Shown piece by piece: positions 1 through 64,000 of a stretch of DNA of 64,000 bases. The stretch is from an uncultured Desulfospira sp. (lineage in GTDB: Bacteria > Desulfobacterota > Desulfobacteria > Desulfobacterales > Desulfobacteraceae): NCBI GenBank assembly GCA_963663165.1, contig OY760175.1, forward strand, positions 3,584,001-3,648,000, read 5' to 3'. The notes below the pieces were generated by a model, which was not told the DNA's origin, did not search any database, and was given only the letters and a program-made list of their open reading frames with translations. Both the position numbers and the translations under genes were made by a program. Numbering within the stretch: position 1 is the first letter of the stretch; every line of letters starts with the position of its first letter.

Positions 1-4
1 CAAC

Positions 5-1039
5 ATGGGGCTGAGTGTGGCCCTGGCCGCCCTGGGGATTTTCATCAGCACCATTGGCTATGATGACGCCACCATGTTTCCCAGATACTGCTTCGGCATT
101 GATGCCATCCAGCGGGGCATCGACCTGGTTCCCCTGGCCATGGGCCTGTTCGGCGTATCCCAGGCCATGAACCTGGCCGGGAAAAAAATCCTGCCCGACG
201 GCACCTCCCTTTCCAGTGCCAAACGCCTGGATTTCAGCAATATTGTCAAATGCTTCAAATACTGGAAAACCATGGTTTTCAGTGCCTTCTCCGGCACCTT
301 TGTGGGGCTGATTCCCGGCACTGGCGCTCTGCTGGGATCCCTGCTGGCCTATGAAGGCTCCAAACGGATCACCAGCAAGGAGCCGGAACGGTACGGCACC
401 GGCACCCCTGAAGGCATTCTTGCCTCCGAAGCCGGCAACAACGCCACCCCGGCAGGCGCCCTGATCCCTTTGCTCACCCTGGGGATTCCAGGCGATGTGG
501 TCTCCGCCCTTCTTGGGGTGATCTTCATTACCAACGGTATTTTCCCGGGGCCCATGCTGATTTCCAGTGAGCCGGTATTGATCACAGGAATCTATATCTC
601 CCTGCTCTTTGTCAATGTGGTGGCCTTTGTCATTCTGGCCCTCTGGCTGAGAGCCTGCATCCATGTGGTGCGGGTACCCGGGGATGTCCTGAGCGTGAGT
701 ATCACCATCCTTGCCTTTTTAGGGGTCTACGCGGTGAATTCCTCGCTCAACGACATCTATATCACCCTTTTCTTTTCAGTACTGGGCTACCTTTTTTTAC
801 GGCTCAAATGGCAGATTCTGCCACTGATTCTCGGGGTGGTTCTGGGCAATATTATCGAAGTGCGCCTGCGCAACACGTTGGGATTGTCCGACGGGGACAT
901 CTTTGTGCTGTTCACCCGTCCCCTTTCCTGCTTTTTCATGATCTGCACCATCATGACCATAGTGATCCCCTTTGCCCTGGGCATCCATAAAAAACGCAAA
1001 GCCCGAAAACAGGCCCGACTCAATACCGGCATGATCTGA
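5..1039 (+). CDS. tctA: Tripartite tricarboxylate transporter TctA-family permease (probably 5'-partial at the window edge)
   Basis: Polytopic membrane protein with TctA motifs G-LIPG-G, EAGNNA and LIPLLTLGIPG; shorter than a typical ~500 aa TctA. Confidence 0.85.
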   Translation: MGLSVALAALGIFISTIGYDDATMFPRYCFGIDAIQRGIDLVPLAMGLFGVSQAMNLAGKKILPDGTSLSSAKRLDFSNIVKCFKYWKTMVFSAFSGTFVGLIPGTGALLGSLLAYEGSKRITSKEPERYGTGTPEGILASEAGNNATPAGALIPLLTLGIPGDVVSALLGVIFITNGIFPGPMLISSEPVLITGIYISLLFVNVVAFVILALWLRACIHVVRVPGDVLSVSITILAFLGVYAVNSSLNDIYITLFFSVLGYLFLRLKWQILPLILGVVLGNIIEVRLRNTLGLSDGDIFVLFTRPLSCFFMICTIMTIVIPFALGIHKKRKARKQARLNTGMI

Positions 1040-1096
1040 TGATTTGCACAAAACAATAAAAACAAAAGCAACACCCTGTTATCCAAGGAGAAAAAA

Positions 1097-2980
1097 TTGA
1101 GCAACAAAGTAACCTATATCCGTGAAGAACACCTGATCCTCCAGCAGGCCCAGGCCGAAGAAAATTTTTTAAAAGAATTTGAAGCCGGGCAGTTTACCTT
1201 GGAAAATCCCCATATTGTATTAAACCCCTACCTGATCAACCCCTTGTGCGCCCTTGTGATGTTTAAAACCCCTGAAGCAACGCGCTCCACCCTCACCATA
1301 AAAGGCAAACGCTTTGCCACAGAAGATATCACCCACACCTTTGGGGCCGGCACCACCCATATTCTGCCGGTGCTGGGATTGTACGAAGATTTTGAAAATA
1401 CCCTTGTCATCACCCTGGAAGACGGCAGCAGTTCCCGGGTAAAGGTCACCACAGGCCCACTGCCGGCCCAGGTGAGCCGCTGCCTGAACATTTTCACCTC
1501 AAAAGATTATCTTAAAGATGATCTCATGTTTTTGAGCACAGCCGGCAAGAACCATCCTGCGGCCTATGATTATAAAGGCGATATTCGCTGGCTTTTGACG
1601 GTCAACACCATGTTTGACCTGAAGCGGGCCAAAAACGGCAACCTGCTCACCGGCTCCTACCGGTTCTGCCGCATGCCCTACAATGCCACCGGCCTTATCG
1701 AACTGGACATGACAGGCAAAATTTACAAGGAGTACCGCCTGCCGGGCAACTACCACCATGACCAGTGGGAAATGGAAGACGGCAACCTGCTGATCCTGAC
1801 CCAGGACTTTCACACCGAAACCGTGGAAGACCAGTGCGTGCTGGTGGATCGCAACACGGGTGATATTTTGAAAACCTGGGACTATAAGGATGTCCTTCCC
1901 CAGAATGTGGCAGGTTCCGGCTCCCAGGATGCCCATGACTGGTTCCACAACAATGCGGTCTGGTACGATAAGAAAACCAACTCCCTCTCCTTTTCCGGCC
2001 GTCACCAGGATGCCATTATCAACCTGGATTATGATTCCGGCCGGCTCAACTGGATCATCGGTGACCCTGAAGGCTGGCCCCAGGAGATGGTGGACAAATA
2101 TTTCTTCACCCCGGTAGGGGATGTGGAAAATTTTGACTGGCAGTATGAGCAGCATGCCTGCCTCATTACCCCCCAGGGGGATGTGATGTGTTTTGACAAC
2201 GGACAGTACCGGGCAAAAGCCAAGGAAAACTATATTAAAAACTGCGATAACTTTTCCCGGGGGGTCCGCTACCGTATTGACACGGACAAAATGGAGATTG
2301 AACAGGTCTGGCAGTATGGAAAGGAAAGGGGCCAGGAATTCTTCTCTCCCTACATCTGTAATGTGGAATACTATGATGACGGCCACTACATGATCCATTC
2401 CGGGGGCATTGGCTTTAAAGACGGCAAGGCTGCGGACAGCCTGGGCGCCTATCTGGATAAAACAGACCCCGGCGTTGAGCTGCGCTCCACAACCGTAGAG
2501 GAAAAAGACGGGGTGGTGATGTATGAACTGCAGACCCAAGGCAACTTCTACCGGGCAGAAAAGCTCCCCCTCTATCATGACGGTGAAAACCACTGTCTGG
2601 GAGCGGGGAAGCTTCTGGGCAAACTGGATGTCACCCCCACCTTTGACACCACTCCCGATGCCCGGGAAACCCAGGGCCAGCCGGATGCCTGGCATGATGT
2701 CCGTATTGAGGAAGATGAAGACCGATTCGTTTTCCACGGCAAATTTGAGCGCGGCACCCTGGCCATGCTCTGCCTGGAAGGCGATGCCGAAGATCGGTCC
2801 TATTTTATCAACACCTCAGCGGTATCCAATCTGGCCATGTGCTCCGGCGCCTTTCTGGAGGACGATGACCGGGATGTTAAAATGAATGTCAGCAAAGAGG
2901 GGCTGAAGGGCAGGTATACGCTCAAGCTCATTATCAATGAGACCAAGTACAACCTGGGCATCTGCGTTTTTGCCGGATAA
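1097..2980 (+). CDS. Aryl-sulfate sulfotransferase (ASST family), paralog 1
   Basis: N-terminal NPY..PL.A Ig-like domain; catalytic-type motifs NYHHD, DWFHNN, SGRHQ, YEQHA, FDNG; TTG start after AAGGAG. Confidence 0.85.
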   Translation: MSNKVTYIREEHLILQQAQAEENFLKEFEAGQFTLENPHIVLNPYLINPLCALVMFKTPEATRSTLTIKGKRFATEDITHTFGAGTTHILPVLGLYEDFENTLVITLEDGSSSRVKVTTGPLPAQVSRCLNIFTSKDYLKDDLMFLSTAGKNHPAAYDYKGDIRWLLTVNTMFDLKRAKNGNLLTGSYRFCRMPYNATGLIELDMTGKIYKEYRLPGNYHHDQWEMEDGNLLILTQDFHTETVEDQCVLVDRNTGDILKTWDYKDVLPQNVAGSGSQDAHDWFHNNAVWYDKKTNSLSFSGRHQDAIINLDYDSGRLNWIIGDPEGWPQEMVDKYFFTPVGDVENFDWQYEQHACLITPQGDVMCFDNGQYRAKAKENYIKNCDNFSRGVRYRIDTDKMEIEQVWQYGKERGQEFFSPYICNVEYYDDGHYMIHSGGIGFKDGKAADSLGAYLDKTDPGVELRSTTVEEKDGVVMYELQTQGNFYRAEKLPLYHDGENHCLGAGKLLGKLDVTPTFDTTPDARETQGQPDAWHDVRIEEDEDRFVFHGKFERGTLAMLCLEGDAEDRSYFINTSAVSNLAMCSGAFLEDDDRDVKMNVSKEGLKGRYTLKLIINETKYNLGICVFAG

Positions 2981-3050
2981 ACAGCAGTGCGGCAGATCGG
3001 TGCTTTCGTCAAATCTGCCATACCCCATACAAACCACCAAAGGAAACCAC

Positions 3051-3968
3051 ATGAAACTATACGACACCATAATCATTGGCGCTGGTCCTGCCGGTATGAC
3101 TGCAGCCATATATGCCAAACGGGCCAACCTTGATCTTCTCCTGTTGGACAAACTGGCCCCGGGCGGCCAGATGCTCAACACCAATGAGATCGAAAATTAT
3201 ACCGGCGCAGGTATCTTGAACGGTGCAGAACTGGCCATCCAAATGTATACCCACACCCAGGAGTTAGGGGTGGAGTTTGACGAAAAAACCGTAGTGGCCA
3301 TTGAAGACAATGGGGCGACCAAAACCCTGGTATGCCTGGAGGACGACACACGGCTTACAGCCAAAAGCGTGATTGTGGCCACCGGTTGCCTTCCCCGTAC
3401 CCTCAATGTGCCCGGGGAAGAAAAGTTTACCGGTAACGGCATTTCCTGGTGCGCCATCTGTGACGGTCCCCAGTACAAAGGCAAGGATGTGGTGGTCATC
3501 GGCGGCGGTAATTCTGCTGTGGAAGAATCCATCTATCTGGCCTCCTTTGCCAACTGCGTTACAATTGTCACCCTGTTTGATCTCACAGCTGACCCTGTGG
3601 CCTGCGACCGCCTCAGAGCCCTTCCCAACGTCACCGTACACCCCTATCAGGATATCCTGGAGTTCACAGGCGATCAAACCCTTGAAGGGGTTAAATTTAA
3701 ATCCACCCAGACAGGGGAAGAGCAATATGTACCCTGTGACGGGGTATTTGAATATATCGGCTTTACCCCAATGACCCAACTGGTCAAGGATCTGGACCTG
3801 TGTGACCGTATGGGCAACATTGAGGTGGACCAAGGAATGCAGACAAAAATCAACGGGATTTTCGGTGCCGGAGATGTGGTAACCAAAGAACTGCGCCAGA
3901 TTGTAACGGCCTGTGCCGATGGTGCCATTGCCGCCCAGAACGCCTTATCTTATGTTAAATCCCTTTAA
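3051..3968 (+). CDS. trxB: Thioredoxin reductase-like FAD disulfide reductase
   Basis: GAGPAG FAD motif, IENY, CAICDG redox CxxC, GGGNSA, GAGDV; ATG at 3051 after AGGA. Confidence 0.9.
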   Translation: MKLYDTIIIGAGPAGMTAAIYAKRANLDLLLLDKLAPGGQMLNTNEIENYTGAGILNGAELAIQMYTHTQELGVEFDEKTVVAIEDNGATKTLVCLEDDTRLTAKSVIVATGCLPRTLNVPGEEKFTGNGISWCAICDGPQYKGKDVVVIGGGNSAVEESIYLASFANCVTIVTLFDLTADPVACDRLRALPNVTVHPYQDILEFTGDQTLEGVKFKSTQTGEEQYVPCDGVFEYIGFTPMTQLVKDLDLCDRMGNIEVDQGMQTKINGIFGAGDVVTKELRQIVTACADGAIAAQNALSYVKSL

Positions 3969-3990
3969 CAAACGAATTGAAGAAAGTATC

Positions 3991-4029
3991 CCGGGCCGGC
4001 CCGGTTGCCGGGACTGCCCGCCCTTTTTT
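3991..4029 (+). terminator. GC-rich hairpin followed by a T-run
   Basis: cgggccggcccgg...ccgggactgcccg then cctttttt, between trxB and trxA. Confidence 0.45.
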
Positions 4030-4051
4030 CACAGACACAGGAGACCCTGTC

Positions 4052-4360
4052 ATGATTATTGAAATTACAAGCGAAGAACAATTTAAAGATCTGGTTGGAA
4101 GCGGAAAAGTGCTGCTGGAATTCTATTCCAAAACCTGCGGCCCCTGTAAAATGCTCTCCTTTGTTCTCAAGGACGTGGACAAAACCGTGGAAGACTGCAA
4201 CATTCTCACCATTGATTTTGATGAATTCGAAGACCTCAAGCAAGCCTATAACGTGGCTGGATTCCCTACCATGATCATGCTGAATGATGGTAAGGAAACC
4301 GACCGTCTCCAGGGCCTGAAACAAAAACGGGCCATCATTGAAACCATTCAAGCAGCTTAA
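4052..4360 (+). CDS. trxA: Thioredoxin
   Basis: TCGPC active site, GFPT cis-Pro motif, about 100 aa; ATG after AGGAG. Confidence 0.9.
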   Translation: MIIEITSEEQFKDLVGSGKVLLEFYSKTCGPCKMLSFVLKDVDKTVEDCNILTIDFDEFEDLKQAYNVAGFPTMIMLNDGKETDRLQGLKQKRAIIETIQAA

Positions 4361-4381
4361 TTTACTATCAGGAGTCCGATA

Positions 4382-6271
4382 ATGAATTACAATCTACCCA
4401 AAGTTCAGTATAAACGCATTGATCATCTGGTCACCCAGCAAAACGAAAATGAAGCAAAATTCATGGCCCGGTTCAAATCCCGGAACAATGGATTTGATGA
4501 TCCCATGATTGTTGAAAACCCCTATCTGATCAATCCCCTGGCCGCCCTGGTTCTGTTCAACACCACAAAAGCCCTTTCGGCAAAAGTCACGGTCAAAGGC
4601 AAAGACAGCACAGCAGATCTCACCCATACCTTTCCTGCAGCAGACAGCCACATTCTTCCCATACTGGGGCTGTACCCCTCACAACCCAACACAGTTGTTA
4701 TTGAACTGGCAGACGGCCAAACCCAGACGCTGACCATCCAGGGCGGAGATCTGCCGGAACTCACCCAGAAGGTGGAAAAAATATTTACCACCCCCGAGTA
4801 CATGGCAGGCTCTTTCATGTTTGTCTCGGCCGCCGGCAAATCCCTGCCCGGCGGCTACGACCACAAGGGCCACTGCCGCTGGACCCTGGCGGAAAACTTT
4901 GTATTTGACATGAAGCGGGCCAGAAACGGGAACCTGCTTTGCGGTTCCTACCGCTACTCCCGGGTGCCCTACCATGCCACGGGCATCTGTGAAATCACCA
5001 TGGCCGGTAAAATCATCAAGGAGTACCGTTTACCCGGCAACTACCACCATGACCAGTTTGAAATGGAAGACGGCAGCCTGCTGGTGCTTACCCAGGATTT
5101 TCACCGGGACACCGTGGAAGATATGCTGGTGAGAATTGACCGGGATTCAGGTGAAATTCTGGACACCTGGGATATCCGGCAACTTTTGCCCATGGATGCG
5201 GCCAAGTCCGGATCCTGGAGTGAACATGACTGGTTCCACTGCAATGCGGTCTGGTACGATAAAAAGACCCATTCCCTCTCCCTTTCCGGCCGCCATCAGG
5301 ATATCATCCTCAACATTGATTACGACACCTCACAGATCAACTGGATGCTGGGGGACCCGGAAGGATGGCCGGAAGAGCTGGTGAGAAAATACTTTTTCAC
5401 CCCGGTGGGCCAGGACGGATTTGACTGGCAGTATGAACAGCATGCCTGCATGATTCTGCCGGACGGGGATGTGATGTGCTTTGACAACGGGCACTGGCGC
5501 GCCAAATCCAAGGAGAATTACCTGAAAAACAAGGATAACTTCTCCAGGGGTGTAAGATACCGCATTGACACCAATGAGATGACCATTGAACAGGTCTGGC
5601 AGTTCGGCAAGGAAAGAGGGCGCCACTTTTACTCCCCCTATATCTGTAATGTGGAGTATTATGATGAAGGCCACTATATGGTTCACTCCGGCGGTATCGG
5701 GTATGTGAACGGTGAAACCACAGAGCATCTGCTGCCCGCATTCCTGGACCCCACCGATCCCACCCATGAGCAGAAGAGCGTCACTGTGGAGATCAAGGAC
5801 GATGTGGTCATGTACGAAATGCATCTGCCCAGCCAGTTCTATAGAGCTGAAAAACTGCCCCTCTACCATGACCAGGACAACCTGTGCATCGGCCAGGGCC
5901 AGGTGGTGGGCTCTCTGGATGTTACCCCGGAATTTGATACCGTACCCGATGCCGATGAAACCAATGAAGCACCGGACGCCTGGAACCAGATCCGCATTGT
6001 TGAAGAAGAGGACCGGTTCACCTTTCACGGCCGGTTTGAAAAGGGCACGCTTTTAATGCTCTGCCTGGAAAATGAAAAGGAAACCCACAACTACTATATT
6101 TCCACCACGGCACGGCCGGCCCTGGCCATGTGTGTGGGATCGTTCATGGAAGCTGATGACCGCGTCATCTCCATGAATGTCAGCAAACTGGGTTTTACCG
6201 GCACCTTTGCAGTAAAATATATCCTCAACGATAAAAAATTCAACACCGGTATCAGCATTACCCTAGAATAA
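4382..6271 (+). CDS. Aryl-sulfate sulfotransferase (ASST family), paralog 2
   Basis: Co-linear with 1097..2980 and carries the same motifs (NYHHD, WFHCN, SGRHQ, YEQHA). Confidence 0.85.
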   Translation: MNYNLPKVQYKRIDHLVTQQNENEAKFMARFKSRNNGFDDPMIVENPYLINPLAALVLFNTTKALSAKVTVKGKDSTADLTHTFPAADSHILPILGLYPSQPNTVVIELADGQTQTLTIQGGDLPELTQKVEKIFTTPEYMAGSFMFVSAAGKSLPGGYDHKGHCRWTLAENFVFDMKRARNGNLLCGSYRYSRVPYHATGICEITMAGKIIKEYRLPGNYHHDQFEMEDGSLLVLTQDFHRDTVEDMLVRIDRDSGEILDTWDIRQLLPMDAAKSGSWSEHDWFHCNAVWYDKKTHSLSLSGRHQDIILNIDYDTSQINWMLGDPEGWPEELVRKYFFTPVGQDGFDWQYEQHACMILPDGDVMCFDNGHWRAKSKENYLKNKDNFSRGVRYRIDTNEMTIEQVWQFGKERGRHFYSPYICNVEYYDEGHYMVHSGGIGYVNGETTEHLLPAFLDPTDPTHEQKSVTVEIKDDVVMYEMHLPSQFYRAEKLPLYHDQDNLCIGQGQVVGSLDVTPEFDTVPDADETNEAPDAWNQIRIVEEEDRFTFHGRFEKGTLLMLCLENEKETHNYYISTTARPALAMCVGSFMEADDRVISMNVSKLGFTGTFAVKYILNDKKFNTGISITLE

Positions 6272-6305
6272 TCTTTGACGGAAGATGAATTTGAAGATCA
6301 CTATG

Positions 6306-6339
6306 ATTGCCTGTCCCGGCAGATACCGGGGCAGGCAAT
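6306..6339. terminator. Inverted repeat between convergent genes
   Basis: attgcctgtcccgg / ccggggcaggcaat. Confidence 0.6.
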
Positions 6340-6343
6340 ATGT

Positions 6344-7015
6344 TTAATACCGGAGAGACAATTCCCGCTGTACCACCATTTCCAGGCTGGCTTTATCCAG
6401 AAGCTCAATATTGCGCCTGCTCCTGTCAATAAACCCTTCCTGGCGCAATGCCTTGATCACCTTGGCCACGGTAATCTTGTGCAGGGAAAGAAAGTTGGCC
6501 ATTTCATTCTGGGTGAAGCACTGGGGCAGGATCCATCTGCCTTCACGATACTCACTGAACTCCACCAGCATGGCACAGATCCTGACCGGCGCATTTTCAC
6601 AGGTGAAAAGAGATGCATGTTCCAGCATATTGGACATATTCTGGGCAAGGGCACCCGTGATATCCGCATAGGTTTCAGGGTGCTCTTCAAGCAGTTGCCG
6701 TAAGGCCCTTCTGTCAAGTATATACAAGGTGGCATCGGTCATGGTCCGGATCCGGATCCGGGATTTGTAGATATGGGATTCAGGAAATTCAGACTCCGGC
6801 AGAAGATGCCGAATAAACCCCATGATATTTCCTTTTTTAAAATATAAAAAAGCCCGCTCATCCCCATCAGGGGTTACGGTTCCAAGGCTGCAGATCCCGG
6901 ACTCTAGCACAACCGCAGAGTAGCGGGTGATATCCAGTTCATGCCCTGCAGGAAATTCTTTTTTTTTACCAGCCTTCCTGAACAGCTCCAGATAGTTGCC
7001 TTTTCTCCAGAACAC
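6344..7015 (-). CDS. Crp/Fnr family transcriptional regulator
   Basis: cNMP-like N-domain, RICAML hinge, C-terminal HTH FTQNEMANFLSLHKITVAKVIKAL. Confidence 0.85.
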   Translation of the reverse strand: MFWRKGNYLELFRKAGKKKEFPAGHELDITRYSAVVLESGICSLGTVTPDGDERAFLYFKKGNIMGFIRHLLPESEFPESHIYKSRIRIRTMTDATLYILDRRALRQLLEEHPETYADITGALAQNMSNMLEHASLFTCENAPVRICAMLVEFSEYREGRWILPQCFTQNEMANFLSLHKITVAKVIKALRQEGFIDRSRRNIELLDKASLEMVVQRELSLRY

Positions 7016-7115
7016 AGCCCCCCCAAATTACTATTTTCCAGTACCCATAACATACCTGAAAGCAGGACCTTAAGGCTGGATTAAAAATAGGATAGAAAGA
7101 CGCTTTTTGTCAAGA

Positions 7116-7170
7116 AAAGTATGCACCGAAGTCCTGAATGAGCGAAGATGAGGCACTGCTGAATAGTTAC
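7116..7170. mobile_element. Solo end of a MITE-like element (family A, GTAACT[A/G]TTCA[G/T]CAGTGC termini)
   Basis: aatgagcgaagatgaggcactgctgaatagttac nearly identical to 16375..16408. Confidence 0.65.
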
Positions 7171-7532
7171 TACTTTTTTATTGTTTCATAACAATAAGCC
7201 GCACGGCCACCTACTGCCTGGTAGTCTTCCGGAGAAAAAACACATATACCGCCTACAGGTTGCGATAGTGATCTTACTTTCAACTCATCATAGGGCATAA
7301 CTTCCATATATTTCTCATTCCAGTCAAAGGGCAGCCCCGGATTCGTAACAACATTATACGTGCTTTGGGGAGACCCGAACGTATATACGCCAATCCAGTC
7401 AACAGGGAACAAGGTGTTGACCAAAGACTCAAGCAGCTGAGGGAACTCTTTGTAGTTATTTGTATAAATCAGGGATTGCTGAATCTCTCTTAGTACTTCA
7501 ACAGCTTTCAGTTTAAGGCGATTAGATATCAA
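7170..7532 (-). pseudogene. Truncated sensor domain of a possible LuxR-type regulator, lacking an HTH
   Basis: TNPGLPFDWNEKY...DEL resembles a LuxR ligand-binding domain; the stop codon falls exactly at the family A element end. Confidence 0.4.
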
Positions 7533-7845
7533 TGGTATTTATGCAGCGTTCAACATGTTCAATTTTGCTGAGATCTTTTTAATTCAAAAAAATAACCGTC
7601 CAGGTTACGGGATTTCCCGATACCAGATAGAGACTTGACTTCTGGACCCATTTAGATTCAAATAGATTTCTTATCTGCTTGTTTTTTAAGGCGTATGTAT
7701 TATATTAAATCGATTTAATATATATATTACATTGTATTATTATTTTCTTGACAATGCGGTCTCTGTCATTCTATTAATGGGTTGCTTTAAAGCGATTTTT
7801 AAAAAATCCCCTAATTTTGAACCCGAAACTGCAAAAGGTGAGAAC

Positions 7846-9432
7846 ATGAATTTTTTTAGACATCTGATATGGCTTGTCTGTTTCCTGACAGCTCTGGCGG
7901 CGGTGCCTGCCTTTGGGGCAGACAATTCCAAAATCATCATTGGCACAAGGTCAGAACCCTCCATTGACCCCCATTTCCTTTATACAGAACCCAACATCGG
8001 CTATGCCAAGCATATTTACGGCCGTCTGGTGGGCAGGGATAATGATTCCCGCAGGGAAGCCGATCTTGCTGTCTCCTGGCGGGCCATTGATGACCTCACC
8101 TGGGAGTTTAAATTAAGAAAAGGCGTCAAGTTCCAGGACGGTTCGGACTTTACAGCCGATGATGTCCTTTTTTCCATCAAGCGTATTCCCAATGTACGCA
8201 ATAATCCGGGACCCTATGCCGGGAACTTAAGGTCCGTTGTTGATGTGCAAAAGGACGGGCCCTATAAAGTTATTATCAAAACCGACAAGCCCAACCCCGT
8301 ATTGCCCACCCAGATGCACAACGTCTCCATTGTCTCCTCAAGTGTGGGTGAAGAAGTTAGAACAGAAGATTTCTCATCCGGGAAAGCGGCCATTGGTACT
8401 GGCCCGTATAAATTTGTGGAATATGTGCCCGGCGATCATCTGACCCTGGAACGGTTTGACGGCTATTGGGGACCCAAACCAAAATTCAAACGGGTGGTGT
8501 TTAAAATTATCAGCAATGATGCTGCCCGGGTGGCAGCCTTGCTGGCCGGAGATGTGGATCTCATCGATTTTGTTCCTCCCACTGAGGTGGCCCACCTGAC
8601 CAAAAATGAAAAGATCAAAATTTTCAAACGTCCGGCAGACCGGGTGATCTTTTTCCACATGGACAGCGTTCGCGATGTCTCTCCTTATGTCACCGATAAA
8701 GATGGAAAACCTCTGGCAGAGAACCCCTTGAAAGACGTGCGGGTGAGAAAGGCCCTCTCTTATGCCATCAACCGAAAAGCCATCTGCAGCCGGGTAATGG
8801 AAGGGTTGTCTGCTCCCGAAAGCCAGCTGGTGCCCACGGGATGGTTTGGCCACAGCCCAAATATTCAGGTGGATCCCTATGACCCTGAAAAGGCTGAAAA
8901 ACTTCTGACACAGGCGGGGTATCCTGACGGCTTTGGAATAACCATCCATGGACCCAACGACAGGTATGTCAACGACTATAAGGTTTGCCAGGCCGTAGCC
9001 CAGATGTTTGCCCGGATCGGTTTGAAGGTCAAAGTGGAAACCATGCCCAAAAGTGTCTACTTTGGCAGCTATGTGCCGCCTGACTCAAAATTCAGTTTTG
9101 CCATGCTGGGCTGGGGAACGTCGGCCACCTGCGAGTCCATTCACGGCCTGACAGGTTTTGTGCATACCTATAATAAGGAAAAGGGTATGGGGGCTTATAA
9201 CCTGGGCTATTCAAACCCTGACGTTGACAGGATAATTGAAGATGCGGTCACTATCGTGGATAGTGCGAAGCGTGAAAAGATGCTGAATAAGGCCATGGAA
9301 ACGGCCATGGCGGATATGGCGGCCATTCCCATGCACACCCAGTATACGGTTTCGGCAGGGCTGAAATCCGTTGATTATACGGTGCGCCCGGATGAGATGA
9401 CCTTGGCCTATAATGCGCGTCCGGCAAAATAA
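7846..9432 (+). CDS. ABC peptide/nickel-family substrate-binding protein (SBP family 5)
   Basis: Signal peptide; LAVSW, FKLRKGVKFQDG, IGTGPYKF, DVRVRKAL motifs. Confidence 0.9.
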   Translation: MNFFRHLIWLVCFLTALAAVPAFGADNSKIIIGTRSEPSIDPHFLYTEPNIGYAKHIYGRLVGRDNDSRREADLAVSWRAIDDLTWEFKLRKGVKFQDGSDFTADDVLFSIKRIPNVRNNPGPYAGNLRSVVDVQKDGPYKVIIKTDKPNPVLPTQMHNVSIVSSSVGEEVRTEDFSSGKAAIGTGPYKFVEYVPGDHLTLERFDGYWGPKPKFKRVVFKIISNDAARVAALLAGDVDLIDFVPPTEVAHLTKNEKIKIFKRPADRVIFFHMDSVRDVSPYVTDKDGKPLAENPLKDVRVRKALSYAINRKAICSRVMEGLSAPESQLVPTGWFGHSPNIQVDPYDPEKAEKLLTQAGYPDGFGITIHGPNDRYVNDYKVCQAVAQMFARIGLKVKVETMPKSVYFGSYVPPDSKFSFAMLGWGTSATCESIHGLTGFVHTYNKEKGMGAYNLGYSNPDVDRIIEDAVTIVDSAKREKMLNKAMETAMADMAAIPMHTQYTVSAGLKSVDYTVRPDEMTLAYNARPAK

Positions 9433-9443
9433 TTTGTACTAAT

Positions 9444-10421
9444 ATGACCCTGTTCATTGTAAGACGGCTGATTCAGATGGTGATCACCCTGGCGGTGATG
9501 TCACTCATAGTCTTTGTGGGTATCTATGCCGTGGGAGATCCGGTCAGATTGCTCATCAGCCCCGAAGCCAGCCAGCAGGAACGAATCGACGCCACCCGGT
9601 CCCTGGGCCTGGATAAACCTTTGACCGCTCAGTACCTGCACTTTCTCAAAGGGGCGGTCAAAGGGGACTTAGGCAATTCGTACATCCATAATATACCGGC
9701 GCTTAAGCTGATCATGACCCGGCTGCCGGCTACCATGGAGCTTGCGGTATGTGCCATTGTTCTCTCCATCGCTTTTGGTATTCCGTTGGGACTTCTGGCG
9801 GGCATATATCCTGATTCAACCCTGTCCCGTTCTATCATGGTGGGGTCCATTTTCGGATTTAGTCTGCCAACGTTCTGGGTGGGGCTGATGATGGTGCTGA
9901 TCTTTTCTGTTCATCTTGGATGGCTGCCAACCTCCGGCCGTGGCCAGACCGTGGAGGTCATGGGAGTCGCATTCAGCTTCTTCACTCTGGACGGTCTCAA
10001 ACATCTGATGCTGCCGGCCATCAATCTGTCACTGTTTCCCATGGCCCTGGTCACCCGGCTGACCAAAGCGGGTGTAAGCGAAATTTTACAACAGGACTAT
10101 ATTACCATGGCCAGGGCCAAGGGACTGACCGAACTTCGTATTATGGGTGTGCATGTCCTTAAAAACACGCTCATTCCCATCATCACGGTGGTCGGTCTGC
10201 AGTTCGGCGTACTCCTGGCATTTGCCGTTGTCACGGAAAGCGTATTTGCCTGGCCGGGCATGGGAAAGCTGATCATTGACTCAATCAATATGCTGGACCG
10301 TCCTGTGGTGATCTCCTATCTTCTGATCACGGTGGTGCTGTTCATGGGTATTAACTTTTTTGTAGATGTTATTTATTCTGTGCTCGATCCGCGGGTCCGG
10401 CTGGGGGACCGTGAGGCATGA
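9444..10421 (+). CDS. dppB: ABC peptide permease, DppB-like
   Basis: GDLGNS, RLPATMEL, DYITMARAKGL (EAA loop), ESVFAWPGMG. Confidence 0.88.
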   Translation: MTLFIVRRLIQMVITLAVMSLIVFVGIYAVGDPVRLLISPEASQQERIDATRSLGLDKPLTAQYLHFLKGAVKGDLGNSYIHNIPALKLIMTRLPATMELAVCAIVLSIAFGIPLGLLAGIYPDSTLSRSIMVGSIFGFSLPTFWVGLMMVLIFSVHLGWLPTSGRGQTVEVMGVAFSFFTLDGLKHLMLPAINLSLFPMALVTRLTKAGVSEILQQDYITMARAKGLTELRIMGVHVLKNTLIPIITVVGLQFGVLLAFAVVTESVFAWPGMGKLIIDSINMLDRPVVISYLLITVVLFMGINFFVDVIYSVLDPRVRLGDREA

Positions 10422-11329
10422 CTCACCTGTTTTCAAAGAAAAAAACAGCATATGCCGATAAAAGCCCCTGGCTTCTTATCTGGGATGATTTTTCCGACAG
10501 CCGGGTAGCGGTGATTTCCCTGGCTGTTTTAGGCATTATTCTGTTACTGGCCCTGGCAGCGCCCTGGCTCTCCATGCAGAATCCTTACGATCTTGCTCAG
10601 ATCAGCATCATGGACTCACGACTTGCACCGGGTGAAACCAGTATGGAGGGGACCACCTTCTGGCTGGGCACCGATGACCAGGGCCGGGATATGGTAAGCG
10701 CCATTTTTTACGGGCTTCGCATCAGCCTCTGGGTGGGTATTGCCTCGGGTGTAATCGCCTTTTTTACCGGGACCTTTATCGGGCTTTTGGGTACCTATGC
10801 CGGCGGGTGGATTGATGCGCTGATTATGCGTGCCGTGGATATCCAGCTGGGATTCCCTCCCATTTTGATATCGCTGATTCTTCTGGCGCTTCTGGGCCGG
10901 GGTACGGACAAGGTTCTGCTGGCCCTGGTGTTGAGCCAGTGGACCTTTTATGCCCGTACCGTGCGAGCCACAGCTCTTGTGGAGCGCCAGAAAGAATACA
11001 TGGAAGCGGCCCGTGGAATGAAGATGCCGGCGGCTGTAATCTTGATGCGCCATCTGATGCCCAACTGTCTGCCTCCGTTGATCGTGGTCTCCACGGTGAA
11101 TGTCGCCAATGCCATCCAGCTGGAGGCCACGCTCTCTTTTCTCGGGGTGGGGCTTCCTGTGACCCAGCCCTCCCTGGGACTGCTCATAGCCAATGGCTTT
11201 CAGTATATCTTAAGCGGCCAGTACTGGATCAGTGTTTATCCGGGTATAGCGCTGCTCATTACTGTGGCCAGTATCAACCTTGTGGCAGACCGTTTGCGTG
11301 ACATACTGGATCCGAGGAATAAAAGATGA
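10418..11329 (+). CDS. dppC: ABC peptide permease, DppC-like
   Basis: LGTDDQGRD, EYMEAA, RHLMPN, LSFLGVG. Confidence 0.88.
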   Translation: MTHLFSKKKTAYADKSPWLLIWDDFSDSRVAVISLAVLGIILLLALAAPWLSMQNPYDLAQISIMDSRLAPGETSMEGTTFWLGTDDQGRDMVSAIFYGLRISLWVGIASGVIAFFTGTFIGLLGTYAGGWIDALIMRAVDIQLGFPPILISLILLALLGRGTDKVLLALVLSQWTFYARTVRATALVERQKEYMEAARGMKMPAAVILMRHLMPNCLPPLIVVSTVNVANAIQLEATLSFLGVGLPVTQPSLGLLIANGFQYILSGQYWISVYPGIALLITVASINLVADRLRDILDPRNKR

Positions 11330-12312
11330 CCCGCCAGACAGCAGACTTTGAGATCAGGGACCTTTGCACTCATTTTTTTTTGAAGTCCGGCACGGTCAGG
11401 GCAGTGGACGGTGTCAGCTTTAAAGTGGCCCAGGGCGAAGTTTTCGGGCTTGTGGGGGAGTCAGGGTCCGGAAAGACCATAACGGGGCTTTCCATTCTGG
11501 GGCTTGTACCATCTCCGGGAAAAATCGTGTCAGGGTCTGTCCTCCTTAACGGTGTGGATTTAACCCGGATCCCTTCCTCACAATTGCGAAAGGTCAGGGG
11601 CCGGGATATGTCCATGATTTTTCAGGATGCCATGACAGCGCTCAATCCGGTGCTGCGGGTCGACACCCAGATGGTTGAAGCCATTCAAAACCGAGACAGA
11701 ATTTCTAAAAAAGAGGCGTTGAAACAGGCGGTTAACGCCCTGGAGCGCGTTGGAATCCCGGCCCCTGAGAAGCGTCTTAAATCTTATCCCCACCAGTTTT
11801 CCGGCGGGATGAGACAACGGCTGTGCATCGCCATTGCCATGATCAACCACCCTAAACTTGTGATTGCAGATGAACCCACCACGGCCCTGGATGTTACCAT
11901 CCAGTCCCAGATCCTGCACCAGATCCAAAAGCTTTGCCGGGATCAGGGCAGCAGTGTGATCTGGATCTCCCACGATCTGGCGGTGGTGGCAGGCCTGGCA
12001 GATCAGATCGGGGTGATGTATGCCGGAAAAATTGTGGAGATGGGTCCCGCTGACACGGTGCTGGACAGAAGCCTTCACCCCTATACAGCCGGCCTGATCA
12101 ATTCAGTGCCAAGCGGTGCCAGGCGCGGGCAGCCCCTGGAACAGATTCCGGGAAGCGCGCCCTCCCTTGCCAACCTGCCTGAAGGGTGCGCTTTTAAGGA
12201 GCGCTGCAGCCGGGCAGGAGATCTTTGCAAAAAGACGGTTCCCATGAGGTCCATGGGGGGGAACCACTGGGTGCGGTGTCACTATCCCGGCAATGAAAGG
12301 CAGATCCCATGA
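11326..12312 (+). CDS. dppD: ABC peptide ATPase, DppD-like
   Basis: GESGSGKT, YPHQFSGGMRQR, DEPTTALD, HPYT and C-terminal Cys motif. Confidence 0.9.
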   Translation: MTRQTADFEIRDLCTHFFLKSGTVRAVDGVSFKVAQGEVFGLVGESGSGKTITGLSILGLVPSPGKIVSGSVLLNGVDLTRIPSSQLRKVRGRDMSMIFQDAMTALNPVLRVDTQMVEAIQNRDRISKKEALKQAVNALERVGIPAPEKRLKSYPHQFSGGMRQRLCIAIAMINHPKLVIADEPTTALDVTIQSQILHQIQKLCRDQGSSVIWISHDLAVVAGLADQIGVMYAGKIVEMGPADTVLDRSLHPYTAGLINSVPSGARRGQPLEQIPGSAPSLANLPEGCAFKERCSRAGDLCKKTVPMRSMGGNHWVRCHYPGNERQIP

Positions 12313-13316
12313 CACAGAACCCTGAATCCAGTGCCCTGATGCAGATCCGGCATGTGAGCAAAACATTTACCAAAGAGCCGGACATCATTGCCCGCATGTT
12401 TCAGAAAGCCACAGGCCGGAATTATGAAACGTCGGTCCATGCCGTGGATGATGTCTGCCTTGATATTCTGCCCGGCGAAGTGGTGGGCCTTGCCGGGGAG
12501 TCAGGCTGCGGCAAATCCACTCTGGGCCGTATTACAGCCGGGCTTTTGCCCCCCACCAGCGGTCAGGTTCTGTTAAACAATGAAACGCTTTGCGGTCAAA
12601 AAACCGGGAAGAGGGAACATCAGGGCCTGCAGGTCCAGATGATTTTCCAAAATCCATTTGCCTCTTTAAACCCCAGGATGCGCATCCGGCAAATTATTGG
12701 AGAAGCCCCTTTATACCACGGTATTGTCACCAAAAAAGAGCTGGACGGCTACCTGGATTATCTCATGGCCCAGTGCGGGCTGGATCCCTCTTATAAACAC
12801 AGGTTTCCCCATCAATTCTCCGGGGGGCAGCGCCAGCGTATTGCGATCTGCAGGGCTCTGGCCGTTAAGCCGGCTTTTGTTGTATGCGATGAGATGGTTT
12901 CAGCCCTGGACGCCTCCATACAGGCCCAGATTATCAATTTGTTTAATGAGCTGAAACAGGAACTGAATCTTACCAGCCTTTTTATCAGCCATGACATGGG
13001 TATCGTGGAGCATATCAGCGACAGGGTGGTGATCATGTATCTGGGCCGCATTGTCGAGGCCGCCGGAACCCAAGTGTTATTCAATACCCCGGGACATCCA
13101 TATACCCGAACCCTGATTGATCAGGTTCCCCGGCTGGACCGGCGGCATTTTGATTTTCAGCCGGTGGCAGGTGAGATCCCATCTCCCTTGTCACCGCCTC
13201 CGGGGTGTCATTTCCACCCCCGGTGTTCAAAACGCCGCTCAAAATGTGCCCGGCACCGACCGGAACTCAGGCAGATCTCTTCCGGCCACTGGGTGGCCTG
13301 TCATCTGTTCGACTGA
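12309..13316 (+). CDS. dppF: ABC peptide ATPase, DppF-like
   Basis: [27 protein letters not shown]. Confidence 0.9.
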
Positions 13317-13381
13317 ATCAAACGGCAGCAACTGGAACAGACCTTAATTTCAAATATCATTTATCTTGTGGATACATTGAC

Positions 13382-14650
13382 ATGGAATCTCTTGAAAAAA
13401 AGAAAATTGCCATCACCGGCGGCACATTAATCGACGGCACCGGCGGTGATCCTTTGCCCGATTGTAATATCACCATTGAAGCTGGCTTGATCAAAACCAT
13501 TGGACCGGATCCTGCACCCGGCGATCTATCGGGATATGAGTGCTATGATGCCCGGGGGAAAACGGTGATGCCCGGTCTTATCGATGCGCACACTCACTTA
13601 TGGGGCGTTACTTCCCTTGACACATTGACCTGGACTTTGGATCATCCATGCCTGCGCACTGCCCGGGCCAGCATGGATGTCTGGCGGCTTTTGGACAGCG
13701 GCTTTACCACGGTGCGAGATCCCGGTACTTATATCAGCATATTTCTCAGGGATGCTGTGAACGAAGGGGCTTTGCCCGGCCCCCGGATTCTCTCCGCCGG
13801 AAAGGTGATCACCCAGACCGGAGGCCACGGGGATCCCACCCATAATTTGCCCCAGTCCTGGGTGGAGGAACGGAGTATATGCCGGGTGGCCGACGGGGCC
13901 GACGACTGCCGAAGGGCTGTCAGAGAGCAGATCCGGGAAGGGGCGGATATGATCAAGATCATGACCACGGGCGGTGTCCTGTCTGACCGTGATAACCCGA
14001 AGTTTACCCAGTTCTGCCTGGAGGAGATCCAGGCCATCACCGAAGAGGCCCATGCCCGGGGTTACCTTGTGGCAAGCCACGCCCAGGGCACCAAAGGGAT
14101 AAAAAATGCCCTTCGGGGCGGGGTGGATACCATTGAACACGGTAACGGTCTGGATAACGAAGCCATAACGCTGATGCTTGATACCGGCGCTTTTTTGATT
14201 CCAACCCTGGCCGTGTTCCAGGCGCTGCTTGACGGCGGGCCGCACTGCGGGGTCAAGCCCCGGCACCTTTCAAAGGTGGAAGCCATCAAAGAAATCCACC
14301 AGAAAGCCTTTTTTACGGCCTGGAAAGCCGGGGTGAAGATCGGGCTTGGTACGGACTATCTTTTAACCCCCCAGGTTACAGGAACGGTTATGGGCAGCCA
14401 TGCAAAGGAGTTGGCGCTCTATGTCGAAGCCGGATTATCCCCCATGGATGCCTTGGTATGTGCCACCCAAAATAATGCAGCCGCCCTGGGGCTGGAAAAG
14501 ATCACCGGCACATTGGAACCGGGCAAAAGTGCGGATCTGCTCATTGTCGACGGCGATCCCCTTGGTAATATCACGGTGCTCCAGGATCCGGACAGACTGG
14601 TTCATATTTTCAAGGAAGGCTGTGTGGTGCCCAGATTGCCCCGATTATAA
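13382..14650 (+). CDS. Metal-dependent amidohydrolase (Xaa-Pro dipeptidase/carboxypeptidase-like)
   Basis: MPGLIDAHTH, GFTTVRD, GADMIK, HAQG, IEHG, LGTD. Confidence 0.85.
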   Translation: MESLEKKKIAITGGTLIDGTGGDPLPDCNITIEAGLIKTIGPDPAPGDLSGYECYDARGKTVMPGLIDAHTHLWGVTSLDTLTWTLDHPCLRTARASMDVWRLLDSGFTTVRDPGTYISIFLRDAVNEGALPGPRILSAGKVITQTGGHGDPTHNLPQSWVEERSICRVADGADDCRRAVREQIREGADMIKIMTTGGVLSDRDNPKFTQFCLEEIQAITEEAHARGYLVASHAQGTKGIKNALRGGVDTIEHGNGLDNEAITLMLDTGAFLIPTLAVFQALLDGGPHCGVKPRHLSKVEAIKEIHQKAFFTAWKAGVKIGLGTDYLLTPQVTGTVMGSHAKELALYVEAGLSPMDALVCATQNNAAALGLEKITGTLEPGKSADLLIVDGDPLGNITVLQDPDRLVHIFKEGCVVPRLPRL

Positions 14651-14695
14651 TATCATTTCTATGGGGCTATTGTCGTTAACCCGGGTTAGACTATT

Positions 14696-14844
14696 TAGTG
14701 TTTGAACGAAAAGTCGCCCATCTGCTGCGTTGCAAAAAAATTTGCAATCCTCACAACCCCTATGGTTGCTCCGGTTGCAAATTTTTTTTGCGCCTTGCAT
14801 CTGGGCAACTTTTCGCCCAAACACGGGTTTTCGTTCAGACACTA
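14696..14844. repeat. MITE-like repeat, family B (copy 1)
   Basis: Terminal inverted repeats tagtgtttgaacgaaaa / ttttcgttcagacacta; inverted copies at 61522..61668 and 17731..17790. Confidence 0.75.
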
Positions 14845-14888
14845 TTTAATCAGCAGGCTTTGAATGGTTGGCTGAAATTTATTTTTGA

Positions 14889-15854
14889 TCAGCGGCGAAC
14901 CAGTTGTTTCAGATAGCCAATAACGCTGTCCCGGTCTTCAAGACCCGGTGCCCCCGCTGCCCTGGTGGTGGCAAAATCGTTATTGATATTGTTGATTACA
15001 TTCGCATTGGTTGTGGCAAATCCCACAAACCTACCGGTGCCCGAGTCATTTGGAACCGAACCGTGGGGTGGAATATAGGTCATCAGCAGCCGGTCTGTCC
15101 GGGTTTTGTCCGTTTGGCCTTTTTTCAGTACAATCATGAAGGTTGGGCAGTCCCGGGTGATATGGACCCGGGCATTTTCACAATTTTCCAGGCATTGGAT
15201 CAGGTTTTCCACATGTTGTTTGCGCCACTGTTTTTCCATGGGATCCGTGCATTCCAGTACATAGGTTTCAAGGCAGTCCCGGCAGATATATTGAATCACT
15301 CTGGCGTGTTTGAGATTTTGCATTAAAAAGTGATTCCGTTCCAGATTGATCGCCTCCAGCAGATCCGCCGCGATGGGGTGGTTTCCCAGTGCGTGACGTT
15401 CGCTGTAGCTTGCATGGCCTTTGGCCCGCAGGGAGTGGGTGGGGCGTGAGGAGATGATATGCAGATCTCCCGGGATCCGTTCAGCTGAAAGCATCATCAG
15501 GTCCAGCCGGAAGCGGTCCCGCAAAGGAATCATGGCCGAAGAAAATTTCACCTTCTTTGAGATGTCAACGATTATGGGAATATCATTGGGTGACAAAAAT
15601 GCCTGGTCAAAGATATTCAGTAACTCATCGATTTTTTCCAGTGTCAGGTTGAACGCAATGGAAAGCGCCAGGGTTTTGCCCCTTGAAACATTGACAATAT
15701 TTCCAAGTTCAAGATCCCGGATATAAGTATTCGAAAGGCCTGAAATTCCGGCAATCTGATTTCGGGGCATTTGGCTGCTTTCCAGAAGAACCTTTATTTT
15801 ATCCGAACGTAGTTTCAATATCTGATTAATTTTTTCTTCAGATGTCATCTTCAA
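14889..15854 (-). CDS. XRE-family HTH protein with an uncharacterised C-terminal domain
   Basis: N-terminal RNQIAGISGLSNTYIRDLELG helix-turn-helix. Confidence 0.7.
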   Translation of the reverse strand: MKMTSEEKINQILKLRSDKIKVLLESSQMPRNQIAGISGLSNTYIRDLELGNIVNVSRGKTLALSIAFNLTLEKIDELLNIFDQAFLSPNDIPIIVDISKKVKFSSAMIPLRDRFRLDLMMLSAERIPGDLHIISSRPTHSLRAKGHASYSERHALGNHPIAADLLEAINLERNHFLMQNLKHARVIQYICRDCLETYVLECTDPMEKQWRKQHVENLIQCLENCENARVHITRDCPTFMIVLKKGQTDKTRTDRLLMTYIPPHGSVPNDSGTGRFVGFATTNANVINNINNDFATTRAAGAPGLEDRDSVIGYLKQLVRR

Positions 15855-16009
15855 TCATCTTTCAAACATGTTATCCGGCTTTCTTGACCTCTGGCAAAGA
15901 AATATACCGTTGATTTTTCCAGGAAAAACTGGGCAAAATTAACAAAAATATTAAGCCTTGTAAATATGTTCAATTTTCCTGAAGCCACCGTTCTAATCAT
16001 CCTTTTTCT

Positions 16010-16408
16010 GTAACTGTTCATCAGTGCTTCATAGTTGTTTTTATATGAAAGTCTCACTAACATCCTGCGAAGACTTTCATTTTTTGTTGTGGACGATTCT
16101 TGGTTGGATAATCCAAGCCGTCCGTGACGGTTATATGAAAGTCTCACTAACGTCCTGAGAAGACTTTCATTATTCGTTGTGGGCGGTTCTTGGTTGGATA
16201 ACCAAGGCGGCCCGTGGCCGTTTATATGAAAGAATCTGCAAACTGCTGTAATTCTTTCATGCTTTGTTGTGGGCCGAACCGGATTAACAATCCAATCGGC
16301 CCGGTTTCTTCCCTTTAGGGTATGGCCGTTAGTCAGGACTTCGTAGCATACTTTTGCTATGTGAGAAGGCCTTAAATGAGCGAAGATGGGGCACTGCTGA
16401 ACAGTTAC
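16010..16408. mobile_element. MITE-like element, family A, containing tandem family D repeats
   Basis: Terminal inverted repeats gtaactgttcatcagtgc / gcactgctgaacagttac; no transposase. Confidence 0.65.
16041..16231. repeat. Tandem ~90 bp palindrome-containing repeat, family D (2 units plus the start of a third)
   Basis: ttatatgaaagtctcactaa..agactttcat..tggttggata at 16041 and 16131; inverted relatives at 37940..38040 and 44612..44650. Confidence 0.8.
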
Positions 16409-16627
16409 AAAAAAATTGAGTTTCACACGAATTACTCATGATTCGCGAACAATCAACGCATATTGAAGTGATAAATGAACCTTTGGGCATCAAGGTTGTA
16501 AGAATGTCCCGGGTGTCCCCCGGATTATGGGTTAAAAAATGGTCCAAATACAAGGCGGGCCAAAAGACAAGCAAGATGCATTATTTATTTTTGTGCAATG
16601 CCTTAAGGCCTGAATGAAAGGTAAAAA

Positions 16628-17776
16628 GTGAAAATACTTGTTTTCAGTTCATACAAAAGTGCCTGGAACAGTGTTCGCCCGGAAGCTGAAATTTTTATTG
16701 AAATCGCTAAATTGGGGCATAGTGTCTGTATTGCAACCCAGGCTGATTCAGAATATGTAAACCGTTTTATGGAACATAATATTCGGATTATCGATTGCTA
16801 CCCTGAACACAAAATCTGTTTTAAAACGATCAGGCAACTGCGCCGGGAACTTACGCAGGGGGACTATGATATCTGCTATGCCACAAATTCAAGGACCATC
16901 CCCAATGCCGCTTTTGCCTGTATGGGAAAACCGGTCAAACTGGTTGGGTACCGGGGAACAACCAAGGGATTGTACCGGCATGACCCGTCTTCTTATTTAA
17001 CGCTTTTACACCCACGCATAGATGCTGTAAGTTGCCAGGCCGAAGCCGTTAGAAAACACGTTTTAAAAAAGGTCTGGAAGGGCAAAAAGAATGTTGTCAC
17101 CATTCACAAAGGCCAGGAACCCGGCTGGTTTAATAACGAAAAAGCCGACTTAAGTGAATTCGGCATTGATTCAGATGCCTTTGTTGTAACTTGTGTGGCA
17201 AATGCACGCCCCAGTAAAGGAATAGGCGTTCTCATTGAAAGTACAAAATATCTGGCACAAGCCGATAACCTGCATTTGCTTCTGGTGGGCCGCGACATTG
17301 ACCGGGAACCTTATTTGAGCGCCGTTAAAACAAGCCCGATGAGCCAGCGTATACATATTACGGGATATCGATCAAATGCCCCGGCTTTCATTGCATCTTC
17401 AACTGTGTGTGTACAACCTTCAATCAGGGGGGAGGGTTTATCCAAAACAGTGCCCGAAGCCATGGCCCAGTCAGTTCCCAGCATCGTAACAACAGCCGGG
17501 GGATTGTCCGAGTTGATTGATGAGGCAAAAACCGGTTTTGTAGTACCAGCCGGAGACCCCCAAGCAATTGCCCAAAAGATATTGAAACTTTACCACAATA
17601 AAGCTCTGGCCCCCAAAATGGGAAAGGCCGCCCTTTTACATTTGAAAAAAAATTTCAGTTTAAAAAATAATGTTCAAGGGCATCTGGACCTTTTCAATTC
17701 TTTGCTTTCGGGTGAAAAAGGCCCCGAATACGGTTGTGAGGATTGCCGTTTTTTCTGCAGCGCAGCAGATGGATGA
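16628..17776 (+). CDS. Glycosyltransferase family 4 (GT-B)
   Basis: ANARPSKG, PSIRGEGLSKTVPEAMA (EX7E), GGLSELI. Confidence 0.88.
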   Translation: MKILVFSSYKSAWNSVRPEAEIFIEIAKLGHSVCIATQADSEYVNRFMEHNIRIIDCYPEHKICFKTIRQLRRELTQGDYDICYATNSRTIPNAAFACMGKPVKLVGYRGTTKGLYRHDPSSYLTLLHPRIDAVSCQAEAVRKHVLKKVWKGKKNVVTIHKGQEPGWFNNEKADLSEFGIDSDAFVVTCVANARPSKGIGVLIESTKYLAQADNLHLLLVGRDIDREPYLSAVKTSPMSQRIHITGYRSNAPAFIASSTVCVQPSIRGEGLSKTVPEAMAQSVPSIVTTAGGLSELIDEAKTGFVVPAGDPQAIAQKILKLYHNKALAPKMGKAALLHLKKNFSLKNNVQGHLDLFNSLLSGEKGPEYGCEDCRFFCSAADG

Positions 17777-17790
17777 TCTTTCGTTCAACC
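17731..17790. repeat. Partial family B repeat overlapping the GT4 3' end
   Basis: ggttgtgaggattgc...gcagcagatgg matches the 61607..61646 region. Confidence 0.7.
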
Positions 17791-17794
17791 GGAT

Positions 17795-20242
17795 TTATAG
17801 CTCAATGGTCAGTTCTATCTCATGGGAGGCCCCATCTCTTTTCATGGCAAATCCCAGCTTCTTTCCCAAGGCAATCATCTGTTTGTTTTCAGACAGAACC
17901 AGGCCAAACACCTTTTTGAGGTTATATTTTTTGGCTGCCACCAGGCACTGCTGGAGCAGGGCTGCCCCGATCCCCTTGCCCTGGGAATGGTCGGCAAGGA
18001 CAATGGCAAATTCACCGGACTGCCGGTCCGGCAAAAAAATAATCCGGGCCATGCCCACCATGGTTTTCCCTTCATCCATGACAGCGGCTAAAGCCACCTC
18101 CCGGTCATAATCCACCTGGGTGAATTTGATGAGCATCTGGTTGGAGAGCCGTTTAATGGGGGAAAAAAAGCGCAGATAAATTGTCTGTGGCGAAAGGGCG
18201 GAAAACAGCTCAATTACGTTAGAGCCGTCTTCGGGCCGGATGGGCCGGACCAGAAAAGCTTTACCGTCTGTGGTCCGGCACCGGGCTTCCTGCCATGCCG
18301 GATAGGAGGAAATAATCAAATGGTCAGGGGACGCATTGTCCGAGGGGGCAATCACCACCCTGGCGTCCATCCCGACAAGCTCTCCCTGCCGGACTTTGAC
18401 CGGGTTGACCTCAATCTCCCGGATCTGGGGGAAATCGGTCACCAGGCGGGACAGGCGGATCAAAATCTCCCGGGGCAGTTCCGGATCCACCGGCGTCATA
18501 TTTTCAAACCCGTCAAGGGCCTTGGCCACCTTGGTGTCCCGGATGATCTGATCGGCCAGGGCATGGTTTAAGGGGGGCAGTCCCATGGCAAGATCCCTGT
18601 AAATTTTTGTCATGGCCCCTCCGGTGCCGAACCCCAGTACCGGTCCGAATTTCTCATCTTTCCTGGCCTCAAAAACCAGGTTAACACCGGCTGGTTCCAG
18701 GGTCCGGGAAAGTTCAGTCCGGTTTACCGGAATCCCGTAGGCAGCCAGCAGGTCTGCGGCCTTGATTGGGGTCAACAGAGTGGGACCGCTGCCGAGGCTG
18801 CCTTGAATAATCTGTTCGGCCGATGCCCGGTCAATGGCCAGGCGGATGTCCTTTCTGACAGGGATCTCATGGAGCCGTTCCACATTTTTGCCGTATTGGA
18901 AAAGGTTGGCAAAGGCCTGGACTGCCCGCTCCGCCGTTTGATAAGCTGCGATCCCGGCCTTGTTGAAAATGACCCTGGCCCGTTCAGTACCGGCCCCGCC
19001 GATCCAGGCGGTCAGCACGGGCATCTGGAGGGTTTTCAGATAATCGGCCAGAGACCTGGCCAGGGCAGCCGGGTCAAGGGTTCCCACAGGGGCACAGATC
19101 AAAAGAACCCCATCCACATCAGGGGCATTACAGCAGGTTCGCACCGCCCGGATATATTGCTCCAGGCTGGCGTCCCCCAGGACATCCACGGGATTTGCCC
19201 TGCTCCAGTTCGGGTTCAGATGCCCATCCAGTTCCTCAATGGTCTGATCTGAAAAGCTGGCCGGTTCAAGACCATAATCGGCCAGCCGGTCCACGGCCAG
19301 GACCCCGTGAGCGCCTGCATTGGTGATGATGGCCAGCCGGCTTCCCTTGGGTTTGCTCTGTTTGGCCAAAAAAGAAACACAGTCAAACAATTCTTCGAAA
19401 TCATCCACCCTTAGGATTCCGGCCCGCTTGAAGGCGGTGTCATAGAGCGCGTCCTCACCGGCCATGGCCCCGATGTGGGAAGCTGCCGCCCGTTCTCCTG
19501 CCGGGCACCGGCCGGCTTTAAGCGCCACAATGGGCTTCACCCTGGATACGGCCCTGGCAGCACTCATGAAATTGCGGATATGGGGAATGCTTTCAATGTA
19601 CAGGGCAATGCTGTCCACCCCCTGTTGGCTGCCGAGAAAATCGATCATGTCGGCAAAATCCACATCCAGCATGGATCCCAGATCTACAAAATGGCTGAAC
19701 CCTAAATTTTCCCTCATGGCCATGTCCAGCACACAGGTCAGAACCGATCCGCTCTGGGAAAGAAAGGCGGTTTTCCCGGCAAATGGGAACTGCTGCAATA
19801 AACTGGCATTCAGGTTCTGTTTGGTGTTCACAAGCCCCAGGCTGTTGGGGCCGATAACCCGGATTCCGGTCTTCCGGGCGGCCTTCCATATGGATTCTTC
19901 CATCTGCAGGCCGGCCTTTGAGGTTTCCCGGCCCCCGGATGAAAGCATCACTGCCCCGGCCAGGCCCTTTTGGCCGCAGGATTCAACCAGCGCAGCAACA
20001 CTTTCCATGGGGGTGGTGATCACGGCCATATCAACCGGATCTTCAATGTCCGTGACCTTTGAAAATGCAGGAAGCCCCATGACATCTTTAACCCCCGGGT
20101 TTACCGGGAAAACCTTGCCCTTGAAATTGCCGGTGATCAGGTTATGGATCACGGTTTTTCCCACGCTGCCTTCCGGTTCGCCTGCCCCGATAACAGCAAT
20201 GGAACCGGGATTGAAAACCCTGGATAAATTCATGGTACTCAT
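17795..20242 (-). CDS. Pat/YfiQ-type protein lysine acetyltransferase (acyl-CoA synthetase-like domains plus C-terminal GNAT)
   Basis: SIAVIGA, GPNSLG, SQSG, LKAGR, NPVDVLGDA, then GNAT RPIRPED...EFAIVL...GKGIG. Confidence 0.88.
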   Translation of the reverse strand: MSTMNLSRVFNPGSIAVIGAGEPEGSVGKTVIHNLITGNFKGKVFPVNPGVKDVMGLPAFSKVTDIEDPVDMAVITTPMESVAALVESCGQKGLAGAVMLSSGGRETSKAGLQMEESIWKAARKTGIRVIGPNSLGLVNTKQNLNASLLQQFPFAGKTAFLSQSGSVLTCVLDMAMRENLGFSHFVDLGSMLDVDFADMIDFLGSQQGVDSIALYIESIPHIRNFMSAARAVSRVKPIVALKAGRCPAGERAAASHIGAMAGEDALYDTAFKRAGILRVDDFEELFDCVSFLAKQSKPKGSRLAIITNAGAHGVLAVDRLADYGLEPASFSDQTIEELDGHLNPNWSRANPVDVLGDASLEQYIRAVRTCCNAPDVDGVLLICAPVGTLDPAALARSLADYLKTLQMPVLTAWIGGAGTERARVIFNKAGIAAYQTAERAVQAFANLFQYGKNVERLHEIPVRKDIRLAIDRASAEQIIQGSLGSGPTLLTPIKAADLLAAYGIPVNRTELSRTLEPAGVNLVFEARKDEKFGPVLGFGTGGAMTKIYRDLAMGLPPLNHALADQIIRDTKVAKALDGFENMTPVDPELPREILIRLSRLVTDFPQIREIEVNPVKVRQGELVGMDARVVIAPSDNASPDHLIISSYPAWQEARCRTTDGKAFLVRPIRPEDGSNVIELFSALSPQTIYLRFFSPIKRLSNQMLIKFTQVDYDREVALAAVMDEGKTMVGMARIIFLPDRQSGEFAIVLADHSQGKGIGAALLQQCLVAAKKYNLKKVFGLVLSENKQMIALGKKLGFAMKRDGASHEIELTIEL

Positions 20243-20446
20243 GGCACCCCCTATGATATTCAGTTTCGTACAGTCTGCCGCAAATGAGTTGAACCGATTT
20301 TTCCTGCGCTTGCCCTTAATCTTGCTCTTGCTCAAAGTTATGATATAGAGCAAGAACAGGAGGAAGATTAAGAACGCCACTCAATCCCCATTCATTTGCG
20401 ATGAACTATACCCCCTATTGCCGTATGCCTCCCAACCAATGGATAG

Positions 20447-20462
20447 AGCAAGTTAAATGCCA
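20447..20462 (-). promoter_or_regulatory. Putative sigma-54 (-24/-12) promoter for the Pat gene
   Basis: Minus strand reads TGGCATTTAACTTGCT, with GG-N10-GC spacing. Confidence 0.55.
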
Positions 20463-20631
20463 CAGGAGATAAATAAACCGTTCAAGAAAGACACCAGGAC
20501 AGGGAAACCGGTTTTAAATCAGAAATCGTCAGGATGCTAAGGCCAAATTATTTTTTAATTTGATAAAATAACGTTAAAGGAAAAGCGTCGGCTGTTTTTC
20601 CAGGATGTAAACATAACCGACGCCCAACGGT

Positions 20632-21465
20632 TCACTTGCTGTGCTTTTTTAAAATTTCCGCCAGCCGCCCCTGGCTTTTCAGCCGGTCAATCCCGGCATT
20701 GATGAGCTTTAATAACTCGTTGCTGAAAACGCAATTTTTCGTCATCACATAATAGAAACCCTCGCTGGGCTCTCCGGGCATAGGCGCAGATCCGATGTCA
20801 CTGGTCAGCAGCGGGGTCCCTAACAGGGAATACCCTTTGAGGACCTCGTATCTTGCCAGAACAACGCTGCACCGTTCCATCTTAAGCATCTGGATCAGTG
20901 CATTAAAATTGTCGGCAACGTTTTTCATGTCCTCGTTTTCTATTCCAAAATTTTTGTAGTTAAACCCGAGCCTGCCGCAGACCGGCCCATGTTCCAGCAA
21001 CTGTTCAGGCCTTGTTATGGCAAGTCCTTCAGGAAATTTTGATTTCAGATAAAAATAACTGGGGGTAATGCTGTATGCCCGGCGGGATACCAGATAGGTT
21101 GCCTTTCTTTGTTCATTGACGGATGTGGGCAGAATCAGCTGTATTTTCTCTCCCGATGCCAGGTTGGCCAGGACCCTTTTCCATGGAAACACCCTGAATT
21201 CATACTTAAGGCCGTATGGGGACAAAATTTCGTCTAATACGTCAATGGAGTACCCCACCATTTTTTTGGTCTTTATCCCGTTTTCCCGGTAAAAATATTC
21301 GTAGGGCGGCCACTCGCTTGAATCTTCGTCAATCCCGACATAAATCGTTGTGCCGCGTTTAAGGGTTGATAAAGTGTTACCGGTATCCGTATACCCCCTG
21401 CCACCGGGAAAAAGAGAAAGCATCAGTACGGCCAAAACAGCAAAAGAAAACACGGTTGTTCTCAT
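20632..21465 (-). CDS. Solo amino-acid-type substrate-binding protein (SBP family 3)
   Basis: Signal peptide; WPPY, GYSIDV, PWKRVL motifs. Confidence 0.8.
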   Translation of the reverse strand: MRTTVFSFAVLAVLMLSLFPGGRGYTDTGNTLSTLKRGTTIYVGIDEDSSEWPPYEYFYRENGIKTKKMVGYSIDVLDEILSPYGLKYEFRVFPWKRVLANLASGEKIQLILPTSVNEQRKATYLVSRRAYSITPSYFYLKSKFPEGLAITRPEQLLEHGPVCGRLGFNYKNFGIENEDMKNVADNFNALIQMLKMERCSVVLARYEVLKGYSLLGTPLLTSDIGSAPMPGEPSEGFYYVMTKNCVFSNELLKLINAGIDRLKSQGRLAEILKKHSK

Positions 21466-21624
21466 GATATGTTTCTCCCGTTGATAACTTATCCCGAAAG
21501 GTAAGCCAGATTATCCACTTTTGATTTTCGTCGTTTATTGATTATACCCTGAATCTATTTTAATTCAAGACTCGGATTCGAGCCGGACAGGGCAAGTGTG
21601 TTTTACTGGGCTGCAGTTTGTCCA

Positions 21625-22022
21625 ATAAAATGGACTTGGGACATGGGATATGGGACTTGGGGATTGCAGCATCCGTGGCCTACCCAAGTTCGGTGGGGTA
21701 CGCTTTTATGCCACCAGTTGCTGTGAGCCAGTTTGATTTAAAGTTCGAAAACAACATGTTATACGAATTATACGAAAAACGGTGGGCAACGCTTCGCTGC
21801 TGCGTGTTTGCCCTACCGAGTTGCTCTCGCGAAGGCACAAAGGCGCAAAGATTAATTCCCTTGGGCAACGGTATTCTTTGCGCCTTAGCGTGAGAATATA
21901 AAGAAGAGGGCAAAGCCCTCGATTTTAGCATCTCAGAGCGATCGGCAAGCATTACGTGTTTGCTTTATAAATTTGAGAAACCCTTACCTACCCAAGTCCC
22001 ACATCCCAAGTCTCAAGTCTAT
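21625..22022. repeat. Dispersed repeat, family C (fullest copy)
   Basis: ttgggac-type ends and an aaggcgcaaag...ctttgcgcctt palindrome; copies at 30347..30530 and, inverted, 36838..37082. Confidence 0.75.
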
Positions 22023-22028
22023 AAAATC

Positions 22029-22733
22029 TCACAGCCCATACTCCTCACAGACCTTGATGATCAAACAGACATGCTCCTCCATGGCTTTGACCGAGCGTTC
22101 CGGGTCATGGTCCCGGATGGACTCATAAATCTGCTGATGCTGCTGGTCAATTAACTGGTTAATCCCTAAGCCGTCTAATTTTACTTTATAAGAAACCGTC
22201 ATGGCATAAGTCTGGACATCATAGAAGCTTTTCATCAGGTGAATGTGGACAATGTTTTTGCTGGCATAGGCAATGTTCATGTGAAAACCGATATCCGTCA
22301 GTATGGGGTCATTCTTAACGATCCGGTCATGGGCCATCTGATCAAGTTTTTCCTTGATCTTAAGAACATCCTTATCCGTGGCCCGTTTTGCCGCAAGCTC
22401 CGCACTTTTAAGCTCCAGTGCGAGCCGGACCTCCATACAGTCGGCAATGGTGAAATCCTCCGTGTTCAGAACCTGAAGCAGCGGCTTTTTTTCAATGTCC
22501 GAATAGGGCTTCTGGACAAAGGTTCCCACCCCGCGCCGGCTGACAATCAATCCCTGGTTCATCAGTTTTTGAATGGCACTGCGCACCGTGGGCCGCCCGA
22601 CCTTAAACAGTGCGGCCATATCCCGCTCGGAAGACAGGCGTTCCCCCGGTGCAAGATCGCCCCGGTAAATCATATCCCGCAGTTGTTCATACACCCGGTC
22701 GGATACATTTCGATGTTTAATGGGCTCGATCAC
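22029..22733 (-). CDS. GntR/FadR family regulator (LldR/PdhR-like)
   Basis: PGERLSSERDMA...VGRPTVRSA winged HTH; FCD domain DIGFH. Confidence 0.9.
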   Translation of the reverse strand: MIEPIKHRNVSDRVYEQLRDMIYRGDLAPGERLSSERDMAALFKVGRPTVRSAIQKLMNQGLIVSRRGVGTFVQKPYSDIEKKPLLQVLNTEDFTIADCMEVRLALELKSAELAAKRATDKDVLKIKEKLDQMAHDRIVKNDPILTDIGFHMNIAYASKNIVHIHLMKSFYDVQTYAMTVSYKVKLDGLGINQLIDQQHQQIYESIRDHDPERSVKAMEEHVCLIIKVCEEYGL

Positions 22734-22771
22734 CTTTCGGGCCTCCTTGTGGCAGGTTGTCGCGTTTCATG

Positions 22772-22782
22772 TGGTAATACCA
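22772..22782. promoter_or_regulatory. Putative FadR-family operator
   Basis: Palindrome TGGT-AAT-ACCA in the divergent promoter region; fits TGGT-N3-ACCA. Confidence 0.55.
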
Positions 22783-22959
22783 GTTATCCAGAAGATGTTG
22801 ATCAGATCAAACCATATAATGTTAACTCTCATTCGTCAAGCCCGGATATCTCTATAATTTTATACAAAATTGCTTGATTTTAATTTGATTAAAGTATACA
22901 TGGGGGTTCGTATTGGTGGATAGATAACAGAACCACAGAGAAAGGAACCGGGTGTTTTG

Positions 22960-24252
22960 ATGATGGATGATTTGTACATTCAGACGGTTAATGGACGCAT
23001 TCCTTTAAACCTTCCGGCCTCCTGGCAGGTTCTGACTGTGGCCGATTTTCAAGAGCCCGAAACCCGGCCGGATCCGGCGGTCTGCTTTGACCGGGCAATG
23101 AACGCCCCCGTCGGGTGTCCCTTTCTGGAAGACCAGATCACACCGGATGCCGAAATCTGTATTCTTATCGAAGACCTGACCCGGAAATCCCCCAAAAAAC
23201 TGATCCTGGAAAAATTGCTGGAACGGCTTTCCCGGATCGGTGTCCCCAATGACAACATCAGTATCGTTATTGCCCTTGGCACCCATAAGGGGCTTTCGGA
23301 AAAAGAGTTTGAAGACGCTTTTGGCAAAGAAATTGTTGCCGCATATACCTTTTACAACCACGACTGCCATGCCGGAGACCTGATACCGGTAGGCCATCTT
23401 GAATCCGGGGCAACGGTAAAAATAAACCCCCAGGCATACCGGGCTGATTTCAGGATCGGTATCGGCTCCATTTTTCCCCATCCCCTCAACGGATTTGGCG
23501 GCGGCGCAAAAATTCTGTTTCCGGGCATCGCCGATATCGGATCTATTACCGAACACCACCTTAAGCACAGCTTCAGGGGAAACTCGTATATGGGCAACCT
23601 TGAGGCCAATGCCTTTTACGATGAAGTTATTGCCATGGCCGGCGCCGGCCGCCTGGATTTCATCATCAACAGTGTTCTGGACCACCGGGACCACCTTCAC
23701 GACATGGTATGCGGCCATTTTATAGACGCCCATATTGCTGGCACAAAGCTGTGCCGGAACATTATTTCCAAACCCTTTCCGGCCAAGTCCGATGTCACCG
23801 TCATTTCCGCCTTTCCCTATACCCAGGGTCCCCAGATCATGAAACCCCTGGCACCGGCCGACATGATTACCCGAAAAGGCGGTGCCATTATTTTATATGC
23901 CGATTGCAGCGATGCCTTTCCCGAAACCTATTATAAAGCCTGTGAACAATTCAGATCTGCCCATGAGGGGCAGCTGAAAAAAAATGTACTGGCATATTTT
24001 GACGCCAACCACCCGATCATGCCCGGCGCGCCCCCGGAACTGAACATGTCCATGGCCCAGGTCATGCTGGCACTCAATGACTATGAGGTGATTCTGGTGG
24101 CAAAGGATATCCCGGCGCAGCAGATAAAACGGCTGGGGTTTACCCCTGCAAAAGACGTAAATGAGGCGGTTGCCCTGTGCCAGCAGCGGCACACCAGCCC
24201 CAGTGTAAATATTGTACCATCCGGCGGGGTGCTGTTACCCGTTGTTCCTTAA
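22960..24252 (+). CDS. LarA-family (nickel-pincer) 2-hydroxy-acid racemase
   Basis: EDLTR, ALGTH, NHDC, FPH...GFGGGAKILFPG, HH motifs. Confidence 0.85.
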   Translation: MMDDLYIQTVNGRIPLNLPASWQVLTVADFQEPETRPDPAVCFDRAMNAPVGCPFLEDQITPDAEICILIEDLTRKSPKKLILEKLLERLSRIGVPNDNISIVIALGTHKGLSEKEFEDAFGKEIVAAYTFYNHDCHAGDLIPVGHLESGATVKINPQAYRADFRIGIGSIFPHPLNGFGGGAKILFPGIADIGSITEHHLKHSFRGNSYMGNLEANAFYDEVIAMAGAGRLDFIINSVLDHRDHLHDMVCGHFIDAHIAGTKLCRNIISKPFPAKSDVTVISAFPYTQGPQIMKPLAPADMITRKGGAIILYADCSDAFPETYYKACEQFRSAHEGQLKKNVLAYFDANHPIMPGAPPELNMSMAQVMLALNDYEVILVAKDIPAQQIKRLGFTPAKDVNEAVALCQQRHTSPSVNIVPSGGVLLPVVP

Positions 24253-24339
24253 AGGACGTTGAACTTTGCAGACCAAACCGGCCTGCATTGGAAATTTATA
24301 ACCCCCCCGAAACCATCGGGGCAACATTGAGAGGAAAAA

Positions 24340-25374
24340 ATGAAAAGATCGCTCACTGTCAGTATCATCGTTTGTTTCATCTGTTGTTTGTGCAGCACCG
24401 GTTTTGCCAGAACCCTTAAAATGGGATTTGTGGCACCGCCAAGCCACCCGGAAGTTAAAGCCGCGGGTGTTTTTGCCGAGTACGTCAAAAAGAAAACCAA
24501 CGGGGAAATCACCATTGATATCTTTCCCATGGGCCAGCTGGGCGGGGAACGCTCCATGGTAGAGCAGGTACAGGGCGGCACCCTGGATATGATGGCCTGC
24601 ACCACGGCGGTTCTGTCCAACTTTGTCCCTGAAGTTCTCCTGTTTGACCTGCCCTTTCTGTGGCCGTCACGGGGTGTGGCCTACTCGGTGCTGTGGGATT
24701 CTGAATTCTACAAAATCTTTGCCGACCGTTTTCCCAAAAAAGGCTTTGTTGCCTTAGGGTTTGGTGAAAACGAGATGCGCGACCTGACCAATGTCAAGCA
24801 AGAGGTCCGCAAGCCTGAAGATGTCAAGGGGATGAAAATCCGCGTCATGGAAGCCCCGGTCTATCTGGAAACCTGGCAGACATTAGGGGCAAGCCCGGTT
24901 CCCATGCCCTTCCCTGAAATCTACAATGCCCTGCAGCAGGGCGTTATCGATGCCCAGGAAAACCCGATTTTAACTTCCGTTCTCATGAAATTCACGGAAG
25001 TGTGCCCCTACGCCACCATCACCAACTATACCCTTACGGAAACCGTCAGAATTGTGAACATTGACGTATGGGAAAGCCTTACCCCGGAACAGCAGGAAAT
25101 TTTCAAGGAAGGGGCTGACATGATGACCCGCCTGAACCGGGAAGGCGGCATGAAAATGCTGACCGAAATCCTGGCCAAACTCGAATCCGAAGGCAAGGTA
25201 AAAGTCACCCGGCTGAGCAAGGAAGAGAGAGCCGCATTCCGTGAAGCGGTTCAGCCCGTGTATGACAAATTTGAAGAAAAAGTCGGAAAAATCCCCAATA
25301 AGGAAGAATACGGCCGTTTTGCCGGCATGACTTACCTTAAAATGATCCAGGAAAAAATCAAGCAATACCAATAA
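24340..25374 (+). CDS. dctP: TRAP transporter substrate-binding protein
   Basis: GQLGGE, DLPFL, GMKIRVM, EIYNALQQGVIDAQENP. Confidence 0.92.
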   Translation: MKRSLTVSIIVCFICCLCSTGFARTLKMGFVAPPSHPEVKAAGVFAEYVKKKTNGEITIDIFPMGQLGGERSMVEQVQGGTLDMMACTTAVLSNFVPEVLLFDLPFLWPSRGVAYSVLWDSEFYKIFADRFPKKGFVALGFGENEMRDLTNVKQEVRKPEDVKGMKIRVMEAPVYLETWQTLGASPVPMPFPEIYNALQQGVIDAQENPILTSVLMKFTEVCPYATITNYTLTETVRIVNIDVWESLTPEQQEIFKEGADMMTRLNREGGMKMLTEILAKLESEGKVKVTRLSKEERAAFREAVQPVYDKFEEKVGKIPNKEEYGRFAGMTYLKMIQEKIKQYQ

Positions 25375-25451
25375 GCCAACCGCTTCCGGCCGGCCGGATA
25401 TCCGTGCCGGCCGGATTTTTTTACCCCTAACCTTAAAATTGATGCCATCAA

Positions 25452-25961
25452 ATGAAAAAGTTCATCGGAACCCTGAATAAAATTGAGGAGATCGCTGTCG
25501 GGTATGCCCTGCTTTCCCTTGCCGTGATCGCAACCATCCACGTGTTTTTAAGATATACCTTTGGCATTGCCTATGACTGGATTGACGAAGGATCACGGTA
25601 CATGACCATCCTGATCACCTTTGTGGGGGCGGATGTCTGTGTCCGGTACGGTACCCACTTCAGCATGGATGCCGTAATTCAATATTCGCCCAACCGGGTC
25701 AAGCATTTTCTCAAGCTGCTGGCCAACCTGATTTCGGCATCCATCATGGGGGTAACCTTTTACTACTCCTGGGTTCAGATCGGCAAACTGCACCGTTTTG
25801 AGGCCACGACCCCATCTTTTCAGATTCCCATGTACATCCCTTACCTGCCCATCGGTATTTTCACCATCGTCATTGCGCTCCGGTTTTTAGCGGCAGCCAT
25901 TAGAAACGGCCGTGACTTAATTAACAATACACCTTATAAAACCGAAGGGGGGATGCATTAA
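25452..25961 (+). CDS. dctQ: TRAP transporter small permease
   Basis: Four TM helices; RY..G...W.DE motif. Confidence 0.88.
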   Translation: MKKFIGTLNKIEEIAVGYALLSLAVIATIHVFLRYTFGIAYDWIDEGSRYMTILITFVGADVCVRYGTHFSMDAVIQYSPNRVKHFLKLLANLISASIMGVTFYYSWVQIGKLHRFEATTPSFQIPMYIPYLPIGIFTIVIALRFLAAAIRNGRDLINNTPYKTEGGMH

Positions 25962-25963
25962 CC

Positions 25964-27241
25964 ATGATTGCTTTTATGGGAATTCTGTTTCTGGTGCTGC
26001 TGGTTATTTCCACCCCCATCGCCATCATCCTGCTGACCGTTACCGGGGCAACCCTGTTCTTTTTTCTGCACATTCCGCTCCAGGCACTGGTGCAGCAGCT
26101 TTTCAACGGCATGGACAACTTCATTCTTCTGGCCATCCCGTTTTTCATCCTTGCCGGCAACATCATGGCCCGGGGCTCTATCTCCAAAATGCTGGTGGAG
26201 GTCATGCAGCTTCTGGTGGGCTGGCTGCCTGGGGGCATGGCCATTGCGTCGGTTCTGGCCTGTATCTTTTTTGCCGCCATTTCAGGGTCAAGCCCTGCCA
26301 CGGTGATTGCCATCGGCTCCATCATGATCCCGGCCCTGGTACAGCATGGGTATGATGAAGACTTCAGCATCGGTCTTCTGACTTCGTCGGGGTCCATGGG
26401 CATTTTGATCCCGCCGTCCATTCCCATGGTATTGTATGCCCTGGTCATGAACGTCTCTGTCGGCCGTATGTTTATGGCCGGTCTGCTGCCCGGTGTGGTC
26501 ATCGGCGGCATTCTGGTGATATATTCCGTAATCCTGGCCAAAAAACACGGCTGGAAAACGGAAAGAACTTACGCGCCCGGTGAAAAACTCAAGCTGTTAA
26601 AAAACGCCTCCTGGGGGATTGCCATGCCGGCCATCGTGCTTGGCGGTATCTACTCCGGGGTGTTTACGCCGACTGAGGCGGCAGCGGTTTCGGTGGTGTA
26701 TGCGCTGTTGGTGGAGCTGTTCATTTACCGGAACATGTCATTGAAAAAACTTAACGAGGTCCTGGTTGAATCCGTGGCCCTGTCTTCGGCCCTGCTGTTC
26801 ATCATTGCCTGTGCCATGACCTTTATCTGGCTTTTGACCCGTGAAAAAATGCCGGTGGCCGCAGCTGATTTCATCATGACCCACATTCAGAACAAATATG
26901 TGTTCCTGTTTGCCATCAACATTTTTCTGCTGCTGGTGGGCTGTGTCATGGATATTGTATCGGCCATCATCGTTATCTCACCCATTTTAATGATTGCCCT
27001 GCAAAAATTTGACATCGACCTGATCCATTACGGCATCATGATGATCGTGAATGTGGAATTCGGATTTTTAACCTTTCCCTTTGGGCTGAACCTGTTTGTG
27101 GCCATGGGGATCACAGGAAAATCCCTGACCCGGATCGGCAAAGCGGTCTTTCCGTTTCTCCTGCTCATGTTTATCGGGCTTTTGCTGATCACCTATATTC
27201 CGGGAATCTCGCTTTGGATCCCCAATCTGTTAATGAATTAA
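25964..27241 (+). CDS. dctM: TRAP transporter large permease
   Basis: LAIPFFILAG, SGSSPAT, IPPSIP, FTPTEAA. Confidence 0.92.
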   Translation: MIAFMGILFLVLLVISTPIAIILLTVTGATLFFFLHIPLQALVQQLFNGMDNFILLAIPFFILAGNIMARGSISKMLVEVMQLLVGWLPGGMAIASVLACIFFAAISGSSPATVIAIGSIMIPALVQHGYDEDFSIGLLTSSGSMGILIPPSIPMVLYALVMNVSVGRMFMAGLLPGVVIGGILVIYSVILAKKHGWKTERTYAPGEKLKLLKNASWGIAMPAIVLGGIYSGVFTPTEAAAVSVVYALLVELFIYRNMSLKKLNEVLVESVALSSALLFIIACAMTFIWLLTREKMPVAAADFIMTHIQNKYVFLFAINIFLLLVGCVMDIVSAIIVISPILMIALQKFDIDLIHYGIMMIVNVEFGFLTFPFGLNLFVAMGITGKSLTRIGKAVFPFLLLMFIGLLLITYIPGISLWIPNLLMN

Positions 27242-27318
27242 CCGTCTACTTTACAAGGTGGCCCATAGATAAAAGTGAGCCATCATGATGCAACCCGATT
27301 TGACAGGACAATAGTCAA

Positions 27319-30249
27319 ATGACGAACAATAAAGAGAACACATCCCAGGCCCTGGTAAATGATTTGGAAAAAGTGATCCACGGTGAAGTCCGTGCGGATC
27401 AGCTGACCCGCAGGATTTACGCCACCGATGCCTCGGATTTTTGCAAGGTGCCAGTGGGGGTGGTCATCCCCAAAGATGCCGATGATGTCTGTGCCGCCAT
27501 AGAGACAGCGGCCCGGCACCATATCCCGGTGATTCCCCGGGGCGGCGGTTCCAGTCTGTCCGGCCAGACCGTGGGCACCGGACTGGTCATTGACCATTCC
27601 AAGTACATGAACCGCATTCTGGAAATCAACCCGGAAGAACAATGGGTCAAAGTTCAGCCCGGTGTGGTGCTGGACACCCTTAATGCGGCCCTTGCCCCCC
27701 ATAACCTGATGGTGGGGCCGGACCCCTCATCCAGTGCCGTGGCCACCATGGCCGGTATGGCCGGCAACAACTCTACCGGGTCCCATTCCTTCAGGTACGG
27801 CATGATGGCCGATCATATCCTGGAAATGGAAGTGATCCTGTCCGACGGCAGCAAGGTGCTGTTTAACGGCAAGGATCCGGCCACGGTTAACTTTCTGGCC
27901 GGGCAGGACAGCCTGGAAGCCGCCCTGTACCGAGAAATCCCGTCTTTGCTGGACCAGTACCGGGAAGATATTCTCAACGGTTACCCCAACACCTGGCGCA
28001 ATGTGGCCGGTTACGGATTAAACCGGCTCCTGACCGCACAGACCAACAATGCCCCCTTCAGCTTGGCCCCCCTGATCGCCGGCAGTGAGGGCACCCTGGG
28101 CCTTATCTCCCAACTCAAACTGGCCGTTGTGGAACGGCCCCGGGTGATTAATCTGCTGATCCTTCACTACCCCTCAATGGAACAGGCCCTGGAGATGGTG
28201 CCGTCCATTCTGGAACATCAACCGGCCGCCGTGGAGCTGATGACCTCTCCGTCTATTATGCTGGCCGACGGCCATGCCGGGTTCCGGCTCCTGCTGCGCA
28301 AATTTGTCCAGGGAAATCCCGGGGCCATCCTCATCGTGGAGTTTGGCGAGTCCTCACAGGCAAAAGTGGATTCAGGCATCGGCAAGCTGCGCTCCTGGCT
28401 GGACGGCCAGGGCTATAAAGAACCGGTCACCCTGTGCGATACCCCTGAAAAAATCGGCACCGTGTGGCAGGTCCGCAAGGCCATTATCGGCCTTCTGGTC
28501 AGCAAACCCGGGGATAACAAACCCATTTGGATCATCGACGATGCCACCGTTCCCGTGGATCAGTTGAATGATTATACCCGGGATGTGCAGGCCGCAGGAA
28601 AAAAAGTCGGCATCGATATCAACTTTGATGCCCATGCATCTGCCGGCTGCCTTCATATGGGCCTGGAACTGAACATGAAGACCCAAAAGGGCCTTTCCCA
28701 CCTGGAGCTGCTCTCCAAAGAGATCATGGACATTGCCATTGCCCATGGCGGCACCACCACCGGTGAACACGGCGAGGGACTGGCCCGCAGCTATTTTACC
28801 GAAAAACTTTACGGCAAAAGGCTTTATGAGGCCTTTAAATCCGTAAAATCTGCCTTTGACCCCGACCACCGGCTCAACCCCAACAAGATCATCAACCCCA
28901 TAGAACCCTGGGATAAGGAATGGCTGCGCTATTCCCCGGATTACAAAACACCCCTGAACCCGGAGCAGACCTTCATGGACTTTGGGGATTACGGCGGGTT
29001 TGCCGGATTGGTGGAGATGTGCAACGGCATGGGGGTCTGCAGGTCCATGGAAAACGGCACCATGTGCCCCTCCTACCGGGCCACCAGAGAGGAGCTTCAC
29101 ACCCCCCGGGGCCGGTCCAACATCCTTCGGGCGGCCATCAGCGGAGAATTAGGGGAAAAAGGCCTTTTGGACAAAATGGTCTACCAGGCCATGGAGCTAT
29201 GCCTGGAGTGCAAGGCCTGCCGGAATGAATGCGCCTCCAAAGTGGATGTGGCCAAGCTCAAGTATGAATTTTTAGCCCAATACCAGGAAGCCCACGGGGT
29301 CCCCCTGCGCAGCAGAATGTTCGGGGCCATGGCCCTGGCCGATTCCCTGGGCAGCAAGGTTCCGGCCCTGGCCAATGCCCTGTACAAAAACAAATTATTC
29401 CGCAAGCTGCTGGACAGCGCCGTTAAAATTGATGCCCGGCGGGAACTGCCCCTGATAGCCGGCGAGACCTTTCAGCAATGGTTTTACCGGCGCCCGGCCA
29501 GGCCTTCAGCGCCCAACGGGCCGGTTATTTTGTGGGATGACTGCCATTTAAGCTATCATGAACCCCAAATCGGCGTGGCCGCTGTGACCGTTCTGGAGGC
29601 CGCCGGATTTGAGGTCATCCTGGTCAAGAAAAGACAGTGCTGCGGGCGGCCCATGATTTCCAAAGGCCTGCTCAAAAAAGCGGCGGCCAATGCCCGGCAC
29701 AATATCAAGCTGCTCAGCGCTGACAAGTTCAAAGACATTCCCATGGTGGGCATTGAGCCCAGCTGTATTGCCTGTTTTAGAGATGAGTATCCCGACCTGG
29801 TCAAGAGCGAAGAGGCCGGGCAGGTGGCCAAAAGATCATTTTTCTTTGAAGAATTCATAATGGATCTGGCCTCTCAGGGAAAACTGGCCCTTCCCTTTCA
29901 TGAAACCGGGAATCCCAAGGCGGTTCATGTCCATACCCACTGTTATCAGAAATCCCTTGGAACGGCCCCCAAGGTAGTTGAGATGCTTAAACTGATCCCG
30001 GGAACCACCGTCACCGAGATCGGCAGCGGCTGCTGCGGCATGGCCGGGGCTTTTGGATATGAAAAGGAACATTACGAGATCTCCATGGCCATAGGCGAGC
30101 AATCCCTGTTCCCCGCGGTCCGCAGCGCCCCGGAAGGCGCTGTTATTGCGGCTGCCGGCACCTCATGCAGAACCCAGATCAAGGACGGGACAAGCACAAA
30201 AGCCCTTCATCCCATTGAGGTCCTGGCCCGGGCAGTCTCTTCACACTAG
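27319..30249 (+). CDS. FAD-binding / Fe-S (CCG) oxidoreductase, D-2-hydroxy-acid dehydrogenase-like (YdiJ/Dld-II type)
   Basis: YATDAS, RGGGSSLSGQ, GSEGTLG, GEHGEG, CNGMGVC, CLECKAC, two CCG domains. Confidence 0.88.
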   Translation: MTNNKENTSQALVNDLEKVIHGEVRADQLTRRIYATDASDFCKVPVGVVIPKDADDVCAAIETAARHHIPVIPRGGGSSLSGQTVGTGLVIDHSKYMNRILEINPEEQWVKVQPGVVLDTLNAALAPHNLMVGPDPSSSAVATMAGMAGNNSTGSHSFRYGMMADHILEMEVILSDGSKVLFNGKDPATVNFLAGQDSLEAALYREIPSLLDQYREDILNGYPNTWRNVAGYGLNRLLTAQTNNAPFSLAPLIAGSEGTLGLISQLKLAVVERPRVINLLILHYPSMEQALEMVPSILEHQPAAVELMTSPSIMLADGHAGFRLLLRKFVQGNPGAILIVEFGESSQAKVDSGIGKLRSWLDGQGYKEPVTLCDTPEKIGTVWQVRKAIIGLLVSKPGDNKPIWIIDDATVPVDQLNDYTRDVQAAGKKVGIDINFDAHASAGCLHMGLELNMKTQKGLSHLELLSKEIMDIAIAHGGTTTGEHGEGLARSYFTEKLYGKRLYEAFKSVKSAFDPDHRLNPNKIINPIEPWDKEWLRYSPDYKTPLNPEQTFMDFGDYGGFAGLVEMCNGMGVCRSMENGTMCPSYRATREELHTPRGRSNILRAAISGELGEKGLLDKMVYQAMELCLECKACRNECASKVDVAKLKYEFLAQYQEAHGVPLRSRMFGAMALADSLGSKVPALANALYKNKLFRKLLDSAVKIDARRELPLIAGETFQQWFYRRPARPSAPNGPVILWDDCHLSYHEPQIGVAAVTVLEAAGFEVILVKKRQCCGRPMISKGLLKKAAANARHNIKLLSADKFKDIPMVGIEPSCIACFRDEYPDLVKSEEAGQVAKRSFFFEEFIMDLASQGKLALPFHETGNPKAVHVHTHCYQKSLGTAPKVVEMLKLIPGTTVTEIGSGCCGMAGAFGYEKEHYEISMAIGEQSLFPAVRSAPEGAVIAAAGTSCRTQIKDGTSTKALHPIEVLARAVSSH

Positions 30250-30346
30250 ATTCAGAACAATGACCCCCTCTCCTTTGCCCTGGTCAACCGGCACGGGGGG
30301 GGGGCAACGCTACACTTTTGCCCACCGAGCTTCCCTTTAAAAAAAA

Positions 30347-30530
30347 TCTCACAAAGGCGCAACGGCGCAAAGCTTAACTTCCCTTGGACAATAGTATTCT
30401 TTGCGCCTTAGCGCCTTTGCGTGAGAATATAAAAAAAGAGGGCGAAGCCCCCGATTTTAGGATGACAGAGCAAGGAGAAAAGCATTCCATACATTGAGAA
30501 CCCCTTGCTACCCCATATCCCAAGTCTCAA
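30347..30530. repeat. Family C repeat, partial copy
   Basis: ggcgcaaagcttaacttcccttgg...ctttgcgccttagcg...gtgagaatataaa matches 21825..22020. Confidence 0.75.
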
Positions 30531-30753
30531 CAATATACATCATCATCCATACCCGCATATAAAACAGTTGGCAGATTAAATGCGATCACCCTGGCGTCCA
30601 TTAGTGGCCCACTTGATCAGTGGCGCAGTTGTCTGATATGAAGGCATCTGTATATATTTTTTTTCAACACCAGAACCCAAAAGGCAACCGCAATGACACA
30701 GATCTTGAGAAATCCGTGCCTGCCGTTTATGGAGATAAAAAAAGGGGCTTTTC

Positions 30754-31596
30754 ATGAAACTGACAGATAAAATTCATCTTTTAAAACTGGCTTTCCACAT
30801 TCAGCTTCCTGCCGGAAAAACCGTGGAGCGGTACGTGAACTGTGTGGTTGTTTTCGGCAAAAAGATCACCCTGATTGACACCGGCACCAAGGGGTGCGAA
30901 ACAATTATTTCAACCTATATCAAGGCGAACGGCCGGGATATTTCAGACCTTGATACCATTATCCTGTCCCATGCTCATCCGGACCATATCGGGTCGGCGG
31001 CCATCTTAAAAAAACAGGCCGGCTGCCGGGTTCTGGCCCATGCAATTGAAACCGAATGGATTGAAAACATTGAGCTGCAGAACAGGCAGCGCCCGGTACC
31101 TGGATTCTTCAGTCTGGTGGACCAGCCTGTCGCTGTTGATGCCCCCCTGGAACACGGGCAGGTGTTACAGGCTGATGACGACATCCACCTTGAAATCATT
31201 CACAACCCAGGACACTCCAAAGGCTCGGTCAACATTCTGTTCAAAGAAGATAAAATTTTATTCACGGCAGACAGTGTCCCTGTGGTCAATGATATCCCCA
31301 GCTATGACAGTTTCACAGACCTGGTGTCAGGCCTTGAGTCAATCAGAAACAACCCGGGTTACGACACGCTTTTAACGTCCTGGAGCAATGCGCTTTGGGG
31401 CCGGGATAAGATTGCAGCCTTCCTGGATGAAGGCGCACAATATCTTGAAACGCTCGATAAAACGGTAAAACGCTGGTATGCAGGGAAAGAACCGGAACCC
31501 CTGTCCTTTTGCCGAAAGGTGATCCACACCTTGAATCTGCCCCCATTTTATGTCAACCCCATTGTTGACCAGGCGTTTAAAGGACATCAGCCATGA
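30754..31596 (+). CDS. Metallo-beta-lactamase fold hydrolase
   Basis: LIDTG, SHAHPDHIG (HxHxDH), PGHS. Confidence 0.85.
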   Translation: MKLTDKIHLLKLAFHIQLPAGKTVERYVNCVVVFGKKITLIDTGTKGCETIISTYIKANGRDISDLDTIILSHAHPDHIGSAAILKKQAGCRVLAHAIETEWIENIELQNRQRPVPGFFSLVDQPVAVDAPLEHGQVLQADDDIHLEIIHNPGHSKGSVNILFKEDKILFTADSVPVVNDIPSYDSFTDLVSGLESIRNNPGYDTLLTSWSNALWGRDKIAAFLDEGAQYLETLDKTVKRWYAGKEPEPLSFCRKVIHTLNLPPFYVNPIVDQAFKGHQP

Positions 31597-31886
31597 AAAA
31601 AGTCATATTTGCCGCCTTTATTGAAGAAATCCTGGACCCGGAGATGTATCACCGGTATATCAGCCAGGTGCCCCCGATCATTGAAGCACACAATGGCACA
31701 TATATTGCCCGAAGCAGCCGGATCACCCCGCTCTGCGGCAGTCCTCCCCAACGGACCATCCTCATCGGGTTTGATTCCATGGACCAGGCAAAGGCCTGCT
31801 TCTCGTCACCGGAATATCGAAAAATAAAGCACCTGCGCGACAACAGCACAACATCAACTGCATTTTTCATTGAAAATCAGACGTGA
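31593..31886 (+). CDS. DUF1330 family protein
   Basis: Y...VPPIIEAHNG, F.SMDQAKA..SSPEY pattern. Confidence 0.8.
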   Translation: MKKVIFAAFIEEILDPEMYHRYISQVPPIIEAHNGTYIARSSRITPLCGSPPQRTILIGFDSMDQAKACFSSPEYRKIKHLRDNSTTSTAFFIENQT

Positions 31887-31923
31887 TGTTGTATGACGGG
31901 TGCAGCAGACACACCATACAGCA

Positions 31924-31981
31924 ATAATCAAGGTTTGACCCCACCTAGGGCTATAATCAAGGTTTGACCCCACCTACGGCT
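31924..31981. repeat. 29 bp tandem duplication with 1 mismatch
   Basis: ataatcaaggtttgaccccacctagggct / ataatcaaggtttgaccccacctacggct. Confidence 0.9.
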
Positions 31982-34209
31982 GTTACCCGGCAGGGAACAT
32001 AACGGTGAAGGGGCGTGCCCAAGGTATCCCTGTGGGTATTCCGGGTCAGCCGGTTTACATTGACGCCCTGAACCTTCCCTTCAAAGGTATAGCCGAAACC
32101 ATGGGGGATCAAGACCAGTCCCGGGGCCGTCATTTCAGTGATTTCGACTTCCAGAACGGCGGTTCCGGCTTCTGTGGTGATTTTTGCCGGGCTGCCGTCT
32201 GAAAGATTCAGGTTTTCGGCATCCAACGGGTTCATTGCGATTGTGCAGTCCCGTTTGCCTTTATTCCATTGGGGGTTTCGCATCAGGCCGTTGATGTTAT
32301 ATTTAAAATGCCGGCCGGCACTGAGGATCAAAGGAAAATCTTTTGAACGCTTAAGGTCCAGGGCTTCCTTTTCAGGCGTCAGGTGTGCCGCGGCTTCGGC
32401 CAATTCGGGAATATGAATTTCAAGTTTGCCTGACGGTGTCTTTATGCTTTTCATCGGCGCATCAACGTCGGCTTTTCCCACCCAAAGCCCCTGGGGATTA
32501 TCTATCAGGGCCTGGAATAAATCATCCCCCTGGCTCAGGGTCGGTTCAAAGCCAGCCCTTGCGGCCTGCTCACGGAACTTTCCGGGGGCGGTCATCAGCA
32601 TCCCCCAAAAGGCCGCCTTGGCAGCACTGTCCCATTCCTTTCCCAGGGTTTTGGCCAGAATGAACGGCATCGCTTTTTGCGCACGGGGCTCGGATGACGC
32701 CCAGGCCAAAAGCGCTGCCCCAAAGGCCATACGATCTCCCTTGGCTGCGCTGTATAATTTATCCGGGATTTCGGGAATCAGCCCCAGCCGGTCTGCTATG
32801 CGGGTGTGGATCTGAGAGGCTTCCAGGCACTCTCCCGGCGGTGCCGCCAAAGGCCTTCTTAACTGGCAGAAAATTTTCGGATAGGTCCAGGCGAAGAACG
32901 TCGTATCCCAGGATTCATAAAAGGACCGGCACGGCAGGACATAGTCTGCCATAGCCGCTGTTTCACTCATGACAATGTCATTGACCACGAGAAGATCCAG
33001 ATGTTTAAATGCGGCTTCATAGGCCCGGGTATCCGGATAAGCCCGCAATGGATTGCAGGCGGAGACATAGACCGCCCTGATCCGCTCAGGATGGTCACTG
33101 AGGATCTCCTCGGGCAGGACTGCCGGGGGAAAAGACCCGGCCGCAGCCGGCGGCATTTTTGTCACTTTCGTCTGCCACACCCTGGGATCTCTTTCGTCTG
33201 CGTGAAACCCCAGCGGCATGACCATCCCGGGAATAAAATTTCCGCCGGTGGTCTGGAACACGCCGCACACAGCCCCCAGAACATACAACAGATAGGAGTT
33301 CAAAGTGGAATGGCGCCCCATGTAAATCCCCAGATCCTGATGAAAGCCCCATGGCGTCCGGGTCATCAGGCGGCAGAGCTCAAGCACAGGATCATATTCA
33401 AGCCGGCACACCCGCAATGCATTCAAAACATCAACATCGGTAAACCAGGACCGAATCTCATTCCATCCGTCTACACAGGTCTCAAGATAATGGGTGTTCT
33501 CCCAGCCCTTTGACAGAATCAAGGCAACCATCGCTTTGATGAGCAGGGCATCGGTTCCCGGGCGCAATGCCAGATGGATGTCCGCAATCCGGGCTGTTTC
33601 ACTTTTCCTCGGGTCAATCACGACAAGGCGCCTGTCCGGGGATCTGGCAATTTTTTTGAGGGTTACGGGGGCACGGGGCATCTGATGGCTCTCCATGCCG
33701 TTCCAGCCCCAGGCCACCAGCATCTGCGTGTTGTCCTCATCGGGGATGCTGATGTTATACTGCTTTCCCATGACCCGGCCGGCCACCCACCAGGCACCTG
33801 AAAATTCCTGCCCTGTGGATGAATAATAATATTGGGAGCCCATTCCCCGCAGCAGGCCAAGCCCTAATCCAGCCTCCATGTGCCCTCCCTGGGAGCTTCC
33901 GCCCATATAGGCCAGAGTCCGTGGGCCGTATAAATCCACAGCCGTTTTCATCTTATCTGCAATTTCTGCAACTGCCTGGTCCCATGAAATTTTCTTAAAT
34001 TTCCCCTTCACTTTTTTTAACGGATGGGTGAGCCTGTCTTTCTGGTATTGATGGTACAGGACATTCAGCCCTTTTCTGCAGGCATAGCCCAGGCTTCTGG
34101 GGTTCTCTTTGTCCGGAACAACCTTGACCATTCTGCCGTTTTCAACAAGAATTTTTAACCCGCAATTCTGGGCGCATAATACGCACCCTGTCTGATACCA
34201 GGTTCCCAT
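31957..34209 (-). CDS. Molybdopterin-dependent oxidoreductase, single subunit, no Tat signal
   Basis: CVLCAQNC...CRKG 4Fe-4S motif, RLTHPL, IDPRKSETA, RPGTD, C-terminal molybdopterin dinucleotide domain. Confidence 0.88.
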   Translation of the reverse strand: MGTWYQTGCVLCAQNCGLKILVENGRMVKVVPDKENPRSLGYACRKGLNVLYHQYQKDRLTHPLKKVKGKFKKISWDQAVAEIADKMKTAVDLYGPRTLAYMGGSSQGGHMEAGLGLGLLRGMGSQYYYSSTGQEFSGAWWVAGRVMGKQYNISIPDEDNTQMLVAWGWNGMESHQMPRAPVTLKKIARSPDRRLVVIDPRKSETARIADIHLALRPGTDALLIKAMVALILSKGWENTHYLETCVDGWNEIRSWFTDVDVLNALRVCRLEYDPVLELCRLMTRTPWGFHQDLGIYMGRHSTLNSYLLYVLGAVCGVFQTTGGNFIPGMVMPLGFHADERDPRVWQTKVTKMPPAAAGSFPPAVLPEEILSDHPERIRAVYVSACNPLRAYPDTRAYEAAFKHLDLLVVNDIVMSETAAMADYVLPCRSFYESWDTTFFAWTYPKIFCQLRRPLAAPPGECLEASQIHTRIADRLGLIPEIPDKLYSAAKGDRMAFGAALLAWASSEPRAQKAMPFILAKTLGKEWDSAAKAAFWGMLMTAPGKFREQAARAGFEPTLSQGDDLFQALIDNPQGLWVGKADVDAPMKSIKTPSGKLEIHIPELAEAAAHLTPEKEALDLKRSKDFPLILSAGRHFKYNINGLMRNPQWNKGKRDCTIAMNPLDAENLNLSDGSPAKITTEAGTAVLEVEITEMTAPGLVLIPHGFGYTFEGKVQGVNVNRLTRNTHRDTLGTPLHRYVPCRVTAVGGVKP

Positions 34210-34708
34210 ATTGCCTCCTTTTAAATATGTCTTCTTTCCTGTGCCGTGGCCAGATCGGTCTCACCTGTATTTTTAAGGGAAAGCGTCGGGATCATCACCT
34301 CCCTTGCCGGCCGTCTCATGCTCTTTTCTGCAAATACAGTAACCGACAGCCGTTTCTTTTGATCGGCAATCATTTTTTTTGCCGTCTCATAAGGGAAGGT
34401 TGCCGGTTCAGCCGTTCCCTGCCGTGAGACCGGAATACCCCGCAGCGGCTGTGTTTTATGGCTGACCCGGCGGTTTCCCATGAAATGCGTCAGGAATTCA
34501 TTTGACGGGAATCCGGAAGGGGGATTGTCAAGGTGGCGGGCCGGTTTTTCATACAGGTCTGTCATTGAAACATGCGCCTCTTGTTTCAGGGTTGGAAGAG
34601 ACTTTCTGCCTATGGTCAACAGGAATATTAGCGGTTGCAAATTAAAAACAACAGTGTCATAAATGACAAATAATATGCGATATAGGACTTTTCAAGGAGA
34701 ATCCCCCC

Positions 34709-35686
34709 ATGGTCAATATCAGTTTATGGATTACAGACGGGTGCATGGCATCTTCGGCGCTGACAATCATGGACGTCTTCAGCATAGCAAATCTGTGGCA
34801 AGCGCATTTGACAAAGGGAAATGAGCCGGCACTGTTTTCGCCCTCTCTTGTGAGCACCCGCGGAGAACCGGTTACGGCCCGGGGCAACATCCGGATAGCC
34901 CCCCACCGTGCCATCGGTGATATAGAACAGACAGACTGTGTCATCATATCGCCCATCCTGCCGGAATTGGGGCCCCCCGCTGACAATTTGAAATCATTTT
35001 TTCAATGGTTAAAAAAAATGAGGGCCGGGGGGGCATTCATTGCCTCGGTTTGCACCGGAAGTTTTATTTTGGCCCAAAGCGGCCTTCTGGACGGGAAAAA
35101 GGCAACGACCAACTGGCAGTTTGCCGCTTTATTTCAACGTTCTTTTCCCGGGATTACCCTTGTCAGCGAGGATATCCTGGTGGAAGACGATAATATTATG
35201 AGCACCGGAGCCGCAACAGCGGTCAACAACCTTGCCATTTATTTGATCAGGCGGTTCGGATCTGCCAAGCTTGCCCGGGTCTGTGCCAAAGCCCTGCTTG
35301 TGGACCTGAACCGCCGCACACAATCGGCGTATGCCGTTTCAATCCCTTCCCGGTCCCACGGCGATGCCCAGGTTCTGAAGGCGCAGAAAGCGATCGAAAA
35401 AAATTATGCCGCCATTGACAGTGTTGATGAAATTGCAAAAGACATCGGGATAAGTCCCAGGCATTTTAAAAGAAGGTTTAAAAGCGCAACCGGAGATATG
35501 CCTTTAAAATATCTTCAAAAAACCCGAATCGAGGCGGCCAAGGAACTGCTCGAAACAACGGATAAAAATTTTGGAGAAATCACTTTAGAGGTCGGGTACC
35601 AGGATATCAGTTCATTTTGCCGCCTGTTTAAACAGCATACCCAAATCTCACCCAAAGCCTACAGGGAAAAATTTTTAACCATCTGA
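34709..35686 (+). CDS. GlxA-family AraC regulator (DJ-1/amidase-like domain)
   Basis: SVCTGSFILAQSGLLDGKKATT; C-terminal AraC double HTH. Confidence 0.9.
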   Translation: MVNISLWITDGCMASSALTIMDVFSIANLWQAHLTKGNEPALFSPSLVSTRGEPVTARGNIRIAPHRAIGDIEQTDCVIISPILPELGPPADNLKSFFQWLKKMRAGGAFIASVCTGSFILAQSGLLDGKKATTNWQFAALFQRSFPGITLVSEDILVEDDNIMSTGAATAVNNLAIYLIRRFGSAKLARVCAKALLVDLNRRTQSAYAVSIPSRSHGDAQVLKAQKAIEKNYAAIDSVDEIAKDIGISPRHFKRRFKSATGDMPLKYLQKTRIEAAKELLETTDKNFGEITLEVGYQDISSFCRLFKQHTQISPKAYREKFLTI

Positions 35687-35797
35687 TTCCGTTAACGGCC
35701 ACGGACCGTCTTATAGAACACGGGCAGACGGTCAGGGCGGATGAGAATATCGCCCCGGGAATCATACCAAAGGTCTTTTAACGCGGTGCCCTTGCAT

Positions 35798-36442
35798 TTA
35801 CCCCTTCCCCGTCAGGGCGCACAGTTCAAGAGCCCTGGACAGATGGGCAGCAGCGGTTTTCATGCCGGCCTCATCCTCTTTTACGCCCAGACGCACCTCC
35901 GGGTCAAACCGCCCCTGCCCGTGGCGGCTGCTCACGGCAGATGCCCCTAAGGGGCTGATGCAGGCATGGCTGGTCGCCGGAATCATATCCAGGGTGATAA
36001 AGGCCAGGATGTGGGACAGATGGGTGGTCTCCATCCCGCCGTGCCGAAGCCAGGAAACAGCGGCGCTGATGCCGATCTTGTTTTTCAGCTTGCCGCCGGC
36101 CTCATTGCCGAAGATAAACAGTCTTAAACGATCAATGAATGTGGCCATCATGCCGCTGGTCCTCATGAAATAGACCGGGCTTGAAAAAACGATGATATCG
36201 GCGCTCTCAAGGGCCTCAAATGCGATTTGGGCGTCATCTTTCAGGGCGCAGTACCTGCCCTTTTGTTGTTTTTTCAGACAAAAATTGCAGTGGATGCAGT
36301 TTTTGATATTCAATTCGGACAGGTGAAGGGTCTCTGTCTCAAGGCCCTTTTCTTTTGCAAGATCCATTATGGTTCCAACAAAGGTATCTGCATTTCCGTT
36401 TTTAACAGGGCTTGCGGACACTGCAACGATTTTAATCGACAT
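35798..36442 (-). CDS. Flavodoxin-family iron-sulfur flavoprotein
   Basis: SASPVKNGN, CIHCNFC...C...DD, SPVYF, DRL. Confidence 0.85.
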   Translation of the reverse strand: MSIKIVAVSASPVKNGNADTFVGTIMDLAKEKGLETETLHLSELNIKNCIHCNFCLKKQQKGRYCALKDDAQIAFEALESADIIVFSSPVYFMRTSGMMATFIDRLRLFIFGNEAGGKLKNKIGISAAVSWLRHGGMETTHLSHILAFITLDMIPATSHACISPLGASAVSSRHGQGRFDPEVRLGVKEDEAGMKTAAAHLSRALELCALTGKG

Positions 36443-36444
36443 AT

Positions 36445-36690
36445 TCACTCCTGTTGACTGAATTGATCCAGCCGGGTTAAAAAATTTTTCATGGTGGACC
36501 ATTCTTCCTTTGAAAAACAGTCTATAAATTTCTGGTTTGTTGATTCAAAAAGGGCTTGAATCTCTTTTTTGCAGGCACGGCCGTGGGGTGTTAAAAAAAT
36601 TCGCAAAGATCTTCGATCCCCCTGGTCGGCCCGGCGCTCAATCCACCCGTCCTTTTCCAGCCGGTCCAGAAGCCCTGTGATCGTGGCCCG
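36445..36690 (-). pseudogene. 5'-truncated MarR-family regulator (not in the ORF track)
   Basis: Minus strand translates RATITGLLDRLEKDGWIERRADQGDRRSLRIFLTPHG...QQE*; in-frame stop at 36703-36705 and no start codon. Confidence 0.8.
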
Positions 36691-36837
36691 GATTTTTAAT
36701 TTTCAGGGAAAACACCAAAAAAAAATGTCAGGGCCGGACCGCCCTTGGCTTTGGGGACCAGGGCAATCGCATGTAACTTTCCCACAGTTTAAGCTTACCG
36801 AATGCAATTTCAGTGCGCAGCACTGAAACTAAAGTGT

Positions 36838-37082
36838 TCCTCTGTTTTTATATTCTCACGCTAAGGCGCAAAGAATACTATTGCCCAAGGGAAGTTAAGC
36901 TTTGCGCCGTTGCGCCTTTGCGAGAGTTTTTTTAAAGCGTTGCCCACCATTGTCCATATAACATGTTGTTTGTGAGGGGTAAATCAAACAGGGCCATGCT
37001 AACTACCGGCTTGGGACTTGGGGAGGCCACGGACGCTGCAATCCCCAAGTCCCAAGCCCCATATCCCAAATCCATTTTATTG
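36838..37082. repeat. Family C repeat, inverted copy
   Basis: Reverse complement of about 21625..21915. Confidence 0.75.
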
Positions 37083-37171
37083 GAGTTATTTCCCCCAGAA
37101 TAAGCTTAATAAGATTTTAAGCTTTTGGAGCTGGGTAGCACAGAGGTTTGGCTTACGCCAAACCTCACAGA

Positions 37172-37480
37172 TGGGCGGACGCCGACAGTCTGGCCACCTG
37201 GTTTCCCCGGGCGGTGGCCCCCATGCTGGCGGACGGAAAACTGCTGCTGGACATCCGGGTGGATGACCAGGAGCAGACCCACCGGTTTCTCAAGAACGGA
37301 TCTGTGTGCGGCTGCATCAGCACCCTTGACCGGGCACTGCAAGGATGCAGGGTCTTTGAAATCGGCACCATGGCGTACCAGATGCTGTCTACCCCGGCGT
37401 TTGCCGACAGGTGGTTCCGGGAGGGGGTCACTTTGAAAACGGTATCCATGGCACCTGCCGTGATTTTCAACCGGAAGTGA
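37172..37480 (+). pseudogene. Internal fragment of an ArgP/IciA-like LysR regulator
   Basis: ADSLATWF...VDDQEQT...GCIST...APAVIFNRK effector-domain motifs; no HTH and no C-terminus. Confidence 0.75.
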
Positions 37481-37544
37481 TGACCTGTTTTAAGATGCTT
37501 TCGGCCTCAGAAAGGCTTGCGGTGATCTCTCCCCGGCCGGAAGG

Positions 37545-37910
37545 CTACAGCTTGCCCCTGAGCAGGTCAGCCAGCCCTGCAAAGGCTTTAACCTTGCCGC
37601 CGCCCGACGGGCCGGAAGAGGCATCATCGGCATAGGCATCCGCCACCTGGTCCCGGGCATGTTCATTGTCGTGGCAGTAAAGGCACAAAAGCTCCCAGTT
37701 GCTGCCGTCAGCCGGATTGTTGTCATGGTTGTGGTCCTTATGGTGGACCGTAAGCTCCCTGAGACGGCTGCTTTCAAATTCCCGTCCGCAATGGGCACAC
37801 ACCCAGGGAAACATTTTCAGGGCGCGCTCACGGTAGCTTTTTTCTCTTTCCCGCTGGCTTTGAAGCGCCTGCTCAAGCATTTTACCGGTATCTTTTTTTG
37901 GGGATTTCAT
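37545..37910 (-). CDS. yajD: YajD-family HNH nuclease
   Basis: YRERALKMFPWVCAHCGREF...LTVHHKDHNHDNNPADGSNWELLCLYCHDNEH. Confidence 0.9.
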   Translation of the reverse strand: MKSPKKDTGKMLEQALQSQREREKSYRERALKMFPWVCAHCGREFESSRLRELTVHHKDHNHDNNPADGSNWELLCLYCHDNEHARDQVADAYADDASSGPSGGGKVKAFAGLADLLRGKL

Positions 37911-37939
37911 GGGTTCATGGCTCCATCGATGTCTGATTT

Positions 37940-38040
37940 TTACAACCGTCACGGGCGGCTTGGATTATCCAGCCAAGCACCGCCCACAACACACATTGAA
38001 AACTTTCTCAGAACCTTAGTAAAATTTTCATACAACCGTC
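37940..38040. repeat. Family D repeat, inverted unit
   Basis: aaccgtcacgggcggcttggattatccagccaag is the reverse complement of the 16100..16132 region. Confidence 0.7.
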
Positions 38041-38067
38041 AAGGAGGCCAAAATCGGACGGGCCGTG

Positions 38068-38145
38068 ATGGATGCGGATGTATTTATCAGCCTGACCCAT
38101 TTCAAGGGCCACGAGGTCACCGGTTTTGGCGGTGCCAACAAAAAT
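38068..38145 (+). pseudogene. Short relic of a DUF362-type Fe-S protein gene
   Basis: DADVFISLTHFKGHEVTGFGGANKN motif, after which similarity is lost. Confidence 0.6.
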
Positions 38146-38490
38146 TTTCGCATATTCTGGGGGCTCATCAATTTCAGCAATTTCGGTAGCCGGAATTTCT
38201 GGAGTGATTGCCTTGGGGATTTCAACTTTAAACTGAGGAACCTTTTTTTACTAATGTTACGGTTCCTTGCAATATCATACGCCTTAATTCTACCTGAATT
38301 CCTAAAAAGCACACCTTTATCTAAAATTATCAGCCACACAATACTTTTGTTATTGAATGCTGATTCTAAATCGGCCCGGACTGAAAAAATCCGGCCCGCC
38401 GCAGTAAGCATATGCTGCAGCAGGCCGGAGAGTTGTGGTTAAATTTTCAGTATTCACCCCGTCTGGAAAATAAATTCAGACGGGTAGCCA

Positions 38491-40098
38491 TCAGGCTTTG
38501 ATCTTTCTTCTCATGCCGGCAAGGCCGAGAAGGCCGGCACCCAGAAGGCAGAATGCGCCGGGAACCGGCACGGATGAGGCAGCGGTGACGGCATAGCTGC
38601 CCAGCTCTGTGGCGGTAAAACTTGCATAGGTGCCGCTAAAATTAAGGTCTTCGGCATCGTATTCAACCCAGGTACCATCATTAAGATACCAGACAGTCAG
38701 ATCCGAAAGGTTCACGTCTGCGTCTGCGTAAAGAGAAAGATAAACAGGGCTCTCTTCGCTGACCGTGTACCCTTCGGTGGAAAACACCCAGGCGGACAGA
38801 AGCTCGTAATCGCCTCCGGCAAGGGCTGTTTCAAGCCCGGTCAGATCTGTCCCGCTCAATGCGGCTGCAGTGAAACTGATTTCAGTGGAAGCGGTTGCGG
38901 CAAGAAAGCCTGCACCCGCAGACATACCGGTGCTGCTGTCCGTGATCAGGGCCCGCTGCCGGGAAGACAGATCAAGGGAGACAGTGTCACTGCCGGCAGC
39001 ATTTGTTACGGCATCATACACGGTGACCGTATTGGTAGCGGCATCCAGGACCCCGCCCAGGGCCAGGATTGTGCCCTCGCCGGTAAGGGTTCCATATGTC
39101 AGTGGATTGTAGGAACCGGAAGTGGCGGAAGCCCCGGCCACCAGGCGTAAAGTCCCGTTGTTGGTAATGGTGCCGTCGGAGCCCGCGGAAAGGGAGCTGT
39201 TCACATCAACGGTGGCAGCCGAACTGCTGTTGATGCTGACGGTGCCGGCAGTTACCGCACCGCCGTTGGCAACGGTCAGGCTGCTTTGGCCGTTATAGCC
39301 GACATAAAGTTTGTTGTCTGTACCAAGCGATGACCCTTCCCCGTCAATGGTCGCACGGGTGGTGGATCCGGATGCGTATCCAAGATAGACAACAGAATCA
39401 CTTGCCGTCGTTGCGACGGAACCGCCGTTAGTAATGAAAATCGAAGCCGCACCGGTGCTTTGGGAACCGGTATATAAAAGTCTGGAGATCTCCCATGAGG
39501 AGCCTTCACCGTCAATGATTGCGGTGGCGTCTGAAACCTCACCCAGATATGCAAGGCTGCTTGTCATCGAGCCGCCGTCTAAAATACTGATCTGTGCAGA
39601 CGTATCAACTTTGTGAGCCGCATAAAAAGGAGAGCTGCTCGAAAATGAGGAACCCGCCCCGGAGATGGTCAATGCGGCAGCGGCTCCCTCGTAGCATGCC
39701 AGGTATGTTGTAGCTCCTTGCGTTACGGTGGCCCCGTCGGTGATATTTAAATATCCGTTGCCGTACCGCCCGATAAACATTGTTCCACTGCTGGTCAATG
39801 AGGAACCGGATCCATCCACGTTAATCGTCCCCTCGCTGCCGGCCTCATAGCCGAAGTAGGCTTTGCTGACTGCCATGGTACTACCGTTGTTGATGGTGAC
39901 AGACCCTTCATCGGAATATCCGATGTACGCTTTAGTAGAAGATGTCCAGGTGGCAGGATCGTCCGGATAGACGTCTCCCGTGTACAAAATATCTGCCTGA
40001 ACAGCAGAGGTCATAATAAATAAAGAGGCCAGGATAAGGGCCAGGCCGTTAAATACTTTGGGTAATTTTTTTTGTTTCTTCACTTTCTTTTTCCTCAT
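38491..40098 (-). CDS. Surface protein with T5SS/PEP-CTERM-associated beta repeats and a VPxP-CTERM anchor
   Basis: Signal peptide; repeated G..G.G.L.I..G..V / IDGEGSSW units; C-terminal VPVPGAFCLLGAGLLGLAGMRRK. Confidence 0.85.
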   Translation of the reverse strand: MRKKKVKKQKKLPKVFNGLALILASLFIMTSAVQADILYTGDVYPDDPATWTSSTKAYIGYSDEGSVTINNGSTMAVSKAYFGYEAGSEGTINVDGSGSSLTSSGTMFIGRYGNGYLNITDGATVTQGATTYLACYEGAAAALTISGAGSSFSSSSPFYAAHKVDTSAQISILDGGSMTSSLAYLGEVSDATAIIDGEGSSWEISRLLYTGSQSTGAASIFITNGGSVATTASDSVVYLGYASGSTTRATIDGEGSSLGTDNKLYVGYNGQSSLTVANGGAVTAGTVSINSSSAATVDVNSSLSAGSDGTITNNGTLRLVAGASATSGSYNPLTYGTLTGEGTILALGGVLDAATNTVTVYDAVTNAAGSDTVSLDLSSRQRALITDSSTGMSAGAGFLAATASTEISFTAAALSGTDLTGLETALAGGDYELLSAWVFSTEGYTVSEESPVYLSLYADADVNLSDLTVWYLNDGTWVEYDAEDLNFSGTYASFTATELGSYAVTAASSVPVPGAFCLLGAGLLGLAGMRRKIKA

Positions 40099-40140
40099 TT
40101 CAATAAATATAGTAAGTTATGGATAAAATATCCCTGGTAA

Positions 40141-40308
40141 TCAATCTGCAAGGGTTGCCTTGTAAGCGGCATACCAGAGATGATAGTCGGCAAGATCAAT
40201 ATCGCCGTCATTGTCAAAATCAGCGGCTTCAATGTATCCGCTGTCACCTTCCCGGGTCTTCAATGCACTGCGCAGAATACGCATGTCAGCCCGGTCCGTA
40301 CAAAGCAT
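40141..40308 (-). pseudogene. 55 aa dockerin-like ORF or gene remnant (not in the ORF track)
   Basis: MLCTDRADMRILRSALKTREGDSGYIEAADFDNDGDIDLADYHLWYAAYKATLAD* aligns with the C-terminus of 43557..44543. Confidence 0.75.
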
Positions 40309-40401
40309 CTTGGCGGAGGCATGCGGGTCTTTCTCTTTTTTTTAGATTTAGATACAATTTGCGGGTCGTTGTTCCCTCCTTTTAATCTTTGGCAGTTTAA
40401 T

Positions 40402-40440
40402 AAAAAATCCTGCCGGGTTGATTGTTCATGGCAACCCGGC
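40402..40440 (-). terminator. Riboswitch expression-platform terminator
   Basis: Minus strand GCCGGGTTG-catgaacaat-region-CAACCCGGC followed by AGGATTTTTT. Confidence 0.65.
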
Positions 40441-40525
40441 GGTCCTGTTTCTTTAATTTGCAAAAGGGGAGGATCCGTGGCTTTCCGGCCCCCGGTTTTC
40501 CGGGGTGTGGCTTTTTCATATCAAG
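40428..40525 (-). ncRNA. Cyclic di-GMP-I (GEMM) riboswitch aptamer
   Basis: Minus strand AAAGCCACACCCCGGAAAACCGGGGGCCGGAAAGCCACGGATCC...GGACCGCCGGGTTGCC fits the P2 / CGGAAAGCC / P3 / GCCGGGTTGCC pattern. Confidence 0.75.
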
Positions 40526-41276
40526 TTTGGCTATAACAATTTGTATTTATGAATTCTCGGATTTTTTTGCTGAATGATAAAATTTTTAATTTTCAGGCTA
40601 TAGCCTTCCGGCCCGATCCTCCTCGCGATCGCTATCGAAATCGATCATCATTCCTTCCTGTCCCCCTGCTGTATGGCTTAATAAGCATCGCTGCAATTTG
40701 ATCAGCGTCGTTGTCGGGTTTCGGTCCTCCACCCGACGAGTCCGGTCGAAAAGGCGGCTCCTCGGTAGGTCGGGTGCATGATTGGAGTACAACATATGAA
40801 ATAACCAGGCTGTATGCCGGTGTAACAGACCGAAAATACGGATAACAATCCGCCAAAAGGGAAAAAAGGACCGCCGGCTTTTTGAGCATGGTTAAATAGC
40901 CGGGCTTTCAGCATTTTTGCAGGTTGTTGTAATATCAACCCTATCGAAAATCCTATGTCAGACCAGCATGAAGTCAGGTCCTGAAGCATAAAAAAAGTAA
41001 TATTTCAAGACCTGGCCCTTTTCACATTTTTTTTGCAAAAAGACCGTTGATGTGATATCTGAAGCCTTTCTGTTAGGCTCATAATCAAATTAAAAATCCA
41101 TGATGCGCCGAAAGAAGCGGGAATTTTAAGTTGCCTTCAAAGCACGCCAATGGAAGCATATTTCAATATGTGCCCCTTAGCGTAACGGGGATGGCCAACC
41201 AAAAGACAAGCATCCGGGAGGTTGTATTTTGATCATGAGTCTTAAATCATGTTTCATAGAAAGGAAGTTCTACACA

Positions 41277-41849
41277 ATGGGTACAAAGTTTTTTGCATGT
41301 ATGTTTGGCGGATTGATGATTTTAGCAAATTGTTCACTGGGGTTTGCCGGAACTGTCTGGCTGGATGAAGTCGTTTTGTTTGACCAGCCTTCAGGCGCTT
41401 CAAATGATGGCGGGCCTGCAAGCTATGCGTTGGGGGAAAATGACGGAAACCATGTTTCCATTGACATTCCGGAAACACTGATTCTGTCGTTTACAGACAA
41501 TACCGCGCTTGACGGTGAGGGCGATGATATTAAACTGTATCAGGTGATTTCAGGTGATTCGTATATTGATGTCTATGGCAGCATGGACAACATCACTTAT
41601 GTATATTTAGGCAGGACAAGCGGTAATGCCACGTATGATCTTACTGACTATGCGGGTCTTGACTATGTGAATTATCTTAAATTTGTTGGTCTGGATGATG
41701 GGGGGTCCGCTGACGGATACGATCTTGATGCAGTGGAAGCACTTAATTCCGGAGACCATATTTCCAGCGTTCCTGTCCCAGCAGCAGTATGGCTTTTAGG
41801 TTCCGGCCTGATAGGGATGATTGGCATCAGGAGAAAGAAACGGGAATAA
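41277..41849 (+). CDS. VPLPA-CTERM (PEP-CTERM-like) surface protein
   Basis: Signal peptide; acidic beta domain ending GYDLDAVEAL; VPVPAAVWLLGSGLIGMIGIRRKKRE. Confidence 0.85.
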   Translation: MGTKFFACMFGGLMILANCSLGFAGTVWLDEVVLFDQPSGASNDGGPASYALGENDGNHVSIDIPETLILSFTDNTALDGEGDDIKLYQVISGDSYIDVYGSMDNITYVYLGRTSGNATYDLTDYAGLDYVNYLKFVGLDDGGSADGYDLDAVEALNSGDHISSVPVPAAVWLLGSGLIGMIGIRRKKRE

Positions 41850-42825
41850 CCCGGATTTCCGATTTCTGTTTTCCATTATGGAATCCCGGCAGAAGTCGGT
41901 AAGACACAAATGAAGAACGCACAGCCCCCCTGATGCGTATCTCAGGAGGGGCCGGCTTGCCGTGTTTCGTTCACCGGACTGCATATGACAGGTGCTGAAA
42001 GAAGGCCGTCATACCGGAATCAGGCCATACTGATTATTATTGGGGGGGCAGTGTTCAATTAATTTTACCCTGCCCCCAACAATCACGGGCCGTCTCTTCC
42101 CGATAGCCTTTTGACAACTCCCAACCATCCTGAATCACTCTAAGATAAGGGATCTGCTAAAAAAGGGGGGATTATCGACTCCGGATCATCCCCTCAGAAC
42201 CTGCCTGCCCATTCATACTTTTTTTTAAAAGACAAACAGCGCTTACCTGTCAGCCGTAAAATTCTAAGAAACCCCAAATCGCAAAAACGTTCTATTATTC
42301 AGCAAAAAAATCCTGTTATTTAGCAAAGAAATCCGAGAATCAATTTTTTTTTTATTGTAATACTTAAATTAACATTTAACTAATCTTTATAAGAGGGCGC
42401 CTTTGTGTAGAAAAGGGCGCCTCTGCAGATAAGTTTTTTTGTCCGGATATTGCCACTTGGAAAGGAGATGATATCGACCGATAACTTTAATTCTAATAAA
42501 AAAGGAAGGCCCGCATGCCTCCGCCAAGATGCGTTGCGGGCCTTCAAAGAACGCTCCGGCACTTAAGGCCGGCACGGAATCCGTTCCCTGATGGAAACGG
42601 CATTCCAAATTTTTACCACAGCCTGCCGTGCAAATCAATACAACCGGGCTGGTCTCCCGGTCCGTGCCATTAGCGTAACATCCTTATTTTTTGATTATTG
42701 CGTAACCTGTATGCGGCCTGCATGTGGCTCGCCCGCGGCAGGCAGGTATAAAAAAACGTTCTTTGTGCCCAGAGAATAGACAGAAAAAAACATTCAATCT
42801 GAAAAAAAAAGAAAGGACAAATGAC

Positions 42826-43467
42826 ATGAAAAGAGTTTTCAACGTAGTGTTAGCTCTGAGTTTTGTAATCGCTGTATCCGGCTTGCTGTCGCCGGCGGCC
42901 GCGGCAACGGTCACTGTTTATACAGACGAAGCTTCGTTTGCCGCCACCCTTGGTTCTTACTATTATGAGGATTTTAGCAACTTTCCTGAGACTGGGGAAG
43001 AAGGACCTGAATCGATAGACATGGGGCCGGAAAATGGTTTCAGCTACACAATGAAAGGTGATGACAGTTCTCTTTATTACAGCGATGGGGCTATATCCGT
43101 ATGGGAGGACTATGATGCCCTTACAATTGAATTTACAGGTGATGCGGTAACCGCCTTTGGTGGAAATTTCTGGCCCACTACAGCTGAACTGACAAACAGA
43201 GTATTTGACATTACCATTGATATTTCTTTTGCTGACGGCAGTAGTTATTCTTACACAATAGAAGATGCGGATGTGAATACCTTCATTGGTTTCAGCAGCT
43301 TAGAAGCCATCTCCTCATTCACCATTTCCGAAACCGTATATTACCTGTATCCCACAGCAGATAACCTGTACGTCGGCAGTACTTCCTCAGTGCCTGTTCC
43401 GGGTGCCATATGGCTCATGGGCGGCGGCCTTTTGGCCCTTGCCGGCATTCGCCGCAGGAACGCCTGA
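42826..43467 (+). CDS. VPLPA-CTERM (PEP-CTERM-like) surface protein
   Basis: Signal peptide; acidic beta-rich domain; VPVPGAIWLMGGGLLALAGIRRRNA. Confidence 0.85.
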   Translation: MKRVFNVVLALSFVIAVSGLLSPAAAATVTVYTDEASFAATLGSYYYEDFSNFPETGEEGPESIDMGPENGFSYTMKGDDSSLYYSDGAISVWEDYDALTIEFTGDAVTAFGGNFWPTTAELTNRVFDITIDISFADGSSYSYTIEDADVNTFIGFSSLEAISSFTISETVYYLYPTADNLYVGSTSSVPVPGAIWLMGGGLLALAGIRRRNA

Positions 43468-43556
43468 TATAAATTGAAAGTAACAGCCCCTTGGCCTTTT
43501 TGGGGGGACAAGGGGGCCTGGCTAAACAAAAGGATGATCCTTAAAAAGGAGGAAAA

Positions 43557-44543
43557 ATGGTTTTTAACAGATTCGGTAAAATGATTTTCACCGTATTGGC
43601 GCTGTCGCTGTTATTTTTCTACGGTTCGGCCCTGGCCGGCCCTTACACAGAGAACTCGGTGTACTATACCAGTTCCAAAATCAAGGCCTGGGCCACGGGG
43701 TATCTGAACTACCTGCCCTCTGATCCCCTGGACGAAAGCCTGTACGGGACCTATGCCCAGTATGCCGGGGTTTATAAAACGTTTCAGACACCGCAATACG
43801 CCACCGGCCAGGCTGATAATAAAATTGTCACCCTTGGCGACCTTTACCAGGAACAAATCGATGCCGGTGCCGCCTGCGGTGAGATCACCCTGACCTTTGA
43901 CCTTCCCATCGCCAACGGGGATGGCATCGACTTTGCCGTATACGAGAACGGTTTCTGGAATACCAGCGTATCACCCTATGGCATGTTTGCTGAACTGGCA
44001 TACGTATACGTTTCCACTGATGGTGAAAACTGGGCATTGTTTCCCGGCATTTCTCTGACCGAAGGCCTTGTTGGTGCCTACGGGTGTATTGAACCGACAG
44101 ACGTTTACAACCTGGCCGGCAATTATGCCAGGTATACCGGAACCGGGTTTGACCTGGACGATTTGCAGGACCATGAACTGGTTCTGTCAGGCCTTGTGGA
44201 CCTCAATGAAATCAACTACGTCAAAGTGGTGGACATCCCCGGCAGCGGCGATTATCTCGATTCCCAGGGTTACCCGATCTACGACGCCTGGGTCACCTGG
44301 GGATCAGGCGGGTTTGATCTGGACGCCGTGGCTGTCCTTAATGTCAAGTATCCGGACGGCGACCTTAGTGAGGACGGTACGGTAGACCGGGTGGATGCGA
44401 TTATCATCCGAAGCGCCATCGGATCTTCTCAGGGGGATGATGCCTATGCGGAAGAGGCGGATTACGACGAAGACGGTGACGTTGATTTTGCCGATTACCG
44501 GCAGTGGTACAAATATTACAAGGCGTTCATAAGTGAAAACTGA
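43557..44543 (+). CDS. Secreted cell-surface protein with a C-terminal dockerin-like domain
   Basis: Signal peptide; ITLTFD.PIANGDGIDFAVYENGF / GGFDLDAV domain; duplicated Ca-loops GDLSEDGTVDRVD and ADYDEDGDVDFAD; no membrane anchor. Confidence 0.8.
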   Translation: MVFNRFGKMIFTVLALSLLFFYGSALAGPYTENSVYYTSSKIKAWATGYLNYLPSDPLDESLYGTYAQYAGVYKTFQTPQYATGQADNKIVTLGDLYQEQIDAGAACGEITLTFDLPIANGDGIDFAVYENGFWNTSVSPYGMFAELAYVYVSTDGENWALFPGISLTEGLVGAYGCIEPTDVYNLAGNYARYTGTGFDLDDLQDHELVLSGLVDLNEINYVKVVDIPGSGDYLDSQGYPIYDAWVTWGSGGFDLDAVAVLNVKYPDGDLSEDGTVDRVDAIIIRSAIGSSQGDDAYAEEADYDEDGDVDFADYRQWYKYYKAFISEN

Positions 44544-44611
44544 TTTAAAAATTGCCGATGACGGCCAGGGCCGCCCTGGTTACCCGGCCAAGCATCGGCC
44601 CGAAACAAATA

Positions 44612-44650
44612 TTGAAAGTCTTCTCAGGATGTTAGTGAGACTTTCTTATA
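44612..44650. repeat. Family D palindrome, single core
   Basis: tgaaagtcttctcaggatgttagtgagactttc, the reverse complement of the 16046..16080 core. Confidence 0.75.
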
Positions 44651-44670
44651 AAAAAAAGGAGATGTGATCA

Positions 44671-45237
44671 ATGAAAAAAATAACGGCAATAACCATAGGT
44701 CTTCTGGCGGCTCTTTGTTTTGGCGGATCATACGCCATTGCCTCACCTGGTATCAGCCTGGATCAGACCGGGTATACCGGGTATATCGGAACGGTTTTCC
44801 AGGTGGAAGTCTGGCTGGATGCAGACGACTTAACGGATTTTGAACTGCTCTCTTTTGGGTTTGATGTCCTGGTTGAAGATGAGTCTGTCTACCATTACGC
44901 CGGGTATACCCTGGGATCGGATTTTGAGTACCTTGGATTTTACCAGGAAGACTACGTGGGCGGCATGGCCTTTCCAAGCGTAACCGATGATGAGGTCCTG
45001 CTGGCCATCTTGTATTTTACCATTGTGGGCGAAGGTTCCTGCGATCTGGACATCAGTGCTGAATATGACGGGTCCATGTACGGCCTCTTTTATCTGATGA
45101 CAGACACCTTCGAGGAAGCCGGTTACAGCTTGTCCTCCTCGGTTGCACTGGGGTCTGCCGTGCCTGTTCCGGGAGCCGTATGGATGATGGGCGCGGGACT
45201 TGTGGCCCTGGCAGGCATCCGCCGCAGGAACACCTGA
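44671..45237 (+). CDS. Cohesin-like domain protein with a VPLPA-CTERM anchor
   Basis: Signal peptide; GTVFQVEVWL...LLSFGFDV...VLLAILYFTIVGEGSCDLDI strand pattern; VPVPGAVWMMGAGLVALAGIRRRNT. Confidence 0.7.
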   Translation: MKKITAITIGLLAALCFGGSYAIASPGISLDQTGYTGYIGTVFQVEVWLDADDLTDFELLSFGFDVLVEDESVYHYAGYTLGSDFEYLGFYQEDYVGGMAFPSVTDDEVLLAILYFTIVGEGSCDLDISAEYDGSMYGLFYLMTDTFEEAGYSLSSSVALGSAVPVPGAVWMMGAGLVALAGIRRRNT

Positions 45238-45246
45238 TATAGAGTC

Positions 45247-45291
45247 AAAAAAATCAGGGCAGTTGCCAATCGGCAGCTGCCCTGAAATTTT
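45247..45291. terminator. Bidirectional terminator between convergent genes
   Basis: aaaaaaa-tcagggcagttgcc / ggcagctgccctga-aatttt. Confidence 0.7.
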
Positions 45292-45322
45292 GGTGTACTA
45301 TGCTTCCCGACAGGGTTCTGGA

Positions 45323-46633
45323 TTATTCCTCTTCTTCAGGCAGGTTCACTTCTGCCAGGTCCGGGCCCAGATAAATCCGCTCGCCTTCTCCGAGCACACC
45401 CAGAGCAAGGGCCAGCAGGGTCCATAAATGGATCGTATGATATTTGCATTCATAATGCTCGGCCAGTTTATGAATCTGGTCATGGCAGTTGTGGCAGGGG
45501 GTCACACAATAATCCGCGCCCGTGGCCACGATCTGGTTTTTCTTGGTCCGGCCGTACTCCAGACGGGCTTCATTGTAGCCGGACTGGAGATACCCGCCGC
45601 CACCGCCACAGCAGAAGTTATTAGAGTAGTTCGGCGTCATATCAATAAAGTTTTCTTCACCGACGCAGGCTTTGACCACAAACCGCAGATCTTCGGCCAG
45701 GGCATCCCCAAAGCTTTTGCGAACCTGCTGGCAGGGATCCTGAACCGTAAAGGTGACTTTAAGGTCTTTGTTCCAGTCGGAACTCGGGTTCAGCTTGCCT
45801 TCCCGCATCCATTTGGCATAATACCGGACCATGGGGGCAATTTCGAGATCTGTTTCAATGCCGAACTTCTGCTGGCCTTTCCATACGGAAAACGTGGAAT
45901 GGCCGCACTCGGTATTCAAATATACTTTACAGCCCAGTTCCATGGCGGATTCAATGGTGTTCCGGGTCACTTTTTCCCAGTTTTCATTATCTGCAAGGAA
46001 CATACAGTAGTTTTCACCGCCCCAGCCCCGGGTGCTGTAGGTCCAGTCTGCTCCCACAATGTGCAGAATTTTCCACAGGGGAACCATTTCTTCGGGTTCC
46101 ACACCGGGTTCACGGGAATTCTGGCTTAAGAAAAAATGAGCGCCTTCCTTATTGACGGGCGCCTCAAGATTTTCCCAGCCCGGCTGGTCCTCATGAACCT
46201 CATCAAGAATGTCACCGACCACCCACTCAAAATCTTCCTCAGAAATGCCCATGGCACTGCCGCTGGTATTTCTAAGGGCCATGTCACAGGAACCGACAAT
46301 GCCTTTGGGCCGTTCGTCCCGGGGCCACAGCTGCCGGGCCTCGTAGACCATTGCCGCGATGTCGATCTGCATGGGACAGACATAGAGGCAGCGCTGGCAC
46401 TGGGAACACATCCAGACCCACGGGTGCTTGGTCAGTTCTTCGTCCATCCCCAAAGCCACCATCCGGACAAATTTACGCGGATCCATATTTTCCAGTCCGG
46501 TTGCCGGGCAGCCGGAAGAGCATGCGGCGCATGTCAGGCACAAATTAAGGTTGGCGCCATTGGGCAGCTTGTCCATCAGATTCTTTTTAAAGGCTGCCTT
46601 TCTTTCTTTTCCAAGTTCTATTACCTCACTCAT
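45323..46633 (-). CDS. HdrD-like (Fe-S)/CCG-domain oxidoreductase
   Basis: CLTCAACSSGCP, CSQCQRCLYVCP, ECGH, QDPC, CCGGGGG, CHNC. Confidence 0.85.
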   Translation of the reverse strand: MSEVIELGKERKAAFKKNLMDKLPNGANLNLCLTCAACSSGCPATGLENMDPRKFVRMVALGMDEELTKHPWVWMCSQCQRCLYVCPMQIDIAAMVYEARQLWPRDERPKGIVGSCDMALRNTSGSAMGISEEDFEWVVGDILDEVHEDQPGWENLEAPVNKEGAHFFLSQNSREPGVEPEEMVPLWKILHIVGADWTYSTRGWGGENYCMFLADNENWEKVTRNTIESAMELGCKVYLNTECGHSTFSVWKGQQKFGIETDLEIAPMVRYYAKWMREGKLNPSSDWNKDLKVTFTVQDPCQQVRKSFGDALAEDLRFVVKACVGEENFIDMTPNYSNNFCCGGGGGYLQSGYNEARLEYGRTKKNQIVATGADYCVTPCHNCHDQIHKLAEHYECKYHTIHLWTLLALALGVLGEGERIYLGPDLAEVNLPEEEE

Positions 46634-47192
46634 AACATTCTCCTCTAAAAGGGTTGCTTTTCGGGTCAATATGCCTTTTTATGCGCATTTAAAAAAATGC
46701 CCTGTCCATAACTGTTTCCCCGGGTATCCGGCAAAGCTGCCAATGGCCGGACACACTGAAGCTCTCTTTACTGAATATACCTGAATCAAACAGATGAATG
46801 CTGGGAATAACACCAAATAGATAGCATCAATTTTTCAGGTTACTTAGTGCCGTCAAACCCGGGCAGGGAAGTGTAAAGCTCCCCTCATGTAAAACCGAAA
46901 AATCGAAGCATATAGACTTTTCCTGGTAGATTAAAAGCACAAAAAAATAGATAGAAAAAGTAGATAGGCTTGTCAAAGTGATAATACGAATACCTTACAG
47001 GAATGATTATTGAAAACAATTATAACCAAATCTTTTAAATGAAACCGATGACCTTTCAACTGAATTGAACTGGCCTGTCCGGGCCTGACTGTCTCGCCCA
47101 TTATCCTTCAGGCAAAACGCCCTGAAGGTGAGGGAAGCAAAGCCCCCCTCACCACAACAGGCGGCAAGGCCGTTTCAGGATCTGCGTTAAGA

Positions 47193-48242
47193 TTAATTCA
47201 TCAGTTCAATAACCTCATAGGGGTTAACACCGGCCCTGGTCATATCGGTCACCATCTGCTGAGTGACGGGAACTTCTTTAACTACGGTGACAAAATCGGC
47301 CGGTGTTGACAGATAGGGTGCCAGGCCGGTGTTGCATTTTAACCGGCTGATCCAGAACAAGGGGTTTGTTTTCCCCCCTTTGGGGGCAAAATCTTCTTCA
47401 GCAACCCCTGAAATGCTGCGGGCTTTTCCCCAGTTGTAGCGCAGGGCCACGGCCTTTCCGGTTTTGGCTTTATTGTCCCATATGATCAGAATGCCCCCGA
47501 TGTTGTCTGTTGCCGTTTCCCCCAAAACCGCTTTCTTTTGTTCGGCCGTCAGGTTTTTTACATAAAGGTTTTTCTTTCCCGGGGTCAGGTCCAGCAGGAT
47601 CTGGATGGCGTCCTCCTTGCACCAGTTCGGTGCGGCAATCCAGGTATAGGCCTCCCCTTTATTCAAGGGATATGTGTCCATGATAAACTGCGCAATCTGG
47701 TATCCGGAACTTACACCGGGGCAAAGGTGATTGTGAAATTCACAGCACTTTAAGAAATCATACGGGGCATTCTTTGCCCATGCATCCGTAATGGAGACCA
47801 GGGTGAACGTATCAGGACCGAGTTGTTGTTGTATGGTTTTCCAGCCATCGGGTGTCAGGGCCTGGTCAATGCCCATTTTAAGGCTGATTTTCCCCGCCTG
47901 TTGTCCGTTATCGGTGATGATCACCGCATTGCCCCCGGAATTTTTAACAAAAAGGACCACTTTTAACGGACTGTTGACCGGCCTGTGATACAACAGCAGA
48001 TTTTTTTTACCCATAGAACATCCGGTGATGTCACCAATTACATCCACGATCCCTTCCGTAGTCTCGCCGTTGACCTTGACATAGGTGGCATTGGTGAGGG
48101 CCAGCAGGTCAGGGCTTCCCTTTTCAACCCCGAGCTCTTTGACCCCCTCTGTGATCAGATTTGTCATATCAGCCGCCCAAAGGCCCTGAGCAAAACAGCA
48201 CATCAACATCATCAGCACAACAATTCCAACTAACCGTTTCAT
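47193..48242 (-). CDS. FmdE-family protein with a signal peptide
   Basis: EFHNHLCPGVSSG and WCKEDAIQ motifs; N-terminal signal peptide ending LWA. Confidence 0.85.
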   Translation of the reverse strand: MKRLVGIVVLMMLMCCFAQGLWAADMTNLITEGVKELGVEKGSPDLLALTNATYVKVNGETTEGIVDVIGDITGCSMGKKNLLLYHRPVNSPLKVVLFVKNSGGNAVIITDNGQQAGKISLKMGIDQALTPDGWKTIQQQLGPDTFTLVSITDAWAKNAPYDFLKCCEFHNHLCPGVSSGYQIAQFIMDTYPLNKGEAYTWIAAPNWCKEDAIQILLDLTPGKKNLYVKNLTAEQKKAVLGETATDNIGGILIIWDNKAKTGKAVALRYNWGKARSISGVAEEDFAPKGGKTNPLFWISRLKCNTGLAPYLSTPADFVTVVKEVPVTQQMVTDMTRAGVNPYEVIELMN

Positions 48243-48263
48243 CGCTCTTCTCCTTTTTTCCAT

Positions 48264-48316
48264 AAAAAAAGCCAAGAAAGCTGCCCGTACAAAGATACGG
48301 CAATGCCTTCTTGGCC
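48264..48316 (-). promoter_or_regulatory. Leader hairpin with T-run (attenuator-like) just upstream of the FmdE gene
   Basis: Minus strand GGCCAAGAAGGC...GCTTTCTTGGCTTTTTTT. Confidence 0.5.
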
Positions 48317-48618
48317 TGAATTAAAAATATGTTCTGCAACGGACAGGGCCGCCCCGTTTTTTCAACCAGGACCGCCCAGACAAACTTTGAAAGCCACGAA
48401 GGGCACAGAAGCGGCAGCCCTAACAGCCTTCAGCTAAAGCCCCTTCAGTCTTTCATACAAAAAAAATCAGTTCTTCAAGAACCTGGGTTATGGGATATGT
48501 GGAATATTACACAAGCAATGTCAAGGATAATTTCCAGTAACCGCAGGGCAATCGCAAGTAAAACAAACACGCCTTTCCAGAATTGAAAATGAGGATAACG
48601 CCAATAAAACCTAGGGAT

Positions 48619-48684
48619 TTAGGCTGAAGACTGAAGCGGTTTAGGGTTGCGCATCCCTTCAGCCTAAACACCCTCAGCCTAATT
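48619..48684. repeat. REP-like repeat, family E (copy 1)
   Basis: taggctgaagactgaag...cttcagcctaaac..ctcagcctaat; second copy at 57831..57905. Confidence 0.7.
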
Positions 48685-48840
48685 ACCTTTTTTACATTAT
48701 GATCATCGAAATCGGCATCACCAGTATGCAAATTCCATGCGATCACCCGGCACGGCAATGATTTCTGTCTTGCCAAATTCCGCTATTTTATGGTATGGGG
48801 AGTGTTTCACGAGACCACAAGCATACAGGTGTGAACTGAC

Positions 48841-49983
48841 ATGAAAGCATTATTAGCCCTGGAAGACGGAAGAACCTTTCCCTGCAGGAGTTTTACCGGC
48901 CCGGGAGAGGCATCCGGAGAGGTGGTGTTTAACACCAGCATGACCGGATACCAGGAAATCCTTACCGACCCTTCATATGCCGGCCAAATGGTCACCATGA
49001 CCTACCCTTTGATCGGCAATTACGGGGTCAACCCCGAAGATGTTGAATCGGATAAAATTCAGGTAGCCGCATTTATTGTAAAGGAATACCAGGATTTCCC
49101 CTCCAATTTCAGATCCAAAGGAACCCTGGCCGATTATCTGATCAAAGGCCATGTCCTGGGGATTGAAGATCTGGACACAAGGGCCTTGACCCGGCACCTT
49201 AGAAAATCCGGGGCCATGCGGGCCGTCATCTCGACTTCGGACCTTGACCCGGACTCCCTGGTTAAAAAGGCAAAGGCCGTCCCGCCCATGGAAGGCTCGG
49301 ACCTGGTGGGGGGCGTGACCTGCAAAAAGCCCTATTTCTGGAAGTACAACCAGCCTGAATATATCAGCCTTGAAAAGCTCAATGATCCGTTAATCTGGCG
49401 GTACAGGGGGAAAAAGCACTCGGTGGTGGCCCTGGATTTCGGCATCAAGTACAATATTATCCGGTGTCTTGAAAAGGCCGGATGCGAAGTCCTGGTGGTT
49501 CCGGCCAGAACGAGTGCCGATACCATCAAGGCATTGAAACCCGAGGGCATTTTCCTGTCCAACGGCCCGGGCGACCCGGAACCCTTAACCTATGCCATTG
49601 ACACCATCAGGGAGCTCATCGGGACAGCCCCCATCTTCGGCATCTGTCTGGGGATGCAGCTTCTTGGCCTGGCCATGGGCGGAAAGACCCTGAAAATCAA
49701 ATTCGGGCACCGGGGCGGGAACCAGCCTGTAAAAAATGTAGATACCGGCAAGGTGGAGATCACCTCCCAGAACCACGGGTTTGCCGTGGACCTGACCACC
49801 CTTGACAAGGATAAATGCCTGCTCACCCACATCAATCTTAATGAGGAATCCCTGGAAGGCCTGAAAAATGATTCAGCCGCCGTCTTTGCCGTCCAGTACC
49901 ATCCCGAGGCATCTCCCGGGCCCCATGACGCCGCCTATCTCTTTAACCAGTTTGCACAGGTGATCCAACATGCCAAAGCGTAA
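48841..49983 (+). CDS. carA: Carbamoyl-phosphate synthase small subunit
   Basis: [38 protein letters not shown]. Confidence 0.97.
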
Positions 49984-52900
49984 CGATATCCACAAAATCC
50001 TGATCATCGGAGCCGGCCCCATCATTATCAGCCAGGCCTGTGAATTTGACTACTCCGGGACCCAGGCCTGCAAGGCGCTCAAAGAAGAAGGATTTGAGGT
50101 GGTCCTGATCAACTCCAACCCGGCCACCATCATGACGGATCCGGAAACTGCCGACCGGGTCTATATTGAGCCGGTGACCTGTGAAGCCCTGTGCAAGATC
50201 ATTGAAAAAGAAAAACCCGATGCCCTGCTGCCCACCCTTGGCGGCCAGACCGCGTTGAACACGGCCCTTGAGACCGCCAAAACCGGTATCCTGGACAAGT
50301 ACAACATTGAAATGATCGGGGCCTCGGTGGCGGCCATTGAAAAGGCTGAAGACCGGGAACTGTTCCGGGACGCCATGAAAAAAATAGGGCTTCGCATTCC
50401 CAAAAGCGGGTTTGCCACCAACCTGCACGAAGTGGAAGAGGTCTCTCACCGCATTGGTTTTCCCATTATTGTCAGGCCCTCCTTTACCTTAGGCGGTACC
50501 GGCGGCGGCGTGGCCTACAACTCCGAGGAGCTGGCCAAACTCTCCAAGGCAGGCCTGGATGCCAGCCTTATCACCCAGGTCATGCTCGAAGAATCGGTCT
50601 TAGGCTGGAAAGAGTATGAGCTTGAGGTCATGCGGGACCATGCGGACAACGTGGTCATTATCTGTTCCATTGAAAACATTGACGCCATGGGGGTCCACAC
50701 CGGGGACTCCATCACCGTGGCCCCGGCCCAGACCCTGTCGGATAAAGAATACCAGCTTCTGAGGGACGCCTCCATTGCCATCATGCGGGAGATCGGCGTG
50801 GATACCGGCGGCTCCAATGTCCAGTTTGCCGTAAACCCGGAAAACGGGGACATTATTGTGGTGGAGATGAACCCCCGGGTGAGCCGCAGTTCCGCCCTGG
50901 CCTCCAAGGCCACGGGGTTTCCCATTGCCAAGATTGCCGCCAAGCTGGCCGTGGGCTACACCCTGGATGAAATTCCCAACGATATCACCGGCGAGACCAT
51001 GGCCTGTTTTGAGCCCTCCATTGACTATTGTGTCATCAAGATTCCCCGGTGGACCTTTGAAAAATTCCCAGAAACCGATGATATCCTGACCACGGCCATG
51101 AAATCCGTGGGCGAGACCATGTCCATTGGCCGGACCTTTAAAGAGGCACTCCAGAAGGGGCTGCGCTCCCTGGAAATCGGCCGGGCCGGATTCGGGGCCG
51201 ACGGAAAAGACCCGGCACCGGGCAGTGTGGCCGGAAACGAGCTGGAATACAAGCTGTCCACCCCCAATTCCCAGAGAATTTTCTATATCAAGTATGCCCT
51301 GGAACATGGCATGCCCATTACCATGATTTCCGAACTCACGGCCATTGATCCCTGGTTTCTGTACCAGATGAAGCAGATTGTTGACCTTGAAAAGCAGATC
51401 CAGCTGGCCGGCCGGGACCTGCCGCGGGAGCTGTTTGAAAAGGCCAAAAAATACGGATTTTCCGACAAGCAGCTGGCCCACCTGGCCAAACTCACGGACA
51501 AGCAGGTGGAAAAAACCAGAAAGGACTTGGGCATCGTGCCGGTGTATAAACTGGTGGACACCTGTGCCGCAGAGTTCAGGGCCACCACGCCCTATTACTA
51601 CTCCACCTATGAAAGCGAATGTGAGGCCAGGGTTTCAGACCGGAAAAAGGTCATCATCCTGGGCGGCGGCCCCAACCGCATCGGCCAGGGCATTGAGTTT
51701 GACTACTGCTGTGTCCATGCCTCCTTTGCCTTAAGGGAAGAAGGGGTGGAATCCATCATGGTCAACTCCAACCCGGAAACCGTGTCCACAGACTATGACA
51801 CCTCGGACAAGCTCTACTTTGAACCCCTGACCCGGGAAGACGTGCTTCACATTGTGGAAAAGGAAAAGCCCGACGGAGTGATTGTCCAGTTTGGGGGCCA
51901 GACCCCCCTAAACCTGGCCACGGACCTTCAAAAGGCCGGGGTTCCCATTATCGGCACCTCTCCCGAGAGCATTGACCGGGCCGAAGACCGGGATCTGTTC
52001 CAGGAGATGCTCAATAAACTGAACCTTCGCCAGCCGGACAACGGCATTGCCTTTTCCTATAACGAGGCCAAGGCCGTGGCCCGGGATATCGGGTATCCGG
52101 TAATGGTCAGGCCCTCCTTTGTCTTAGGCGGCCGGGCCATGAAGATTGTCTATGACGAGGGTGATTTGGAAGAGTTCTTTAACCTGGCCGTGGAGGCCTC
52201 CCCGGACAAACCCGTCCTCATTGACAAGTTCCTGGAAGAGGCTTTTGAGCTGGATGTGGATGCCATCTCAGACGGGCAGACCACCATTATCGGCGGCATG
52301 ATGGAACATGTGGAAGAGGCCGGAATCCACTCGGGTGACTCGGCCTGTGTCCTGCCCCCCTACTCCATCAAACGGGAACATATTGATGAAATGGCCGATG
52401 CGGCCCGGGCCATTGCCAAAGAGCTGAATGTCAAGGGGCTGATGAACATCCAGTTCGGGATCATGAATGACACGGTTTATATCATTGAGGTCAACCCCAG
52501 GGCATCCCGGACCATCCCCTTTGTCTCCAAGGCCATTGGCGTGCCTTTGGCCAAGCTGGCCACCAAAATCATGCTGGGGAAAACCTTAGATGAACTCGGC
52601 TTCACCAAAGAGGTCATCCCGCCTTATTTCTGCGTTAAAGAGGCGGTCATGCCCTTTGACCGGTTTGCCAAGGTGGATCCGGTTTTGGGACCTGAAATGA
52701 AATCCACGGGTGAGGTCATGGGCATTGATGAGGATCTGGGCGCAGCCTTTGCCAAGGCCCAGTTTGCCGCCGGCCAGAAACTGCCCAAAGAGGGCACGGT
52801 GTTCATCTCGGTCCAGGACAAGGACAAACCCGCGGCCCTGCCCGTGGCCAAGGCCTTCCATGAAATGGGGTTTACCATCATGGCCACCCGGGGAACCGCC

Positions 52901-53194
52901 ACCTTTCTGGAAGACAACAACGTTCCGGCCACCATGGTGAAAAAAGTATCCGCCGGACGGCCCAATGTGGTCGATGCCGTGAAAAACAATGAGATTCAGC
53001 TCATCCTCAACACCGGGGCCTCCAGCCAGACCCAGCGGGACGGATATGAGATCAGGCGGGCGGCCATTAAATATAAAATCCCCTATGCCACCACAACGGA
53101 CGGAACAAGGGCCATCTGCCAGGCCATCCAGGCCATGAAAAAGAAAGCCCTTTCCGTTAAACCCATCCAGGAGTATCACAAGGAAAATGTGTAA
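49970..53194 (+). CDS. carB: Carbamoyl-phosphate synthase large subunit
   Basis: [16 protein letters not shown], duplicated ATP-grasp halves, MGS domain. Confidence 0.98.
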
Positions 53195-54665
53195 GTTACC
53201 GGCAATAAAAACCCGACAGCCCGATGAGCGGCACCCCGGGTGCCCCATGGCATGCCTTAGCGAACGCCCCAAAGACGAATGCGGGGTTTTTGGCCTTTAC
53301 AAACATCCTGAGGCTGCCAAAATCACCTACTTCGGGCTTTATGCCCTCCAGCACCGGGGCCAGGAAAGTGCCGGCATCTCGGTAAACCGGGGGGTTAATG
53401 ACAAGATTTTTTCCCACAAGGGAATGGGCCTGGTGCCGGAAATTTTCAACATGGAAGACCTTGAACGGATCGAAGGCGGGTCTGCCATCGGCCATGTCCG
53501 ATACTCCACCACCGGGGACTCATGCCTGACCAATGCCCAGCCCTTTGTGGTCAACCACCGGCACAGATCCTATGCCCTGGCCCACAACGGCAACCTGGTC
53601 AATGCCCATACCATCAGGGAAGAACTTGAAGAAAAAGGCTCTATTTTCCAGACCACCATGGACTCAGAGGTGTTTCTTCATCTGTTTATCAAGAACCTGG
53701 TCAAGGGAGACTACGAGAGCGCCATTTTAAAGGCCGTGTCAAAGATTGAAGGGGCCTATTCCATGATCCTGCTCACCTGCAAGGGGGAGATCATCGGCAT
53801 GAAGGATCCCAACGGATTCCGCCCCCTGGCATTGGGCAAGCTTAACGGCCACTATGTCCTGGCCTCGGAAACCTGTGCCTTTGACCTGATCCAGGCCGAA
53901 TTTATCCGGGAGCTGGACCCCGGGGAAATCGTGATCATCAATGAAGACGGGATCAGAAGCATCCGGCACCCCAGGGCAGCCGACCATAAATCCCTGTGTA
54001 TTTTTGAATACATCTACTTTGCCCGGCCCGACTCCACCATTGACGGCAAAAATGTCTATGAGATGAGAAAGGCCCACGGCCGCCGCCTGGCCCAGGAGTC
54101 CCACGTGGACGCCGATCTGGTCATGCCCTTTCCGGATTCGGGCAACTATGCGGCCATCGGCTATGCCAAGGAATCGGGCATTCCCTTTGAAATGGGCATG
54201 ATCCGGAACCACTATGTGGGCCGAAGCTTTATCCAGCCCACCCAGTCCATGCGTGACTTTGCCGTGAGGGTCAAGCTCAATCCGGTCCGGGAGCTGATCA
54301 AGGGAAAAGATATCATTATCATTGAAGACTCCATTATACGGGGCACCACGGCTAAAACCCGGGTCAAGGCCTTAAGGGATTTAGGGGTCAAGAAGGTTCA
54401 TATGCGGATCTCATGTCCGCCCCACAGGTTCCCCTGTTATTACGGTATTGATTTTTCTTCAAAGGGGGAGCTCATTGCGGCAAGCATGTCCTTAGAGGAT
54501 CTTCGGGACTACCTGGGCCTGGATTCCCTCCACTACCTTTCCATTGAGGGCATGCTGGAAGCCTCCGGCGTTGAAAACCCGGAACAAAACTTTTGCAAGG
54601 CCTGTTTTGACGGACACTACCCGGTCCCCTTTGATCCCAATTTCACCAAGCAGTGCATGGGGTAA
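53187..54665 (+). CDS. purF: Amidophosphoribosyltransferase
   Basis: [32 protein letters not shown], Fe-S cysteines. Confidence 0.97.
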
Positions 54666-54668
54666 CCA

Positions 54669-55682
54669 TTGGTAACAAAGAAAACCGTGGCATTCTCAAA
54701 AGATGCCTGCAACCTGTTTTTCCACATTTTAACCAAGTGCAACCTGAGCTGCTCCCACTGCTATATCAATCCGGACCAGCACGGCAGCAACACCCTTGAT
54801 ATCAAGACCATCCGGGAGTGGCTTTCCCTGTTCGCCCAAAAGAACCAAAAGGCCAACGTGATTTTCCTTGGGGGCGAACCCACCCTTCACCCGGATCTTT
54901 CAGCGGCGGTTAAACAGGCCAAGGCCCTGGGGTTTGAATCCATCACCATCGACACCAACGGGTTTCTTTTCCATGATATCCTGGACAAGGTCACCCCGGA
55001 TGATCTGGATTTCATCAGCTTTTCCCTGGATGGTGCCACCAGAGCCGTCAATGACGCCTGCAGGGGAAAGGGAAGCTTTGATGCGGTGATGGCGGGGATT
55101 AAAAAGGCCAGGGATAAAGGCTTTTCCTGTTCCATGATCTATACGGTATCGGACAAAAATATTCATGAACTGTCACAGATGCCGGACCTGATAAAGCCCC
55201 TGGGACTTGACCGGTTTTTCATCCAGGTGGTGGGCTTAAGAGGGGAATCGGCAAAATCGGCCGATAATTCCGGCTCAGCCATTCACCAGGTCACCAAGGA
55301 AACCTGGCTGAACCTGATCCCGGCCACCGCAGAAAAAATTGCTCAAATGGGCATTATCGTCACCTATCCCAAGGTCTTTCTGGAACCGTCAGACCCGTTC
55401 CAGTGTGCGGCCCGGGTGGCCCAAAACTATTTTGTCTTTCCCAACGGCCGGGTCTACCAGTGCCCTATTTGCGAGGATTTTTCCCTGCACTCTTTTGACA
55501 TCATCAACAATGAACTGGTGCCGCGCCCCCCGGTCAATGAAACCGACCTGTTCAACCTGAACATCCCCGAAGGCTGCGTCATGAACAAACTGGTCCAGCC
55601 GGCAAACCTGTCCTATGATTCCCAGGGCCGCCCCCTTCACCAGATCGCCTGCTGCATGCTCAAAGAAGAGATTACTTTTTAA
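54669..55682 (+). CDS. Radical SAM protein
   Basis: CNLSCSHC, GGEP, TNG, SLDG; C-terminal Cys cluster. Confidence 0.88.
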   Translation: MVTKKTVAFSKDACNLFFHILTKCNLSCSHCYINPDQHGSNTLDIKTIREWLSLFAQKNQKANVIFLGGEPTLHPDLSAAVKQAKALGFESITIDTNGFLFHDILDKVTPDDLDFISFSLDGATRAVNDACRGKGSFDAVMAGIKKARDKGFSCSMIYTVSDKNIHELSQMPDLIKPLGLDRFFIQVVGLRGESAKSADNSGSAIHQVTKETWLNLIPATAEKIAQMGIIVTYPKVFLEPSDPFQCAARVAQNYFVFPNGRVYQCPICEDFSLHSFDIINNELVPRPPVNETDLFNLNIPEGCVMNKLVQPANLSYDSQGRPLHQIACCMLKEEITF

Positions 55683-55861
55683 GTCACCGGTTTCCCCTGA
55701 TGCCTCAGCCATTGTCGGCCTTTGTCCGTCAGGCGGTATTTTTGCTTGCTGCTTTGCGGTTTGTCCGGAAGGGTCATTTCAATTAATCCGGCTTCCAAAG
55801 CGGGAATCAAATAAGTTTTGCGAAAATGCTCATTATCTTTGAGCCCCAGGGCCTTTTTAAG

Positions 55862-56215
55862 CTATTGCCGGCTCATTTCACCAGTAACGGCAAGCAGCAG
55901 CCGGACTTCCGGGGTGACTTCCAGGGTCGCTTCCAGTGTTGAAGATCCCACTGCATCCAGGATCATCCTGAGCATGAAAGAAATAAAGGGGCCTGAGTCG
56001 GTCTGAAGGGTACTTTCCTGAATGGCCTGATAATACTCGGCCTGGTGTTCGAAGACCGGGCTTTCCGCCGGGATATCGGCGAACAGGGAATTCCATCGGG
56101 AAAGAATCAGGCTCTGCCACAGGCGCCCCATGCGGCCGTTAACGTCAGCAAACGGGTGAATGAATTCAAATTCGTAATGAAAAACCGAGCTGGCAATGAG
56201 CGGGTGGGCGTTCGT
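55862..56215 (-). pseudogene. Fic-domain gene fragment
   Basis: HPLIASSVFHYEFEFIHPFADVNGRMGR; motif Gly replaced by Val and N-terminus absent. Confidence 0.75.
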
Positions 56216-56805
56216 TACGGCAACTTTCTGACAATAAACTCGATACAGCATTCGGCCACGGGGGTGGCGGTCTGGTCCAGATGCGGCGGGAGCTTGGGGC
56301 GGTAAAAGTCTTCTATGAGTTCGATTTTGATCACCTTGATCCGGTCGCCGAAAGACTGGAGCAGTTCCATGATATTGATGGATTTATCAGACCAGGAGTT
56401 GGTTTTCTGGATGGTCATGGTCCACTTATGGTCGGGATTGAACTTTGACGGGAACACCCCCTTTTCATAGAGATCTTCATCGGGAACCGTGGTGATGATG
56501 TGGCCGCCGGGTTTTACAATCCGGATCCAGTTTTCAAAACCGATCCGGGGGTCTTCAAGGTGTTCAAGGCAGTGGCTTGAATGGACAAAATCAACGCTGT
56601 TGTCCGGGACCCCCTTCATATACTGGGCATCGCCGTCCTGCAGATCCCATGTCCGGGCCCCGGTCATTTTGGAAAACACCCCTGCATACTGCCCTAAAGG
56701 GTCAGGCTTCCCACCGATATCGATCCCGGTTCCCACAAAATACTTGTTGTGAAACTCTCCAAGATTAAACCGTCTTTTCGCGGCTTTGCTCTGTTCCCAC
56801 GGCAT
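56215..56805 (-). CDS. Class I SAM-dependent methyltransferase
   Basis: GIDIGG, DFVHSSHCLEH, RIVKPGG. Confidence 0.82.
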   Translation of the reverse strand: MPWEQSKAAKRRFNLGEFHNKYFVGTGIDIGGKPDPLGQYAGVFSKMTGARTWDLQDGDAQYMKGVPDNSVDFVHSSHCLEHLEDPRIGFENWIRIVKPGGHIITTVPDEDLYEKGVFPSKFNPDHKWTMTIQKTNSWSDKSINIMELLQSFGDRIKVIKIELIEDFYRPKLPPHLDQTATPVAECCIEFIVRKLP

Positions 56806-56904
56806 TGGATTGTCCTTTCAACCGGCCTGTGTTTGAATACTATAGTGCTGCAAACCCTTTTGACCTACCCTATCGTTTTCAACCATCAATGTCACTGGTT
56901 TATT

Positions 56905-57822
56905 TTAACCCATGCTCAGCCAGATCCCATAGGTAAAGGCCGACAAGATCGTGCAGATGGAAATGGCGGCCACGGAAAAATCGGAATCCCCGCCCATTTC
57001 CCGGGCCATGATATAGGTCAGGGTGGCCGTGGGTGAGGAGAGGATGATCAGGCCGGGCAGGTAATCCTCGGGGGCCGTCCCAAACAGTTTGAACAGCAAA
57101 AGCCCCATGGCCGGAGCCGCCATGGTTTTCAGGAAGCTGGACGCCAGGACGTTTAAAAAGCCGTGTTTGAGCTTTTCAAACGACAGGGAGGCCCCGATGA
57201 TCAGCAACGCCGTGGGAAGGGCCATGCCCTTTAAAATATCCAGGGAGCGGTCCAGGATGACCGGCAGCTTCAGGTTAAGCAGGGAAAAGATGATCCCTGA
57301 CAATGCCGACAGGATAACGGGATTGGTGATGCCGGCTTTTAAGGTGTCCATGAACCGGAAGCGCTCTTTTTCTTTGCGGTTGTGGGCCTGAAGGACTACC
57401 ACGGCCAGGATGTTCTGGACAATCATGACAAATCCGGCAATCAGGGCGGCCCGGACAAACCCGCTGTGGCCCAGGTAATAAAAGGCCACGGCAAGGCCGA
57501 TATATCCCAGATTCCCGTGAAAGGAGCAGTGAATAAAAGAGCCCCTTGACCGTCGGGGAATTTTCAACCCAATGGCCGCTGCCCATGCCACACCGGTAAT
57601 ACAGAACATGGCGGCCAGGGTGGCCAGGATAACGGTGGCATTCAGTTCAGACTTAAGAGAGGCTTTGGAAACCGCGCTGAAAATCATGGCCGGTATGGCA
57701 ATATAGTAAACCAGGCGGTTGGCCTGGTTTACAAAATCCATGGAGATAAAGTCTCTGCGCCGGGCAAAAACCCCCAGAAAGATCACGATAAAAATCGGGA
57801 TGATGGTGGCCAGGATTTCCAT
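56905..57822 (-). CDS. AEC (auxin efflux carrier/MleP) family transporter
   Basis: IPIF, YIAIPA, GNLGYIGL, NPVIL, PTA motifs; about 10 TM helices. Confidence 0.88.
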   Translation of the reverse strand: MEILATIIPIFIVIFLGVFARRRDFISMDFVNQANRLVYYIAIPAMIFSAVSKASLKSELNATVILATLAAMFCITGVAWAAAIGLKIPRRSRGSFIHCSFHGNLGYIGLAVAFYYLGHSGFVRAALIAGFVMIVQNILAVVVLQAHNRKEKERFRFMDTLKAGITNPVILSALSGIIFSLLNLKLPVILDRSLDILKGMALPTALLIIGASLSFEKLKHGFLNVLASSFLKTMAAPAMGLLLFKLFGTAPEDYLPGLIILSSPTATLTYIMAREMGGDSDFSVAAISICTILSAFTYGIWLSMG

Positions 57823-57830
57823 GGGTATCC

Positions 57831-57905
57831 TTAGGCTGTCAGGCTAAAGACTGAAGGCTGAAGGTTGCGTTCGTCACCTTCAGCCTAAACCCCTTCAGCC
57901 TAATT
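57831..57905. repeat. REP-like repeat, family E (copy 2), overlapping the ALDH stop codon
   Basis: aggctaaagactgaaggctgaagg...ccttcagcctaaaccccttcagcctaat. Confidence 0.7.
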
Positions 57906-59289
57906 TGGTTTTAATATGAAAAGACTTTGGCCGGGTCAGGTACTCATACCCCACCACAGACAGGGTGCAGCCCCGGCCGGAATTCTTAACCCCGGTCCAG
58001 CCCAGTTCCGGGTCCAGATAGTCACACCGGTTGATGAAAAGGGTCCCGGTATTCACCTGTTGCCCGAGTTCAATCCCCTTGTCATAATCTTTTGTAAAAA
58101 TAGCGGCGGTCAGGCCGAACTCACTGTCGTTCATGAGTTCTACCGCCTCCTCATCAGACGCCACCTTCTGAATTCCCACCACCGGCCCGAAACTTTCCTC
58201 GGTCATCACCCGCATGGTGTGGTTGACGCCGGTCAGAATCTGAGGGGCCAGGTAAGGGGTGCCGGCCTTGTCCATGGGGAAATTTTCGGCCTTGATATGG
58301 GCAACCGCCCCCTGTTCAATGGCTTCTTTGGTCTGCTCCCGGACAAAATCAGCGGCACTGGTCCTGACCAGGGGACCTAAGGTGGTTTCAGGATCATCAG
58401 ACCGGCCAAGCTTTAAGGCATTGACCCATGCAATGGCCTGTTCAAGGAAGTCGTCATACACATCGGCATGGACATAAACCCGTTCAATCCCGCAGCAGGA
58501 CTGGCCGGAATTGAAAAACGCGCCGTCCATGGCCGTGTCCACGGCATGGGGAAGATCGGCATCGGCCCGGACATAGGCCGGGTCCTTGCCGCCAAGTTCC
58601 AGGCCGACATTAATGAACCTTCCGGCAGCCGCCTTTTCCACCATGGCCCCGCCGGGAACAGACCCCGTAAATGCCACATGGTTGATCCGGGCATCTTTGA
58701 TGATGGCTTCGGTATCCCCATGGGTGAGGTGAAGGTACTGGAACACACCTTTGGGCAGGCCTGCCGCCTCAAAGGCCTCAAACAGGCGCTCGGCACAAAG
58801 GGGGGTCTGGGCCGAATGTTTCAAAATTACGGTGTTGCCGGCCAGGATGGCCGGGACAATGGCATTAATAGCGGTCAGATAGGGATAATTCCAGGGGGCA
58901 ATGACAAACACCGTGCCTAAGGGCTCCCGCTGAATCCACCGCTCAAACCCCTCTTTTTCATCCAGTTTCACCGGTGCAAGCCCCTGGTCCGCCAGCCGGA
59001 TCATGGCCCTTGCCCGTTCTTCCAGGCCGTTGACCTCGCCTGCCCCAAACCGGATGGGCCGCCCCATCATCCAGCAAAGTTCTTTGGCGATCTCTTCTTT
59101 TTTGGCCACAAAAGCGTCAACGGCTTTTGTGCATAAGATTTTCCGGTCTGCCAGGGCCGTGGCGGCCCAGGCGCGCTGGGCCTGTTTGGCCTGATCCAGG
59201 GTGGTTTGAATTAACCCCTGATCTGCAAAGGGCCGCTCCACATAGGCAGAATTGTCAACCGGACTGATACATACAAATGAGGATGTCAT
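57895..59289 (-). CDS. Aldehyde dehydrogenase
   Basis: PWNYP, FTGS, LELGGKDP, FNSGQSCCG, EESFGP. Confidence 0.92.
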   Translation of the reverse strand: MTSSFVCISPVDNSAYVERPFADQGLIQTTLDQAKQAQRAWAATALADRKILCTKAVDAFVAKKEEIAKELCWMMGRPIRFGAGEVNGLEERARAMIRLADQGLAPVKLDEKEGFERWIQREPLGTVFVIAPWNYPYLTAINAIVPAILAGNTVILKHSAQTPLCAERLFEAFEAAGLPKGVFQYLHLTHGDTEAIIKDARINHVAFTGSVPGGAMVEKAAAGRFINVGLELGGKDPAYVRADADLPHAVDTAMDGAFFNSGQSCCGIERVYVHADVYDDFLEQAIAWVNALKLGRSDDPETTLGPLVRTSAADFVREQTKEAIEQGAVAHIKAENFPMDKAGTPYLAPQILTGVNHTMRVMTEESFGPVVGIQKVASDEEAVELMNDSEFGLTAAIFTKDYDKGIELGQQVNTGTLFINRCDYLDPELGWTGVKNSGRGCTLSVVGYEYLTRPKSFHIKTKLG

Positions 59290-59547
59290 AACTTCACCTT
59301 TTAAAAATATCCTTAATATGGTTAGACTCAGGTTTAGCCGTCCTATCCTAAAACCGTTTGATTTGCAAGTGAAATCCATCCGGCACACAGGATTAACACG
59401 GACAAAAATTGACTCATTTTTTTGAGGAATAAACCATAAGGGCAATCTCCCGTAAAATGAAGGAAAGCCGGAGAAAAGGAAACCACAGACCGGCCCGCAG
59501 ACTTTCTGTATTCGGATATTATACCACTTGTCAGGGCTCGGCGTTTT

Positions 59548-60654
59548 TTAGATGCAGCAGCCCCTGGCCGTTATGGCTTTTCTCTCCAGGGTACCGTCAG
59601 CCCTTTGAAGGTAAAAGAAATTAAACAGGTTCATGCAAAGGGCTGCATTGACCGGGATAATGCTGATACGGTCTCCCGGGCCAGGTGGATTTTTACACCG
59701 GCTGACATCCACCCAGCCGTGCTCTTCGTGGAGCCGGCATATCCGGGCTTCGGGGTATTCACACACATATCCCATTTCCAGGGCTTCACGGCGCAGCAGC
59801 TGTTTGGCCGAAAGGCTTTTGGAGCCGGCATCTATGATCACCTGGCCCGGAACCCTGTCTGAAACAACCGTTGCCACCATGCGGGCCGCACAATCCTCAA
59901 GGGCGCAATGGTTGAACTTGGCCACAAAATAGTCATTGATATAGGCCGTTCCCACCCGAAGCTCATTGACATGGGCCACCTGGTGGGTATTGAAAAGAGA
60001 CGGGGTGGCGCCTGAAGAGACCATGGGCGGCTCAAGCCCTGCCTTGCATAAGGCGTTATAGGCCGGTTTCCATGACCGGTTAATCTGTTCAAAGCTTTCA
60101 GGGGCTGAGGCGTTGGGGCCGTACAAATGGCCCAGATAAAGCTGGATGCCTTCAAATTCAAGGTACGGGGCGTTTTGGGCGTACCTTGCAAGGGCTGTCA
60201 GTTCATCCGGGTCTGCGGTTCCGCACCGGTGGAGCCCGGCATCAAACATGACATGGATGCCGATGGTTGTATCATGGTCCATTGCGGCCCGGGACAACCA
60301 GTCCATCAGGGACCTTTCGTCAACCGCCACCCGGACGGTGTGGGTTTGGGCAAGGCCTGCGATGATCCGCACCCGTTCATCCCCGAAAGCCGGGTAGGCC
60401 ACGGTGATATCGGTGCCGGGGTGTTCGGCAAGGGCCTGGGCCTCTGTGGCCTTTGCCACCCCGATCCCTGCCCCCCCTGCGGCCAGCTGCATCCGGGTAA
60501 TGGAAAGGGATTTATGGGTTTTGACATGGGGGCGGACCCGGTAGCCGTGGGCCTTGGCATAAGAATGGATCCGGTGGATATTTTTTTCTAAAACAGATTG
60601 GTCTATGACCAGGAAGGGGGTGGGGATTTGGCGGATGTTTTTAATCGTCTCCAT
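59548..60654 (-). CDS. PLP fold-type III enzyme (alanine racemase-like; D-threonine aldolase/DSD1 family)
   Basis: TPFLVID, RPHVKTHK (PLP lysine), HRCG, GATP, ELRVG, DAGSKSL, EEHG. Confidence 0.85.
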   Translation of the reverse strand: METIKNIRQIPTPFLVIDQSVLEKNIHRIHSYAKAHGYRVRPHVKTHKSLSITRMQLAAGGAGIGVAKATEAQALAEHPGTDITVAYPAFGDERVRIIAGLAQTHTVRVAVDERSLMDWLSRAAMDHDTTIGIHVMFDAGLHRCGTADPDELTALARYAQNAPYLEFEGIQLYLGHLYGPNASAPESFEQINRSWKPAYNALCKAGLEPPMVSSGATPSLFNTHQVAHVNELRVGTAYINDYFVAKFNHCALEDCAARMVATVVSDRVPGQVIIDAGSKSLSAKQLLRREALEMGYVCEYPEARICRLHEEHGWVDVSRCKNPPGPGDRISIIPVNAALCMNLFNFFYLQRADGTLERKAITARGCCI

Positions 60655-61480
60655 AATCGTCTTTAACCCGTGGTTCGGTTTTGACCACAAAAATGGAGGT
60701 GTTGTTTACCGGGGGATTGGGCCGGACCCGGGTGATCTCCTTAAATCCTGCCGGCAGCTTGAAATCAGCCCCGGCATCCAAAAACCTTCGCAGACCCTTT
60801 TCATAAATCCGGTAGGAAAGGGTGGCGCCTTTGTCAAGTACCTTTAAAAGATGCTCAAAGATCTCCTCTTTGGGGCGGGCATCGGCACCGATCATGATCA
60901 GCTGGCAGGGATCGGCCAGTGGCAGGGAAAAATGGTTGCCGCCGATAATGCGGATCTGCCGGTCAAGGTCCAGGGCATGGATCAGCTGCCGGGACAGGTC
61001 CGCATATTCCCGGCATTGTTCAATGCCGATGCCAAGGATCTGGTACCGGGCACACAGGCTGATCAGGGTCAACGGCAGGGGGCCGCTGCCCAGAAAAACC
61101 ACCCGGTCGCCGGAAGACAGATTTGCCCCGGTATATTCCATCCGGGCAAGCTCCAGGTAATTGGGATAATACACAAACTGTTTGATGGCCTCCCAGGGGG
61201 CGGCCGAATCAATCAGGTCCCGGGCATGGCGCAGTTCCAGGCGCAGTCCGTTGGTTCTTTTGAGCAGGGAAATATGGGCCAGGGCCGGTTGAAGCACGGG
61301 ATCAGCCCGCAGGATCTGTGCCCGGCAGTCATCCATGTCCATTGCCGCCATGCGGTCCAGCCGGCTGAAAAAGGGATAGGCCTCTTCATGCCGGCCCTCA
61401 AGCAAAGACTCCGGATCAATATGGGCCAGGGCATCATAAATATCAAGCACCTCTTTTTTGATAACATCCAGATCAACCAT
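60641..61480 (-). CDS. Nicotianamine synthase family protein, paralog B
   Basis: PW...FVYYPNYLELARME, FLGSGPLPLT, VNNTS. Confidence 0.85.
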   Translation of the reverse strand: MVDLDVIKKEVLDIYDALAHIDPESLLEGRHEEAYPFFSRLDRMAAMDMDDCRAQILRADPVLQPALAHISLLKRTNGLRLELRHARDLIDSAAPWEAIKQFVYYPNYLELARMEYTGANLSSGDRVVFLGSGPLPLTLISLCARYQILGIGIEQCREYADLSRQLIHALDLDRQIRIIGGNHFSLPLADPCQLIMIGADARPKEEIFEHLLKVLDKGATLSYRIYEKGLRRFLDAGADFKLPAGFKEITRVRPNPPVNNTSIFVVKTEPRVKDDYGDD

Positions 61481-61521
61481 GAACACCCTTTCCCTTTTTG
61501 CTTTTACTTAGCCCACCGCCT

Positions 61522-61668
61522 GTGTTTGGACAAAAAATTGCCCAGATGCAAGGCGTAACCTAAAGGTCAGAAACCAGGAAAATGTGCAACCGGAGCAACC
61601 TTTGGGGTTGTGAGGATTGCAGATTTTCCTGCAACGCAGCAGATGGGTGATTTTTCGTCCAAACACTA
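61522..61668. repeat. Family B repeat (inverted copy) between the two NAS genes
   Basis: gtgtttggacaaaaa...ttttcgtccaaacacta; reverse complement of the 14696..14824 region. Confidence 0.75.
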
Positions 61669-62550
61669 CTTATCGTCAACTTGCATAAAAACCGTGGTAT
61701 TATTGACCCTTCCGGTCGGGGCAATGGCCTGGACGATTTTAAACCCCTTGATATCCTCCGGCTGAACCGGCTTGTACAGCACGGCCTTCATGCCGGTGTA
61801 GGTGCGGAAAATCACCGGGGCCGGCCCCCGTTTTTTCAAGACGTTTAACAGGCTTTCAAAAATCCTGGCCTTAGGCTCGGCCAGGGCCGCCACCAGCATG
61901 ACATCCCAGTCCAGGTCCCCAAGGCCGGCATCATCGCCTTGAACAATCTCAATCTCTTTTTCAAGGCCCAGGCAGCTGATTACTTTTCTGGAGAGTGCCA
62001 CGGTTTCCGGATTGCTGTCAATCCCAATGGACCGGATACCGAAAAAATGGCTCATGAGGATCAAGGTCAATGGCACCGGGCCGGACCCTAAAAATGCCAG
62101 CTTTTTTTCAGGGGAGACGTGCATGGCCTCAATCTGATTTTTGACCAGGGCTTCATACCGGGGATAAAGGGGAAATTCGCTCAGATGCTGCCAGGGATCT
62201 TTGGCGGCAATAAGCTCTTTGGCCAGGTGGACCTCATGGATGCTGAAAAAGGTGGTGTAGTAGGAACGGATCAGGGGAAGCTCCTGGCGGATCTCTTTTT
62301 CGTCCAGGAGCAGCCCTGAAAGGTGGGTTCCGGCGTCCATGTGGGCCAGGTCATCCAGGATCTGGTACATCCGGTACAGCTCTTCGGGAGCAAGGGCCTT
62401 TAACATATCAGGGGAATAATGCCGGATCTTATCGGCAAATCCCATGATATGGGGTTTAATGATGGCAAGGCTGTTCTGGCAGTCTTTGCAGCACCCCAGA
62501 AAATCATGCTCCTTGAGCTCATGTTCGTGGAAAAAATTAATCTCGTGCAT
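61666..62550 (-). CDS. Nicotianamine synthase family protein, paralog A
   Basis: FPLYPRY, FLGSGPVPLT, DVMLVAALAEPK, RTYTGM, VNNTT. Confidence 0.88.
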   Translation of the reverse strand: MHEINFFHEHELKEHDFLGCCKDCQNSLAIIKPHIMGFADKIRHYSPDMLKALAPEELYRMYQILDDLAHMDAGTHLSGLLLDEKEIRQELPLIRSYYTTFFSIHEVHLAKELIAAKDPWQHLSEFPLYPRYEALVKNQIEAMHVSPEKKLAFLGSGPVPLTLILMSHFFGIRSIGIDSNPETVALSRKVISCLGLEKEIEIVQGDDAGLGDLDWDVMLVAALAEPKARIFESLLNVLKKRGPAPVIFRTYTGMKAVLYKPVQPEDIKGFKIVQAIAPTGRVNNTTVFMQVDDK

Positions 62551-62582
62551 GGGTCATCCCTAAAAATTGGGGCGCCGGAATA

Positions 62583-63206
62583 CTATTCTTCCTTCCGGCG
62601 GGATTTAAAGTACAGAAAAATCCCCATAAGGCCGAATATGTATCCGATTCCCCCGATAATTTCACTGGGTCCCGGGCCATGTTCGCTCAAATCCGCCACC
62701 ATTTTGGTCAGGGGGGTGATTTTTTTGTTCAAGGATGTTTCCACCGCTTTTTGGACAATGGCTTCAAGTTCTGCTTTATCAATAGAGGGAGCCGTCTCTT
62801 TTGCAGGCGGTGGCGGGGCATCAGCTGCGGCCCCCTGGGACTTATCCGAACCTGCCGCCGGTACGGCATCCTCCGGAATATCCTCAAGGGCAATGGTCCA
62901 CTCTGCCTTGTGCCCCATCCCGGCCAGCAGCTCAATACGCATGGCCGTCCGTTTGGGGAGGGCAAATGAAAACTCCCCGTTATCATCGGTTTTGGTGCGC
63001 AGCAGCTCATTGCCCTGGGTGTCCCATACGATCACTTCCGAGCCCTGGGGTCTTTTTCCGCCGCTGAACTTGCTTTCTCCCAATACCTTATTGCCTTCCA
63101 CCCAGGCAAAAACCGTTACTTTATGGGCCAGGGCAGTGCCGGAAAAAAGAATAAAACAAACCAATAAACAGAATATCGTCACACCATATTTTTGCTTCAT
63201 CGTCAC
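62583..63206 (-). CDS. CbiL/NikL-like accessory component of a Ni/Co ECF transporter
   Basis: Signal peptide, AHKVTVFA, TDDNGEF, AGMGH, C-terminal TM GGIGYIFGL; adjacent to cbiM. Confidence 0.75.
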   Translation of the reverse strand: MTMKQKYGVTIFCLLVCFILFSGTALAHKVTVFAWVEGNKVLGESKFSGGKRPQGSEVIVWDTQGNELLRTKTDDNGEFSFALPKRTAMRIELLAGMGHKAEWTIALEDIPEDAVPAAGSDKSQGAAADAPPPPAKETAPSIDKAELEAIVQKAVETSLNKKITPLTKMVADLSEHGPGPSEIIGGIGYIFGLMGIFLYFKSRRKEE

Positions 63207-63270
63207 TTCCTATCTGCGCAGGCAGCTGTTTGAAAAGCCAAGCGCGTGTTATTAACGTTTACCCCGGAGT

Positions 63271-63903
63271 CTAACCCAATTCCTGTCTGTTTACGGGTGC
63301 CGGACCCCATTGGGGCAGCAGCTCGGGCCTGACTTTTTTCAAAAACCCCACGCAGGATCCGGTCACCACGCCTTCAATAACCATGACCGGCAGATGGGCA
63401 ACCACAACGGCACAGGCCACTTCAAAGAAATTTTCTTCAGTAAACATGAGGCTGACCGCCACCAGGATGCTGGTTAAGAAAACACTTAAAAAGCCGCAGG
63501 CAAACGACGCGGCAAAAGAAACGGTTCCGCTCTTATGGATAAAAGAGCCGAACAGATAATAACAGATTACGGCGGGCCCTGCGACGTTGACCGTATTGAC
63601 GCCAAGGGTGGTAATTCCCCCAAACTGGAACAGCACCCCCTGGAGCAGCAGGGCAATCAGTATGGCGGGAAAAGCGGCCCACCCCAGCAAAAGCCCTAAA
63701 ATTCCGTTAAGAATCAGGTGGACGCTTGAGGGGCCCACCGGCACATGAATTAAGGACGCCACAAAAAATGCCGCCGACAAAATAGCGGCCTGGGGAACTT
63801 CATCTTCTTTGAGTTTTTTCAGTCCGATCACGGTTCCGGCGGCCGCAATGGCCATGCCGACACCCAGTACGGGAGCTGAAAGAACACCTTCTGAAATATG
63901 CAT
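63271..63903 (-). CDS. cbiM: Cobalt/nickel ECF transporter substrate component
   Basis: MHISEG N-terminus, SSVHL, FGGITTLGVN. Confidence 0.92.
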   Translation of the reverse strand: MHISEGVLSAPVLGVGMAIAAAGTVIGLKKLKEDEVPQAAILSAAFFVASLIHVPVGPSSVHLILNGILGLLLGWAAFPAILIALLLQGVLFQFGGITTLGVNTVNVAGPAVICYYLFGSFIHKSGTVSFAASFACGFLSVFLTSILVAVSLMFTEENFFEVACAVVVAHLPVMVIEGVVTGSCVGFLKKVRPELLPQWGPAPVNRQELG

Positions 63904-63919
63904 AATACCTTCTTGTTTT

Positions 63920-63990
63920 TTAGCTGTTAGCTATTAGCTGTTAGCCGTTAGCCAGCTGATAGCCGTGGCCAGCCGATAGCAGTTAGCCGG
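63920..63990. repeat. Degenerate heptamer tandem repeat (TAGCTGT-like)
   Basis: tagctgt tagctat tagctgt tagccgt tagcc... Confidence 0.8.
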
Positions 63991-64000
63991 CCGAGACGGT

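Follow-up and report, generated by a model that had tools for sequence, protein, structure and literature searches.

An uncultured Desulfospira sp. carries a gene pair that raises the question of how a secreted protein with no membrane anchor may be held at the surface of a double-membraned bacterium. The first open reading frame (positions 43557-44543) encodes P1, a protein of 328 residues that ends in a dockerin. The second (44671-45237) encodes P2, a protein of 188 residues in which a signal peptide precedes a single domain of cohesin fold and the C terminus is a VPLPA-CTERM sorting tail. The window, that is, the whole stretch of DNA that was analyzed, is 64,000 nucleotides long and spans positions 3,584,001 to 3,648,000 of contig OY760175.1 (3.584-3.648 Mb). 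Features are numbered within the window and lie on the forward strand unless stated otherwise; positions in Mb are those of the genome. The evidence described below suggests that P2 is probably a surface anchor, which holds the lectin-like P1 by means of a predicted calcium-dependent cohesin-dockerin bond.

P1 is composed of a signal peptide, a jelly roll and a dockerin, and has the character of a secreted cargo protein. The predicted signal peptide comprises residues 1-27 (43557-43637) and, as read by eye from the translation, ends with ALA before GPY. The same arrangement, A-x-A and then GPY, is also present in the consensus of the P1 family. Beyond this signal-peptide-like stretch, inspection of the translation revealed no hydrophobic segment, in agreement with the initial annotation of the locus, which had given P1 a signal peptide and no membrane anchor. 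The cargo domain (residues 28-265, 238 residues; 43638-44351) belongs to no Pfam family. Its AF2 model (pLDDT 95.5, pTM 0.93) is predicted to be a jelly roll of the discoidin or galactose-binding type, an assignment made with Foldseek alone and at low TM-scores. There are only 3 matches with E≤1e-3, followed by discoidin, F5/8-C, CBM32 and galactose-oxidase N-domain structures, all with TMq of 0.46 or less. The top matches are Bacteroides B12-transport proteins (8blw_B and 7biz_B), but the superposition is too loose (TMq 0.46, rmsd ~11 Å) for B12 binding to be ascribed to P1. The Pfam and NCBIfam scans assigned no enzyme family to P1, and the cargo domain is weakly linked to the LIC_13355 lipoprotein family of NCBIfam. 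The domain, for which there are at least 1,406 homologs, is thus, according to its model, a non-enzymatic, lectin-like jelly roll and does not belong to the glycoside hydrolases, a class from which the initial annotation had also set it apart.

The dockerin module of P1 (residues 268-314; 44358-44498) contains two calcium loops and is followed by a conserved DYxxWxxxY segment, a putative helix, which runs to the C terminus. The Pfam family Dockerin_1 (PF00404) matches the module with 25.7 bits at a cut-off of 22.9 bits, and a genome scan with the same family gave 28.9 bits at this position. The 12-residue loops, DLSEDGTVDRVD and DYDEDGDVDFAD, have Asp or Ser at positions 1, 3, 5, 9 and 12. An alignment of 13 related dockerin tails has invariant residues at G14, D15, D19, D26, D48, D52, G53 and D59, while Y60, W63 and Y67 vary only rarely. 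In a search of the PDB sequences, the best matches of the P1 tail are dockerins (2y3n_B with an E-value of 0.005 and 5lxv_B with 0.021), whereas calcineurin B and centrin reach just 0.3-0.9. The Pfam score and this ranking bear out the dockerin that had been read from the two loops at the outset; together with the conserved tail signature, they give a plain EF-hand reading of the tail a low rank. It can also be imagined that the module is a calcium-binding stabilizing or EF-hand-like element that has no protein partner, with P2 being a structural protein of the matrix that is unrelated to P1. The Pfam score exceeds the cut-off by a mere 2.8 bits, and a related tail, L019, has weak matches to EF-hand families, both of which favor such an element. 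However, the precedence of dockerins over EF-hand proteins in the PDB search argues against it, and the conserved helix after loop 2, with Y60, W63 and Y67, exceeds the needs of calcium binding alone.

The relatives of the cargo domain bear on the same issue. Among the 120 nearest homologs, 83 have a PEP-CTERM-like tail alone, and 12 combine dockerin-like loops with a PEP-CTERM tail of their own. In these 12 proteins a separate anchor is needless, which is what a module lacking a partner would predict. In P1 and its paralog, however, the dockerin module takes the place of the sorting tail, and on balance we regard a partnerless module as improbable. This paralog, at 5.28 Mb, is the only one of the same architecture in this genome and is 60% identical to P1; another paralog of the cargo, at 2.83 Mb, bears the tail directly. 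Because most relatives of the cargo domain are equipped with a PEP-CTERM tail, the dockerin and cohesin of P1 and P2 appear to stand in for direct sorting.

The cohesin-fold domain of P2 comprises residues 25-162 (138 residues; 44743-45156). Its AF2 model (pLDDT 95.5, pTM 0.89) is an all-β structure of ten strands that conforms to the nine-stranded flattened β-sandwich of cohesins. Foldseek found 59 matches with E≤1e-3, with cohesins in the lead (5lxv_A has an E-value of 8.6e-6 and 2jh2_C a TMq of 0.71). In VIA-align, ranks 1-35 are all occupied by cohesins, with Z-scores from 13.1 down to about 9.8, and the best of these superimposes with an rmsd of 2.4 Å over 123 of the 138 residues; from rank 36 on, pilins and BBSome proteins also match. 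The cohesin-like pattern recognized initially in this domain is therefore confirmed as a cohesin fold by the model and by both structural comparisons, although the Pfam Cohesin family (PF00963) is blind to it. This family gave no match with E≤10 on the domain or on the two paralogs of P2 in this genome, which are 60% and 55% identical to P2, and P2 was not matched in a genome scan at E≤1. Furthermore, a cohesin-like β-sandwich is also found in proteins that bind no dockerin, which counts against the proposed role of P2.

The relationship of P2 to cohesins that Pfam does recognize can be traced through profiles. In the genome scan with Pfam Cohesin, four frames of 178-232 residues had one match each; one of these matches, at 31.6 bits, is above the cut-off. 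When a P2 family of 129 sequences is compared by hhalign with the four Cohesin-scoring proteins, all of which have VPxPx-CTERM tails, the probability is 87% (E 3.9e-6), and it is 93.8% (E 1.7e-7) for one of the four alone; an earlier profile of three P2 sequences had given only 6% against the best cohesin of the genome. Weak Pfam Cohesin matches are found in 5 of the 129 sequences (best E 5.6e-4) and PEP-CTERM signals in 95 of them. The family profile has 13 matches with E≤10 among the PDB sequences, none of which is a cohesin, and a word-index search for homologs of P2 returned just P2 itself and one paralog. Judged by the profile comparisons, P2 is detectably homologous to the proteins matched by Pfam Cohesin. 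The P2 cohesin family comprises at least 130 cluster representatives; since it is missed by Pfam, current annotation hides the system.

The VPLPA-CTERM sorting signal of P2 (45160-45228) consists of VPVPGA, a hydrophobic helix and RRR; the sequence of the tail is VPVPGAVWMMGAGLVALAGIRRRNT. The signal had been noticed in the initial annotation and is recognized by TIGR03370 with 26.3 bits, at a cut-off of 25.35, and with 29.0 bits in the genome scan. This family matches the genome at 33 places, with scores above the cut-off at 19, and a Pfam-significant cohesin at 5.63 Mb possesses a VPLPA-CTERM tail like that of P2. The window contains no exosortase gene, as was stated from the outset, and the three matches to Pfam Exosortase_EpsH in the genome, at 0.58, 1.45 and 5.90 Mb, are all outside it. 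The match at 0.58 Mb (577959-579410) is exosortase D (TIGR04152), with 601.3 bits at a cut-off of 400 bits, and NCBIfam names this enzyme as specific for the VPLPA-CTERM signal. To our knowledge, the destination of exosortase substrates has hardly been studied, and that of exosortase D substrates not at all.

P2 had been called an adaptor, which is the wrong word because an adaptor would also bear a dockerin and P2 does not; one cohesin joined to a sorting tail constitutes an anchor. One might suppose that P2 is, on the contrary, a helper in export or folding, which assists the passage of P1 across the outer membrane and provides no lasting attachment. A tight gene pair that is maintained with varied cargo, as described below, would be expected of a dedicated helper too. 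Such a role is nevertheless very improbable: P2 has its own sorting signal, which at least 19 further proteins encoded in the genome share, its fold is that of a known docking module, and no chaperone or secretion family was matched on it in the Pfam and NCBIfam scans.

The genes of P1 and P2 are separated by a spacer of 127 bp (44544-44670), in which a ribosome-binding site, AAGGAG, is present at 44657-44662. A terminator scan found no terminator-like site between the two genes. Just 3' of P2, a consensus scan, the only method applied here, detected a terminator-like hairpin (45254-45285) of 14 pairs, 9 of which are G-C. From its sequence, the pair is likely to be co-transcribed. Three neighboring genes also encode VPLPA-CTERM proteins. 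The nearest product (42826-43467) belongs to another family, has 213 residues counted from the ATG at 42826 and scores 24.2 bits with TIGR03370 as a protein; the genome scan gave 27.5 bits. It has a full-length paralog at 2.86 Mb and is likely to be a further substrate of exosortase D. The next (41229-41849; TIGR03370, 30.7 bits) contains a short GDGxD-type β domain and is weakly similar (E 8e-5) to the product of the gene that follows a subtilase-dockerin gene at 6.10 Mb. The third, a protein of 535 residues encoded on the reverse strand (38491-40098), contains T5SS/PEP-CTERM-associated repeats (TIGR04393, 135 bits), and its tail scores 22.1 bits, or 27.7 bits in the genome scan. Just upstream of this gene, also on the reverse strand (40145-40303), is the relic of a second dockerin, consisting of the last ~53 residues only, which are 49% identical to the P1 tail.

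Inside the window, four VPLPA-CTERM genes lie within a stretch of 7 kb; tailed genes evidently cluster, and this favors an explanation that dispenses with the pair. P1 and P2 may be independent surface proteins whose genes happen to share a cluster of exosortase D substrates, where P2 binds another dockerin protein, a glycan or itself, and P1 docks to a different cohesin.

A genome-wide count of dockerins, which had been proposed together with the initial annotation, gave 19 dockerin-bearing frames; the cohesin-like VPxPx-CTERM proteins number about ten. A VPxPx-CTERM frame is the next one after 8 of the 19 dockerin frames, if followers are required to be within 300 bp and on the same strand, compared to 22 of 3,837 in a background of frames of at least 250 residues (binomial p 8e-14). 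The eight include one follower, at 0.81 Mb, that was missed by the regex and added by hand. The adjacency of dockerin genes and tailed genes exceeds chance. Part of it may, however, reflect the clustering of surface-protein genes, because not every follower is cohesin-like. For the follower at 6.10 Mb the resemblance is to a short jelly-roll domain, and it is not cohesin-like (1.2% probability with the P2-family profile). The same profile gives 4.3% for the follower at 0.72 Mb, and 0.1-0.2% for those at 0.81, 3.55, 5.96 and 6.11 Mb and for a neighbor at 5.286 Mb. At least one follower is not cohesin-like and three, those at 0.81, 3.55 and 6.11 Mb, have no profile link to P2, which speaks for independent proteins. 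So does the surplus of dockerin frames, 19 as against about ten cohesin-like proteins, which allows cross-pairing, and the true partner of P2 could therefore be another dockerin. The other dockerin proteins of this genome that were examined contain subtilase, metallophosphoesterase, Ig-like or TSP3 modules.

Against independence stands the duplication of the whole P1-P2 pair as a unit at 5.28 Mb, each gene being 60% identical to its counterpart. In other genomes, a dockerin-ended gene is positioned directly upstream of a P2 relative in 11 of 16 assessable loci; the other 5 have no upstream dockerin gene within the 1.5 kb flanks that were read. The 11 upstream proteins differ in their agreement with the Pfam dockerin family, as 4 pass the cut-off, 2 are just below it and 5 have no match with E≤0.01. 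Their cargoes are unrelated and include PKD, MopE-like, IgGFc-binding-like, NHL, SdrD-B-like and PD40 propeller domains, so the order of a dockerin-ended gene and a P2-family gene has been kept despite the change of cargo. Furthermore, the dockerins that adjoin P2-family genes have a subtype signature of their own in common. The synteny suggested as a check on the initial annotation is therefore found both within this genome and in relatives, and we consider it unlikely, if worth bearing in mind, that P1 and P2 function independently.

Because the pair recurs in relatives with differing cargo, it is likely that P2 acts as a socket by which the protein with the dockerin plug is kept at the cell surface. 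The reading of P2 as a surface anchor for P1 is the one that we find rather probable. In this mechanism P1 and P2 would both be exported by Sec. Exosortase D would process the tail of P2 and leave the protein on the outer face of the cell or in the exopolysaccharide layer. The dockerin of P1 would then bind to P2, resulting in non-covalent display of P1 in place of sorting of its own, and the displayed P1 may in turn bind a ligand, probably a glycan. The binding of P1 to P2, its calcium dependence and the surface location are predicted, and gene order is the single line of evidence that points to the binding.

The anchoring arrangement proposed for P2 has counterparts among Gram-positive producers of cellulosomes, in Clostridium thermocellum OlpA and OlpC (3ul4 and 4dh2) and in Ruminococcus flavefaciens ScaE (2zf9). 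Each of these has one cohesin, as P2 does, is fixed to the envelope by its other end and holds a dockerin partner; for P2, both the fixation and the partner are predicted. The structures are among the matches of P2, with Foldseek E-values of 2.2e-5 for 4dh2, 1.0e-4 for 3ul4 and 3.4e-4 for 2zf9, and VIA-align Z-scores of 10.3 for 3ul4_A and 9.7 for 4dh2_A, although the sequence identity is 7-15%. Anchors of this type are attached by SLH domains or by an LPXTG sortase signal and belong to a single-membrane envelope. P2, in contrast, has a VPLPA-CTERM signal for exosortase D and is encoded in a genome that contains exosortases, and its presumed cargo, P1, is not a plant-cell-wall enzyme. The best structural matches of P2 are cohesins of Clostridium perfringens glycoside hydrolases, 2vo8, 2jh2 and 2w1n (Z 13.1, 12.4 and 11.6), and the Archaeoglobus fulgidus cohesin 2xdh matches with Z 10.5. 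These are likewise cohesins outside cellulosomes, but they belong to archaeal proteins or form part of larger enzymes that are secreted, and they have no exosortase signal, whereas in P2 the cohesin stands alone and is joined to a sorting tail.

Cellulosome-like complexes have been proposed from genomes for freshwater Planctomycetes, as the 'planctosome' (PMC6461901), and for 'Ca. Stygibacter' of the Cloacimonadota (PMC8542988). They have in common with P1 and P2 cohesin and dockerin modules on secreted proteins, a non-cellulolytic bacterium of Gram-negative type and a surface assembly that is proposed from genomes only. The anchoring role is there proposed for a lamin-tail domain and for a type IX secretion C-terminal domain, located on large multi-domain or multi-cohesin proteins; P2, unlike these, is a single cohesin of ~190 residues that has an exosortase signal and is encoded pairwise with its cargo. 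In terms of PEP-CTERM/exosortase sorting (TIGR03370 and TIGR04152), the signal is present on P2 and on the three neighboring proteins, and the matching exosortase is present in the genome. In known exosortase substrates, however, the tail is attached to the functional domain itself, whereas the tail of P2 bears a docking module, by which the functional protein would be recruited in trans. P1 and P2 do not make up a cellulosome. A scaffoldin has several cohesins and P2 has one; the dockerins of cellulosomes are borne by plant-cell-wall enzymes, and neither P1 nor the other dockerin proteins examined are of this kind. Each anchor has a single cohesin, a scaffoldin is lacking, and the cargo includes no glycoside hydrolase. 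Leaving aside the non-cellulosomal survey of Peer et al. 2009, which was outside the scope of our search, we found no published description of an exosortase-sorted cohesin paired with a dockerin.

A broader proposal, to which we give an even chance of being correct, is that P1 and P2 exemplify a general two-gene 'plug and socket' display in double-membraned bacteria. A DYxxWxxxY subtype of dockerins would have co-evolved with single cohesins that are invisible to Pfam and that exosortases plant in the exopolysaccharide matrix or on the surface of the cell. Cargo families could switch between covalent PEP-CTERM sorting and docking that is reversible and depends on calcium; the lineage of P1 would be an example of such a switch.

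Non-cellulosomal cohesins and dockerins have been known for years and their role is still open, as stated in PMC5244752 and PMC9012536. P1 and P2 provide a simple hypothesis, in which an exosortase-sorted single cohesin is the socket that receives a dockerin-tagged protein at the surface of a double-membraned bacterium. If true, it would link exosortase sorting and non-cellulosomal cohesin-dockerin pairs, both of which are poorly understood, and would explain why one cargo domain occurs in some proteins with a PEP-CTERM tail and in others with a dockerin. It would also supply compact natural parts for the display of proteins on Gram-negative cells. If the two-gene display is general, the cohesins and dockerins that Gram-negative bacteria have outside cellulosomes, which have long lacked an explanation, would have a concrete function.

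The gene at 43557-44543 (+) encodes P1, a protein of 328 residues with a hydrophobic leader that ends with ALA before GPY, and the gene of P2 (44671-45237, +; 188 residues) lies 127 bp 3' of it. The window covers positions 3,584,001-3,648,000 of a genome that is a single contig of 6.74 Mb. The spacer has an AAGGAG site and contains no terminator-like site; a terminator-like hairpin of 14 pairs is found 3' of P2, at 45254-45285. The sole Pfam family on P1 is Dockerin_1 (PF00404), which covers residues 268-314 with 25.7 bits against a cut-off of 22.9 and includes two calcium loops, DLSEDGTVDRVD and DYDEDGDVDFAD. It is improbable that these loops form a calcium module without a partner; in a search of PDB sequences with P1, dockerins rank first (2y3n_B, E 0.005; 5lxv_B, 0.021) and EF-hand proteins last (E 0.3-0.9). 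The P2 tail exceeds the cut-off of the NCBIfam VPLPA-CTERM model (26.3 versus 25.35 bits). The initial annotation had described the two reading frames, the dockerin-like module of P1 and the sorting tail of P2, and this observation is confirmed, since Pfam and NCBIfam find the same parts.

Two neighboring features deserve mention. The relic of a second dockerin occupies 40145-40303 (-). Only its final ~53 residues are left; they share 49% identity with the P1 tail and run to a stop, and no trace of a protein body was found upstream. It directly precedes the gene of a 535-residue VPLPA-CTERM repeat protein (38491-40098), and the two together are a decayed form of the layout in which a dockerin gene is followed by a tailed gene. 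On the other side, a convergent frame of 448 residues (45323-46669, -) contains two Cys clusters of ferredoxin type, CLTCAACSSGCP and CSQCQRCLYVCP, as well as Cys-rich motifs at its C-terminus. From its sequence, it resembles an iron-sulfur protein of the heterodisulfide-reductase type, with no relation to the surface genes.

As the initial annotation had stated, no exosortase gene is present in the 64-kb window, and all three Exosortase_EpsH matches of the genome lie elsewhere. One of them is exosortase D (TIGR04152, 601 bits versus a cut-off of 400). TIGR03370 finds 33 sorting tails genome-wide at E ≤ 0.01, 19 of them above cut-off and four in the window, and a looser regular expression finds 72 tailed frames.

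The cohesin-like character claimed for P2 stands at the level of the fold and not at that of the Pfam family. Neither the 138-residue domain of P2 nor its two paralogues match Pfam Cohesin (PF00963) at E ≤ 10, and a word-index homologue search with P2 returns P2 and one paralogue, nothing else. A search of 1.84 billion representatives with a profile of the three copies in this genome finds 130 proteins at E ≤ 1e-3 and 22 at E ≤ 1e-10, almost all of 180-200 residues. The family alignment (n = 129) joins 126 of these hits to the domain from the window and its two paralogues; P0001 (P2 itself), P0053 (572 residues, partial repeats only) and P0131 (528 residues, E 1e-3) were left out, as was the 240-residue hit P0003, in whose place the paralogue's domain was taken from its locus. 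PEP-CTERM is matched by 95 of the 129 members and Cohesin, weakly, by five. The AlphaFold2 model computed from this alignment is all-beta with ten strands (pLDDT 95.5, pTM 0.89). Foldseek lists 59 PDB matches for it at E ≤ 1e-3, with cohesins making up nearly the whole top and two non-cohesin entries in the first 25 ranks. In VIA-align, rows 1-35 are all cohesins and non-cohesin sandwiches start at rank 36; the best match is 2vo8 (Z 13.1, rmsd 2.4 Å, 123 of 138 residues aligned), and Z is 10.6 for 1ohz_A and 10.5 for the archaeal 2xdh. Profile-profile comparison gave a probability of 6% with the first, small P2 profile. The family profile is linked to a set of four small VPxPx-CTERM proteins encoded in this genome (87% probability, E 3.9e-6), three of which score 31.6, 23.1 and 21.1 bits with Pfam Cohesin while the fourth has no match, and to one of the four alone with 93.8% (E 1.7e-7). 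No cohesin was found with the family profile among PDB sequences. Because of the structure matches and profile-profile links, and despite the null Pfam and PDB-sequence results, P2 is concluded to have a cohesin fold and to be a distant cohesin relative beyond Pfam coverage. Beside this fold and the sorting tail, a role of P2 as an export helper is very improbable.

The body of P1 (residues 28-265) belongs to no Pfam family, is weakly linked to NCBIfam LIC_13355 lipoproteins and has at least 1,406 homologues. Its model (pLDDT 95.5) is similar to jelly rolls of the discoidin, F5/8-C, CBM32 and galactose-oxidase N-terminal types; two Bacteroides B12-system entries match less closely, and TMq is ≤ 0.46 throughout. 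The domain may be read as ligand-binding, lectin-like and non-enzymatic. Among its 120 nearest homologues, 83 end in a PEP-CTERM-like tail alone, 12 have dockerin-like loops together with such a tail, two (P1 itself being one) are dockerin-like alone, and 23 have neither. A P1 paralogue at 2.83 Mb also carries the sorting tail directly. Thus, in the P1 lineage, a dockerin beside a tailed cohesin takes the position that a sorting tail of their own has in relatives. This swap is the strongest indirect argument that both arrangements serve one function. The 12 double-featured homologues (P0163, P0169, P0179, P0213, P0223 and others), with two dockerin-like loops each, misfit a simple rule of either tail or dockerin; they might bind further cohesin-bearing proteins. 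NCBIfam NF041540, 'GC-type dockerin domain-anchored protein', is found on two of 64 homologues of the cargo domain and not on P1; its name indicates that NCBIfam curators already regard one dockerin type as an anchor.

A genome-wide count gives 23 Dockerin_1 matches in 19 frames, and eight of these frames have a co-oriented tailed frame downstream, no more than 300 bp away, compared to a background of 22 in 3,837 frames of at least 250 residues (p 8e-14). The eight include the follower at 0.81 Mb, which the regular expression did not catch and which was added by hand; without it the count is seven of 19. The P1-P2 pair is duplicated at 5.28 Mb, each gene being 60% identical. The followers at 5.28 and 5.97 Mb are cohesin-like, that at 0.72 Mb weakly so (Pfam, 15 bits), and the 6.10-Mb follower is similar to a short jelly-roll domain; profile comparison gave no link to the P2 family for the three at 0.81, 3.55 and 6.11 Mb. 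Cargo of the scanned dockerin proteins includes a subtilase, a metallophosphoesterase, and Ig-like and TSP3 modules. The third P2 paralogue (L016/L009; genome positions 1993987-1994727, -), with no adjoining dockerin gene, sits among at least seven consecutive tailed genes (1.989-1.998 Mb); its reading continues through the first sorting tail to a second, partial VPxPx-like tail ~50 residues on in the same 246-residue frame. Three proteins, at window positions 41229-41849 (+) and 43638-44351 (+) and at L008:190-612 (-), have in common a GDGxDF/L-x-hydrophobic-Y motif and a G-F/Y-DLDAV-x-x-LN end (pairwise E 8e-5 and 0.04). They could represent a single beta-sandwich domain in shorter and longer forms, which would then be joined to a sorting tail in one case and to a dockerin in another, and in the third be encoded just after a dockerin-tagged subtilase gene.

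The coupling recurs in relatives. Searches of 41 relatives, of a 401-genome phylum sample and, with a domain-only profile, of a 401-genome class sample yielded, in other genomes, 17 loci at which a match spans the P2 domain. Most hits in the phylum sample were to the tail only, because the query contained it, and were set aside. The family is patchy, being present in 11 of the 401 class-sample genomes, this one included. Judged from 1.5-kb flanks, the gene directly upstream ends in a dockerin-like tail at 11 loci (L013, L014, L017, L019, L031, L044, L045, L046, L047, L050 and L051), versus five without such a gene (L020, L021, L022, L026 and L048); L049, cut by a contig end, is counted in neither group. 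Four of the 11 upstream proteins pass the Dockerin_1 cut-off (L013, L019, L031, L051) and two fall just under it (L050, 22.3 bits; L047, 20.0 bits); the other five have no match at E ≤ 0.01 and were called from loop motifs and alignment with the P1 tail. Identity to the P1 tail across the 12 other aligned tails is 26-70%, the loop residues are invariant, and Y60, W63 and Y67 after the second loop are nearly so. The cargo varies by locus (PKD, MopE-like, IgGFc-binding-like, NHL, SdrD-B-like, PD40 propeller). At L048:674-1297 (+), in genome G605, the slot directly before the P2-family gene is occupied by an IS1595-family transposase gene. Set against the 11 loci with a dockerin gene and the duplication of the pair as a unit in this genome, chance clustering of the P1 and P2 genes, each having other partners, is unlikely, if the least improbable of the alternatives.

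Full-text searches found no paper joining a dockerin or a cohesin domain with PEP-CTERM, and none with 'GC-type dockerin'. The single paper found with both dockerin and exosortase handles the two separately in the passages concerned. Cellulosome-like complexes in double-membraned bacteria are proposed in the relevant passages of PMC6461901 and PMC8542988; the anchors there, a lamin-tail domain and a type IX secretion C-terminal domain, respectively, differ from the exosortase signal of P2.

P1 and P2 are a real cohesin-dockerin gene pair that is well supported and carries an exosortase sorting signal; binding between the two proteins is predicted. The domain identities, the exosortase, the recurrent gene order and the anchor swap are established here. 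In the proposed scheme, Sec would export both proteins, exosortase D would process P2, which would be retained on the surface or within the matrix, the P1 dockerin would bind P2 in a calcium-dependent manner, and P1 would bind a ligand. In genome G183, the protein encoded just before the P2-family gene (L031:516-1268, +) matches Cohesin weakly (21.5 bits) and also Dockerin_1 (28.3 bits) on one chain. With a tailed cohesin as its neighbor, a protein that combines both modules would act as a genuine adaptor and permit a two-tier assembly.

Follow-up and report, generated by a model that had tools for sequence, protein, structure and literature searches.

The conserved unit at this locus is the NAS-A/NAS-B gene pair, not a five-gene operon, and such side-by-side NAS paralogues, which occur in many sulfate reducers and some methanogens, likely make an undescribed small metal chelator for scarce nickel or cobalt. 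In the reading that we prefer, and to which we give about an even chance, the pair would split two aminobutyryl transfers from SAM and yield a thermonicotianamine-like Ni/Co chelator without an opine dehydrogenase, with an optional PLP enzyme likely acting on the product. The window is the whole analysed stretch of 64,000 nucleotides from an uncultured Desulfospira sp.

Gene layout and conservation of the NAS pair

Five co-oriented minus-strand genes (cbiM/nikM, nikL, NAS-A, NAS-B, and the PLP enzyme) occupy positions 59548..63903. Gene calls and profile matches confirm the common direction and the names given in an earlier sequence-only reading, and the 14 bp overlap between NAS-B and the PLP enzyme that it reported holds with the PLP gene starting at the ATG at 60654. 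The features are as follows.

63271..63903, minus strand: cbiM/nikM, S component of the Ni/Co ECF transporter (PF01891, E 4e-60; NF004905, above cut-off)
62583..63206, minus strand: nikL-family ECF subunit (NF058648, NikL family, E 4.4e-57, above cut-off)
61666..62550, minus strand: NAS-A, 294 aa (PF03059, E 1.3e-28)
62479..62550, minus strand: N-terminal His/Cys tail of NAS-A, residues 1-24, predicted to bind metal (conserved columns)
61520..61665, no strand assigned: 146-bp repeat with inverted ends, MITE/REP-like, between NAS-A and NAS-B (genome copies)
60641..61486, minus strand: NAS-B, 281 aa (PF03059, E 1.4e-30)
59548..60654, minus strand: fold-III PLP enzyme, 368 aa, a clade of its own in the DSD1/D-threonine-aldolase family (PF01168 and PF14031)

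According to the ribosome-binding context, nikL likely starts at the ATG at 63200. Just past the window end, upstream of cbiM/nikM, lie a sixth gene, DUF4198/nikK-like (8037-8816 of locus L001), and a leader with two hairpin-like repeats and a terminator-like site (about 8855-8960 of the same locus). Unlike the gapped pair found here, NAS-A and NAS-B of relatives mostly overlap (reading frames overlapping in 62 of 81 clusters). The 146-bp repeat has ~69 copies in the genome, counting itself and all matches that span 70% or more of the 179-bp gap between NAS-A and NAS-B, and is a passenger outside the system. The AEC transporter, an aldehyde dehydrogenase, and a 196-aa methyltransferase were also considered as parts of the system and dropped, since they are not conserved among loci: the methyltransferase and AEC genes are confined to this locus, and the aldehyde dehydrogenase has one 26% match elsewhere. 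The earlier, speculative assignment of the AEC gene as an exporter is not upheld, this gene being absent from the 159 other loci, including the 68 that extend 5 kb or more downstream.

NAS-B adjoins NAS-A in 143 of 147 informative loci, where, as in all conservation counts given here, related carriers are not independent. The pair ranges from Desulfobacterota to Methanotrichaceae and Methanosarcina, and its cultured carriers are Desulfospira joergensenii, Desulfobacter curvatus, Desulfonema magnum, Desulfosarcina variabilis, and Methanosarcina. NAS-A can also stand alone, because 4 loci (counted on domain coordinates) carry it without NAS-B. The two proteins share 32% identity; in a quick tree the starred branch (97) splits NAS-A from NAS-B, with both bacterial and archaeal members in each clade, and pairwise identities of the two proteins mirror each other (rho 0.77). 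Judged from these sequences, NAS-A and NAS-B are separate old clades, in agreement with the two divergent paralogs noted earlier. As for the single five-gene unit that had been proposed, the NAS pair and the PLP gene are indeed co-conserved, but the ECF genes are variable and the PLP gene is optional.

NAS-A and NAS-B as members of the NAS family

Both proteins lie above the PF03059 cut-off of 27.1 bits (100.6 and 107 bits for NAS-A and NAS-B, respectively). Their matches to MtNAS (E 1e-47 and 2e-29) are far better than those to CntL, to which the likeness is remote (E 6e-8 and 2e-4, both far under the NF033601 cut-off), and NAS-A is the paralogue nearer to MtNAS. The predicted NAS-A model, which has low confidence at residues 1-20, superposes on MtNAS 3FPE with a TM of 0.92 and an rmsd of 1.9; MtNAS and CntL rank first among its structural matches, and the first ordinary methyltransferase reaches a TM of ~0.42.

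The residues equivalent to MtNAS E81/Y107, a Glu/Tyr pair that deprotonates the acceptor according to a section of PMC10491745, are invariant in both paralogues (E106/Y132 in 88 of 88 NAS-A rows, E84/Y110 in 78 of 78 NAS-B rows). The surrounding positions differ. NAS-A keeps Y98 and R131 and has Phe at MtNAS G77 (86/88) and Gln at MtNAS E114 (84/88). NAS-B keeps G80 and E117 (MtNAS G77 and E114, respectively), and has Lys/Arg at MtNAS Y73 and Asn at MtNAS R106 (78/78 rows for both), and an inserted conserved Glu229. In the mapping done in this analysis, the paralogues differ at the positions aligned to AtNAS1 C69 and E73, which part of PMC10248798 places near the reaction chamber. The NAS-A tail carries H2, H8, H10, C20, C21, and C24, and its CCxxC motif is present in 81 of 89 clusters (1 is cut and 7 are without it); an ESM Atlas search with this tail gave no usable match.

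Family membership of both proteins, previously claimed against ordinary methyltransferases, is thus supported by PF03059 and the catalytic Glu/Tyr residues, together with the predicted fold in the case of NAS-A. A division of labour between them is a separate matter, since the NAS enzymes might instead work in parallel on separate products, or one of them might be a regulatory or scaffold subunit, with no relay. The 4 loci without NAS-B, the retention of most MtNAS-like motifs in NAS-A, and the catalytic residues kept in both proteins would suit parallel work. However, the near-obligate adjacency, the overlapping frames, and the parallel divergence in bacteria and archaea alike favour a shared intermediate, and the intact Glu/Tyr pair in every NAS-B row argues against a dead subunit, which makes this alternative quite unlikely. 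The predicted NAS-A + NAS-B complex (score 0.00, mark 0.32) was counted neither for nor against the preferred relay.

Metal-uptake neighbours and the PLP enzyme

Metal-uptake genes are found at most 10 kb away in 27 of 35 long loci vs 34 of 322 windows of this genome, the queries having been drawn from the same loci that were counted; with these queries, 8 of the 35 show no metal-uptake gene. The context of the NAS pair is metal uptake, mostly of Ni/Co. Ni/Co ECF or NikR genes are present in 20 of the 35, and the ECF genes are accordingly not a fixed part. Some pairs have TonB receptors, FecCD-type ABC importers, or FeoB nearby, so at such loci a metal other than Ni/Co may be involved.

The ECF Ni/Co transporter claimed in the sequence-only reading stands in part: cbiM/nikM and nikL (S component and L subunit) are present, but cbiQ (T component) and cbiO (ATPase) are absent from this operon. 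A second, complete cbiQ/cbiO-containing set lies elsewhere in the genome (G000, about 1.977-1.980 Mb), and close relatives (L014, L016, L017, and L018) have cbiQ/cbiO after nikL in the operon. Not being a fixed partner of the pair, cbiM/nikM is a variable neighbour rather than part of the conserved core. Of 20 sites with the leader motif and a T tract, 9 lie ahead of metal-uptake-type genes, vs 1.1% of random positions, and a loose form of the motif lies directly upstream of NAS-A in 7 of 86 clusters. The leader folds weakly better than shuffles (z -1.72). Rfam reports no match at gathering score in window positions 50000-64000 or in 7 loci, with weak terminator-like matches at most for the leader, and promoter and terminator scans stay at chance level overall.

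It is highly improbable that the product is not a metal chelator, i.e., that aminocarboxypropyl transfer and PLP decarboxylation give a polyamine-like or other metabolite, or that the NAS proteins are plain methyltransferases. A combination of transfer and decarboxylation is known from MccD/MccE (in part of PMC10491745), the PLP enzyme has weak profile matches to LysA (E 0.002) and NspC (E 0.023), and some loci lack metal genes. In contrast, the structural matches to MtNAS and CntL, the strong enrichment of metal-uptake context, and the likeness of the PLP model to aldolases/dehydratases rather than decarboxylases all point to a chelator.

Among Desulfobacterales genomes, 11 of the 13 with NAS genes have a PLP orthologue and none of the 338 without them does; it is also absent from 400 other genomes of the phylum sample. 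Of 112 informative loci, 49 lack the gene, and a whole-genome search of 10 genomes with PLP-less loci did not find it in 7 of them. The PLP enzyme is, therefore, a dedicated but optional partner of the NAS pair. This distribution bears on a degradative role, in which the PLP enzyme would eliminate the terminal arm of the chelator for metal release or carbon recycling after uptake. Members of its family are eliminating enzymes, and in two Desulfobacter genomes (L235 and L236) the PLP gene lies away from the pair, beside a methyltransferase gene and, in one of them, next to a probable TonB-receptor gene. However, non-producers should carry a degradative enzyme too, and we consider this role very unlikely.

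The PLP lysine K45 is kept in 120 of 120 relatives, and in all 120 the metal ligands H347 and D349/Cys of AxDTA are replaced by Asn/Ala/Ser and Ser/Ala/Thr, respectively (N336 and A338 here); the aldolase base His193 aligns to the conserved Gly179. The enzyme has the fold III named earlier, with its PLP lysine, but the lack of metal ligands means that it is not a standard D-amino-acid aldolase/dehydratase. The predicted model has a two-domain fold III, with a TM of 0.89 to 4V15 and of 0.83-0.89 across DSD1-family structures. Aldolases/dehydratases (E 7e-32) match it much more closely than alanine racemases do (E 8e-18, TM ~0.69), and alanine racemase TIGR00492 scores 35 bits vs a cut-off of 168. 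The ESM Atlas assigns the enzyme to a generic family. H309, E310, E311, and H312 are invariant (120/120) and fall in the loop matching AxDTA 319-323, a part of the active site that comes from the second protomer (PMC4401734).

These invariant residues could be second bases if the PLP enzyme came first in the same chelator pathway, as an analogue of CntK providing the starter in a D- or some other altered form, with genomes lacking it using the L-form. Such an order would also match the CntK pattern of an optional third gene, whose presence sets the use of D- vs L-His according to parts of PMC7438024 and 10.1101/641969, and fold III is the alanine-racemase fold. Yet the NAS-A pocket (Y98, F102, H105, R131, and Q139) is the same whether the PLP gene is present (42 clusters) or absent (25 clusters), as would suit an enzyme acting after the first step, and with the closer likeness to aldolases/dehydratases we find a PLP-first order unlikely. 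NAS columns differing with PLP-gene presence were also considered as signs of co-evolution and dropped, being confounded with ancestry.

Candidate pathway and known metallophore systems

In the preferred pathway, NAS-A would put the first aminobutyryl unit on a starter amino acid, which the analogy with MtNAS suggests to be Glu-like, and may stop after a single round owing to its bulkier chamber (Phe for Gly77). NAS-B, which retains Gly77 and Glu114 and is basic at position 73, would then extend the NAS-A intermediate; both this order and the choice of starter rely on a handful of aligned positions. The PLP enzyme might bind the free terminal amino group as an aldimine and would most likely epimerise or deaminate it. 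Synthesis would probably occur when nickel or cobalt is short, and Ni/Co bound at the predicted metal-binding tail of NAS-A may modulate its activity. The ECF genes would be co-regulated neighbours, with no implication that they carry the chelate. No recurring exporter (MFS, EamA, or MatE within six genes) appears among 194 neighbour proteins, which include one MFS protein at one locus, so the product may equally serve as an intracellular buffer of metal for Ni/Co enzymes.

Sulfate reducers and methanogens rely on Ni/Co enzymes and cofactors such as CO dehydrogenase/acetyl-CoA synthase, hydrogenases, F430, and corrinoids, and sulfide in their habitats precipitates both metals. A bolder version of the pathway, which we rate as rather doubtful, would be an old CntM-free two-enzyme route of sulfate reducers and acetate-using methanogens, whose chelator frees or holds Ni/Co in sulfidic habitats, whose NAS-A tail is a sensor that stops synthesis, and whose PLP enzyme is a metal-free editor of the finished chelator with a new function. 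The NAS pair is a defined, testable candidate for Ni/Co handling that is present in cultured strains. If the pathway is correct, it would be a third nicotianamine-like design, beside the iterative single enzyme and CntL + CntM, and would reveal chamber residues that determine how many extension rounds occur. The PLP clade may also hold a new reaction in an enzyme family used for biocatalysis.

Among known systems, MtNAS of Methanothermobacter thermautotrophicus (PDB 3FPE, 3FPG, and 3O31) has the same fold, E81/Y107, a Gly-rich SAM loop, and a C-terminal NN motif, and likewise needs no CntM. However, MtNAS is one enzyme that performs both rounds, whereas here two paralogues with different chamber residues nearly always occur together, NAS-A has an extra His/Cys tail of ~25 residues, and the PLP enzyme often follows the pair. 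As for MbNAS of Methanosarcina barkeri (WP_048107174.1), the part of its sequence in the supplement of PMC10248798 has NAS-B motifs; in the tree and the sections of that paper considered here it is merely an archaeal NAS-like sequence, with no partner or function named.

The Cnt opine metallophores (staphylopine, pseudopaline, yersinopine, and bacillopaline; CntK/L/M) similarly combine a NAS-type aminobutyryl transferase beside metal-import genes with an optional third enzyme. In agreement with the earlier statement that the window has no CntM-like gene, none is seen beside the NAS genes: PF10100 (CntM) is absent from the 194 neighbour proteins scanned, and the genes after NAS-A are NAS-B and the PLP enzyme. 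Genome searches found PF10100 in 0/1 and 0/5 and PF02317 (octopine dehydrogenase) in 0/1 genomes, with control genomes equally blank. In comparison with Cnt, the NAS genes lack both CntM and a recurring MFS/EamA/MatE exporter beside them, and the optional enzyme is PLP-dependent and of fold III. With the DSD1/D-threonine aldolase family (AxDTA 4V15, BhcC 6QKB, chicken D-serine dehydratase 3ANU, and D-threo-3-hydroxyaspartate dehydratase 3WQC) this enzyme shares fold III, the PLP lysine motif, and the EH-containing loop, but it is at most about 30% identical to these proteins and has invariant Lys/Gln/His positions of its own.

Operon structure and conservation of the NAS pair

Five co-oriented minus-strand genes were confirmed at the positions proposed by the sequence-only reading, and profile searches uphold their identities: cbiM/nikM (63271–63903), a NikL-family subunit (62583–63206), two PF03059 nicotianamine-synthase (NAS) proteins with 32% mutual identity, NAS-A (61666–62550) and NAS-B (60641–61486), and one PF01168 + PF14031 protein, the PLP enzyme (59548–60654). 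The latter overlaps NAS-B by 14 bp, as had been claimed, taking the ATG at 60654. The operon starts past the window end with a DUF4198 gene. No cbiQ or cbiO was found in this operon; a second Ni/Co ECF set, comprising M, L, Q, and O, is found at ~1.98 Mb in the same genome. The genome has no further PF03059 gene and no second strong copy of the PLP gene. The nearest named relatives are Desulfospira and Desulfobacter, and the closest relative's operon (locus L013, 8472–9065) likewise lacks cbiQ/cbiO, its cbiM frame being 12 residues shorter. One repeat has landed between the NAS genes:

Window 61520–61665: 146-bp repeat with inverted ends, ~69 genome copies, between NAS-A and NAS-B

Short dispersed intergenic repeats also occur at 63904–64000 (88 BLAST hits in the genome; 7-base units) and 57823–57900 (16 hits), and a 129-aa Fic-domain fragment at 55862–56251 is probably a remnant. 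Upstream of the operon (own extended locus L001, 9188–10570), small exported proteins carry a VPVP..L.L.G.G sorting-like tail, PEP-CTERM-like by eye. Locus L002 (3943–20000) holds a giant fibronectin/YD-repeat RHS-type ORF (>3900 aa) with a 1400-aa partner.

The conserved unit is the NAS-A/NAS-B pair. The sample comprised 160 loci around NAS-A relatives, namely 79 from genomes and 80 from metagenomes (best 80 of 84 and best 80 of 102 matches, respectively) plus our own. Among the matches listed, NAS-B directly follows NAS-A in 140 of these, lies beside it in reverse order or with a longer overlap in 3, and is absent from 4 that carry NAS-A, while 13 end too early to judge. After merging at 90% identity, direct adjacency is seen in 81 of 89 clusters listed, with overlapping frames in 62 of the 81 (by 4 bp in 46; script-picked starts). 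Carriers include Desulfobacterales, Desulfatiglandales, Desulfobulbaceae, a spirochaete, Auribacterota, Methanotrichaceae, and Methanosarcina. Distribution is patchy, own genome included: 5/61 near relatives, 13/351 genomes of the order, and 7/401 genomes above cut-off in the phylum sample. A quick maximum-likelihood tree (122 proteins) has a starred branch between A and B, both of which include bacteria as well as archaea, and pairwise A and B identities correlate (rho 0.77 over 2882 non-independent pairs).

In two loci (L073, from Pirellulales, and L170), nikR directly follows a NAS-A without NAS-B. NAS-A is broken into two frames in one Methanosarcina genome (L091, 9899–10791), and a second carries a degenerate additional NAS fragment (L087, ~14254–14655) as well as a lone NAS gene at another site.

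Catalytic residues of the two paralogues

Judged by sequence, NAS-A and NAS-B look like active aminobutyryl TRANSFERASES with differing pockets. The top solved relative of both is the archaeal thermonicotianamine synthase MtNAS (E-values 1e-47 and 2e-29, respectively), with CntL far behind. The predicted NAS-A model (pLDDT 90.7) reaches TM 0.92 to MtNAS, and ordinary methyltransferases begin only at TM ~0.42, which agrees with the earlier view of NAS-A as a NAS enzyme rather than one of these. MtNAS uses E81 and Y107 to take a proton from the amine of the acceptor over two transfer rounds onto glutamate (PMC10491745, available part); their equivalents are invariant in 88 NAS-A and 78 NAS-B rows. 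In the alignment, NAS-A and NAS-B retain different subsets of the MtNAS residues: position 73 is Tyr in NAS-A (88/88) and Lys (61) or Arg (17) in NAS-B, position 77 is Phe (86/88) and Gly (67/78), position 106 is invariant Arg and invariant Asn, and position 114 is Gln (84/88) and Glu (78/78). By our own mapping along an unbroken helix, positions 73 and 77 correspond to AtNAS1 C69 and E73, which lie near the reaction chamber, E73Q abolishing activity (PMC10248798, available part). From the split residue set we infer a relay between the paralogues, and its order.

NAS-A also has an N-terminal extension of ~25 residues with His 2, 8, and 10 and, in 81/89 clusters listed, CCxxC at 20–24. From its composition, this tail is predicted to bind metal; Methanosarcina NAS-A has no such extension.

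An optional PLP partner

Cluster conservation had been proposed as a check. The NAS pair is conserved; the PLP gene, among the matches listed, is missing from 49 of 112 informative loci, follows NAS-B in 60, and in 3 sits at another place within the locus. When 10 genomes whose loci lack it were searched, 3 turned out to carry it elsewhere. The PLP enzyme is a dedicated yet optional partner of the pair. Within the order, orthologues (58–68% identical) occur in 11/351 genomes, all among the 13 NAS carriers and all adjoining NAS genes; a single orthologue is incomplete and contains a stop. In the other two carriers, NAS sits at a contig end. Across the phylum sample, the family members in 32 other genomes are all distant (≤32% identical), and no orthologue was found in the 6 other NAS-pair genomes. 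NAS-free genomes lack the orthologue, which tells somewhat against a simple breakdown role.

The model of the PLP enzyme (pLDDT 90.6) is nearest to D-threonine aldolase (TM 0.89). The aldolase and dehydratases depend on a metal whose ligands are His347 and Asp349 or Cys (PMC4401734, available part). Since 120/120 relatives have Asn/Ala/Ser and Ser/Ala/Thr there instead, the enzyme is not a standard member of that family; K45, K279, K284, H309, E310, E311, and H312 are invariant. As NAS-A pocket residues are the same with and without the PLP gene, the pathway product is somewhat favoured as its target over supply of a D-configured starter.

In three loci of this lineage without the PLP gene (L037 and L122 at 11867–13953; L209), an alanine-dehydrogenase gene follows NAS-B, succeeded in L037 and L122 by a nucleoside phosphorylase/MTA-nucleosidase-family gene. 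A class I methyltransferase family, possibly a further tailoring enzyme, occurs near NAS-A in 11/89 clusters listed, Methanosarcina included, and also adjoins the displaced PLP gene (L027, L050, L098, L121, L124, L087, L091, L235, L236; own genome ~346, 3789, 3790, and 5357 kb). One own-genome copy has the leader motif described below.

Metal context and proposed pathway

Among the matches listed, 27 of 35 clusters of at least 18 kb contain a metal-uptake gene, and a Ni/Co ECF or NikR gene is present in 20, versus 34 and 7 of 322 own-genome windows with identical queries, a comparison tilted towards NAS loci because the queries were drawn from them. For all 89 clusters listed, many on short contigs, the counts are 45 and 28. 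The proposed metal-transport context stands, but a fixed ECF partner does not, as cbiMQO/DUF4198, TonB receptors, FecCD-type ABC, FmdE, NikR, and FeoB vary. CbiM/NikM transports free metal ions and is not known to take up chelates. No recurring exporter was found among NAS-locus neighbours, and among the loci sampled the AEC transporter once suggested for export is present at our own locus only.

A leader precedes the DUF4198 gene:

L001 8855–8960, minus strand, just past the window end: small hairpins with A(C/U)GAA loop, then terminator-like site

Its two hairpin-like repeats are retained in close relatives, a terminator-like site is present, and Rfam gave no match. With a pattern tuned after looking at the data, 9 of 20 own-genome sites with a T tract precede metal-uptake-type genes versus 1.1% of random positions (11/122 for all matches). 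The genome has some 14 leader-like sites; the leader precedes TonB receptors, FecB/FecCD genes, a methyltransferase, and also one aspartase-like and one rubrerythrin-like gene (named by eye).

The product is very probably some aminobutyryl-based chelator. In the most likely mechanism, given about an even chance, NAS-A and then NAS-B would make a thermonicotianamine-like aminocarboxylate when Ni/Co is short, and the PLP enzyme would edit its terminal amino group. Rival readings diverge mostly over what the PLP enzyme does and over relay versus parallel action.

Our literature search returned nothing on tandem NAS genes, on NAS from sulfate-reducing bacteria, or on NAS accompanied by a fold-III enzyme; the 2020 paper by Laffont and Arnoux, reportedly a survey of the family, may mention such loci. 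The available part of the PMC10248798 supplement has no "Desulfo" but includes a single M. barkeri sequence that carries the NAS-B motifs, and the available main text of the CntM-anchored survey PMC7438024 gives 0 hits for "Desulfo" and "archaea". Existing database labels cover single genes (nicotianamine synthase, alanine racemase). The NAS-pair locus, apparently unstudied so far, is a real, conserved variant of nicotianamine-like pathways.
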